A stretch of 64,000 nucleotides of DNA from positions 1,336,077 to 1,400,076 of the forward strand of contig NMRA01000002.1 of NCBI GenBank assembly GCA_002633005.1, written 5' to 3'. Positions 1 through 64,000 of the stretch are shown here, piece by piece. The DNA comes from Phoronis australis. Its lineage: Eukaryota > Animalia > Phoronida. Under the pieces are notes generated by a model. That model did no database searches. It was given only the letters and a program-made list of their open reading frames with translations, and was not told where the DNA came from. The translations under genes and the position numbers were made by a program. The first letter of the stretch is position 1, and every line of letters starts with the position of its first letter.

Positions 1-195
1 AACAGCGATTCTTAGGAAAGACCATGGTTCTGCCTGTTTATTGATCATGCTTAACAGTTGTGTGCTTCCTGTAACATTACAGATTAGCAGGTTAAAATGA
101 CAGATGTACCTGTGCAATAAAACTGTTTGATGGTTGCAAAGCCAAAAGGTGTCACTAGCTTACAGACTGTGACTGTCCATGAAAAGAATCCAACA

Positions 196-377
196 CTGAT
201 ACCCCCACCAGTCGAGTTTGGGCAACTCGACCATTTCGCTAACTTTAAAATCCACCGCCATCTTCATAGAAACCGTGCAGCTTCCTTTTCTGGATATTGA
301 TACGGGCAATCAGGTGCAAAATTGCCCATCATCAACGTGGTTGTAAACATGGGGGACGACAATTTGTTTCATTCGGC

Positions 378-425
<48 letters not shown>

Positions 426-560
426 CATTCTGTCCGGGTGTGCGCTCGATGTCTCGAAAGCCGCTGGTTGGATTTCGATGAAATTTGGCACAAGGGTTTA
501 GGACTGTGTCTGAGGTAAAGGCAACGTGGTTTTCCCTGTATTTTTGGGGAAGAACATTTC
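196..560 (+). mobile_element. Probable HINE-like repeat fragment containing an (AT)n microsatellite
   Basis: Hairpin GTCGAGTT-tgggc-AACTCGAC (211-231), (AT)20 at 381-420, and a gatgaaatttggcaca tract like those in the other HINE copies. Confidence 0.35.
381..421. repeat. (AT)n microsatellite
   Basis: About 20 perfect AT units. Confidence 0.98.
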
Positions 561-922
561 CAGAGGATTTCTAGAGATTTTTGGTTGGATTCTACTGCTG
601 CAGCTGTAGTAGCCTTGCACTGTGGACTCGTGTCAACACCCCACTGTTGCTCTTGGTTTAAAGTTTTATTTTGAAAGTTTTTAGGTAGCATACCTATTTC
701 AATAGTTTGTGAAAAGTACTCATGGTTAGGTTTTTGAACTTTGAAAATTGGACAAGAAATGTGACTTTGATAACCTGAAGTTAGAACGTATTCTGCTTCT
801 TAAATTCTGGTGGATGTGCAACATAATGGGTCAATTACTGATGGTCATGAACCAGCAGCAATTGGAAGTTTAGTTAAGTTAAGGGTCATTGTACAATTCT
901 GTCTATTTTGATTATTTAACAG

Positions 923-3900
923 CATGACTGTCCAAGAACACTTGATGTTCTTTGCTCAACTCAAGACTGACTCAGCTGCTTATAAGGTTAAACACGACGT
1001 GCATCGCATGTTGCGGAAGATTGACCTTAACAAGGTGCGCAACGAACTTGTGGCAAACCTCTCTGGTGGGCAGAGGCGCCGCCTGGCGGTTGCTATTGCT
1101 TTTATTGGTGACTCCAAAGTGATCATCCTGGATGAGCCTACGAGTGGTGTCGATCCGGCGGCCCGACGAAAGATCTGGGACATCATCACGAAACACAGAG
1201 AAGGTAGCTATGCAAAATATGTAGTCTTTTGGAAGATAAACATTGTTAACATTGAGTAGTTTTGGGATTGCTGTAAAAGCTTTCATTGTCAGTTCTTGTG
1301 GGTGCGAATGGGCCATGGGTTCATGGATCCTTGCAGTTTCTCAGTGTCATTGAACTTAAAGGGGTTACATTGTATTTGTCATTATTTTACTTTGACTTCA
1401 TCACTAATATTTTAAGTCTGGTCTGCATGACATCTGTTGGCCACATCACGGGACCTAATGAACATAAGTTTGAAAAGATCTCCGCCCCCAACCGAAGATC
1501 TTTTCAGATTTAAGTTAGGTCAAATGATATGGCCAACAGGTGGAGTGCAGACCAGATTTAAAATGTTTGTGGTCTATATTTCTATGCCGGTTCAAGATTT
1601 ACATGTATTTAATATATTATTTACTCTGACTTGTTTTGGCTTGTGGAAACTATCACAATACTGTTCCAATGATAAAGTAAATTTGAGTACAGGTTTATGT
1701 TAAAAGCGTGCTGGATCGTAATTTGTGCATTTGAATAGTTACAGGTTTGGGTGTGTAAGTTTTACATTTTGTTTGCTCTTTTCAGACCGTACTGTTGTGC
1801 TTTGTACCCACCATCTAGATGAAGCTGAACTCATCGGTGATAGAATCGCCATTTTGAACAAGGTATTGTAATGAAAATGCTGATTTAGCGTCAAGGTCAC
1901 AAAACAAAATGTTGAAGGTGATTTGAATTGTTAAGATATTAACTTTTCCTGTTTATTAGATTTGCTCTTGCAGTTACCATGGTGATGATGTAATGTTTGT
2001 GCATAGAAATGAAACATTTAAAACGCACAAATCCATTTTGTAAATGTGAGCTTAAGATAATGCTGTCCAAGCTTATATATTACCGTAGGTGCTTTTGACA
2101 GTATCGGCTTAGATATCAAATTTAACCTTTTGTAGTTTTATGTTTGGCATGCTTTAAAACTTTGGTTGGTATGCTCAGTTGTTTTTTGTTTTGATTATGA
2201 AGTGTTATTCTGCTGCCGTTCATTCAAAACTCATTGTTCATGTTTGTTCTTTTTCTGCCCCAGGAGGTAAGTGTCTTGTTCAGCAGCACAAAATAACAGC
2301 TTGTTGTTCATGGTTGATTTTGCTTACGGTTTCATCGAATGCTTTGGATTGAAATGTTTGGTTGACATTGGCGGATCCAGTGGAGGAGTCCTGGGGAGGG
2401 TCCAGGGGGTCCTGACCCCATTTTTAGCCGAAGCGGCAAAAAAATCCACAGGAAAAATATAAGACAATTTCTGTTTTTTTTCATCTTTATAGACTGCTGG
2501 GCAAAGAGATCTAGCAACATTGAATTCCATCGCTGGTTTTCTACTCATAGTGTGTGTTGTAGAATTCTCTTAAATATGAAATCTATTGTTTTACTCAAAT
2601 CTCCCCTTTCATGAAAACTGGACCCTCCTTTGGTTGATTTTTTGGCTGGCATCTCTTTGGGTTGCTTTTGGCACAAGTTATATGGCTAGAAAAAGGAATC
2701 TGTATAAGATTAGTTGCTATAAGTAAAAAGTTTAGACAGTTTCTTTCCTGTCAATATGAATGCTGGCACCAAACTCTGCTCACTTAGTTGATGCTTGCCT
2801 GTATATTTTGGATAATACCACTACGACACTGGCACCAAATTTCTGGGGCTCCTTTCATGAAAGTGACAAGACTTAAGACAGAAATTTGATCTTTCGTTCC
2901 CTCTTTGCAATTGCTGAATAGAGCTTTAGCCAAGCTATTAAATGAGTGTATCATAGTCTAGAAATAATTTATGAAAGATACCTCATTAATTAGCAGTTAT
3001 ATTTATATTCTCAGAGTCTGCTCTTTTTCTGAAATGAAATTTAGGATGAAAAATGTCCAGTTAGGGACAATGAAAACTTTATTATTTTGCTCAAGGTTGG
3101 AGCTTGTTCCAAACTTTAGAAATAGGATACATTTGAGTAATATGACAAACAACATAATTGATTATGCCCAAATCTCCAGAATCACAAAAATGAAGTTTTA
3201 GCTTTAATTTCGGTGTTCCAAATTTCAGAGACTGCCCAAACTGGGTAATTTTTTCCAAATTAATTAATAAAGAGCGTAAGACTATTTTTTGTCTTTTAAG
3301 ACTTAAAGTCTAGAAGGCCCTTTTCATGACACAGTCCTCTGCTCTTGTGGAGACACCTATTGCCTACTTTAGCAGTTATGGTGCGTGCCATATGTGCTAT
3401 TTATTTTTTGGACAGTTTTCAAGCTAAGCTCACTGTTTAACTGCCTTCTCACCTGTGTTAAAACTCAATACTCTGATCAACTTGAATTCCATCTACAAAA
3501 CGCTCAGTATTTGGTCGACCTGAGAATTGTGGGAATGATAAATACGCATTCATGTCCTTTGTTTTGTAAATCCTGCTCTTTGATTTTTTTACTCATTGCT
3601 AAATTTTAGTGTTGACAAATTTTCTTTTGATACTGTTATTAATATGTGTCATATGAATATGACGTGTGTTGATATTGTATTAGTGTGTTGTATTAGTATT
3701 TTGAAAATTATAATGATGAGTGTCAGTTCAATGTTTTTCTGGAAATCTTGGAAAATATGTTGAAAAGTGATTTATAGTCAGTGGTCTCCATATTCTCTGG
3801 ATTGGAAATTTTTGTTCGTTTTTTTTTTGCCTACTGCAACACTTCCTTCTGTGTTTTGAAATGTTTTTGGAAGAAACAGTGACATGTATTTTCTAATAGT

Positions 3901-6900
3901 TTATGACAGAAATGCTCCCTGTGTCATGCATTGAGACCCATGACATGCATGCATGCATTGAGACCATTATTCATATGACTTAAAATAAATATGAACATAG
4001 TAGTGGGTTTGGCACGCTGATGCAGAGGACAATGGTACACCCCACTGTTAAAGTCGTGTAGTGCAAATAACCATGTGTTGGATACACATGCACACTGGAC
4101 CGTGCCTGTATTCATTGTGGTCAGTGATTAGTAATCTCAGCTTCAGTCCTGGCTTGTCATCTGGCATCAATTCTGTAGTTATCAACAATCATGGTTATTG
4201 GTGAACGCCCCATTATAGTCAGGCTGTTGGATGCAGGTCTTAATAAAACATTATTAAATACTTAACTGTTACCTGTAAATTGCCATCTTCGTTGAGCTGA
4301 TTCGGTAGTTCATCATGTGTCTGACCTCAGTCTTGTCTCCACCTCATCTGATACAGTTGCTAAATGAGTATCTGTGTAATAGTCACCTGTGACGACTATT
4401 TTTTGATTATTTTATTAATTTTTATCCAGGGTAAACTTGTCTGCAACGGATCCCCCATGTTCCTTCGTGCCAAGTTTGGAGATGGCTACCAACTGACTAT
4501 TTCAAAGAAGCAAGAGGTCACATCAGAGAATTCTGGTAAGTGCAGTGTATGGTTGGCCATAGTGTAATGTATGGTTGACCAAAGTATATGTGATTGTCCA
4601 GAATAGTCTGTGGTCATTGCTGGGCTACTGGTCTTGTACCATAAGTGACGTCCGTGACATGTCATGTAATCGTCACCACCCACCTTGATAGTTTTGTGTT
4701 TTGGCTGTAAAACTGCTCTATCGCACTCTATCATAGCGGCTCTCAAGACTACGAACTAATTCACACGTTGGGAATTTTTTTTGATATTGCCCATAGTCGC
4801 ACCCAAATGACTATGAATCGCAATGGCTCTATAGTGATGAGGGTCTTGCTACGGCGTCACTATTCAGATGGTCAGTGATGACGTATCTGCCACCATTACA
4901 GCACGATTTGCACCCACAAATAGAAATTCAACAAATCACATTTTCAAAAATTTTGCAGGTTTTAGATTTTTTTCAAATTTGAGTAAACATGGGGACAATT
5001 TAACACTTGAAATTTTTCCAAATTTATGTGTTTGGATTAACTGGACGGTGTGCTCTGACAACAGATGCATCCTTTGTATGTTCCCAGGGAGAAGGATTAG
5101 GATTGGCCCTCCTCCAGGTAATAATTTTGAAGTGCGTATAATTGTGGCCTAATTATTGTTTTAATTTTGGCGTTATAACTTTTATTATTTAACTGGGTTC
5201 ATTAAGTCAAAATGTTGTCTTACTAAACAAGCAAATAGTAGAGTTTCGGTATGGTCGACTGTGGCGCTATAGTGACCCCTGATGGTTTTAAACAGTTTGA
5301 AACTTCTGTCACAAGATGCATTACATCATAAATGAAGTACGTCACTGCCAATTTCTCTTCGAATCTCCACGATTGGTTCTGATTTCCAGCACCATAGATC
5401 ATTATATCTTTTTGTGCCTAGCCTGATATTCTTTCTTCATTGTTTTATCATTCACATCAACACAGGCTTGAGTGGCATGAATGGTCTTGGCAGGTTAAGA
5501 TTTAAATGAAAAAATTAATAATGATTTCCTTTTTCGTTCTTTGACAAAAATACACATTAATTTTAGTCCGATAAACGATCCTTTCCTCAATGCTTATCAT
5601 GCCGACTTTTAAAAAAATTTGAAAAGATTTGATTCGCCAAATTCAGACAACTGTGAAAAGGCAAATTTTGGAGGTCGGCCAAATTCGGACACCTCAAAGT
5701 TCCAGACCCGCATGATTCGTCCAAGAATGAATGCATTGTACTCAGGGCTTGGAATTTTCCACGGAAACGCGGATTTCCGCTTTTTTCAAATGTTCTGTCG
5801 GCGCATTTTATTATATTTCCGCGTTAAAAAAATCGGATTTGATATAAAATTTCCGCGGCAAATTCGTTTCTTACTGCGGCGTTGCCGACGACGTTCACCT
5901 CGAAAAGCGGAAGTTGCTCGTTATGTTTCGGAGGAACAGAAATTGTCAACATTGCCGGGGCATCTGGGATAGCGTGGTGGGATTTTCAATGGCGACTCAT
6001 GTGATTGTAAACCGTGGTGACAAATACTACGGCTCTGCAGCCAAAAATGTGTGGGGGTGGGAGTGGATGGACAAGATAAAAAGACGCAGACGCATGCTAC
6101 TGATGGTGGTGATGGTGGTAAGGTTTTTTATTCTTTTTTTAGTCCTACCGATTTTCGTCGGCGAAAGGTTCACATCGACTAATTCAAGGCTGGGTAGCGC
6201 GCATGTTTTGGGCCGTAAAAGTTTCCGCGTTTTTTGTCATTCGTCATTCCAAGCCCTGTGTACTGGAATTTATTTTAAGTTTCCGAAAGTGACACGACTA
6301 CAGTATAGCTGTGAATGAGGCTATACGTTGTATCTATGCATTTCACCTCTTAGCACCATGTAAATCAATATGCTTACACATATAATGAACACAGCTTTTT
6401 TGTTCAGAAAAATGAAAACTGTTTAATTTTCTTTGTAAATGTAAGAATTTGTTTGACTTTTGTTTAGAACTATTTGGTGTGCGCACACGTGTGCGAATCG
6501 GTGATCAAGAACTTTGCCTTCCCAAACATTTTGGTCGCGCAAAGAGGAATGAGAGTAAGATAAGATAACTGCAAAGTCTACCAAGCTTGTTGAGTTATAG
6601 TTATATTTTTAACATTCAGTTCAAAGATTGCATTGCCGTGCTGTCTTACTTACTAAAGTCTATAAGTTGCTGTTGATTATTGAAGTTTATTTAAAATCTC
6701 AAGCAAGTCTTGTCAGGTCAGTCGTGCACTTGATGCAATAACTAAGTCAAAGGGTAGAAACAACATGGCTGCCACACTCGTGAACATAGTTGCACGCTGG
6801 TTATCGTGGCTTATGTACCAGTTACATCAGTTCACTCACTGACTCACATCTCAGCGGACAACAACTATGGTGCTCGACTCACAAACCATGGTTTCACATC

Positions 6901-9900
6901 CCAAAACCAGGACTCCCGACTCACAAAAGCAGCTCACTTTCTGACTAACACTCACTGCACATGATCGGCTACCCTTGTTTGTGATTGTCTTCTCGGCAAG
7001 TATTGACCTGCAAGCTTAAATATTGTGAAATTACTTAAAATTGTTAACAAGCTTGTGTTGGACTTGCAGCTTTATAGAACAGATCCCTCTTCTATTATAG
7101 TTGACTTATTATACTATTTGTTCTTGTATCCTGTTTCTCTCAACACATACTATAGCCTTTATTGTCTGCCGTAAATGTCATTTTTCAGGTAAAACATACA
7201 GTGACTTTAATTTTGTTTGGCTAAAAGATGGCTGGTATAAAACAGTTTTTCAAGGAAAATAAGAATTCTTAATTTATTAAAATTTAATTTGTTAAATGCA
7301 TTTATCGTCATTCTTTTGACATCTGTCACTTTTTTGTATATCAACCCTTAGGCTTTATTTTACATTACTCATTTCTATTTAATATGTCCTCCAGGTCCTA
7401 CTTTATTTGTATTCGTACATCTCTCTACTTCACACCTGATTGGTCACTCACAGACATAGTTTCTTTGTCCAATGAAGTGTGGTCTAGTTCACCCAGCCTC
7501 CTATCTCGTCTACAAGAGCTCTACGTTTTTGCTCAGTATAAGAATTTACATATTACAGGCAGTATTGATTGCAACAGACATAACAATGCTGTCTGCAAGA
7601 CATTTTGTTGCTTTCCTCGGTCTTCATCTCGCTATGTACACCAAATAAATTGTACCTCTTCATCATTTCTTTTTTCTTGGGGTGTAAGAACCACTAGTTT
7701 GTGGTGTGAAAGATATTTCGGCCACCCTCTTTCTTGATTTTGGATGTGCTGTTTATGACAAGTACCTCCTTTGTCCTGCCTTGTTGTACTTCTTGAACTT
7801 GAGTGGTCCGCTTATGCAGTCTTTTCACCTCACAAACAACTGATCAATTCTATCATGCCATTGACTTCAAAAATTGATCAGGTGACCTTTGTGTATGTTT
7901 GGCGTACTACTCTGCCCTCTAGTAACAAGATTCTTATGTTACCTTTCACCTCACTCAAGGATATTATATATCTTTTTGGATGTAGTGTATAGTATAACTG
8001 TGACCATTTCTTATCTTGATGAACAAAGAAAGTGAATTAACAGAATATGTGTTAGTTAAGGACTAGACATGACTGTTATGCTGTAGTTCTCATAGCAAAA
8101 AATATTCCCAGATATATTGCGCCACCTATTGACGATTATGTCTTTTTGCTATTTCTGTGAGCAACTTGAGAACATTGATCCGAAATCTCTTAAATGTCGT
8201 TCATTGTCAGTATCTGAATTTTGTCTGGCCTTATCATTGTTTACAGTTATTTTTGCACATAATCTCTACCAGATGCAAAGTATTAACAAAAGTACTCGGA
8301 TAAAATACCATTTCTCCATCATAACGGTTAATGCTCTGTTGACATCAAAATTGACTGGAAATGATTATTTTTGTGGCAAAATTCTAGTCGCAGAATGGCG
8401 TAGCCACATTACCTATTTTCCTTTTAAATTTCTTCTCGGTAATGGGGGAAGGTTGTTCTGATGATGAATTTGGTTGGCACCTCGCTGTCATGACTGGGAC
8501 TTCCACCTAATTTGGTTAGCACCTCACTGCCATGACTGGGACTTCCACCTAATTTGGTTGGCACCTCGCTGCCATGACTGGGACTTCCACCTTATTTGGT
8601 TGGCACCTTCGCTGCCATGACTGGGACTTCCACCTTATTTTGTCTGTACTCTTGGTGTATACACAAGTAATCTGAAATGAACATTTGATGTTTTGTGAAA
8701 CTGAAGAGCTTTAGGTGCTTTAATTAATAAATTTAAAATGAATAAAGATTGGAGGTACAGAACATTAACTACCTTATTCAATGCATGTGTTGTGCCTGTT
8801 AGCAGTTGTTGTGTATGTATCTGGGGTGGCTCTAGTTTACAGAGTTGAGCTGTCGCGATTTTTCTTGGGGGTTTGCAAATTTTCTTCTAGACCTGCTGTT
8901 AAGGGTGACATGGGGTTGGAATTTCCCTGTGTTAGCCAAAAACTGAGCTCTTGAGAATGCAGAATTGTGTTATTAATTTCGAGGTCGATAGACTAACATA
9001 TCGAATATTTTGGTGGGGTTACACAACCTTTACTAATAACTTGTCTTCTGAAGTTTTAAACATTTGTGAAGAATTAGGCATTATGTATTGTTTTCATAAT
9101 TTACATCCAGTTAATCTCTCTCACTGTAAGAATGTTTTGCATGATTTGGCTTGTAATAGGTGGCTGTTTGTATGCCGTTTGAAACCAAAATTAGGAGCCT
9201 ATTTTTGATGAAGAATGTTTTTGAAGTAAAGCCGTATGAACAGTTAGGCTTAACTCTGCCTTGTTGGTCAATTCTTGCTGAAATAGGGTAAGAACCCTAC
9301 AGTTACTGGTTGATGTTCGGCATTTTCGCTCTCTGGAATTTGATGATAGAATTTGCTGTCTTTGTCTCACTGGTCAGGTTGAAATGGAAGTACATTTTCT
9401 GTTTGGGTGTACATTTTTCTTAGATGCCAGAAACACCTTTTACTCTCAAGTTGAGATTAAATATCCACGATTTCGTGCAGAAAGCTGTGAAAGTAAATTG
9501 CTTGCCATGAGGCAAAAAGATATCAGGAAAACTACATTCTTCTTGAAAAATATTTTTGAGGTACGGAAAAATGGCATTCATGTGTGATCACTCTATCACA
9601 GTGTTTGTTTTTGATCCTTTTGACTTTGATGTGATGCATGTACACTCTTGTTTTTTTGGTTTTGTCATGTGTCTAAAGAGACTTGATGCTATGCGGTGGC
9701 CTGGGTGTTCTTGTTTTGTTATTTGTTTAAATCCATGTGTATGAACACATCACTTTACTAAAAAATACTTACTTAGTACAGTTACCTGATTCAATATTAA
9801 CCAAGTGTAATAAAAATCTATGCAATAACATGCTCGGCTTTTTCATCATGCACTTAAAGCACTGTCGGAAAATCTTAAAAGTGGTCAATCGCAGTAGGCT

Positions 9901-12900
9901 TACGAACCCTTCGTGATGAAAATTCAACCTTTTATATGTAGATGCTGCAGACTGTACAAGTGAAAATGCTGTAACTGAGTTCATCGCTAGCCGTATGCCC
10001 GGAGCTCGTCTCATCTCTTCACTGGGTAGTCAGCTGATCTATGTGTTACCCAGAGAGCAGCAGGGGATCTACCATCGGTTCTTCCAAGAGTTGGATCATC
10101 ATAAGGACGAGTTGAACATTGGGAACTATGGCGTCAGTGACTCATCCTTGGAGAGTGTAAGCAGAGTCAAACTTTTTTCAGACGAGTGTGATGTAAAGCG
10201 TCAGTTTGCCTCCTAGGGTTTTGTTGCCGGGGAATTATTCAGCGGAATTCCAAACAGGTCATTGAAAGAAGTTCACGTAGTGATCTGTAACAAGAGAAGG
10301 TAAAACTGACTTGGCCTTCAGAGAGGTTCTCTGTGGAACAATATTTTGTTAATATTTGATTACTTTAAGTTTGTCTTTTACTTTTATATATAAATTACTT
10401 GCTGGTATTGCAGTTGGTGATTTCTAATGAGTGCCACAAATTTGTACTTTTATTTTGAAGATCTACTTGAAAGTGTGCAAGGAGAGTTTACGACGAGGCA
10501 GCGAAAACCCGGGTTTTAGGGACTTCAACCAAGAAGAGACCGAGACACATGTCCCTTCAGAAGGTCAGTAATTGGAGTAGGCTTCAAGGAATGACAAGCT
10601 ACATTCGTGACAATCTATCAATGAAGGTTGTTCACATTGTAACTAATTGAGCCCAATCGGCAGAAAATGTTAGTAATCATTCGTCACTGTTTTTTACGGA
10701 AATGACTTCAACAGATGGACGCATATTGTACCAATCTAGCTCTATACGTGCATCTGGCATCCGTGGCTATATCTCTGAAATTCTGTGGAGGAACTTCACG
10801 GAATTGGGCATGTAGGAATACGACAGATGAGGATGACTCTCAGACAAATTTGGCTACAATTTTATTTTTTTACGCAAACTGCCAAATCCCTTGATGGTTG
10901 TTTTCAAAACTTGGCAAATCTGATGTGCTCGTGTCATGGAGGGTATGTCATTGCACAATGTAGGGACATCTTCGGCGTGTTGTCCATCTCCTAGCAGGAA
11001 TTTTGGTGTTTGATTCCTTTGGGATCCCTTTATCTCTTCACCAAAGGGTTTAAAAGGTTTTTTCGTGAAAAATTTGAGGGATATGTTCTTGTTGACACCT
11101 ATTTTCTGACAAATCTGACTACTAATCCTCTAGTGGCACTTTAATTTACGTATATATGTTTTCTGTTTACGTGACCATGGCTTGCGTTGAGTTTTAGACG
11201 ACTTTTGGGTCTTTCCTTGTGACAATTTTCTGTACTGTCTCAGTTCACAAACCTTTCAGAAACTTAGTCTATGATTCAATGCATTTTTTTACCTCCATAT
11301 GAGGAGAGTTGAATTTGGGAGATGTGTACTGTTGTTTAATTAAGCCAGTAATTCTGCATCAGTTGTGAAATTTCTCACATTGTTTTCCACATCCACTTAG
11401 ATGTTACGGTCAGTGTTGACACAAGTCTCCCCCAACTGAACGGTCAGCGCACATCCGGTTGTGGTCTCAAGATGCAACAGCTGGGTGCCCTGCTGGCCAA
11501 ACGGTTCCACCATCATAAGAGATACTGGCGCGGTTACATCTCCACCATCTTGGTGCCTATGTTGTTGATGTGTCTAGCCATGGGCTCATCACTTTTGACC
11601 CCTCGAGACAAACAGCAGCCATCCCTACAGCTACAAACCTCACTCTACCAACCAAGTCATGTCTACATCAAGTAAGTGTCCTTCATCAGTAATTTGTATC
11701 AGGGCTTGGAATTTTCCGCGGAAATGCGGATTTCCGCTTTTTTCAAATGTTCTGTCCGCGCATTTTATTATATTTCCGCGTAAAAAAAATCGGATTTGAT
11801 ATAAAATTTCCACGGCAAATTCCTTTCTTTTTTTTAGTCCTCCCGATTTTTGTCGGGGAAAGGTGGAAAGGTTTACATCGACCATTTCAAGGCTGGGTAG
11901 CGCGCATAGTTTGGGCCGTAAAAGTTTCCGCGTTCTTTGTCATTAGTCATTCCAAACCCTGTTGTATAGGCACAGCATTCAGAAAATACAATTTCTTGAA
12001 TTAAATTCTACAGTTTTGTGAGTATTTGGCATAACACACAGACTAGTTAACAAGGTCTTACATATCATTAACAATTCCCCCATTCAGAGGTACTTGTTAT
12101 TTCCCAATTGATTTTTAAAGTAGCGAAAATAGCTGTTTGAATTCTTCTTTTTCTTGTTTCTTTTTCTTAAAATTTTCCTTGTTTCTTTTTCTTTAACTTT
12201 TTCCTTGTTTCTTTTTCTTTAACTATCATTAGCAATTTCTTGATTCTTTTTCTTTAACTACCAGTAGTAATCTTTAAAAATTTGTTTTAGGAATGCTGAC
12301 TCTTCTCTTGAGAGCAAGCAGATCAAAGCAGCTTTCACAGGACCTAGTGGTCTTGGAACAACATGTATGCCTGGACAGAACATGACTTGGTTAGACTGGA
12401 AATTGTAAGTAGTGGAGGGTTGATGGGGTTAATACAATACATGTTTAATGCCGACTGATAAGGTGACGACATGAGTTCAGCTGTGGACATGTTGAACAAG
12501 CATGTGAACTAAATGGTACTGTTCAGGGTGTCTCTTTGCTTTATGCCATGCTAGGACCTGTAGAAGCTGTAGTTTTAGTACAGAAGTGTATAGTAATTGG
12601 TTGTTGTTCTCGTCTTTGTACATATTTATCGCATCTGTGTACCAACTGACTCCCTATTGTGACATGGAGTAATTTCGAAGCCGATATGAAGCACAGCATT
12701 TTATTTTTGCTAATTACATTTTAGTGAACATCTGGCCAAGTAAAATAATTAGAAACATTTTGTGTGAATGAAATACACAGTCATGGTTAAGTCACGTATC
12801 ACTAATGCATCTTGTTTGCTAATTTGATTTTTGATTTGTTTTTATTAATTTCTAACTTGTGGTTGTTGTGTTGTGCATTCAGGAAGAAGATTGAAGGTCA

Positions 12901-15900
12901 GTGTAAAATTGTTACGAATACCGGATTTAAAGAGCCCAGTCTCACCCAAGCTGACGAGGAGAAGTACGCCAAGAATCTGCAGTGCTCTTGTGATGCTGTA
13001 ACAGGACGGCAGATCTGTCCTGATGGGGCTGAGGGACGACCGATGCCATCTATGAAATTAAACTCCACTGATTTCATCTACGACTTGGGAGGAGAGGACG
13101 TAGAGGACTGGATTGTGAAGTCGCATCAGCAGTTTTTGGAGAAACGGTGAGTGTACAGTGTAGGCTTGTTACAGGCAAATGTCCTTCATGCCCATAGTTG
13201 ACTATAACTGCGTTGAATTACAACTTATGCGTTTTTACTTGGAACGTAGCCACAAAATAAAATTACACTTTTCCGCCATATTCTGCCTTAAGTTGGAAAT
13301 GTTTAACTCTACGTGTTAAGAGGTACCTGTGTTTAACTTATTAGTAGCATCAGAATATGGTCATTTCATTCTCTTCTCAGATATGGTGGTTGGGTTCTGG
13401 AGAAGTCTCCTGAGGAGGAACTAATGATGACAGTCTACTACAACAACAAGGGCCATCACGCCATCACTGCCTTCCTGAATGCTATGAGTAATTCACTGCT
13501 ACGATCGATGATTAACACAAGTGGTGTTGACTCGAACGAGTACGGTATCACTACCTACAACCATCCAATCACATTTGCCTCTGGCATGTTGGACATGGAC
13601 ACACTGTGAGTTTTAAGATTTTCCATTTTGGCAAACTGGAATACTTTGCATTATACTTGCAATTTGATCCTGTGGATGAGTTTTGATTTTTGTTTCGGAC
13701 CTGAGGCCCATTTCTTGGAACTTGTTGTCTCAGTTTTACTGTTGTATTTTTTTCCCTGCAGACAACATATTATCGTTGCATTCAATCGTGAAATTTAAAA
13801 AAAAACTGAGCCGTGAAGTGCTTCTTTTGATCCAGTGTTGTAACCATGTAATGAAGAATTGAATATCACTTAATTGTCTTGCTGTGTGACCAGGTACCAG
13901 CGAGCGGCTGACACAGGTATCTCTGTCACCATATTGTGTGCGTTCTGCTTCATCCCCGCTGGCTTCATCATCTACCTGGTGGCAGAGAGAGTCAAGAAAG
14001 AAAAACACCTGCAGCACTTGGCCGGGGTGGGGCCCATCCTCTACTGGGTGTCCGCCTTCATCTGGGATCTGGTACGTTCTTAATCTTATGCAATGTATTA
14101 TTTTTGTTACTACTGATAGTAAAATTTCTCCAGTTTGGCACAGTGAAAAATTAATCATTTTGCTGAAGGTTGGAGTTTGTACCAAATTTTGGCCATGGTC
14201 AGTACTGGCCGTCCCAAATTCAAGAATTCAACAAATTTATAATGATCTTTCACATACATGCTGCACACTTATGAAAACTGACTTAGTGGATGTTTTCGAT
14301 GATTTTAACAACTGCCAAGTCTATTTTCAATCTTTGTTGATACAAAGCGTGTAGTGTTCATTATTTGAAAAATATTATGAATGCCAAAATCACCCATCAA
14401 GAAATTCAATTTTGCTTTGAATTTCTGTGTCATAAAGTTTAGAGACATCCAAAACTGGAAAGTTGACACCGTCATCTTCAGATACTGCAAATTGATGTAT
14501 GAAGATTGTGTTCATATCTGCGTGTGTATAATATGATCAAATCGTTTAGTTAAACTTTGTATTTTTTGTATTGTACTGTCTTAAATGCTGTAAAAATATT
14601 TGTGCTAAGTATGCTAACTTTTAAGTTGCCATGTGTTTGCAAGCTTTCACATACCTTAAAATGTATGTTTTTTGTTATGCAAAATCAACAAGGAAAAATA
14701 ATTGTTTCATTTTGGATGAATATGTATGTTCATGAATGTCTGGCTCTTTTTATTACAATATCTAGAAGTGCTGTGCCTGTGATGAAATGTTGTGGGCTAC
14801 CACAGACCATCGCTATCGATCACCTTCCTCATGCTAACACTGCTCGTTGGCCCCTCCCCGAGTATTTGTTTTCCATTATGTCATTTGGTTTTTGGTCAAA
14901 TATTGTGTTTATTTCAGTTCTGCTGCCTATGGCCTGTGGCCATCTCGGCTGCCATCATGGCTGGCTTTGGCCTGAGTGTGTACAATGACAGGTTGAACCT
15001 GCCAGCCACCGTGTTACTGCTCTTTCTTTTCTGGTAAGCCAGTGTTTTGTAGTGATAGTCTGGAACTAGGGGAAGCCATTATGTTTATGCATTGTCTTTG
15101 ATCATACACAACGTCTTATTTGGTAATAGTTGACAGTGTTAGGATCAGCTAAGTATGGTGTAGAAATCTTTGTGTTTGACTGACAAGAACATTATTGGCT
15201 GAAACTTTATGAACAAGGACAGTGTTTATCATTGACTTTGTGAACAAGGACAGTGTTTATCATTGACTTTGTGAACAAGGACAGTGTTTATCATTGACTT
15301 TGTGAACAAGGACAGTGTTTATCACTGACTTTGTGAACAAGGACAGTGTTTATCATTGACTTTGTGAACAAGGACAGTGTTTATCATTGACTTTGTGAAC
15401 AAGGACAGTGTTTATCATTGACTTTGTCTGCTATGTAAGGTTATGTAGGACATTATCTATGTATTTAGCAAAATATCTAGAAAACTATCAAAAACGAATA
15501 ATCTCCGCACAAATGAAAGAGTTCTTCTTGATTCGACGTTTCGTCTATTCATTAGACATAATCAGGTTATGAACAACAAGACATCAAGTGTCAATATACC
15601 TGTCAAATGAGTGAGTAAAACGCCAACTCAATACGAACTTTTTCATTTGTGCGGCGATTGTCCGTTTTTTTCCTACTGTGGCCAAAGAGGGATGTAATTA
15701 GAAAACTATAAATTTTCACTCAGTAAATGTACATTTTGAAAGTAAAAAGTTTGTAGAATTTGATTAATACCAATTTGCTATTAATTTGGTCAAGTGACCT
15801 TGTACTTTTAGTAAAAAGTTGCAAAACAGAAACTAAAGGAACATCCACAGCAAGACTACTGTGTCTGTAACATGACCAAATTTTGTTCGTTATAAATGTT

Positions 15901-18900
15901 CAAGATGAAATCTCAAATACACTGTTACAGTTTTCTTAAATGAGGATTTTGTTTTCGACCTGTGCAATTTTTTAGTTTTTTCATAAAGGTCCTGTCTTTG
16001 ATAGCCTTTCATGTCAAAGTGGAAAATTCTTAAGAAAATTCCTGACAGAGGTTTGGAGAACAATGCATAAATCATTGTGTGTGAAAGTTTCATATGAATC
16101 CGATCATCGATTTCTGAGATTTGATGCTCTGAAGTTCGCCATGTTTGGCCATTTTTGAAGGCTCTAACATAACCTGAACACCTAAAAGATGGACGCTCCA
16201 TGTCTGTAAGTCAGTGATGTAAGAACGTATATAGAAATCAGGATTGACCATTTCCAAATGTCAGTAAAATATGTGTTCACAGAAATAAATGGAAACAAGC
16301 CAACCAGGCACATAATGTAGTTGCTATCTTGTTCACACTAGATATGTTGTCCTTTTCTCGGTTAGCGTAACTGAGTCAAATCTGTTGTCTGCCATGTCGG
16401 CATGGCTCTGGTTTGTGAGAAAAGTTTCTCATTTATCAGCTAGATGTCAGTAGTAGTCACTGATGTCTCCTAAATAGTTGCCATTTACAAAATTAAAGTT
16501 TTATATAGTTATCAACGGTGCAGTACATGTGGCTTGCTGCATTGTGTTCCATTGTATTCCATCGTATTCCATTGTATTGCAGCTGGGCCACCATCCCCTT
16601 CTGTTACTTGATTTCCCGTATGTTTGAGAACACATCCACGGCATACATGATGGCATTCTGCATCAACTTTTTCCTGGGTCTCAACACCACCACCACCATG
16701 TTCTTGCTCAGGTTCTTCACCCAAAAACCGGTAAGAAAATAGAGGCTGAATAGCTGTGTTGTGTGGCCCAATGGTGTTGGCTGAATGTGTCTGCAGACAT
16801 TCTTTATACAGAACACAGTGGTGTACAGTTTGAATTATCTGCTTATTTGAAATGAAAACTTTTACATGTTAGGAACACCAGTTTCTGTTTGTCGATACAA
16901 GCTCTCTCTACTCCGTCTTGAATTGTTTGCAGCTTGTACCTGAGCAAACAGTCATTTATAAACCTCAAGAAGCTGTCATTAAGTTCCTAAAGATGAAATT
17001 TAGGGAAATGTTTAATGTCAGAGTGCACAAAAAAGCAATTTAATCATATGAGCATATACTTATCTCAACCCCTCTCTGACTGATCCATATATGTAATCCT
17101 TTCTCCCTACAGATGGTAGCACTGGTCTACAACCATCTTCAGTACATCCTTCTAGTGTTCCCTCAGTATGCACTAGGGGGCGGGCTCATCCAACTGGCCA
17201 CCAATCAGCTGGAGACAGAGATGTTCTCCCGCTTCAATTTGGACAAGTACAGGGACCCATTCAGCATGCGTATGTTACTGCCCAACTATATAGCATTGTG
17301 TGTGAGCGGGGTGGTCTTCTTTGTGCTTACCCTCCTACTGGAGATGCATTGTCAGTGCAGGTAACGTCTCGCTACTTGTTGTATCTCGGTGTCTTGACTG
17401 TTACTGCTTATTATTATATTAAATATATAGAGAATCATACATGAGTCTCGGGTTCATGACATGGGCATAACTAGCTCAAAATCCCAAGGCTTCACAGAAT
17501 TCTGGCATTGTTTGGTTGTTGGTATTAGTGTTTTGCAGACGATAAAATGTAAGGCGTATGGATTTCTGCTTTGCACTACTTTATGATTTGCCTGTGTAAT
17601 GTCAAAAAAATTACGTACTCTATGTTCTCATCAGTCATATCGTAACGCATTCTAGTTCATGTGAGAAATATGTGTGCGTGTGTATGAATATGTAATACAA
17701 TAAATATGTATATCTATTATATGTATGTGTACATGTATACATGTAATGTAGTCTTGCTTTACTTGGGTAGCACATTTTCCATTATGCAAAACTTGTTAAG
17801 GACACAACACTTTTCGCTGTTGAAAATTTTTATTCCATTCCGTCGGTATCCTCGGAACAAAGTTGGACATTGAACAGAACATTGCTAAAATAATTGATCA
17901 AGATAGTCAACGACGACAAGGGTTGTGTCTAACAAGTTTTGCATAAATATATCCAAGAACATATTTTCACCACCATGTTTGTTCATTTGTGCAGTTTGTG
18001 TGCTAGTTGCATCAACATACCAATAGAGGGCGTGCGTTGCACACAAATAGTCGCACACAAATAGTAGTTAGACATCCTCGATAAAGAAGGGCCTCTTTGT
18101 GATTGGGGTAGTTTTTGACTTGTGTTTGTGTTCTCTCCGTCAGGTCGCAGGTGTACAGTGACAATAAGTATGCTGAGGACGAGGACGTAACGATGGAGCG
18201 CAAGCGTGTTGCCCACAGCCGTTCTGGCGAGGACACGCTCACCATCTCTGAATTGACAAAGGTGTACCGCAGTGGTTTGAGGAAGGTGCTCGCTGTAGAT
18301 AACATTACATTTGGCGTGTCCAAGGGCGAGTGTTTTGGTCTGCTTGGTGTTAACGGTGCCGGCAAGACAACTACTTTCAAGATGTTGACCAGCGATATAT
18401 CGGCCAGTGGTGGCAACGCTCAGCTAATGGGCAAGAAGTATGCAGCTTTGTCTCATCAAAATGTTTGCTTATTGTTTCACTTAAGTCACACACATTGATA
18501 TGGTCGAGTCAGTAACTTAAATGAAGCTAAATCAGATGCAGTCACTGAACTCCTCATGGTCAGTAGTATAATTTTGTAAGATCAGGAGTGCTGCTGATGC
18601 ACTGTAGCTAAAAACCCTCTAAAACATACTCCAGACATTTACAAAAACAAATTAGCGTTGTTAATAGTTAATATTCCCTTAGCTACTTTGAATTTAAGCA
18701 TAACATTAATTTTCACAGTGGCCTAACGAGCATTAAATAAATTTTTACATTGTGTGCAAGATGAAAAGTGTATGAAGTGCAATGCAAGCGATAAAACAAC
18801 CAAATGCTGGTGAATCTCAACAACATAGTTTGGCGTGGTTAATAAAATTCTGTACATTTAGACAAGTTGTGATCATGGTATCTGCCTCTTTTCACTTCAA

Positions 18901-21900
18901 TCACGTACTTAGTGATAGGTAACAAATTATGTTTTTCTTTCAGTATCTTGTCAGCTCCGTCCAACATGGGTTCTGTGGTCGGCTACTGCCCTCAAGTAGA
19001 TGCATTGGACGATTTTCTGACTGGCAAAGAAGTGTTGACAATCTACGCCAAGATGAAGGGCATCACTGGGAAGGACATAGACGTGGTAGGTGTATGGTCT
19101 GATAGTGTTGGCTGGAGAAAGGATTGTTGATTATCATGGTAAACTAGTACTAAATGTCAAGAATGACATTTTCTATCATCAGTTCCAGACTTAAGTGTTA
19201 TGAATTCTCCGAAGTTGACCTTGAAATCTGACTTTTGTGAGTCTTGTGCCGCTGCTGAGACCTGGTTCACAATCAGCTCTGTTCTGGTTTGTTCAGCAAC
19301 TCCAATACTTATCATGGTCACAATGGCCGTAGACTACTTATCTTTTCTGATTTCTTTGACACGCCTGCTTCTCATGGTCAAAATGATCGTAGACTTCTTG
19401 TCGCCTGTGACTTCAATATCCCTGCTTCTCATGGTCAGAATGACCGTAGACTACTCGTCGTCTGTTACTTCAATATCCCTGCTTCTCATGGTCAGAATGA
19501 TCGTAGACTACTCGTCGTCTGTTACTTCAATATCCCTGCTTCTCATGGTGAGCAACTGCAAGCACCCAGTTGTGACCATCTTGTATTTTGCTGTTGAACT
19601 AAGCTTTTACATGATTATTGTAATGTATTTTCTCATTATGTTTGTCAGATTGTTTCCAATGCTTTATCCATGATGGAGCTGAGTCATTGTGCCAACAAAA
19701 TGACCAAAAACTACAGCGGTGGCATGAAGAGAAAGTTGTCGGCAGCCATGGCGTTGATTGGAGACCCACTCATCGTGTTCATGGTACGTAAGCTTACATG
19801 TGAGCAGATTGTGACTAGCACAGTCTTATATTCCACTCCCATTATTTTGTTCATTGCAAAAACGCTGTTTTGTTGTATTGACTGGTCTCAAGACAAGGCA
19901 TGTGAATATCGCCTGTAATGACTTTATACAGTAATTGTATGCCGAGTCTTGTTTTCTTTGTGCAGGATGAACCTACCAGTGGTATGGACCCTGTGTCGCG
20001 TCGGCTACTATGGAAACACGTGCAGAACGTCATCAAGGATGGTCGGTCAGTGATCCTGACATCACACAGCATGTCTGAGTGTGACGCCCTCTGTACACGG
20101 CTGGCTATTATGGTGAACGGACAGTTCAAGTGTCTGGGTAACCCCCAGCACATCAAGAGCAAGTGAGTCTACTCAGATGGGTAGAATTATGCACACTGCA
20201 CTTCTTTATTACTTGTGTTGGTTCTCGAGAATATGTCTGACAGTAAAGATTCGTAACCATTGGCCAGCTTTTCTTCATCCTACTAGTATTGGTGCTGACA
20301 AAAACCATCTGCTAATGTGTCCGCTAGTCCACGCAGGCATCTCTACTGCTATCTGGGTTGGAAAGGTTACTTTCGGATCGGTATGACTGAGGATGACTCG
20401 GCTTTTTTACTCTGTAGAGATGTCACTCCAGTCTGCCAAACTCAATCTCTAAAGTTGCTATGATACTGCGTCCCGTCAAAGATGTAAATGTTTATTTAGA
20501 CTACTTTTTGCTTTAAAATTGGTCTCTGTTTGTTCCTGACTCCAATGTTTCTCACCATAGATACGGCGAGGGATACACAGTGCAAGTCAGGGCTGCAGCT
20601 CATGCTATGGACGATGTTAAAACCTTTGTACTGAACACCTTCCCAGGGGCGCTTATCAAGGTATGCCATACACCTTTAGCTGTTAGTAGACACACTCTGC
20701 AATGCTAATTGAAATGCCCTGTTTATGAAGAGTTGAGGAGTTGCCTTACTGTGGGTGGGAGGTCTTGAAGTGCTTGTGTTAGAAACTGTTGTCAAATAAT
20801 GCGTATAAGAAATTTTAGTTGACTGGTGGTGTTTGTCTTGTGGTTCACTGGCTTTATTGTTCTTTCATGATATGTTTGCATTGCCAATTATATTTCTCCT
20901 AAAACGATGAATTTCGCTGTACACTAGTTTTGAATACAAGATATTTTGGTACAGTATTGAAGAATCCTCTTATCTGAACTCTCCAATAGTTGAGATTGTC
21001 TGTAGGCATTTTTGTCATTTGATCTTGTCCGTTTCAGGAACAGCAATATAATATCATGGAGTTCCACACATCCTACAGCACGACTAGTCTGTCAGCCATC
21101 TTTGGGCACCTGGAGAGCCACAAGAAACCCTTGCAAATCCTTGACTATTCTGTTGCCCAGACAACATTGGACCAGGTATGAACTGCTTTGTATGATAGTG
21201 GGTCATGTGAAAATCAGTGTGATACATATTCATTTAACAGTCTTGTTGGAACTAAAGCATGCGACGCCAATTGACATAAAGGTTTAGGGTATGAAAAGTG
21301 CCGAAACTGCCTTCATTTTCTTAAGCAAAATTTATTATATGTCACATAAGTCTGAAAGAAATCTCTGCCCCGCCTAGTGTTCAAACCTGGGACTTTCTGT
21401 TATAAAATTATGGTCTCGTGACGTGAACAACAGATGCCGTGTATGAAGACTAATAATCTTTGCTTTAACGATATCATTGCACAGACGATTATATGCTTTC
21501 ATCTTAGTGATTTTTGCATAATATTAAAATAATTTGACTTCATCTCGGCTGTTGAACTGTAAGTCCCCTTATTCTCTCATAGTTCCTTGCATCCCAGGAT
21601 GTTTTCTGTGCAATTAATGTACATGTGTATGGAGAGTGGGACACTTTGGTGTGCACTGCTTGAGATTGCAGCTGTTAGGAAAAAAATCGTCATTGAGTGC
21701 AGTGACATCATTGTGCGAATGTCTCACCACTTTCCAGTACATGCTGAGTTAGGAGTATCATTTCACTGCAGGTGTTTGTCAACTTCGCCAATCACCAGTC
21801 AGATGGCACAATGGGTGGCAATAGCGCACCATCTTCATGTGAGAGCACACCCAAGGCTGAACACCAGTCCAAGTCGAACCAATCCCAGTATGCGTCCAAC

Positions 21901-21996
21901 CTGACTTATGGCACGCTCGAACATGACCTGCCATTGAACGTGCGCAACGGAAAAGACACAAAGGTTGCAGAAGAAACGGAAGACACATACTTCTAA
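923..21996 (+). CDS. ABCA1: ABC transporter subfamily A (ABCA1-like), 3' half: end of NBD1, R1, TMD2/ECD2, NBD2, R2; 5' part lies upstream of the window
   Basis: Exons with AG/GT ends and matching phases: 923-1203, 1786-1862, 4430-4535, 9942-10156, 10461-10563, 11401-11671, 12291-12404, 12883-13146, 13381-13605, 13894-14071, 14918-15033, 16583-16730, 17113-17360, 18144-18437, 18944-19085, 19649-19783, 19966-20162, 20561-20660, 21038-21175, 21772-21996 (about 1191 codons + TAA). NBD1: [30 protein letters not shown]2: [42 protein letters not shown]2: CSC...[20 protein letters not shown]-terminal VFVNFA. The family call is firm; exact orthology (ABCA1/4/7 clade) is inferred. Confidence 0.95.
5743..6258. 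mobile_element. hAT-like non-autonomous DNA transposon (MITE), long copy
   Basis: TIRs CAGGGCTTGGAAT / ATTCCAAGCCCTG; 6-bp TSD TGTACT on both sides; homologous to 11700-11961. Confidence 0.85.
8467..8640. repeat. 42-bp minisatellite, 4 copies
   Basis: AATTTGGTTGGCACCTCGCTGCCATGACTGGGACTTCCACCT at 8467, 8509, 8551, 8593. Confidence 0.95.
11700..11961. mobile_element. hAT-like MITE, internally deleted copy of the same family
   Basis: CAGGGCTTGGAAT ... ATTCCAAACCCTG; 6-bp TSD TTGTAT; lacks about 250 bp of the middle of the 5743 copy. Confidence 0.85.
15204..15427. repeat. 31-bp minisatellite, 7 copies
   Basis: ACTTTGTGAACAAGGACAGTGTTTATCATTG, near-perfect copies. Confidence 0.97.
15490..15670. 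mobile_element. Inverted pair of ~70-bp Penelope-LTR-like fragments, one with a degenerate hammerhead core
   Basis: Arms AAAAACGAATAATCTCCGCACAAATGAAAGAGTTC... / ...GAACTTTTTCATTTGTGCGGCGATTGTCCGTTTTT; the minus strand reads CTGATTA-T-GTCTA-atgaa-TAGAC-GAAACGTC. Confidence 0.45.
19312..19549. repeat. 57-bp minisatellite, ~4 copies
   Basis: TCATGGTCAGAATGACCGTAGACTACTCGTCGTCTGTTACTTCAATATCCCTGCTTC; this explains the repetitive ORFs at 19200 and 19289. Confidence 0.92.
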
Positions 21997-22896
21997 TAAT
22001 GACATAGCTGTGGATGACAGCACTCGCTTTGTTACTATTGATCAGCTGATTATATTACAATACTTGTTCAGTGATCTATTCAAATATATGCATTTATCGT
22101 TTACCTCATTGTGCGACAATTTAGGTGTTGTCTTACAGGGGAGGAGTGTTCAAGCATTTCCTCATTTGATCTGCCTAACGTTTGTGGCATGAATTGTTCA
22201 TTTTTTATAGTTATGTTGGTGTTAAATGAAAATAACATTATGATTCATAATTTGTTATCAATTTTTTTAATTCATATTTTGATGTTTTTGTGTATTTTAA
22301 TGTAGAGTACTTATTATAACTGGAAAAGGATTGATATTGACATTTACTGCTGCACAAATGTCTTGCTAGAAAATACTTAAGACTGTATTTAATGGTCAAA
22401 GTTGCTAGTTATTGTTAGCAAGTAAGGTAATTAAAAATTGACCAATACTTCAACTTTTATCAGAGTGTGTTTGTTAGTAATCACCACTAATGGCCATGAG
22501 TAATTAATATTTTCATTATATTTTCATTGTGCTCAACTTANGGGGGGCATGGCCCCCTTGGCCCCCTGTAAATCTGCTTCTGTAAGTGGCAAGTTTTCAC
22601 AAATATGTACTGCAATGTAATTTCAGTTTGACTGATTTTCTTATGTTGATTGATACCTTGGTAGAAACCATGTGATAAATGGTTTGCAATGAGCAGGACA
22701 CATTCAAAGCCACAGTGATTGAAAACAATTGTATGTTTATGATCGAGTTGCATATTTTCATTAGAATTTTCTTTAGACATTTTTTACATTGATTTTTCAC
22801 TAACCCTAGATTGTCTGTGGATAGGTAAGGGAATTGGAGAGTTCTATTGTCTTGTGATATGGCAACTTTCAATGCAACATGTTATCTGAGAATTAA

Positions 22897-22902
22897 AATA
22901 AA
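22897..22902 (+). promoter_or_regulatory. Candidate polyadenylation signal of the ABCA gene
   Basis: AATAAA about 900 nt after the ABCA stop, followed by a T-rich tract (tattttaggtttcatttcgccttttc). Confidence 0.4.
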
Positions 22903-23391
22903 TATTTTAGGTTTCATTTCGCCTTTTCCTGGCATCATAGTAATGCCTATAATTTAAAGGTTTGGACTTAGACTTGTATAAACTTTATAAATGATAAGTT
23001 CTTACTACTTGAAATGAGATTGAAATTGCATACCACCAACTCCCAGTTCTTGCAATCACTGCAGTACGCTAACTTATCATACAAGCCGACATCAGACACA
23101 GACTATGCTAGAGACATTCCCGTCCAAGTCGTTATGATGAGTGCTTTTTAGCCAACACATTTGGCAATTAAAAACTGGAAATAGCCAGATTCTAACAACT
23201 GTGGCCCCAAGTGCCACAAACACGCATCATTTAATATGTTCTCAGTTGATGTGAATCTATTTGGTTGTGAAATGAAGAAGGGATTGCTTGTGATCTGTGG
23301 GGTTGGTGTGAGGAGACTTGTTTATCATGTGACTTCTAAAAATTATAATTTAAGGATGTTTAATCTTAGACCTATTACAATTTTTTGTCAA

Positions 23392-24665
23392 AACAAGAGC
23401 AACACAGAACTTTGAAATGTGCCCACGACAGCTCCACAAACGATGTGCTTCTATGGGTGCTTTTAGTATCATAACAATGGCCATTAGATGGCGCAGAATG
23501 CAGCAAACTGGTCTAAACTGAGGTGGTACTATCTCTGTAATGCACAACTATTTGCCAAATTTCATGAAAATAAGCCAATGAACTCCAAAGACATAGAGGT
23601 AAATGTAGAACATTGACAGTACAGGATACAGCTATAGCCCGATTGATCTAAAACTTGTCTTTCATCTTTTCAGGAGCCCATCTGTCAAATTTCGCAAAGG
23701 TACTTCAAAGCATTAAGGAGATATAGTCAAGGACGAAAAAATGCCCCTAAGGGGTGTCACCCTAGTGTAAAACATCGAAAATCAATGTCAGCCGGGGTCT
23801 TTGAATCAGAAACGCAACCGTCAATTTGCGTAATGATCCCTTGAATGGTGTGAGGATTGAGAGACGGATGTCAAAAACGTAAAAATTTTTAAATGGCCAT
23901 CACATAGTGCAGAAAACATCAAGTCTGTCTGAAAATGGGATGGCGTTGTCTCTCTAATATACACCTATTTGCCGAAATTCATGAAAACTGAGGATACAAA
24001 GACAAAGTAAACAGAATTTTACCACTAGAGGGCATAGTGGTATTTATGTCAGTTCAAATTTCGTTACCGTATGTCGCCGGCTCCAAAGGACTACATCTTT
24101 TATATTTTACAAAGCTCCTTTAAAGAGTTGAGGAGATTCAGCCAGCTGCAGACCCGATGTAGAAAAAAACAAAATCGTCACTAAGGGGCGAAAGCAGTCA
24201 GACCCATCCGAAAGTCAACATCAGTCGTGAACTCATCAGGAACAAATCTGTAAATTTCCATAATGATCCTTTGAGCGGTATAGCAGATAATGAGGCAGAC
24301 GCCAGAAAATAGACACAAAAGTAACAAAAATGGCCACAAGGTGGCATAAAATCTGTCGAATTCGTCTAAAAATGGAATGGCATTGCCTTATTTTAATAAA
24401 ACCTATTTGATGAAATTCGCAAAAATCTATCACGAAACTTCGAAGATACAGAGGCAAACGCAAAAAACTGAAATTACCACTACGGAACACAGGGGTATTA
24501 GGACCAGTCCGTAACTAGTCAACATCCGTTATGAGCATCGTAGGAACACACCTGCCAAATCTTATTGTGATCCTGCAAGAGGTTTATTATATACAGCAGC
24601 CGACAACGGATGCCCAGACAGAGATGACGCCAATATGCACCCATAAATATGTAGGAGCATAAAAA
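23392..24665 (-). mobile_element. Older copy of the same HINE-like family between the ABCA and TLC 3' ends
   Basis: Same left end (AACAAGAGCAA...TTGAAATGTGCCCACG), similar right end (CCCATAAATATGTAGGAGCATAAAAA) and ~420-430-bp internal units. Confidence 0.65.
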
Positions 24666-27600
24666 TGATTTCAGTTTGACTGAATGCATAAGATTTTGTG
24701 TCTAGTAATAACACTGATTCAGAAGAAAATTCATGAAATAGCAGCACATTTAACTGAACTTAAAGAAACCACCATGAATTTTCCTCGAGGTTTGTGAGTA
24801 ACCTATATCAAAGTGAACTTGGCACATTGGCTTTATTACTCAGAGTGCAGTCAGTAATCCAAAAGCCACAATTTATGAGGACGGCTAGTGAGCAAATCAT
24901 TTATTTTTTCAACTTAAAAAAATTGTTATGTCATGCCACAAACAATGCCTAAGAACAGCTGAAAATACCTCCGCCACTAGAGACTATGGTCAAGCTGCAT
25001 GAGTCCATTCACCGTGTCAATAGAATTGATAACTTATCCTGTATGTCACAGTAAAAGTAACTGTGCACAAAGCCGCTAAAAAATGTCCGGATTTTTGCAG
25101 TCACTGCAAAAAATGGAAACCAAACATCAAAGTTCTACTTCGTAAAAATTGTCAAAATTATCAACGCAAACTATCAAAAAGCCTTGTCTGTATTTATAAA
25201 AACGCCACCTATCAAATAAAACAAATTCTTCTGCAAATATTACACAAGTGAAAGCATATTACTTTTCAGTCCAGAATACGCTCAGACAAACTTAACAGGT
25301 AATTCAAAACTAATGAAACAAAGATATAAAGCCATACACACAATGTTTTTTGTTCCCAACTGCAACAGTGAATGTGATACTGCACTTAACAAACAGTTTG
25401 AGTTACAAGACATTGGCAATATGTTAATGAGGTATTAATTATACTGAAACATATTTGGATCAAGACAAAAATGAGGCTAATTGGGACTAAAGTAATCCAC
25501 ACAATACAAAAATTAATTTTAGACAAAAATGGATCTTTTCAGCCACACAAAGCCATTCTAATGAGAAGACAGTGAAGCATTCTGTTTCTTGGTTACAGGT
25601 TCTCCCTATAAATGTATCTGAGAACTTACGAAGCAGTTTCAAACACCTCAAAAATCAACAGTGCCAACCTTTTTACTTTTAATTTTTGTAAAATTCAAGG
25701 CACTTCTGTTGACCACAGACAATTTCATGTTACTGTCTCAAAAAGTTCCGTGGACTGTTAGGGTAGATAACTGACTAAAACACCCACTTTCAATAGTGAG
25801 TCAAAGCAAGCGCAGTATCTGGGAACTAATTCTAGCAGAACAAATAGCAGTTTTAAACCTGATGCACTCTAGGCTTAGCACAACACAGCAAGCACATATT
25901 ATTAGTGTCTGGCAACAGCACACCAAAGTCACATGACACAGAGACTGGTGCTGCCCTCTATCCGACCCTGTTAGTAATACATTTGTGTGCCCCTTTGTCA
26001 CCCACTGAAGACTAAAAGAACTTTGAATAAAGACAGGTTGCAATAGGAATTGTCTCCCCTAATCAACCAGTCCCTGTAGCTACCCCTACACAGATGTGAC
26101 ATTTTGACAGTACACATTCGCCTTCATACGAAACAACTGAATGAGTAGAGCCAAGGAGTCTCTACATCAGAGTCCCAGTGACATGTGACGTGTCCATATT
26201 TACAAAACAGTAAATGCTGACAAGTTTTCAATATTCAAGATTTAAATCATTGACTAAAATGACTCGACAGTGGACGAAAGGTACAGAAAACCAGACAGAT
26301 AAAGACTTGCACATGTCCATGGTACACCTGACTCTGCCTACAAGCAAGTGAAATGCGCATCCTTGTAAAGCACTTAATAACAAAAAATAATTTTTTGAAA
26401 ACATATGCTATTTCAGATGACAGCAAGTAAACTTCATATTTGAAATACAAATTCTTCTTGTCAGAACGCAAGGAACCAAGTTTTTAATTAATGTTCTAAC
26501 AGATAGCAACCATCAAAGTCCCTTTTTGAAAAATTGACACTTGGGGTTGTTTGAACTAAAATAAACAATCTGAAGAAAGATTCCCTCGGCCATAGACCGT
26601 AAAATAAGTGTGCATATTTTCATGAGAATCGAACAACTCACTGAGGAAAAATTAATGTTCGAAATTGCTAAAAGTGTCAAAAACCAAAAGACATGAAAAT
26701 GAGCAACGCGGATGTGCCACATACTTAAAATCAACTGAAGTTGTACCAAACAACTTTCCTATTTAGCACATAAATGTGAAAGCCAATTGGCAGCAGCAAA
26801 AATACAGATATAATTTCATACAAAAATTTTGAAGCACAATCTTTTAAGCACCTGGAATATTATACAGCATTGATCAGATTTTAATTTTTGAAGAAACAAC
26901 ACATTTTACGGAGAAAAAAAGGTGTTTTTGAAAAACAAGACCATGTATGCTTTTGAAATCTTCAAACATAGATAAAACAACTTCAAGATGGTTTTGCCTG
27001 GCAAAAAATCATCATATGAGCTTGAGTTTGGACATAGAAACTATTTTAGAAGTGTTATTTCATTTCAGAATTGGATTATTTCTTCTGAAAAATGCTACAT
27101 TTCTATTCCAGCAATATGGTAACACTAACTGCGATCTGAGGTGTGCCAGAGTTGGAACACTTACCTGTTTACTGACAACATATCAAATCCCTCTTAAACC
27201 GTCAACGAAATAATACATATTTCATTATTGAAGGTGCATTCCATCATCAGTCACTGTATACCAACTTGGCCAGACAACCTATGTCAATTATTATTAGTCA
27301 CGCACCAATTCCCCTTGTTATTGAAGTACCACCTAACTCCCAATCTCACTACATATACGTCTGCTTCAATTAAGAGCAAGCTGCTATTTCAAACAATTAC
27401 ACACAAGCTAAATTTGCGCACATCCACACAGAGACAAAAAGCAGTTACATATTGTTAGCTACCAACATCATATCATACTGATGAAGCGGTCTACTACACT
27501 TAGGTCAGTAGACATAAAGATCACCAAGTGACATAATATAAACGAAACTAAACTAAAATGACTACAGTGTCATTACAAAACTTTTACTTTCACAGTCAAG

Positions 27601-27764
27601 CTGAAATGAGACTAGTTATACTATCCAGCAGAGCCAGTAGTCAACGCGAGTTACCCAGGGTATGAAAGCAGACATATGTGCAAATATATAGATATACAAT
27701 ATTACAATATTATCACCAAACAAAACTCCCCCCATACAGCACCTTCTATCATCCAATCGCACAC

Positions 27765-27994
27765 TCACTCATCCTTGGTGCAATTCACCAACGGAACATT
27801 GCCATTTTTTGCTCTGTCTACTCTTGGCGTGAAGTCTTTGAGAAGCGCTCGGAAGATAAAGACTGTGAAGCAGAAGACGGGAATGTTACCAAAGGCAACG
27901 ATTGGACCCATCAATCCTGGGATGTATGGTTCGACAAATGCCAGCTGGTAGTCGACAAAACCAAACGACAGAATACGTGACGTGAATGCCGTAA
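27765..27994 (-). CDS. TLC gene last coding exon (FTAFTSRIL...RALLKDF...CTKDE*)
   Basis: cttacag acceptor; open frame to TGA at 27767-27765; absent from the ORF track, read by hand. Confidence 0.85.
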
Positions 27995-30900
27995 CTGTAA
28001 GATGATAAGTATTTCAGGATTAAATCAGTGCGTCTACTAGACTCTCTTTTAATCATTATCTAAGGATGTGCAACTTAATCAGGATTCTTCAAACAAAACA
28101 CTAATTAACCTGTAACTTCAGACAGAAATAAACCTACACATTGAGAAATTGTTTACTAAAGCCAACCCCAGCATATACCATCCTACACCTATTGAGCCCT
28201 TATTTTAGTAAGATCACTACAACTGGCAATGACCTATCATGTAGCACATGGGTTGTCAAACAGGCAACACCTGGGCCCGGTCTCTAATCTCTGTACTCGA
28301 AACGAACTCGAAACTATTTTTGGCAATTTCTCTGCTCCTTTTGTGCGAACTTAAGATAATTGGTTATCAGACTGTGCTCGAATACATTATAGTTTATGCA
28401 TAGGAGTTTCTAGTTCAAGTNTAATGAACAAGCTGTACTATACTATAATGTGATAATGAACAAGCTGTACTATACTATAATGTGATAATGAACAAGCTGT
28501 ACTATACTATAATGTGATAATGAACAAGCTGTACTATACTATAATGTGATAATGAACAAGCTGTACTATACTATAATGTGATAATGAACAAGCTGTACTA
28601 TACTATAATGTGATAATGAACAAGCTGTACTATACTATAATGTGATAATGAACAAGCTGTACTATACTATAATGTGATAATGAACAAGCTGTACTATACT
28701 ATAATGTGATAATGAACAAGCTGTACTATACTATAATGTGATAATGAACAAGCTGTACTATACTATAATGTGATAATGAACAAGCTGTACTATACTATAA
28801 TGTGATAATGAACAAGCTGTACTATACTATAATGTGATAATGAACAAGCTGTACTATACTATAATGTGATAATGAACAAGCTGTACTATACTATAATGTG
28901 ATAATGAACAAGCTGTACTATACTATAATGTGATAATGAACAAGCTGTACTATACTATAATGTGATAATGAACAAGCTGTACTATACTATAATGTGATAA
29001 TGAACAAGCTGTACTATACTATAATGTGATAATGAACAAGCTGTACTATACTATAATGTGATAATGAACAAGCTGTACTATACTATAATGTGATAATGAA
29101 CAAGCTGTACTATACTATAATGTGATAATGAACAAGCTGTACTATACTATAATGTGATAATGAACAAGCTGTACTATACTATAATGTGATAATGAACAAG
29201 CTGTACTATACTATAATGTGATAATGAACAAGCCACAACACGACAAGGGGTGCCACATGTTCAGGGACAGGGATAGTGAGACAAACATGACCTCTCGGAC
29301 AGTAAGTAATGCCTAAGTTCCCCATTCCCTTTGACATTCAACAGCGCCTCAGTCTAAAAGCATTTAACGTTAAATTGCAGATTGTTGGCTTGTTGTTTAC
29401 ATACAGAGCAAGTCTGGTTCGCAAAACTTTTAGTGTAAACTATACCTGTCGTGTCCAGCACCTCAATGAATATTTGCTAAGTTTGACGCAATCAATAGCG
29501 CCCCCATCAGTTGATTTGTCGTATGCATTCAATCATGAAATTAAAAGGAAGCCATCACCAACATTAATCAGTTGACAAACTTGTAATAATACTTACACAG
29601 TCCTAGTAGGGTGTTAACCAAATAGAATATATTCGTCCTACTGACATCCTCATAATGCATTAGCTTTCTTGAGTGCAAGAAAATATTGCTAACTTCCGAT
29701 GTGACGGCCATGATGCAATAGTGGACACCCTCACGGTACCAGACGCAACCACCGTAAGTAGCAAAGGCCTGCAAAATAACCGACACCATTATTATGAAAG
29801 AGAAATTAAACCTTGCCACTCATGTGAAGCTAGGACTAAACTCGGAGCTAAAGATTTAAGAGCATTCTATTAACAGATATGGACAAAAAAAAATAAATTG
29901 AAATTGAGGTTTTTGGATTAAAAGAACATAATTCATCTTTCTCAGTCTTTCCTTAGCAAGGTTATTCATATCCAAGGGCAAGAGGTTTATATCTCATGTA
30001 CACAAGACACATTGTTTAGCTAAACTTGAGAAAACACAGTTCTGGTTAAATGTAAATGGACTCACGCAACTAAGAATGTACATGGTTTTCCATAAATCTA
30101 CAAAATTTATTAATGACTTATCGTAAACGTTTTTAGGTTTGGTCTGGGCGCCACCTTTTGGCCACATCACGTGACCTAATGAACATAAGTATGAAAAGAT
30201 TTCATGTTCAACGTGGTGTGGCCAATAGGTAGCGTGCAGACCAGTCTTAAAAATGCTTTTGATCTATATTTCCACAAAGATTCAAGATTTACATTTTTTA
30301 GACACCTTCATCTAAGTTTTGTAATAGTCAACTCTTGTGCTTGGTATAACCATGCCATAACATGTGGTCATCACAAACAAACAATTTGTTAAGGAAAATT
30401 ATGTAGATTATGTGGTGTTCTGAATAATATCAAACATTTCAGACTAATATTCATTAGGTCACATGATGTGACCAACAAATGGCGTGCTGACAAGAATAAA
30501 TTTTATTGAAATTGAAGGCCTGACAATACTTAAAACTTATCACATCTAGTAATTTAAATGTCCATGCAGATCCTTTAAGTCTACAAAATTAAGATAACTC
30601 AAAATAAATGAGTTGTACGGAGCTATGTTCATCAAGTTTTTTATATGATCATCGCTGGTCACTATACACACATCTCGCAATCCCCAATCTTTTCCAAAAG
30701 GTTCAGTCCATAATGCTTTGCCAAATATTATGAACAGCCTTCCCAATATTGGTTCACATTCATTAGTTTCTGTTTTTAATTATGTTATGTAAGTTATCAC
30801 CTTGAGTTCCCCATTCCAAACTGTATTGTAAATAAAGGGAACACCAAATACGATTGCTTTCCTTTAATCACGTTCTTTATAGTTGCAGTAGTAGTAGTTT

Positions 30901-33900
30901 AGTAATAACATTATAATACTATAATTAAAAATACATACAATTTATGCAGACTACGAGAAGGCTCAATGACCATGGAGCCACTTAACTCGTTTTAAAACCC
31001 GCGTCTCACAAACGTTTTTATTAAGGTAGTTTCCTTGAACAGGTGTCTTGAAAACTTAGCTACAATGACCTCAACTTTAACGGGTTTCCAAACCAAAGTT
31101 TAGCAATTCTGACCTCCCCCCATGAGCACAGTCAATTGTTCCAACAAACCTAAAACTCAAAGACTTCACCACGCCAACAAGTGTGCAGTATTTGTAGAAT
31201 GCCTAAATGAACACCCAGGAAAAGACTGGAGCTAAAAACACAAAATTCTAAAAAAGAATTGAAATTTTAAGAACCTGTAAACTTACACATATGTGGTGTA
31301 AAATGAAGGCATATGCCAACTTCAAATCCCGACTATAGGCGACGAAAACATAGATATCGAATACGAAGAACCCTAAAAAGTAACAAAACCAAAAAATGTC
31401 AACAAAACACAACAAAAACCCACCAGAACTGTTTGTCACTGAGATTAGATAGCAAGTCAGTAATCTGAGCAAAAAGTTCAACTGTGAATTCAAGTGCCTT
31501 TGATTTTTAGCATGACTCCAAAGTTCTGGTGAGAACAAAAAGTTCATAAATTAAATATTTTAAATGAGTAAGTGAGAACCAAACCTTTCCACATGGAACC
31601 TGAAACAGAGACCTGCACAGTAAGACACATGTGAAGGCATCTAATCAGTTATAATAATTCTAAATATATGAATAAACAATTATTACAAATCTCAATTAAT
31701 AAATTACAATTTAAGGTACAGACAAGCTGAATGACAGAGAACTTAACCAAGGCAAGCTAGACATAGGTGTCATTTGACAGAAATAATCTGTGGAATAAGC
31801 AAAAGGCCTAGATGTAGAAAGCGACTGAGTGATTAGTGACCACGATCAGCAAGTCACTGTCAGCAAGTCACTGTCAGCAAGTCACTGTCAGCAAGTCACT
31901 GTCAGCAAGTCACTGTCAGCAAGTCATTGTCAGCAAGTTACTGTGACTACTGAGCCAAACATAGCAGCTGCTGAAAACACATATTCAGCAAGTCACTGCG
32001 ACTATTGAGCCAGATATGGTTGAGGACATATGTTCTCACAGTTACTGTGACTATTGAGTCAAACATGGTGGAAAACTTATGAGTTCAGTAAGTCACTGTG
32101 ACTATTAAGCCAGACATGTTTGATGACTTGTATGTTCAGCAAGTTACCAGCCAGAGCTAGACATAACGAGCTGCAGACCGCATTTGCGATCTGAAACTTG
32201 ACGAAAGCAATAAAAACAACAAAATCTGTTGTTTTTGTGATTTTCTTATGAATCGTCACAATTCTCCCCATTGTCTGCCATTTATTGAAAGACATTTAAC
32301 TCTGCCAACAGAGCATTAGGTCGCTATTGTAAGAGTTTGATTTAGTGCTGATGCTGTTCACAAGAAATCATTTTTCTTCCTGATAATGTCTCTTTAAAGC
32401 TGAGTACAATAAAGCCGAGTACAATAAAGCCGAGTACAATAAAGCCCAGTTGCAAACTCCACCAAAACAAATGTTTGCGTTTGGTGCTTACCCAAAATGA
32501 AAGAGAGCAACATCTCTGCATTTAATGATGTTCCCATATAATTCTTGGTATTCATGATTCCCACCACACTGAAAAGACAAGACAATGACAAACATTAGAA
32601 GGTTTCTGAATGGTTTAAACTTGAAACAGAGACAAGACAAACTTTCACAACAGTCATTTGGTATCATGAACCCTACATTCTAAACAAGAGCAATGCGAAG
32701 CGTTGAAATGTGCCCACGAATGCATCTCAAATGGTGTGCTTTTAGGGTTGTTTAATTGTGTCATGAAAATGGCCACTAGATGGCACAAAAACTTAAAATC
32801 CATCCGAAAACAGAAGCATGTCATTGCTTGCTTAAAAGAAAGCTATACACCAAATTTCATAGAAATACATCACAGAACTTCAAAGAAACAAAGGGAAACA
32901 GAATAAAATGAAATTGCCACTAGGGGGCACAGTGTTCATTGGCTCCACCTGAAAGTCGTTATTGTCTGTTGTTAGCTTCATATAAATACATTTACTAAAT
33001 TCAATATAGATCCTGGAGTGGGTTTAGGAGTTACATCTATGGGTGCAAAACAAAACAAAACTACCACTAGGAGATGCCAAAGTAGTTAAAGTAGTCATCG
33101 TCAACCGTCCTCTTCACACTGAGAACATATACGCCAATTTTCAAAACCATCCTTCGAATGATTTGGTTGATAGAGTGGTAGATGCCAAAAAACAGACTCG
33201 AAAACAGCAAAAATGGCCACTAGGTGGCGCAAAATACCTTGATTCCATCCGAAAATGGTAGGATAGCGTCATCCCACCAATAGATGCCCCTATTCAAAAT
33301 TTTACGAAAATCCGTGGAGGACCTTTGAAGATACAGAGGTAAACGTCACCAGGGGGCACACCAATAGTCAAATCCATCCGAAAATAGTCGTCGTCCATTG
33401 TCAACATCATATAAACATACTTGTTAAATTTAGTAAAAATCCTGCAAACGGTTTAGGAGATACAGCCATGGATGCAAAAAACAAAACTGTCACTAGGAGG
33501 TGCCATAGTAGTCGAAATCATCGGAAAATCATCGTCAGCCATCCACTTCATAGTAAAAACATACATGCCAATTTGCACAATTATCCTGAAAGCGGTTTGG
33601 TTGATAGAGGGGTGGACTCGAAAACAGTAAAAATGGCCACTAGGTTGTGCAAATTAGGTTGAATCCATCTGAAAACGGAAAAATAGCGTCACCTCACTAA
33701 CAGAAGCCTGTACATCAAATTTTATGAAAACACGTTGAGGACCTTTGAAGATACAGAGGTAAACGTAAAAAAATAAAATTGCCACTAGGTGTCACAGTAG
33801 TTGTCAGATCTGTCCTAAAGTCGTCATCGTCCATTGTCAACATCATATAAATTTGGTAAAGATCCTACAAAAGGTTTAGGAGATACAGCCATGGGTGCAA

Positions 33901-34953
33901 AAAACGAAACTGCCACTAGGAGGCGCCACGGTAAACGAAGTCGTCGGAAAATCATTGTCCGCTGTTCTCTTCATAGTAAAAACATACATGCCAGTTTTCA
34001 CAATCATGCTTCCAGCGGTTTGGTTGATAGAGGGATGGGCGCTAAAAAAGAGACTCGAAAACAGTAAAAATGGCCACTAGGTGGTGCAAACTACGTCGAA
34101 TCCATCTGAAAATGGGAGGATACCGTCATCTCACAAATAGATGCCTATGTACCAAATTTTATGAAAATACGTTGAGGACCATAGAAAATATAGACGAGGT
34201 AAATGTAAAAAAATAAAATTGTCACTAGAGGGCACACCAGTAGTCTGCTCAGCTGAAAATTTGCTCATCCGTCCCCATCCATGAAAGGAACACATGAACA
34301 AAATTTCATGAACATACGTCAATCGGTTTTGGAGATAGAGCAGCGGATATACACCACCCAGACGGACGGATGGAGATGACGGCATAATGTGTCCACATAT
34401 AAATATGTGGGCACATACAAACTTGCACTCAAACACCCTTTGTTCAATATGTTCTCACTTTCAATTGATGAAGTCAGAACCTTAAGTTCCTATAAAGCCC
34501 CAAGTCTCCATAAACCTACCTAACCAGTGCCCATATTCCTCTTACACATAAACCTACCTAACCAGTGCCCATATTCCCGTTATCCATAAACCAACCTAAC
34601 CAGTGCCCATATTCCCGTTATCCACACACCTACCTGAACAGAGCCCATATTCCTGTTATCCATAAACCAACCTAACCAGTGCCCATATTCCCATTATCCA
34701 CAAACCTACCTGAACAGTGCCCATATTCCTGTTATACACAAACCTACCTGAACAGTGCCCATATTCCTGTTATACATCCATGGATGAGAGAGACTGCAGT
34801 ATTGGCAGCCACCACTCGCTCTTTCTCGTGGACCTTGATGACTCGGAGCAGAAGACGGAAGCTCACATAGAAGAACAGTGCTGAGAACAGGCCGACGAGC
34901 ATATGAGCGCTTAATTCATTTGCCAGAATTGAAATCACTTCCTTTACACCCAT
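27765..34953 (-). CDS. TLC (TRAM/LAG1/CLN8) domain membrane protein, TLCD1/TLCD2-like, 256 aa
   Basis: Coding exons 34953-34748, 32568-32492, 31372-31287, 29768-29597, 27994-27765; phases 2,1,0,1 all match; 771 nt including TGA. Motifs VSLIHG, GFFVFD, ILHH, EVSNIFLHSRKLM, RI, RALLKDF are typical of TLC proteins. Several hydrophobic helices. ATG context aacATGG. Confidence 0.9.
28422..29233. repeat. 32-bp perfect minisatellite, 25+ copies, next to an N gap
   Basis: TAATGAACAAGCTGTACTATACTATAATGTGA x25 plus 12 bp; N at 28421. Confidence 0.99.
29597..29768 (-). CDS. TLC gene coding exon 4 (AFATYGG...EVSNIFLHSRKLM...LLGL)
   Basis: ttttgcag acceptor, gtaagt donor; E-x-S/N-x-x-FL-x-x-R motif. Confidence 0.9.
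30159..30475. mobile_element. MITE with ~26-bp TIRs; partial second copy at ~1437-1605
   Basis: TTGGCCACATCACGTGACCTAATGAA ... TTCATTAGGTCACATGATGTGACCAA; the left half recurs in ABCA intron 1. Confidence 0.65.
31287..31372 (-). CDS. TLC gene coding exon 3 (GFFVFDIY...AFILHHIC)
   Basis: tttttag acceptor, gtaagt donor; conserved G-F/Y-F-x-x-D and HH motifs. Confidence 0.88.
31847..32150. repeat. 14-bp tandem repeat grading into longer degenerate units
   Basis: CAGCAAGTCACTGT x~7 (31847-31944), then AAGTCACTGTGACTATTGAGCC-containing units about every 55-60 bp. Confidence 0.85.
32492..32568 (-). CDS. TLC gene coding exon 2 (VVGIMNTKNYMGTSLNAEMLLSFIL)
   Basis: ttttcag acceptor, gtaagc donor, phase 2 to 1. 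Confidence 0.8.
32682..34421 (-). mobile_element. Helentron-associated (HINE/DINE/pearl-like) non-autonomous element with ~430-bp internal tandem units
   Basis: Sub-terminal inverted repeats ATGTGCCCAC (~32709) / GTGGGCACAT (~34407). Palindrome CCACATATAAATATGTGG and a (GACG)n microsatellite at one end; short hairpin and AACAAGAG at the other. GGCCACTAG recurs at 32771, 33215, 33635, 34072. Confidence 0.7.
34512..34777. repeat. 38-bp minisatellite, 7 copies, derived from the TLC exon/intron junction
   Basis: AAACCTACCTGAACAGTGCCCATATTCCTGTTATACAC at 34512, 34550, 34588, 34626, 34664, 34702, 34740; the last copy overlaps the coding exon. Confidence 0.95.
34748..34953 (-). CDS. TLC gene coding exon 1 (MGVKEV...VSLIHGCITGIWALF); exon begins at acceptor 35066
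   Basis: gtttcag acceptor before 35066; donor AG|gtaggt after 34748. Confidence 0.85.
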
Positions 34954-35534
34954 GTTTGCAAAGACGGAGGACTGGACTACAGCTGGAAGAAGGGTTTGAC
35001 TTTGGTATGTAGATTGTATAACACAAGGCGACCAGTTGGTTGAAGTTTTATTCACTGCATATCAACCTGAAACAAAGTACATTCATTACAAATCTTTAAC
35101 AATACCACACACGCATAGAACTGTTCTTTGTTGTAAACACCAGCTATAATCCTATGTATGTTTCTGTTTAAACTCAAATAATATAAATGAAGAGATGTAT
35201 CGAAACACTATTTTGATTGTCGGACTACTTGTTTTCAGTTTGAAGGATTTAAAAAATTTATAGCTTCCAAAGGTGTCCATATGTACACAAAATGTACATT
35301 CCATGTGCTAGTTACAGGTCATGTTACTTCCCAATCACTTACACTTAATGACAGATCATTTAACATATATCTGAAGACCTTTGACTGAATAAGTAAACTT
35401 ATCTCAGTACAGTTCTTAGTTCACCTTTGCACCAATGATGAAAGTGAGCAGCTGGTTGATATCTGAATCATTGAAAGAATTTTTACAGTTTCTTTCTGAT
35501 CTAGTTAAGTGACCACAAAGTTGGAGAAAACCGA

Positions 35535-36597
35535 AAAAATGAAATTGCCACTAGGGGGCACAGCATTTGTCGGATGCATCTGAAAGTCGTCATCGTCTGC
35601 TCTGAACTTCATATGAATACACCTGCTAAATTTAATAAAGATCCCGAAGTGGATTTAGGACATACAGCTACCGGCGCCAAATGAAAACTGCCAATAAGAG
35701 GCGCCACAGTAGTCAAAGTCGTCATTGCCAACCGTCATACTGAGAACGTATATGCCAATTTTCGAAATCATCCTTAGAATGGTTTGGTTGATAGAGGGGT
35801 GGATGCAAAAAACAGATTCAAAAATAGCAAAAATGGCCACTAGGTGGTGGAGAATACCTTGAATCCTTCCGAAAACAGGAAAATAGCGTCATCTCACCAA
35901 TAGATGCCTACATTCCAAATTTTATGAAAATCTGTTGATGACCTTTGAATATAAAGAGGTAAACGCAAAAAAACTAAAATTGTCACTAGGGAGCACACCA
36001 GTAGTCAAATCCGTCCAAAAGTCGCCGTCGTCCATTGTCAACTTCGTATAAATAAACTTCCTAAATTTAGGAAAAAATCCTGCAGAGTGATTAGGCGATA
36101 CCACCATGGGCGCAAAAAAGACTACCACTGTGAGGTGCTACATTAGCTGAAGTCATCGGAAAATCATAGTCAGCCTTCCTCTTCACTATCGTCCTTAGAG
36201 CGGTTTGTTTGATAGAGGGGCGGACTGCAAAATACCTCAAATCCGTCCGTAAATGGCCACTAGGTGGCACAAAATACCTCGAATCCATCCGAATATAGGG
36301 GTATAGCATCACCTCACTAATAGATGCCTATGTGCCAAATTTCACAAAAATCTGTTGAGGACCTTTGAAGATACAGAGGTAAACATAAAAAAATTAAATT
36401 GCCACTAAGGACACACCGGTAGTCGGATCCATCAAAAATTCGCTGCTATGCATTGCCAGCTTCATAGAAACCCATCTGCTGAATTTCATCAAGATCCTGT
36501 AAGAGGTTTAGGAGATACAGCTATGGACGCTGGATGCCCGGACGCCCAGAGATGAAGGCAAAATGCACCCACATATAAATATGTGGGCGCATAAAAA
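35535..36597 (-). mobile_element. Third, truncated copy of the same HINE-like family (TLC intron 1)
   Basis: Same internal units; right end CCCACATATAAATATGTGGGCGCATAAAAA; the AACAAGAG end is missing. Confidence 0.7.
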
Positions 36598-37180
36598 ACG
36601 TGAGGTATGGTTTTGCTTCATTTCTCTCCATAAACAACCAAGTGAAAAATGACCTTCAAAAAAAGTAAAAGGCTGTGCCTATCAGCAAGGTGTCATGACG
36701 ACGGGTCAGACAGCAAATACACAAACTCACTTACAGTCAATCATGACACTATGAGATACTCGAAAAGGAAAAAGAAATTAGAACATGCTGAGGAAAAGAA
36801 ATTGGTTGAAATTATTAACAACTTAACAGGACAACTAAATGATGATAAAATTGATGATGAAATTGTACGTATACATGATTCACACACTGCTGGCATGCGC
36901 TTATTCAAATTCAATTTCTGGCTGTTAGCATGCCAACCAGTAACGTTTCAGTGGCAACCTCCAGGCCACACCCAGGCCTGCCATTTGCAGAACTGAGAAA
37001 TCCTTTACTTAGTAGCCAAACTGGCAACTGTCTATTTGACAACTAGCCATTGTTACACTATGCGTACTCCTATTTTTACCGCACCCGCCAGGAGCGAGTA
37101 CATAGTTAAAAATGGGCAGTTGACGATTAGGGCAACTGAACAGAGGACTGCTCGAAGAAAAAGTTTGATTACGAAAGTAT

Positions 37181-39063
37181 TTAGTAGTAGTAATAATATT
37201 TATTTAAAAGTCGGCAAGGTTTAACAATGAAACATTAGCACAAGTGCTATTATCCGACAATTTTTAAAATCTACAAAATGAAAATACAGAAAACTAAAAT
37301 ACAAACTAATTCTACAGTATGGAGAATATACAGAACTTAAACTAGGTCATGGTATTAAAGCGTTTCACATAGAGACAGTTTTCACCTCTCAGACCGTATC
37401 CAGACTCTATAAATTCAAGCTTTCCTGACAAAGGACAGGGCCCAATAACATGAACATTTTTGAATACTTCAATAGATAAACATTTCATCCGCCGACTAGT
37501 TAGAGAGCAGCTCCTAGCCTTATCTAAGAGTTGTGAGTAGCTTGACTCGCTGTCATTGAACACAAACTTTTAAGCACGGTGTTGAATCTTTTCCGTTTTC
37601 TTACTTTTCTGTATTCCACATAGGAGCCAAACGAGGAGGCAGTGATTAAAATAGGATCTTATAAATGCATAATATAACTTAAGGTTACTCTTTGAGCCTA
37701 AAACATTACGAAGACAGAACAAGGCATTCATTTGTCTAGAAGCTTTTTTGCAAATAATGTCAATGTGCTCATGGAATTTTAACTGGCTGTCAAGTTGGAC
37801 ACCCAGAAGCTCATCTACTCTTCACACCCAATCCTAGTATCACCAGACATGAGATACCTATCATTATTTTGTACACGACTCTTAGAAAAGATGATCGACT
37901 TAAATTTACCAGGGTTTACAGCCATTCCATTAGAGGAGAACCAATCCATTGCCATCTGCCCAGCTACCTTGAGGCTGAGGCGAATAGAAGATATTGAGGA
38001 GCCTGCTTGCATGAGGGTATTGTCATCAACGTAATAATATAACTTACAGTGGCTGCTTATAGCGTAAAATATATCATTTATAAAAATGTTGAATAACATG
38101 GGGCCTAAGACAGACCCTTGGGGAACGCCCTTGGGGACATTTAACCAGTCACTGATAGTGGAGCCAATTTTCACACTCTCATCCTTCTATCACTGAGATG
38201 GGACATTATGAGGTTACATGTATTCAATGTGCAGCCATATGCTTTTAGTTTGGCAACAAGGAGCTCATGGGGGAGGCAATCAAAAGCCTTAGACAGATCA
38301 ATTAGTATGCACCCAGCAAATACATTATTATCCTGAGCTAACCTTACATCTTCAGTTGGATGCAACAAGACATCCTGACAAAAACCTTTACAGAAAGCAC
38401 ATAAATTTTCATTTACAATTTCATCAAAATGTAGTTTCAACTGGTCTAGGATAAGTCATTCAAAAACTTGGTTGACAGCAGTTAGCACGCTAACTGGTCT
38501 AGAACAGGATTTATCCATTCGGTCCACTTTCTTAAATACTAGACTAACCTGACTTTTTTCAACAAAGAGGGATACTCATTGGAGGCTATACACTTGTTGA
38601 ATATGGGTGCTAGGGACTTGCACATTGCATGAGCGCCATACTTGAGGAATCTTGGATGTAATGAGTCATAACCCATCGATTTATTTATCCCTTCAGTTTA
38701 CGCAGGACGTCGTTTTCAGTGACAATTGAAAAGCTGAGGCACTGTCGTTTCGATCGTTCTCCACTTTTGGAGAGAATCGAGGTGACACTGGGATGAGAAG
38801 TATAGCCATTGTAAGAGTTTACATTTGGAAACTGGGATTGATTCCACTGATTCAAAACAGTAACTATCAAAGATATCAACTAGCTTATCAGCATCTGTGA
38901 CAACTTGAACATTTTCATACAACATAATCCCATTTCTGACTGTTCCTTCACAAACAAAAGGCTTGACACTGCCCCAGAAGAGCTTTGAATTGCACGATCG
39001 AGTTATTGATGTCACTGTTTGTTTGTTTGTCCAGAAATACTGGCATATGGATTTGCTTTTCAA
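37181..39063 (-). mobile_element. 5'-truncated, decayed non-LTR retrotransposon (CR1/L2-group reverse transcriptase) in TLC intron 1
   Basis: Frameshifted ORF pieces 39063-38685, 38440-38171 (IDLSKAFDCLPHELL), 38174-37815 (GVPQGSVLGPMLFNIFIND, YVDD) and 37563-37342. The 3' end has AATAAA plus a (TAT/TAC)n tail near 37181-37206. Confidence 0.9.
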
Positions 39064-39722
39064 TTATTCGAGTTGGAAGGAATTAAAGATACCGACGGCC
39101 TCCTAAGCCTAAGGTGCCAATGCGCAAATACTTACAACAGCGTGACTTTGTTCTTATAATCAGTGTGAGGCATAATTTGCCGAAAAGCTCCGGCATGTAA
39201 AGCTCTTATAAGGAGCCTTACCGTGTTGGGGCCAGCCAGAGACGGTGGTCATTGTCTACATGATGCCTATATTAACTTCTATTTTAATTTATTACTAATT
39301 TGATGAAAAAAAGTTAATGCAATAAATGATACTGGGAAACTCATATGAAAATTTTCATACTAATCTAACTAATGACAATGTCTTGTCAAAAAACCAACAA
39401 AATTCTAAACAAATGCAGGAGTGGTTATAAACTACCAGTTAGGAAACATTTCCCCGTGACACTGCCACCTACTAAGTATTGTCTAACATAAGGCCTGCCC
39501 AGCACTTGAGAGGGACCTTTTGCTCGGAATGAGTGGTTCATCCTAATCTTACTGCCCCCTGCCTGAAGACAGTATCGTTACGATTTACTTGTCTAATTGC
39601 CCCCTGCCCTGACAATATGACTTGCTTTCAATAACAGTTTGATTTAGCTTGGCAATTACAAAGTCAATGAAAAAGTAATTAGATGTAAATAATTAGGCAA
39701 TAATCAACCACTGAATGCTTAC

Positions 39723-39960
39723 TTAGAGAACAACCTTGGTAACCAGCATGCAAATATTAGCGAACCCGTTTGGGTGTTGGATTGAGAAAATGTTGTCGAA
39801 CGATATGGTTCCAGGTACACGCAAACGGCACAAAAGCAATAGAAGAACCAGAAAAGCCAACCGCAAGAGGACGCTAAAAACTTCCTGTTTGAAATTTTAT
39901 TTCCTGTGTTTTGATGCGTCTGTGGTTTTTCCACATTGGCGTCCCTGAAGTTTATAGTCG
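39723..39960 (-). other. Probable non-coding first exon of the TLC gene
   Basis: Strong donor AA|gtaagc at 39722 in a CpG-richer patch; the 5' limit is a guess. Confidence 0.4.
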
Positions 39961-40500
39961 TAACCATCCATTAAAATTTGTTGTGAGTATTTAACTCTGG
40001 AAGTAATGTCGTTCAGATTCTAACACATTCATACACGGAAGATTCTAATAAGCGAGGTCAAAGCCCAGTCTACTAGTCTAGAGTCTAGACAATGCGCTAT
40101 GGCCTTGTCAACTGCTGGCTACAGCCACAGGCACAGACAGAGGAGGCAATACTCATTCCATAGACGGATTATGAACTCACACTAATTAAATCATCAATGT
40201 CATGTTGCAATTAATAAGTACCTTTTGCATATAGAGAGACACTTTAGGAGGTTCTTGATGTTTTAACTCTTACCAACTCGAACAAATACACCCACAACAT
40301 TGGTAGTTACTGCCGGTTCTGGGAAGCAGAGATAGATAACAACTGGGAAGATTCCATTTTGCATATTTGCAAATTTGAAGCAGAAACGTACTGATTAAAC
40401 AGTAATGAACATTTCTGAACTTGATTAAATCAAATCACTTGTTGTCAGTAAGTCACAACAACTTCTAGAGACGTGTTGGAAAATGTTCAGTTTTGGGGTG
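39960..40500. promoter_or_regulatory. Putative bidirectional promoter between the TLC gene (-) and the PAW-BTB gene (+)
   Basis: Divergent donors at 39722 (-) and 40648 (+, aa|gtaagt) lie under 1 kb apart; both first coding exons start with acceptors and so need upstream exons. Confidence 0.4.
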
Positions 40501-41283
40501 TTTATCGTGGGTAGTACACACTTTCGTGTGCCAAGTTAGTAAATTGTTATCTGTCGCTTATAAAATTTTAGTCTCTTCATTTTTTATCAATGGTCTCTTT
40601 GGTGACACGGTTGGAAAGCCAAGAAACTGTATGTTTTATTACATTAAGTAAGTTTCTTCAGATATGGTTTTGTAAATTATTTTCCCATGCCTTCTCCCGT
40701 GGATCAAAAATTATTGAAAATTACCCTCAATTTCAAATTAAGCAGTTTTTGGTTTTCTGTGAAAACAGCTTGTTTATTATACATAATTAGTATCATCATG
40801 AGTCAGTCAGCAGGATACAGGGCTTTATCCAGGATTTCCAACTTGGCGTGTACAATTAACTGACTCAATTTTAGACAGTGAACAACGTCTATACTGGCAC
40901 CGATATGATGTCATATCATCTGACGTTCGCAGTGTGAAAATGGAGAGTTACCAATTTTGGAAACTGAACGAGGGACTGTTTGAAGAAAAGGTTTGATAAC
41001 GGGAGTATTTGTTCGAGTTGGAAGTAATTAAATACATCGACAGCCTGTTGAGGTGTCCCTCTATGCGCAAAAGGTATTTAAAATAACAAAGTGACTTTGA
41101 TGTTTTAGTCAGTGCGAGGCATCATTTGCCGAAAAGCTTCCAGCGTATGAAACGCCCATAGGAGCTCCACGGTCTCTACTGGCAGTGCCAGTAGACATGG
41201 TGGTCTCTGTCTAACTCAGTTTGAGATTCACTTAAGTATGCGCATCTTGTCTCTATGCACACATCTAGTACTTTTTCTTTGGA

Positions 41284-41395
41284 AAGTGTGGTGCTTTATG
41301 GTTCCAACAGTAGTAGTAATAGAATGAGTCTTCTTTGTAAAGTGTGGTGCTTTATGGTTCCAACAGTAGTGGTAATAGAATGAGTCTTCTTTGTA
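41284..41395. repeat. ~56-bp tandem duplication
   Basis: AAGTGTGGTGCTTTATGGTTCCAACAGTAGTRGTAATAGAATGAGTCTTCTTTGTA x2. Confidence 0.9.
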
Positions 41396-41642
41396 GAGTT
41401 TGAGAAGAGTGTCATAGGCACATTTTCAACCAACATTCATTCAACCTATTAAATTTCTTGAACTTCAGAAAATCAGACAATAGGCGACTTTACATTCACG
41501 AAGTGTCACTCTTTTGCTCTATTCTGCAATAGTCTAAGGGCTTCTTGAATACTGACCAGTATAGAGTACACACCATGATTTTTTGTTTCAGGGTTCCTGC
41601 AGATTGCCGTAGTTGTTGGTTGCTCGTTTTCTTATTGTTATC

Positions 41643-41762
41643 ATGGGCAATCAAAAATCACGTTCTTCAAGAAGCACACGAGGTGATGAAGGAGCTTCAC
41701 AGTCTCAGCATCAGACTGAGGATAGTTCACAAAGAGCAGTGTCTGTGCGTGCAACAAATCTT
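41643..41762 (+). CDS. Fusion gene coding exon 1: MGNQKSRSSR... low-complexity N-terminus with N-myristoylation consensus
   Basis: Acceptor tttcag at 41590-41591; donor CTT|gtaag; M-G-x-x-x-S pattern. Confidence 0.7.
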
Positions 41763-44700
41763 GTAAGGGAAATGATATGTATACATTTTATTTAATTTTG
41801 ATAAGAAACCACTTTGTTCCCGCTGTGTATTCTGTTTCATTATTTGGTAGAGAATCAATTTGGAATACTCTAGTTGCTTTTCTGATATTGATTACTAAAA
41901 GCTGGTAATTTCTAATTAATTTTATTTCATTGTGAAATTTTGGCAAGTCACTTACTTTACAAATGGATTCTGTAGCTTGTGAACTAATTATCCCCCGTCG
42001 CATGCATAGGGGATATGGTAATGGTAGACGTCATTCTATGTATTTGTCTGTCCGTGTTTCCAACCTTCTGTACATTCTGAGAAATGCTCTGTTCTCAACT
42101 TCTACACTTCTCATCGCATGTCCAATCAACATGCAAAATACCATACTTAGGAAATATCGTCAGAGTTTTGTAATTCGATCATATTTCCTTTTATTGTGTT
42201 TCATTCTTGATTTTCGCGCATGCATGTAGAAAAATGTTCTTTTGAGCACAATTACTCCTATATTGCCAGATTTGGACCAAAGTTCAGGGAGTTTACCGTC
42301 ATGAATTGTCCTGCTGCATGTCTTCAGTGTTTTGTGATTTGGCCTTATTTTCTTGAATTATGGACCATGTTTGATTTTCACACATACATGCAATGAAACT
42401 TTTGGTAGTGTACCCCTGTGGAGTATTCTAGCCCATATCGTCGACACTTAATACTCCGTGCATTTATCTCGGTCTTCTGTGAAATATATTTTTCTCAAGA
42501 GATTTCAACTATATTCGCCTGGATGGATGGTGAGTATGGTCATATTGTTGTTTTAATTTTCATTATTCCGCCTCTTGTATAGTGTTGGTGGTGTTTTTTT
42601 TTTGTCTACACAAATATTGTTGCAAGCGTCCACTCTGTTATCAGTTGTTATCTGTTCTTGTTCAATGATTATCTCATGAAGTGCTTGATGGATTTTGACA
42701 AAACGTGTCTCAGAGGTATATTGTCGAGGTCACTGCCAAACCAGTTTATTTCTGACATATTACCCTAGCTGTTGTTTATTGTCAAAACGGTTCACGAGAT
42801 TTTGATGAAACTCAGCACAACGTAAAGGATGGGGATGCTCCGGCGTCAATTGACTTGCCTGAATTGCATTTACCTCATATTGGTGGCATTTCACAATTTG
42901 ACATTTCAGACACCTATTATAAAATCTCACCAATTAAGGACACAAGATGGCAGATGAAAGAAATTTCATTTTTTTATTAATTTTTTTTCAGATATAGCAT
43001 CAAATTTTAATTTTAATAAAGTATTAAAATGCTTTATTTTCAAGTTCTATACTGCAGCTACCACTAGAAAAAATATTTTTAAAAAATTGCAGACCTTGAA
43101 AAACAGAAAATAGGATAATTTGTCAGTAATTTTTGTCTGAAATTGATGGGATTTTATCGTACATCTTCTTGATTTTTCACTCTTACAAACAAATTTGAGA
43201 AATGCCATTGGGTGTGAAACTCATGCAAAACATTCGACTGCTTTGTTCCAGGTTTTTTTTCAAAAAATCCCGATAGATATTTTATCCAGTTTGTTGCTGT
43301 GAAAAGGACGTTAGGTCTATGTAAGCCCCTTTGTTTGGTTTTGTTTTGGCTGGCTGCTTGTAAGACTTCCTCCACCTTTGGAGTGTGAGGAAATCTCCCT
43401 AGTTTTATACAGGTGGACAGTAGTGCCAAACTGAAGGACTCATCTTGTTTTCACTTGCAAACCTTCTGTGCGGCATGTGTTGTGAGACTGGATGGCAATT
43501 TTTTAGTGTTTATGTGGTATTTGTTCCTGAAATCATGAAGCTGAGCACGGCTGACCTATTATACTCCAAAACTTTAAATGAATTGTGTAATACTGCAAAA
43601 ATGCAGGTTGTGATGGTGTACTTGTATGAGTCGAGCCTCGAAAGTCACATCTGCGCACTGTCCCTGTTTACACGTTAGGTATGATTCTCCATCTTAGTGT
43701 CTCAGCACTGTCATTTCATAAGTATAGAAATCAGTCATCCAGGTGTTACCATGATACCTTTCACTAGGCGGGTTAGAAGTCCTTACATTGCAAGTGAACA
43801 ATTTATTGTTTTATATATCACACTCGAATTGCACAACAAGTATCAACCTGCGCACGTCGAAATTAGGACCGCATGAAAACATTTATCGGCGAATATAATT
43901 GCTTTCAAAAGAACTTATTCACTTGAAGATTCAACGTTTTATTATTCGCTTGTCACTTTGCCATTTGCATTTTTGTGAACTAAAGCATTCACTTATCTCA
44001 TTGACTGGATTTCCGGTCACTACTAAAATATGTGAAGTCATTAAATAGTTCAAAGTTTTTGAGTACAAGATGGCAGATGATTTGATTCATCATTGTTAGA
44101 GAAAGGTAAAAAGAGGCGTAGTATAGCCAGGTGAGACTGTTTATGGTTCCCTAAATATCTTAAGGGAAATTAATTGGGATAGTACTAGCACACTCAACAA
44201 GTATTTTTTGCCCTCCAATTTTTGTCAATTTCACAAATTTGTGAAAACATTTTGAATAACCCTTCACATCTATTTGACTATAATCCTTCACCTGCTTCTC
44301 CTCTTTGCTTTCAGGTATCACCTAAGTGTGGACAGTGGGCAGGTGTCTATTCACAGTATGGGCAGCAGTACCCATTCACTATGGATTTGCTGTTCTTTGA
44401 CGACCAGAGGGTCTCTGGCTCAGGCTTTGATGAAATCGGCCCGTTTGAAATACACGGAGATTTCAATCGACTGACAGGCCAGATCAGTTTTGATAAGAAG
44501 TACATAGGACGACATACTGTCCAGTATGCTGGTACAATTACGGACGAGGGTAAAAAAATTTCGGGTTTATATTGGAATTCTGATACCTTCGAGATGACGG
44601 TAGTTGTGGTGAGTGCATTGTGTCATGATGGCTTTGCTGGGGGTCATCCCTGTGTGTTTTTGTGACCACCTTGATCACACAAGCATTTTCATGCTTTGAC

Positions 44701-47700
44701 GTTTCATGGTCTATTCAATTTGTGCGGATTCCTGTATTGATGATGTTAATTGTCTGTGGAGTTTTGTGTGCAGTAATCTCATGGTCGTCTGACTCTCACA
44801 GAACTTAAAATTGTTTGTGTTGTATTCTAAAACAGCCAGCCCAAATAAAGTGTGAGAAGTCAGTCTGTCAAGCTATGTCAAAACTTTTCAGTTGTTTAGG
44901 GTCAATGTTTTGTATTTTCTACAACCTGTCTACTGAATAGTAAACCACCAGTGGTTGTTGCTGGCTGTGTTTTGAGTTACACGTGTTGAAGACATGCAAC
45001 AAATACACTTGCCAAGATTCACAATAACGAATCTGTATGAAATCTCATACAAATAACATTTTCAGACCACAGGGGAGGAGTGAATGATCGGGTATGGCCA
45101 GTTGCTGATAAATCGGGAAAACTACAACAATTTAAGCAACATTTCTGTTATTTTATGTGCCCACATAAGAATACATGTTCCTAGGTGCATATTGCTATCA
45201 CCTCTCCGGAGGATGGAGATCTTAAAGAGAGGGCATGGTTATCCCGGTGAGGGGAAGGGGTGGAGATATGGGGGGGCATAAAATGGAGACAGACGAGACA
45301 TGAAAGTGTAGTACTTCCAAAGTGGGCTTGTTGTTTGTTTGAGACAGTGTTTGTTATCGCTGAGAAAACCAAAAATAATGGTCACTGTGGTGATTAGAAA
45401 GTTTGTAAAAACAGGACAACTTTAACAAGTCATCAACAGACGGAAGATTGTGGGACTTTAATAATGGATCACCATAAATATGCTCCTTTTTGCTGTGCAG
45501 TTATTATGTAAAAATAATATCAGGCTGTCTGGTACACATTGTACCAGGCATGTGCAGGCCTCTCGGGTGGACCCATTGCACTGATCACCTGGAATCATTT
45601 TTGTGCTTTATTTTTCTGGCTATTTTTTTTCTGAATCAGTAAAATGTTCAGGCATTTGTTGAATACTCTGTGAAGCATATTACCTACTTACCTACCTACA
45701 GAGTGCGTAGTACATGAGATGGGGTAAAGTAAGTGACTTGTACCAATGTAGTCTGTCAGATGGGGTTAAATATTAAGTGACCTGCATGTTAAAAGTAAAA
45801 TGTGTTGACCAGATTCTTCATGTTCATGAAATTGTATTTGATATCTCTTTAACATATTAGTTATGAGTGAAGTGGTTGTGTAGTGGTGTTTCAAACAAAA
45901 GCTCAGTTCTGTATTAAGAAAACTGTGATGAGTGATTGATATTTAAGGTTTTTGTGCTGATGTGTATTGAGAGAAATGTTGCCAGCATACATAACAATAT
46001 CCCCAGATAGGTGGGAAAATTTAAATCATTTATGTTTAGAACAGTGCTGGCTAGGTTAGAGCCTAGAGACACCTGTTGTGATTTGAGGGAGAGATGAACT
46101 GTGTGTGGTTATGATAACAAGTATATTGCTACCTGTGATAACCCGTGTGTCATTTTTAATTCTGAATCCTTTATTTTAGTTTCAACGTTTGCGATCCCTT
46201 CTATGGGCATTATGTTTTTCGCTTTGGCCACTGTATCTATTAAGATCAGGTTTGAGTCTAATACTGGAATAAAAACTTACAAAAATTAGCGACGTTGCAT
46301 CCTTATCTCACTGACTTCAGCTTGGCTTGTGACGTTATCGTTATTCTAGCCAATTGGTGGTGTTTTGGCCAGACGGGGCAGCATCAACTTCAGAACACCA
46401 TCCCAAGCTGAAGTCCGTGAGATGCGGACGCAACGTTGCTAATTTTTGTAAGCTTTTATTCCAGTATTAGACTCAAACTTGATCTGTTTTTTCAACTGGA
46501 TGTCTCAAAATTTTCATGCTTGTATCTATTAAGTTCGATAGAGGATCTTCATGAAATTTGAGTGATATGATAGTAATTTCGTTGTCCTTTGTGGCAACGT
46601 TAATATGTACCAGGATTGCTCGTGCTAGTTTTGAGATGACTAATACTGCTCTCTGTAGACCCAATTTTAACTTTACATGTGTTGCGCAATCAAGTGCATG
46701 GAAATGTCTGAAAACTGAACACCTTTTTGATCTTTGGCGTTTACAATTATAGCAGTGGCTGTATGTCAAGGTCCCACCTTGCTCTTGTATTTTCCTAATT
46801 TCTTTTCGTGTTTTATTTGTCAAAATGCCCGGTAAATAGTTACTGAACTTGCACTAACAACTAATTTGTGTTGTTTCTTGATATCTGCTCATAGACCAAA
46901 CCAATCCAACCAATGGTGCTCAAAGTCACTGAAGCGGAACTGAGCACAGGAGTGCTTCAGGTCCAGTACAGCTGCAGCACTGACCAATATGTTCGACCAT
47001 ACAGTATGGATGATGACCGGTACACTGCTGGTTGGTCTAACTGTGTCTGGCTGGAGGAAAATATGTACAGAAAGGTGGAATATGACTGGCAAATGGTGAG
47101 AGGAAATTTCACATCATATTGTGTCTGGGCCTTATTAAAAAATGTTTTGGAAATGGTTCACATGCCAGAAAAAAATTACCTGGTTTTGCCAGGTTGGATT
47201 TTATGCAAAAGAATGCTCAGATCCATTTTTGGGTTTTCTTTCCAAAATAAAACAGTGAGTTAAATTTGCCTTGTAGGGAGTCAAATTATCCTGCATAATG
47301 TTTATAAACTGATTTTTGGTGGGCTAAAAAAACTGGAAGATTACAAGGAGTAAACTGTAAATTGATATTCATTTACATTTTGGCAGATTTACTGAGATAT
47401 TGTCACTCTGAGGCGTCGTGTTTCAGGTCTACTTGTCTAGATCGCCGGACACGTCTGCTGCAGACGTGGGCTGCATCTGCTGGAAGTTTGATTTAGGCGA
47501 CCATGAAATCGATCGTGTGAAACTAACTCTGAAATCAACCACTTTTAAGACCGGAAAGGTCTCGTGGTCACTTGAGACTGATGATTCACGAGTTGTGGAT
47601 GTAGATGGTGAGTAAATGCAATGAAATATTGACAGTATATTTCATTACCTCACAGTGTGGCCAATGAGTTATGGATGTACACGGTGAGCTAATTCAGTGA

Positions 47701-50700
47701 AATATTGTCAGTGTATTGCATTACCCGACTTTGTGGCCAGGGAACTGTCCATGTGTCTAATACTGTAACTAATGATATTTATTTTTGTTGTTTTGCAGCA
47801 CTAATTAATGGCCAAGAAAGAGACGAAAGTTTTCCAGGCAACAAGGCTATATTTAGTGGTAGGTTACTGTTCACCACAAATTGTTTTTAATGGTTTGTTT
47901 CTTTAGTGTTCAATTTCAGTGTAATCCATTGAAACAGTTGCTGTTTATGATATTTTTAATATTTCCCATGTTCAATTTATGAACAAAACAATAGTTTTGT
48001 TGAAGTGGTCTAGCCCAACCCATGCTTTTGAATGATGACTGAAGAAGGTATTGACGATTTTTTACTATTTTGAAATTTGTCCTGGCCTTTGATTCTTTAT
48101 TTACATTTTTGTGAAGAAATTAAATGGATTCAAAAATTGCATAGATGTCATTTTGATCTCGTCTCAGAAAATCCTTTACTCTCTGTCACTGTTCAGCACA
48201 CTTGAATAGTACTTAACTTAAAAACCCAAGATAGTCCATACGCATAAACCTCACAAACTGGTCAATATTTTCAAAATAGCCACGCCGTATTGAAATTCAC
48301 TATCCCACAAGACAGCAATCAGATCTTTGGTGGACAGGCATTCAGCGCCACCTACATGTCCCATGTAATGCCACTGGTATAAATAGCATTTCAACACCTT
48401 TCCTGCTATCATAATACTGGCAAATTTCCATTGCTGTGCGGTATGACTTGTGGAGAAAGGTAAACATCTTGAAATATCCGTGGATGAAGGGCATCATGTT
48501 CCACTGCGGAGAATAATCCGCACCCTGCAAAGTCGGTGGTTGCAAATGATAAAGCAGGAGAATTTTGATCCCAGCCAGTGTCAAAAATACTAATAATTAA
48601 ATTAGTGAAATTAAACTAATCAAACAATGGGAGGGGCCGTCTGTGGAGCTCATTTCTCTATTTTTAGATTAATGAACCACAGTGTAGTAATTGAATTTCT
48701 GTCTGCTAAATCTGAATTGGGATCAAGCGGAAGTCACTTTTGTGCTCTCATTATTCTAGAGAGCTCCGGTATGAAAAATTCCCTATAATCACACTGTAAC
48801 ACAAAGAGTCTTTGGCAGAATGAACAATTGGCCAGGTAGCCATACTGATTTTTCCTTTTAATAGGGATATAATGAATTTTTGAGAGAAAAAGTTCTAAGG
48901 CTTTGCTGTACACAAACAGAAAGCCTAGCTATTTTATAGAACTTAGTCCAATGTTGTTCTTACTATTTATTGTTACATGTTGCCATAACATGCACAGATT
49001 TTCTTTGAAAGTTAACCAAAAGTGGTATGAGGTGACTGCAAATCCTCAAACATGTCTATCTTGGTTCATAATTTCATAGTGATGGTGGTACACTTGAGTT
49101 TATTTCTTAGCCATATATTGATCAGTTCTTACACAACCCATGCAGTTTGAATTCTAATACAAATGAACTTCAAATCCTTGCCAGAGTTTTTACTTAAGTC
49201 AATGATAATATATTTTTTGATCAATATGTCTTCTGCCAAATTTCAAAAAAGAGCAAAATGCAAAATCTAAGGCTTTCTTCTTCTGCTGTTTATTGATGAG
49301 TTGAATTGGACTGTGGGAACTTTTTAAGAATAGCGGCAGTATTTTTGGAAAAAAGATTAAGAAAGAATTGATTTTTTTGTAAAATTAACATTTTTAATAA
49401 TGACTTAAAAACATTTGTCTTCAGTTGTTTTTTTCTCTCAAGTTTTGAGACCTCTCTCATATGCATAATGAAATTTAAGCATTTTAAAGAGCGAAATGGT
49501 CAGTGTTTCTATTTCTTTGAATGTTACAGAACCTCTCCATCCTGAATTATGTGTAGTGGTTGTGAAGTGTCTTGGAGTACACTGGGGTAGTCTATTTGTT
49601 GTGCGTGAACTTGGAATCTTGCTTAAATCTCAAGATCATGTATGCATGAACTTGGAATGCACGTGGAAACTTGACAAGTTCACTCAAATAATTGCGCTCA
49701 CGTTGACAAAAATTTGCACTGCACTAAATCAAACTAAACTAAATTTTAACCTATCTTTTTTCAACTCTTAGCGATCTCATTCACCAATAAATAATCGATT
49801 TAACCATTCACAAAAACCTCCGTTGGCACAAGTTATGGTAAAGGAAAAGAACGGCTCAGCATATTCACATCTGGTTTTCTGTTAGAACTGTCTATGTCAA
49901 CTGGGCTTTTATGTTCATCTGTTCATTACAGAGAATTACTGTGCCTAGTTAAGTCAATTAAATGCATTACATAAACCAAGGGTACAAAAGGTTCTGTAAT
50001 GGGTTTCAGAAGGTAAACATTTATAAAATCTCATGCATCTCGCAGGAAGTTGTCCATTTAAATAGCTGGTTGAGTGATGGTGTGCGTTCAGTAGACGCTA
50101 GGACCTACGCTAAAACCTAGCTAAAACCTAGTCAAAGTCACGTGTTCTCATTTAAAATGCACAGCAATATCTCACGTAATCTCGCACAGTCTTGCTTTTT
50201 AGCGAGGTCCTGGCGTTACTGAACGGGAGGCAGATTATTAAGTAGAGCTCAGTATTAGAAGCGATAATGATTCGAAGACCTGGTCATTCTCCTTAATGTA
50301 CATTTTCCAGGGGAAGACACTGTTGTGGTGGAGACCATACAAGGGTCGTCAGGATTTATACTGAAGGCGACATTGTCAAAGGGAAAGGAACACGACGATG
50401 TTGCTTGGCAACATGCTCAGTTGTTCCGCCAACCTGTGGGTGAAAAAGATGTCTATCCTTTTGATGTTCAGATATTTGTCAAAAAGAGCCAGGTAAGTTT
50501 TGAAAGTGTCTGTATAAAATAGTGTTTGTGTTTTATTATGTAGCCTTGGACTGGTCACTCTCATCAACACTTGGTGATACATATGCCATTTTAGTGATTT
50601 AAAACAACTGTGGTATTTATTCAGTGGTTGTGGTCTGTGAGTTCCAGATCATTTCCATTCGTTTGACATTCACCTTTTTCATTGGTAGCGCTTTTCATGA

Positions 50701-52031
50701 AAAATTGTGTTATAAGTTTATATTGTTAAATATTGATTACAAGCCATATTCTAGATTGGTCTTGGAATACACTTAGTTAACTCTTGTATTCCTTTATGTG
50801 TAGTCGACGGTATATTTCAGTGATCTCTGTCCACTGCTGTAATCATCTCAGTCCATATTTCTAGGACTGGCAGATGTTGAAGACCTCTGTGGAGGCTAAC
50901 AAGTACATGTATGACCATCGTCATCTTGCCAGTGACATTCAGTTCCTGGTAGGTGCAGATCACGTGCCCATTGACGCCCATAAGTACGTACTGATCTCAC
51001 GGAGTCCTGTCTTCTTCACTATGTTCTACGGAGGCCTGTCACCTGAGAGCGACCAGCCTGTTCCACTCCCTGATACAGAGGCATCGGCCTTCCTGGAGTT
51101 CCTTAGGTGAGTCACACTTAAAATTTCCCCTTTTAACATCCTGCTTGCAAACTACTCGCTGTTTGTGAGCCTGGTGATTGTAAACAATATAAAACAGATA
51201 ACACAAATAAGTGAAATCATATCATAAATAGCCCAGTGATTGCATGTTTAGATTTTTTAAAACTTTTACTTAGGCAGTGTTGTTACGCCATCAGCACACG
51301 GTGAATACAAGATTTATGTCGACCATTTGTCCATGATCGACTTGGCAAACCAGACATATTTGACATCACAATGACATAGATAAGCATGCATTTATTAGTT
51401 TAAGACTATGTTACATGCCTGACCTTCAGTGTTGACATTACCGAGTGTCAATACAGTGTCTGCCATTACAATCAGTGCTTGATAAAATACTGTTTTTACA
51501 CCTGCTAGCAGCGCCATCTAGTGGTCTGTTATTGTACCCACCATTTCTTGGATTCTGTTTTTCTGTGATATCTAAACTGTATGTTTTAGGTTCCTATATT
51601 ACGACGAAGTCAACATCAACCCAGACAATGTTTTTGAGATATTCTACACTGCTCAGAAATACCTAGTCTCATCATTGACCAAGAAGTGCATACGCTTCAT
51701 TGTGACTCAGCTCTCTATAGACAACTGCTGCTCTGTTCTTACACAAGCTGTGCTGTGTGACGAAGTACAATTGATGTCAAAAACACTAAGCTTCATGCTC
51801 AACAGCTTGAGCGAAGTTTACCAGAATGAGAGCTATAAGGACTTGTCTCTCCATGCGTTAGTATATGTACTAAAGAACTCTGACATTGACACCAAGTCAG
51901 CTCAGTTCCGCACAGTTTTTGATGTCTGGCTGCAGGAAGAGTGCACGAGGCAACAGTTGACGGTGTCGGCTAGCAGCAGACAACTAGTTACTTCACAGCT
52001 CAAGGCTCAGATACCGTCATTTCCACTGTAA
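41643..52031 (+). CDS. Myristoylation-motif + beta-barrel-like + PAW (PNGase C-terminal mannose-binding) + BTB-BACK fusion protein, 553 aa
   Basis: Exons 41643-41762, 44315-44608, 46895-47095, 47427-47607, 50311-50492, 50865-51106, 51590-52031; phases 0,0,0,1,0,2 all match; 1662 nt including TAA. The in-frame TAG at 41610 upstream of the ATG and the Kozak context atcATGG support the start codon. Confidence 0.78.
41988..42866 (+). mobile_element. Degenerate HINE-like element of a second family
   Basis: 5' TTATCCCCCG...GGGGATAT followed by a TGTC/TCCG microsatellite; 3' GGGGAT followed by the hairpin GGCGTCAATTGACTTGCC. Confidence 0.5.
44315..44608 (+). CDS. Fusion gene exon 2: ~98-aa Gly/aromatic all-beta domain of unknown function
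   Basis: tttcag acceptor, GTG|gtgagt donor; GQWAGVYSQYG...SGSGFDEIGPFEIHG...FDKKYIGRHTVQYAG...ISGLY. Confidence 0.8.
46243..46485. mobile_element. Foldback/MITE with ~80-bp inverted arms
   Basis: GAGTCTAATACTGGAATAAAAACTTACAAAAATTAGC...CTTCAGCTTGG is mirrored by CCAAGCTGAAG...GCTAATTTTTGTAAGCTTTTATTCCAGTATTAGACTC; no clear TSD. Confidence 0.75.
46895..50492 (+). CDS. Fusion gene exons 3-5: PAW domain (NGLY1/PNGase C-terminal mannose-binding domain homolog)
   Basis: Exons 46895-47095, 47427-47607, 50311-50492 give Y...DQYVR...GW...VW...MYRKVEYDWQMVYLSR...ICWKFD...STTFKTGKVSW...ATLSKG...DVAWQHAQLFRQ. This is colinear with the recalled NGLY1 PAW sequence (IFRKVETDWHMVYLAR, ISWKFE, SQTFQTGTVEW, DVAWQHTQLFRQ). 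Confidence 0.92.
50085..50225. mobile_element. Short MITE-like inverted repeat
   Basis: CGTTCAGTAGACGCTAGGACCTACGCTAAAA versus TTTTAGCGAGGTCCTGGCGTTACTGAACG; a related end motif near 61965. Confidence 0.55.
50865..52031 (+). CDS. Fusion gene exons 6-7: BTB/POZ + BACK domain (BTBD1/2/3/6-type), no PHR domain
   Basis: DWQ...N.YM...SDIQFLVG...AHKYVLISRSPVFFTMFYG...LPDTEASAFLEFLR|FLYYDEVNI...AQKYLVSSL...C; the BACK helices end at IPSFPL*. Confidence 0.92.
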
Positions 52032-52403
52032 TAGTCCTGCCCGTGTGCTTCAGCTCCTGTGCCCCAATGTTCAACTGTGTTGTGGAGAGACCGCTTGATG
52101 GGCATGACTGCGTGAGACTGTTGACTGTCTTGCTGTATCGAAGGTAAAATATCATTAACTTCAGCATGGAAGAAAACAAGCTTGCGACAGAGTTCTGAGT
52201 TGTAGAAATGATTGATTAACGCGCCTTGGTCCCTATTGTCATGAAATTATTCGCACCACCACACATGTTAAATTATTAGAGCCAGCACACCTTATTATGT
52301 TATCTCAAAATTGCGAAAAGTAAAGGTGTTAACAAAATTATGATACAACTGACAGATTTTCTGTTTCTTTATTGTTTTTTTAAATTTATTTCTGCATAAG
52401 TAT

Positions 52404-53645
52404 ATGAAATTCAACTTATGGCTATTGAGAACACAACATAAGAATCGTGTAATGTGAAGTTAAACTTGCCGTTATTGAGAACACAACTTAAGCATCATGT
52501 AACATGAAAATCAACTTGTGGTTATTGTTAACACAACATAAGCATCATGTAACATGAAGATCAACTTGTGGTTATTGTTAACACAACTTAAGCATCATGT
52601 AACATAAAGATCAACTTGTTGTTATTGAGAACACAACATAAGCATCATGTAACATGAAGATCAACTTGCCGTTACTGAGAACACAACATAAGCATGTGAA
52701 GTTCAGCTTGTGGTTTTAGAGAACACAACATAAGCATCAGGTAATATGAAGTTCAGCTTGTGGTTATTAAGAACACAACATAAGCATCAGGTCTAATATG
52801 AAGTTCAACTTGTGGTTATTGAGAACACAACATAAGCATCAGGTAATATGAAGTTCAACTTGTGGTTATTGAGAACACAACGTGAGCCTCATGTAATTTG
52901 AAGTTCAGCTTGTGGTTATTGAGAACACAACATAAGCATCAGGTAATATGAAGTTCAATTTGTGGTTATTGAGAACACAACATAAGCATCATGTGATGCA
53001 AAAGTTTCCTTTAAATGAGATAAGATCCATTTGGAGTAATCTTGAATTTCTCCAATGTCACATAATCAGTGTCTATTTATTAGGTTAATAGTCAGGGTAA
53101 TAACTATTTTTCATCAAACCATATGTAAATAGAGGTCTTGAAAGCATCCTGGCTGTACTTTTTCATTTCCTTTTGGGACATGAAAACTGATGGAAACCCT
53201 AAACTCTGAATAGAGGAGTAAAAAATGACTAATGTAGATTGCTGAATTGTCAATATTGGTCAAGTATAAGTGGTTTTGTCATTAAAAACCCAAGCCTTGA
53301 GTTATCCATTGGAAAGTATAGTTCCCAGCATGGTTTATCAGCTAGTTTTACTGCGTCACTGACTCACAATAGAAGCTGAGCCTGGAAGAATGTGGATAGA
53401 ACCTGTTGTGGTGATGGAATCTGGTTTAAAGGGCAATTTCATGACATGGTGTGATATGAAGTTCAACTTTTTGTTATTGAGAACATAACTTAAGTATCAT
53501 GTGACATGAAGTTCAACTTCTTGTTATTAAGAACATAACCTAAGTATCATGTGACATGAAGTTCAACTTCTTGTTATTAAGAACATAACGTAAGTATCAT
53601 GTGATATGGAGTTCAACGGTGGTCATTGAGAACATTACATAAGCA
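52404..53645. repeat. ~50-bp minisatellite in two blocks (52404-52998, ~12 copies; 53450-53645, ~4 copies)
   Basis: GAAGTTCAACTTGTGGTTATTGAGAACACAACATAAGCATCATGTAACAT variants. Confidence 0.93.
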
Positions 53646-54715
53646 GAAATGTTTGTCATGTTTGAGACTGAGATACATGAAGATTGAAGTGATTCTGTGG
53701 ACATACATCTGAGGTCTGTTTTGGACTTAATTTAGTGGTTGGGATAATCATAATGTGATACTCTTTATCTAACATGTTAAGGTCATTTTTGTGCAATATA
53801 TATACATGTTAACATTCTCTAGTCTTCGATTCTTAATGTGCTTGCGTTTTAGGCTGACTTCAATGTGCCCCTTTCCTTGCACTATTGTATTTTATATTAC
53901 GTCAATAGGTGTCACTGGATGCAGGTCAGTGTGAAAGGCAAACAGCCTGCTTGAAAAAAAATTGTGTTATTCAGAGACTTGGCTCTTATTTTTGAATAGT
54001 GTCTGGTCGTCCGTTATGGCAATTCAATTACAGCTTAGATCTCTACTTAGAGAGGTCGTGCCTCATCTCATCAGTTCAGGATTCCCTCTGAAGTTGTTTT
54101 GACCAAGAGGGCTGGTGAAATATTTGGCAACTGTTGAAGCGGCTATTATGGCAACTGAAAATTGGGGTGTCGAGGGACTGTACCTCAGACTTTACGACGT
54201 AGCACCCTGAGAATCCTTTATCCAGCACACTTTACAAGTTCTTGTTTTTAGTAGGAAAGTGATGTGTATGCACGGTGCATTCGATTTTCATGTACAGATA
54301 TCTGTTACCACTGACGAATTAAGATTTTTTTGATCGGTCGTCGCATAACCCGTTTTGCTTTGGCCGGTCTTCAGTCGTAAAATGCAGCCAGTCACACTCT
54401 CTATTTAGGGCAAAATGTCTAATTTACCCCCAAGGCCGTGCCGGAAGATAACATGTATTTTAATTTCATACAATCGGTCTTTAAGCATTCAGAACTAAGT
54501 TGTACGCCTCGTACTTTTAACTTTGTTTAGTATGCCCTGTTTATGGGAATAAACGGGAAAACGCAATGGCAAATAAACTGGGTAGAAGTCGGTTATCGGT
54601 TGTTGTGCATCCCATACAGCCATAACATGATATCCTATTAAATCATGCAGGTTGGGTTAACTAGTTATGTAGATGATATAAAAGTACAGAGCTAGCCCAG
54701 AGGCTGGAAAAAATT

Positions 54716-55023
54716 GCATGGCTACGCCTCTTAATCTCAGCTACTATTCCCTAAACCCCTGTCCCTTACCACCAAATACCAAACCCGCAGTTAAAATTCC
54801 ATCCCTGAGCAGGGATTGAAAATACTGCATACCTGGGGACCAAACTACATACCCAGGGACCAACTTTTTAGTTACACGGACCCATGGCGTGGTTTGGAGT
54901 TTGGTCACCCGCTATGGATTATTTTGGACGCGTTTGAAGAGATTAAGGGTGCAGGTGTTGGAATTGGGCCGGGACTATAGGGTTTAGGGAAGTGAAGCTG
55001 AAATTTAGAAGCGCAGCCATGGA
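54716..55023. mobile_element. MITE-like element with ~44-bp imperfect inverted ends
   Basis: CATGGCTACGCCTCTTAATCTCAGCTACTATTCCCTAAACCC versus GGGTTTAGGGAAGTGAAGCTGAAATTTAGAAGCGCAGCCATG. Confidence 0.55.
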
Positions 55024-58000
55024 ATCATTTCTTGCTCCCCCTACTATTGTATGTGCGTAACTAGGGTCATATGTGAAGCTGCGCATCTAGATCCGAAATA
55101 AGGCGCATATGCCTATATGCGAAACAGTTGAATAAAACCATGGACTTGAATATGAAAGTGCATGGTGAAATCGAGGAGCGGATCCTGATTGAGACTGATT
55201 TTTCTGTTCAGTTGCAAAACTGAAGGGCGTTCACGTGTATTCAATTTATACTGAAAAGTGCGAGGAATTATAGACAAAAATGATGATTGCATTTGTTTGA
55301 ACGTCGAGTATCGAAAACGAATGTCATACCGCCTCAATTTTACGAACGAAAGCTCAGGAAAAGGGCGATATAGGTCTACTAAGACGTGTCGAATTTATTC
55401 TCATTTTGGGAGGGAAAATTTTCCTAAGCACTTAGTCAAATGAGTATTTTAGCCGTTATTCAAACAATATGCGATATATGTTGTTAAGACGAAGTCGTCG
55501 GTCCTATTTACTTGTGTTACGTGTGGATCCAAGTTTTGCAAGGGATTTAGAAACGCGGAACAAGCACTAATTGTTTTCACATGTTGCGTCTCGCTAAATA
55601 AACATTGGTTCCAAAGGAAATTTTTGGCCATTCTAATTAAAATCGAGCCGCGGACAATGTCGAGACATCGCTTGAGATTTATAATGAGAACCAAATCCGC
55701 TGTGTTGTTTTATATCAATATGGGCAATGTTCTTTGTTTATGGGAGATTGGTGGTGTAGTCTTATTCTGTGATTTCAGTCTCATTGAATTAGCATTGGTA
55801 AAAATAACTTTTGCCTGGAAGGAATTTGGAGGCTTCCGTACCATTTTTTGACACTGGTGTCGTTGCAGAATTTATCACCAAACTAAAAATAAAAGGCGTC
55901 TTTTCCGTCAGCCGTCAGGCACACTTTTCCAGAAAAAGAACTGGAATAATAAAACTTCCCTCGTTGTTTTATTTTCTCGTGGCACATTCCGTCCTTAAAA
56001 TTTTTTCTTCACTAAAATTTAATACATCGAGTTTTAGAGTGCTCGTAAACTTTGTAGTCGACTAGTTTTGAAGTGGACATTGCTCTTGTACGCTTGTAAA
56101 TCAGTTGTTTTTACCGTGTGAACATTTTGCGGGATCATCATTGCTACGTTATCCATTAAAGGACGGACTGCATGGTCTTTTTGTAATGTGCACATGCGTG
56201 GTCTTCTAAATACGTCACAAATAATGAGCAAGGGTAAATAGCAACAGAATGTAAGAAATACTCCGTGCTTCCTGTTTAACGCCAGGAACTTGCAGTTTAA
56301 AACTTTAACTAACGGAAAATTCTTGAATGTTGGAAAAGTTCACAGTATACCAATATGATTTGCGAAATGGCTTTTTGATATTTTGAGAGAAAGTAATCCG
56401 TGTTCTGAATGTCAAGGAAATGAACAACTAGACGAACACGTTGGATTTACGTAAGTTGACATTTTGTTGCAAATTCACAGTGATCTCTCTAATGAAGACG
56501 CCTTGTCTCCATTTATAGCCTTAAGCACAGCGTCTAGGCATTCCGCCGGGAGTAAATAGCCCACAGCACTGTCCCTGGGGCAAAATATGTTTTCTTTAAA
56601 GTCTAATTTTTCTCCGTCCATTACGAGAATTGGTGGAATTAGTCTGATCAGCGTCTAGTTAAGTGCTGTCCACCGTTGGCTCCAAAGGAGGGAGGCGTCG
56701 TTATGACCAGAAGTTGGACAGATTGGGGGACCAAATGTGAAACTTATGTCGGACTGTTAATGCACTTGTTCAACACATTTAGAAAAATAGCCTGCGGACA
56801 TCGATCGCCGCGTGAAACACCACTGGAGAGATAACGCACTCGTCATGTCCGAGAAAATCGTTTACAAGTGACATTTATTCGTGCATGGTCAAGCATACCT
56901 GAAATAACGTATTATCATTTTTATCACTCTGAATGGAAGTGAAAAAATTAAAACATGTCAAACTTGGAAATGTTTGTGAAGTATTTGAAAAGTTAGTTAC
57001 AGTGGACATAATTCAAAAGTCATTTGTCGCAGTAATTACCGAGGACTTAAAAAAGCATAGATAACGAGAAAGGTCAAAACTTCTGGAACGGGCAGAATAA
57101 CCAGGTTATTGGGCTTTATGCAATTAGACTCAACTTTGCATAAATCGGACCTTGTACAATCGATAATCCAAAATCATTTGTGCAAAGAATTATGAGATGT
57201 GGAAAATCTTGTAATTTGTATGACTGACCAGTAACTAGCGGAATCTTGCAAAAATCTCTAATTTGCTATACTTATTAAAATAAATGACTCAAATTCGAGG
57301 AAAATGAAGACCTGAAGGTCACGCGTTATGAATTATTTGTTCAATAGGACCATGATTACGGTGTCCAGGCCTTAATAAATGTTGCCATGACAACCTGATT
57401 AAGTTTACTGGACAGCTACAAACTTTTTAGGATGGTCCCAGTTATTGCATAGAACTGTAGAGTTTGGTGGCTGTTGTGGTCTGATTGAAAATTTGATGTG
57501 AAGCTCAGGCTAACAAACCATGCCATGCTGTCATCACCACCAATCACGCATTATACCATCTTTAGTATATGCTAGCAATCAAACTCTAGATAACTTTACA
57601 TATAGTCAATATAAGTACGACGCTACGGTCCGTATTTAAATTTTGTAAGCGAACGATATTTTAGGCGGCTATAAATTTCCATTCCGATACAAAAACTTAC
57701 ATCACTTATGGTTCTGAAATTGTTTTCAAACTTTTCCTTAGTCGATTTAACGGTGGTGTTGGAATTAGAAAGAACGCTCAATTCGTCATTGCTTGATACC
57801 AGGCTCTACGAGATAAGTTGTCACGGCGGGTTATATTACATGTCTAGCATGATCTCGAGTAATGATGAACTGTCAACTTTGTCAAGCCCAGAAATCACGT
57901 CAGGATCAAGTTGAGACCGTATGTATGGAGGCGAGTAACTAAACACTAAAACACAGTGGGTTTGGTAACTGTTTTTCCGAACTATGGTTCAAAAATGGCA

Positions 58001-61000
58001 AATATATCGCGGAGTGATATTGTTATTGTAGGTGTGGTAAAGTAGTGCCTATTGTAAAAATATCACTGATCTTAATAAAATCGATCTCATATAGTTGTTC
58101 CTGACTCAGATTGGAAGTGATTTCTAGAATTCAACAGAATCGACATTTTGTTTTTATTTTAGATTAGGCGCGCAAAAGTTTCTTGTCGTGGCGTGTTAGC
58201 TTAAACCGTCGATGCAGGTATAGCTATCAGGGGAATTCTAGGAGTTTTATTGAATCAATGTCAATTCAAACTAAGGAAAAGAACACCGCAACATTGTTTT
58301 GAAAGAGCAAGAAACGCCTGTTCAGACAGTTGCTTGACACTGGAACATGGTTTTGTGGCTTGAATTGGTAGACATCCAGGCAGCTGGTGTCTTTAACAGA
58401 CAACGTCACTTCCCCCATGTTTGTATTGTGCCTAGTGGAGATGAGTGGATGTATGTGATTGACTCACTGTCATTTACAGAGGTTCATTTTGTCGACAATT
58501 TTGGGCCCTAGACAGCAGGCAGTCTTTTGGCCCTAGACAAGACAGACAGTCGTCGTCCAAGTGAATGTAATACATTATAGTAAAAAAATAAAGTAGATGC
58601 ACAGATCACATCTTTGCCACTAATATGCAATTGTGCCGAGACTTCGTCGGGTTACCAAGTGTCCGTACTTTTAACCCTTGAACACGACATCCTTCTAACA
58701 CTGCAAAAATGTACTGTTTGATATTGTAAATTGCACTGTTTTCGAAAATTTTGTCAAATGGGTTGCGAAAGAACTACACTTCGTGTTTGGTGTTTAGTTT
58801 GGGAGATCAATCAAGACATTGCCCTTCGAAGTCTAACCACCTTTGAGCTATCCACGGAGACGCTCGTTTGTAGAATGATAGAGCGCCAAATGATGAAACA
58901 GGCCCGTCATAATTTAATTGGTGATAAACAAGGCTGACACTGAAATGAAAATACCAAATGTCAGGGACCACCATATTTCTCAAATCCATCCGTCAAATAA
59001 CTCGCAACGTATGAAATAAAGAAAACTTATTTCGGCAGATGCTTTCACTCACGATCAAGTATCATGAGTTGTTGCGCAAAACGATTCACTTGTCCACCTC
59101 TTTCTACTAGCACGCCTGCAGGTCTTTTCAGCGGGATCTCTTGTCAGCTTAATGACCGGAACAAACGGCCCCGGGCCATTTGGGCACTACCAAGCCCCGT
59201 CAAGCCGATGTGATTGAAACCACCCTTAACAGCAGACCGCATCTAAATAACCGCGAGCAAGATTTGTGCTACTCAAAAGTTACACAAGTAAAACAACTCT
59301 ATAGAATATATCACCTCAGGGCACTCGTCCCGCGAAAGTGTCAGTTGAGAAAAACACACAACAACTAGTCTTGTGGCAGCGATACATACATCTCCGTCTT
59401 AACTAATGTTATGTTTTTCTGCGCAATGTTACAGAAACGTGTCAGGCGACTGCGTAGTTGTTGGATAAAGGGAGGTCAAACTGGCAAGATTAATGCGTAG
59501 ACTTTAAATGCTCTAGCCCATTCTTTTTAGTTAAAAATCTTCAAAAATCAACGTAAATTCAAACCATTTTAATCGTAACTTAATTCCAAACGATGCCCTT
59601 TCAAATTCTCATTTTTTTTAAAATAAACATAGTTACATGCAGATTTTTTTTTAATTTCTGAATTTCTGGAGGTTCACCAACAAAATGGAGACAACTAAAA
59701 GGTTAACTTATGAACTTCAAAATTTGTCAATAAAACACAAATTTATACAAACCAGTAATTTCCGAAATATGCCTTTGTCATTAACAGGTTTCGATTAACG
59801 AGACTTGTTCTATATTCTCATATGAGGAAAACAACTGAAAAGGTACTACGATAAGTCTGTATCCTAACGATACAATTAGTAAAGAGTTGATTAAATTTTT
59901 ATTTTTTGGCACATTTACCATTCTGTTATAGTAGTGTAATGCTTTTAAAGCTGCACTAAACACTTGCCTCCTGTCAAAAACAACTTTTGATTTAAGCCAC
60001 TTACTGTTGTAAATTCGAATTCTTGTTTCTCAGGTTAGAAAGAAATTGACGCCGATTGCTTCAGGTCAGCCTCGGTACGGTTATTTGTCACGGCAGGTTT
60101 ATTTCAGACGCTGAAGCAATGGAGGAACGCGATGAAGTAGCGGCTTTGGAAGACGAAACATTGCAGCGAAGAAAGTTTGTTTTTTGGACAGTAGAACCTG
60201 GTTTCGTTTGCATTTCCTCTCGATCCAGTTTCAAATTGTAAGACTTGAGCCTACGCTGCATCTTCAAGGTTCATCCTCCGCGCTGCATGGAAGAGGCGGA
60301 CTTTCTGATCGGAAAGGATGGACCCCAAAAATATGTAAGACCGCCAAAAATGACAAGGGTGAGGTTGCATTGGAAAGGATGGATTATTTACTAATTTTCC
60401 CCAATAAAGAGGGTTTATTCGTGATTATACTAATTGCGCTATCAAGCAGCAGCTGTTGTGTTATATCACCGTGTCGCGCGCACACGTTAAATTTATATTC
60501 AGTTTGACGTCACGATATTGACAGGCGTCGATAGACGCTCATACGAAAAGCTGCAAAACTACGTTTTACGTTTAAAATAAACCCATCTCCTAAAAATAAG
60601 AATTTCGACTATCATATGACACAGTTTATATGGCACTGCTTACGATGTCTACTTCAACTAAGCCATACAGAATTTGCGGAGCGTGCTCATAACCAAGATG
60701 CGCTTGATTATTTCAGCTGCGGTGTTGGGTTGTTGAAAAGGCAAAACAAGAAAACACGCAAAACTAACATATGGCTACATTTTATGTACGACCAAGTTTT
60801 CACGCAGTAACAAAAGGTTAACTTTAGTTGTAAAGTTGCCAGTACAGCTTATTATTGTTATTGCAAATCACTAGATTCATTAATTTACGTTGGTAACTTC
60901 CACGGGTATTTTAGTTGACGTTTTCGTGACGACAGTCACATCTATGCTGTCTTCTCTGACGTAAAAGAATATCAACGAATCTAAATCTCATGCAAAATTG

Positions 61001-64000
61001 ATAAATATGTTTTTGATGTTTTATGAACAACTGTGTTATTGAGTTCACGCGTGAGCAATAACGAACAGTCAGTTATTTCGATGCTGAAAATCACGACGCC
61101 TGGATTAGGTGAGGAAAAAGTGATTTATCCAACAATTCCGTAGCGGTACGGGATTATATTCAGTTACACTGAAGCCGCTGTCCGCCCTGGACACAAGTAT
61201 TGGTCAACTAGCGCACGCTAACTACTACGATGTCCACATATAGATAATCGAAAAAACTGTCATTGGCCAGGACTTGGCGTGACATGGCACACTGGTCAAA
61301 AACTATATGAAATACAGTTACGTAGCGATTTTGAGAAGTGGTGTCCTTTTGCAATGAGGGATTTATTTTGTCAAATACGGCAAAAGTCATATGAAAGCAA
61401 AGAAGTTAACCTCATTTACGGCTTTTATTGGAAATGTTTTAAATGAGTTTTACAAAAAATTTATTTGCATATCACACTTTTCGTTCATAGTTATCCATAT
61501 TTTTCCAGCCTAACATTTTGCTTTATATTCTGAAGACATCGGACATTTAGAAAATATTTCTTTTGTCTTCTTTTGTTTATTCACTATGCGCACCTAATTA
61601 TGATTATTGAACTAACGTTTCTTTATTTGTCCGGGTCTGACACAGACTTTTGTTTCAGGTGCATCGGTCAATTGTTTTGCGAACGTGAAAAACTAATGCG
61701 CTTGTTCCGCAGTGCTACGTTGAAATTACTTTATTTATTTGACATTTATACTTTTAAGTTAAACAAATTTGATTCTTATTATGAATTTGCTTCTGCGGAG
61801 ACAAATTTTCCTGAAATAGCTCAACCTCGGTTTTCACTAAAATTAATTCTAACTGCGTAATAATGCTTTTTTAACTTCGAGTAAAATGTTTCTATGTTTA
61901 CAGACAGGCTTTTTAATCCACTTCAAAACGGTTATTCGTAGACTTCTGGGTAGAGGTTAATAATGCTAGGACCTCGCTCGAGGACTTCGTTAGAAAAGTA
62001 AGACTTCGCGAGATTTCGTGAGATATTGTCGTGTATTTTAAATGGAAGCATGGGATTTTGGCTTGATTTTTCTCGGCGGGAGATAACTACTGAACTCTAC
62101 TCTGGTTATATGCTGTCAATACAAAACTTTGAGGCTAAAATGACAGTACCAAACAATGATTTTGTAAAAATAGAGGCTGATTTTGTGAGGTGTACTTTCA
62201 TACAAACCCGATTTCCTTTTTCAGCAGAAGGTAATTATGACGAGAACAATTTTTACCTTATAAAACATTGGAATTGAAATGTCGACGTATAGACGATTCC
62301 TTAACTGCACGAATACTTAATCTGAATTTTATTTGGATGAGCGAAGTAAAACCTAAATTGTTGGTTAAAAAGAAGATTGTTTTTAAGAAAATATTGACCA
62401 CCGCCAAAAACGTGACGGAATAGAAAGTGTTGTTGGAACGTAATGCGCTGTGGGCTGAGCTCAGTAGAAAATCTCATAAATGAAGCTGGTGTGTTTGTGC
62501 TTGGCTTGTAATATATGGCAATATCTCGCAGTCTTGGGCGATTTTGCGCCTCCGCGAGGTCCTCACATCTACGCTACGCACGCCAGGTCAAGGTTTTATC
62601 TCATACGGAAGCTTGAATGCGTTTTTTTTTAACCGCATGAAAGGCAGCCGTTTGGGTTTCCTCCATCACTGATGTTCATTCTTGGCAAAGTGTCTAAGTT
62701 GTCGGGAGATTTCCCAGGAAGACGCCATTTAACATTCTTGGTGTCATGTTAGACTACACACGAGTTCTTAAACTCGACCCCTGCAGTTAGATCAGATAAT
62801 AATAGTAAAAGTAAAAAAAACAAAAATATGTGTAATGAACTTTTACTGGAACACAAGTGTAAAATTGCCCAGAATTGAAAGCAGAGGGGTAGCTCGCCTG
62901 TTATGTGTGTCATATATTTTTCATCTACTGCAAACTTGTTGTTTTTACTGAACGCTGATTAATTAGAAATTCGTCAATAGTCCCACTTACGTCTGCGCTC
63001 ATTCGTAATCAATAGAGGCAAGACGACATCATGTGATCACAGTCAAACGTTGCTATGGAGGCCTTACCTCTCGTTGGTTTCTCTTGTAGGAGTTTGGAGG
63101 TACCTGCCAAAATGACTCTGACAATATCTGGTGTTCACCGTGCGCTGCGATGCCGAGTTTAATCTTAATGAGCAACTCTAATCTTGCTAATAATTATTAG
63201 TTCCGATAATTGAAAACACGCATTCAACAATGCGCGTTTTGCTATGCTTGTAGGTATTTTCGTCACACCATTATTTGAACGTGAAAATCGACACGGTTTG
63301 ATCAAATAACGAAATTAATTTACAAAATGCGAAAAATAGATGTACATACGTACGTGTTAACTAAGACCTCAGGCCATGACACCTGCATAAAGCAAAGGAG
63401 TCGTGGGGTGATGTCTTTATGAACATTAGATCCTAGTTTCGGAATTTTAATAGAGTTTCATGTTGTGTGAACAATTTTCTTCCGATGGAGAATTAAATAT
63501 AAAACTGCTTATCTTAGAAGTAAAGAGTGCTAAGCGAGGGCGAGATGTTTCACCTTAGATTGGTGTCTTCGCTTCGTTATTGTAATTATCTAAAACGGGG
63601 TTTGAAACGTTTAACACAGAACTTTCGTAACTACTAAAATTGTAAGAAACCCGCCTTGTATGACAAAAGTTTTTTTTGTCCAGACTACGTGCCGTTATGG
63701 ATTGTTCTCAAATAATTGTGCAGGGATGGTTTCAGAGCATCGGAAGAACTGACAGTGCGTTGCTGCTTGTGAATTGGGCGTTGGAAGTTGAATTATCACG
63801 GCGGGTCGTCGTATGTACATAGCATGATCTCAAGAAAAGAAGAACTGTCAGTTCTTCGCAAGCCCAAACAATCACTTTTCATACGAGTAAGGAACAAGTT
63901 GAGACAAATATTGTAGCGGAAAGTGGTTAAAATTTCAAGTTCGCTTTTTGGACGGAAAGGGGGTTTTGTAGCAAGTAGCCGCTTTAGGAGCAATAAGCCA

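Follow-up and report, generated by a model that had tools for sequence, protein, structure and literature searches.

The locus described here raises the question whether one gene joins a glycan-binding PAW domain to a BTB-BACK module, and whether the resulting protein could hand glycoproteins over to Cullin3 (Cul3). A preliminary description of the 64,000-nt window, the whole stretch of DNA that was analysed and to which all coordinates refer, had joined seven exons on the plus strand into one open reading frame of 553 aa. Stranded RNA reads from three runs (counts are given as X1+X2+X3) show that the fusion of PAW to BTB is real, expressed and spliced in one frame. Taken together, the runs contain reads over each of the seven coding junctions, i.e., 41762>44315 (4+1+5 reads), 44608>46895 (0+5+4), 47095>47427 (3+7+6), 47607>47799 (6+8+10), 47858>50311 (7+0+16), 50492>50865 (2+4+8) and 51106>51590 (8+11+10). 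Every splice site of the gene is GT..AG, and in all junction reads the first mate maps to the minus strand, which is what a plus-strand transcript should give. The proposed in-frame fusion was thereby confirmed, whereas the exon count and the length had to be revised to eight coding exons and 573 aa. A 60-nt exon (47799..47858), which is tied to its neighbours by 24 and 23 reads, had been missed, and the joint 47607>50311 that a seven-exon model needs is not among the joints listed. None of the coding joints was present in the X4 contigs.

The joint between PAW and BTB (50492>50865) had been proposed as a genuine splice across a 372-nt gap with little space for a separate promoter and first exon for the BTB part. 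The splice is borne out, as 14 reads span the junction. The bin with this intron exhibited depths of 0.72, 1.3 and 2.87 compared to 0.79, 1.4 and 3.07 predicted from its 79 exon letters alone, so that nothing hints at a transcript that ends or begins in this interval. Between 50492 and 50865 neither intronic depth nor a pile-up of starts or ends was observed, and no competing joint is among those listed. The junction 44608>46895, the other one singled out for a check, also has spanning reads (nine). Upstream, a 5′ non-coding exon (39860..39982; start approximate, donor 39982 supported by reads) is joined to the first coding exon by 39982>41592 (6+0+9 reads). A second 5′ form, 39956>41592 (2+5+0 reads; nine letters in between), probably stems from an allele that carries a short deletion. 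The 3′ UTR (52032..53678) includes a 50-nt tandem repeat in arrays at 52402-52994 and 53450-53643 and ends near 53678, where molecule ends pile up in X1 and X2. Expression is low, with a depth of about 5-20, and the window contains no further copy of PAW, BTB or barrel.

The first coding exon (41592..41762, aa 1-40) encodes a polar linker behind an N-terminus which matches the pattern of N-myristoylation motifs (G2, S6; basic K5/R7/R10/R13). As the preliminary description had it, this motif is present, and it sits on the first in-frame ATG (41643), with an in-frame stop 5′ of it. The 573-aa protein exhibits neither a signal peptide nor a membrane span.

Exon 2 (44315..44608, aa 41-138, phase 0-0) encodes the predicted beta-barrel, which was modelled with confidence as an 8-stranded fold (pLDDT 96.7; single-sequence model: pLDDT 53). 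While the barrel itself is thus real, it is optional, because the exon is a cassette that is skipped in frame by the joint 41762>46895 (2+1+5 reads, i.e., eight compared to the 10 and nine that include it). Skipping accounts for about half of the junction reads and yields a 475-aa form, so that the barrel is not essential; exons 1 and 2 are each joined by reads directly to PAW. The barrel is a member of a widespread family that lacks a Pfam model. A sensitive search yielded 599 relatives, and among the best 150 of them a TIR domain was found in six, a galectin, B-box, U-box/RING and PLAT domain in one each, a ricin-B match below the cut-off in one, and PAW or BTB in none. No sequence match in the PDB was obtained, and Pfam, PADLOC and NCBIfam gave no consistent family, each family being matched by at most one of 41 members. 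Designed barrels ranked highest among the fold matches, which also include Cap15 (7n34; Z 11.8, rmsd 2.4 Å, 93 aligned), zebavidin (Z 10.3) and Gid4 (Z 9.4); all are barrels of a generic 8-stranded kind. Homology to Cap15 (PF18153) was rejected, as none of the 41 members matched at E ≤ 1 and hhalign gave a probability of 1.2% against seven Cap15 sequences. Leads to an OAA lectin (0.85) and to avidin (0.81) stayed below 0.9 and were not adopted. At 12 bacterial barrel loci, inspected by eye from the ORF starts within short flanks, no CBASS gene was recognised; the barrels appear there as stand-alone genes, several of them adjoining housekeeping genes.

The combination of PAW and BTB-BACK holds up against Pfam, as three exons have a PAW match above the cut-off, two a BTB match and one a BACK match. 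Exon 3 (46895..47095, aa 139-205, RKVEYDW at 197), exon 4 (47427..47607, aa 206-266, the counterpart of human NGLY1 exon 11) and exon 6 (50311..50492, aa 286-346, DVAWQHAQLFRQ at 315) match PF04721, whose curated cut-off is 31.4 bits, with 50.6 bits (E 2.7e-13, model positions 23-83), 41.2 bits (E 2.2e-10, 84-137) and 43.2 bits (E 5.3e-11, 143-195), respectively. Together they cover positions 23-195 of the 197 in the model and thus extend about as far as the 189-residue construct of mouse PNGase (2i74), which exon 3 matches at E 4.6e-6. Judged by its sequence, this is a complete PAW domain of the NGLY1 type. Although it has diverged far from the mouse domain, its motifs are retained: RKVE.DW is intact, and DVAWQH.QLFRQ agrees with mouse at 11 of its 12 residues. 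Among four PAW residues named in a docking study, which include human K530, V531, D534 and E544, the first three are kept and the counterpart of E544 is Pro212 (PMC11016977). Exon 5 (aa 266-286) inserts 20 aa within the domain. Conserved residues do not guarantee sugar binding, as FBXO44 is described as keeping its sugar-binding residues and yet binding no sugar (PMC6389600). Both testable PAW introns have the position and phase of introns 10 and 11 of human NGLY1. The first is in phase 0 after D-W-x-M (c.1611/1612 in human NGLY1), and the second is in phase 1 after an exon of 181 nt here and 178 nt in human NGLY1 (c.1789). A complete PAW with two NGLY1 intron positions suggests that this part is likely a copy of the 3′ exons of NGLY1.

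Exon 7 (50865..51106, aa 347-427) encodes the first part of a BTBD6-like BTB domain (PF00651, E 1.5e-8), with human BTBD6 2vkp as the best PDB match (E 1.1e-8), and exon 8 (51590..52031, aa 427-573) encodes the end of the BTB (PF00651), the 3-box, BACK (PF07707) and the stop codon. In the Cul3-binding loop the φ-x-E motif reads L404-S405-P406-E407, i.e., with a proline inserted. In an ungapped alignment with KLHL3, Pro406 falls on E85, a site whose mutation abolishes Cul3 binding, and Glu407 pairs with the BTBD6 glutamate only if a one-residue insertion is allowed. This glutamate is also missing in some Cul3 binders of the BTBD1/2 type. The remaining α3 region (T-M-F-Y-G-G-L) is conserved, and BACK aligns with KLHL11 ungapped through the 3-box (E 9.6e-7); in Pfam, BACK is matched over part of the model (1-75 of 103). 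A PHR domain is absent, as the frame stops at 52031 and the longest plus-strand frame from there to 54000 is 57 aa. The gene likely originated by a DNA-level duplication of the last exons of NGLY1 ahead of a BTBD3/6-type paralogue that had lost its PHR.

Of the 15 coding differences listed between alleles, which are a subset of all such differences, 11 are synonymous, compared to an expected 22-33% (P 3e-5 to 2e-3), with six of nine in the PAW exons and five of six in BTB-BACK. No orthologue was found, either among the best 150 of the 599 barrel relatives or by word-index searches whose queries were the barrel exon and two exons of PAW; these returned 20, 4 and 17 candidates and no match. As the word-index searches missed even NGLY1, they are silent on the absence of a PAW-BTB fusion elsewhere. 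A PAW-BTB protein was found neither in the literature nor in the databases, where the tests are weak and the sensitive search covered relatives of the barrel.

What could such a protein do? We tentatively favour, at somewhat below an even chance, a myristoylated, membrane-tethered Cul3 adaptor that reads exposed high-mannose N-glycans and works like FBXO27. Myristoylation at Gly2, with the basic residues behind it, would tether the protein to the cytosolic faces of membranes. The BTB would dimerise and thereby give two PAW domains avidity, while BTB and 3-box would bind Cul3. Placed ahead of the BTB like a MATH domain, PAW would bind the mannose arms of normally luminal glycoproteins, either on ruptured lysosomes or phagosomes or on retro-translocated ERAD clients, and Cul3-Rbx1 would ubiquitinate the bound glycoproteins for autophagy or the proteasome. 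The cassette barrel might supply a second, switchable ligand pocket. This reading is supported by the spliced single frame, the well retained PAW with its NGLY1 introns, the mostly synonymous listed differences, the ungapped alignment through the 3-box and the precedents named below, whereas the proline inserted in the φ-x-E loop, the Pro at the E544 position, the exon inserted in PAW, the partial BACK match, the low expression and the lack of an orthologue among the best 150 barrel relatives weigh against it. A wider version of this idea is more doubtful, though conceivable: an invertebrate lineage may have grafted the mannose-binding exons of NGLY1 onto a Cul3 adaptor, as a convergent counterpart of the FBXO27 of vertebrates that labels lysosomes after rupture or vacuoles containing pathogens. 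The alternatively spliced barrel, from an immune-associated family of ligand-binding domains not described so far, would then be its switchable second sensor.

The altered φ-x-E loop and the partial BACK match, next to well conserved PAW motifs, would also fit a membrane-tethered, dimeric cytosolic lectin scaffold in which Cul3 binding is lost or weakened and the BTB only dimerises PAW. Such a protein would be no E3 adaptor; it would either gather at exposed glycans, in the manner of galectin damage sensors, or act as a competitor of NGLY1. We regard this as rather unlikely, as the rest of the α3 region and the 3-box are retained. Cul3 binding might instead be intact and the substrate be something other than high-mannose glycans, with PAW respecified or protein-binding and the barrel, which shares its fold with Gid4, avidin and Cap15, recognising a small ligand or a peptide, in the way of domain shuffles of the immune type. 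The lost E544 counterpart, the 20-aa insertion, the Gid4 fold match and the company of TIR, galectin, B-box, U-box/RING and PLAT domains among the best 150 of the 599 barrel relatives point in this direction. We nevertheless regard it, too, as rather unlikely, since the barrel is dispensable, its fold matches are generic and the PAW signature motifs are almost intact.

The low expression, the failure of the weak searches to find an orthologue and the tandem expansion of BTBD6-like genes reported for some snails (PMC7736800) might be taken as signs of a functionless young chimaera that arose by exon shuffling within an expanding BTBD6-like family. The frame is, however, open over 573 codons, the listed allelic differences are mostly synonymous, PAW retains its motifs far from mouse and splicing is precise in three runs, which makes this quite improbable. 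It is hardly credible that a PAW lectin gene and a separate BTB-only gene lie here and are occasionally joined by read-through splicing. Short reads show junctions one by one rather than a single full-length molecule, and the 14 reads at the PAW-BTB joint are fewer than at its neighbours (23 and 29), but the intron between them carries none of the depth, pile-up or competing joints set out above.

Compared with known systems, the glycan-reading adaptor favoured here would combine familiar parts in an unfamiliar order. With NGLY1/PNGase (PF04721; PDB 2i74, 2g9f, 2g9g) it shares the PAW domain, its signature motifs and two intron positions. Unlike NGLY1, it has PAW fused to BTB, a Pro at the E544 position and an inserted 20-aa exon, and it would be no enzyme, as no Pfam match to the transglutaminase core or PUB was found on the seven exon frames scanned (exons 1-4 and 6-8). 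The barrel has its fold in common with the Cap15 receptor domain, avidins and Gid4, without sequence or profile homology to Cap15. The BTB-BACK-PHR proteins BTBD1/2/3/6 likewise carry a BTBD6-like BTB followed by BACK, but here the PHR is missing, the recognition domain is N-terminal and the φ-x-E loop has a one-residue insertion. An N-terminal substrate domain has its precedent in the MATH-BTB adaptors (SPOP, MEL-26), described as having the same order of beta-sandwich recognition domain, BTB and helical BACK-type region (PMC1257465), although PAW is unrelated to MATH and the BTB here is of the BTBD6 type.

The closest functional parallel is Fbs3/FBXO27 which, with Fbs1/FBXO2 and Fbs2/FBXO6, belongs to the SCF/Cullin1 lectins for which cytosolic glycan-directed ubiquitination has been described. 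Fbs3/FBXO27 is reported to be myristoylated and to act on ruptured lysosomes; Fbs orthologues are described from vertebrate genomes and other lectin F-boxes from plants (PMC6389600). As predicted for the protein described here, Fbs3/FBXO27 unites an N-myristoylation motif, a cullin-adaptor module and an N-glycan-binding beta-sandwich in the cytosol (PMC6389600). In contrast, BTB-BACK of the Cul3 type here takes the place of F-box/Skp1 (Cul1) and PAW that of the Fbs sugar-binding domain, the lectin lies N-terminal to the adaptor module and a cassette barrel is added; no F-box or Fbs-type sugar-binding domain was matched by Pfam on the seven exon frames scanned, making the protein an analogue and not a member. 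The family to which the barrel belongs comprises at least 599 clusters, lacks an annotation and occurs next to TIR, lectin and E3 domains. If the favoured reading is true, PAW would be used non-enzymatically in a glycan-to-Cul3 degrader module of natural origin, one easily tested in cultured cells. This would hint at how an invertebrate detects broken endomembranes and would add to the SCF lectins of vertebrates and plants a third, convergent solution for cytosolic glycan-directed ubiquitination, built on Cul3.

The preliminary description placed seven exons of the plus-strand PAW-BTB gene in one 553-aa frame. Its exon places, GT..AG ends and single frame stand, but the gene has eight coding exons, which join to 573 aa with one terminal stop. 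RNA data were raw stranded reads from three runs (X1-X3) that share one species label, with roughly 18-19% of each run sampled. With the runs pooled, every coding joint is crossed, namely 41762>44315 by 10 reads, 44608>46895 by 9, 47095>47427 by 16, 47607>47799 by 24, 47858>50311 by 23, 50492>50865 by 14 and 51106>51590 by 29, such short reads proving single joints and not one full-length molecule. The coverage proposed as a check at 44608/46895 and 50492/50865 was thus found. As reads cross the joints at both ends of the 60-nt exon 47799-47858 (47858>50311 with zero reads in X2), this exon is used, and no joint listed for X1-X3 skips it. The barrel exon (44315-44608) is a phase 0-0 cassette, skipped in 8 reads and included in 10 and 9 at its two joints; leaving it out keeps the frame open, over 475 aa. 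Reads also place the end of a non-coding first exon at 39982 and the transcript end near 53678.

A spliced minus-strand gene (39723-39772 and 27700-35066; RNA reads and domain match) lies head-to-head with this gene; it matches the TLC domain weakly, at E 0.0046, which misses the cut-off. It has its 5′ end around 39772, some 100-200 nt away from the first PAW-BTB exon, and the two genes likely share a bidirectional promoter. Within intron 1 of the TLC-like gene is a fragmented reverse-transcriptase (LINE-like) remnant (37345-38455, minus strand; RVT_1 E 1.8e-13). On the plus strand, 900-22000 covers the 3′ portion of a gene for an ABC transporter; domain matches identify two ABC_tran exons in it, and it appears ABCA-like by reading of frames. 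Two repeats in introns of the PAW-BTB gene (46243-46485 and 50078-50233), one a MITE-like inverted-repeat element of 83 nt and the other short and high in copy number, attract many reads from other genome sites. A non-canonical GG..TG joint (52142-53176; 3+0+5 reads in X1+X2+X3) leaves out 1033 nt of 3′ UTR sequence, including a 12-copy 50-nt tandem array; it probably reflects a deletion in one allele and not a splicing event.

The ATG at 41643 is preceded by an in-frame stop, and the N-terminus fits the N-myristoylation pattern, so that the myristoyl claim holds as a motif only. Since no hydrophobic segment was found in the protein, it is predicted to be cytosolic. The beta-barrel was borne out by an eight-stranded model (41-sequence alignment, pLDDT 96.7). 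Foldseek with this model gave no match at E<=0.001, Cap15 ranking top; a profile comparison against 7 Cap15 sequences was negative, and Cap15 homology was rejected. In a wide structural alignment, generic barrels came out level with one another, among them designed proteins, Cap15, outer-membrane barrels, avidins and Gid4. Among 1.84 billion representatives the barrel has 599 relatives at E<=0.001. In the best 150 of these, 109 carry two to six barrel copies and 132 lack a Pfam match at E<=1e-4; TIR occurs in 6, aquaporin in 2, ricin-B (under the cut-off) in 1, galectin, B-box, U-box/RING, PLAT and PCMT as single cases each, and PAW or BTB in none. These accompanying domains suggest that the barrel is a recognition module. 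Among the 20 of these 150 that were looked up, named members belong to Mytilus, Gigantopelta, Hydra and a choanoflagellate, and bacteria of one phylum also have the barrel, in 11 of 251 genomes. The unnamed multi-barrel TIR family (members P0008, P0009, P0014, P0019, P0046 and P0080), found in Hydra and a choanoflagellate, is a possible intracellular sensor; P0005, P0017, P0045 and P0098 join the barrel to a B-box protein (Mytilus), galectin, U-box/RING and aquaporin.

The PAW assignment was upheld by three exons that each pass the Pfam cut-off, jointly cover model positions 23-195 of 197 and match mouse PNGase structures. A second PAW motif, DVAWQHAQLFRQ, shares 11 of 12 residues with mouse and presumably lines the sugar site. 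In human NGLY1 (PNGase), whose W535 is positioned by the reported variant W535X, the intron after D-W-x-M is phase 0 as in the PAW-BTB gene, and the next exon, given as exon 11 (c.1612 to c.1789; PMC13082330, PMC8997433), has 178 nt vs 181 nt, both ending in phase 1. From these shared intron places and phases we infer that the PAW exons are probably a DNA-level copy of the last exons of NGLY1. The BTB-BACK module was likewise recovered: human BTBD6 is the closest solved structure to the BTB, and exon 8 aligns ungapped with KLHL11 through the 3-box. Two vent snails are reported to carry expanded sets of 56 and 35 BTBD6-like genes (PMC7736800), which means that molluscs have the raw material for shuffles of this kind.

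Splicing, domain content and origin of the gene are directly observed or well supported. For its function, the leading reading, at slightly under even odds, is a myristoylated Cul3 adaptor that would dimerise, bind high-mannose glycans once exposed and have their carriers ubiquitinated, a role that may be analogous to that of FBXO27 (Fbs3), the myristoylated lectin F-box adaptor, at ruptured lysosomes (PMC6389600). The main doubt on Cul3 recruitment is an apparently altered φ-x-E motif. KLHL3-Cul3 binding is described as needing its Glu (PMC3616122); here the motif reads L404-S405-P406-E407, with a one-residue insertion vs BTBD6 and Pro aligned on Glu vs KLHL3. A lectin scaffold without Cul3 is a serious but clearly less probable alternative. 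A Cul3 adaptor for a ligand other than high-mannose glycan is a little less probable again. Reviews state that PAW binds such glycans (PMC9102325, PMC12248763), and of the human NGLY1 residues named in a docking study (PMC11016977), K530, V531 and D534 are kept as K198, V199 and D202 and E544 aligns to P212. FBXO44, according to PMC6389600, retains its sugar-site residues but binds no sugar; conserved residues need not imply binding.

A chimaera without function is improbable. Between window and reads, 11 of 15 listed coding differences are synonymous vs 22-33% expected (P 3e-5 to 2e-3), a count covering PAW and BTB-BACK only, with none of the listed differences in exons 1-2; the architecture is apparently under selection. 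Least probable, and very much so, are two genes, with transcripts ending or starting between the PAW and BTB exons, a reading that the data leave unsupported: joint 50492>50865 is crossed by 2+4+8 reads, read depth over the bin with this intron equals that predicted from its 79 exon letters, and among the pile-ups listed none of starts or ends falls between 50492 and 50865.

The PAW-BTB gene is a real, expressed and apparently selected new architecture in a known kind of system. No such protein was found in the literature searched; as the homology searches with PAW had too little power to be informative, a database entry without published comment is quite possible. The protein is not a member of the NGLY1, BTB-BACK-PHR or Fbs families, because a defining feature of each is absent. 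BTBD1/2/3/6 are defined by the PHR domain, whereas none lies downstream of BACK in the PAW-BTB gene; the MATH-BTB adaptors, as described in the same source (PMC1257465), share its order of recognition domain, BTB and helical tail.
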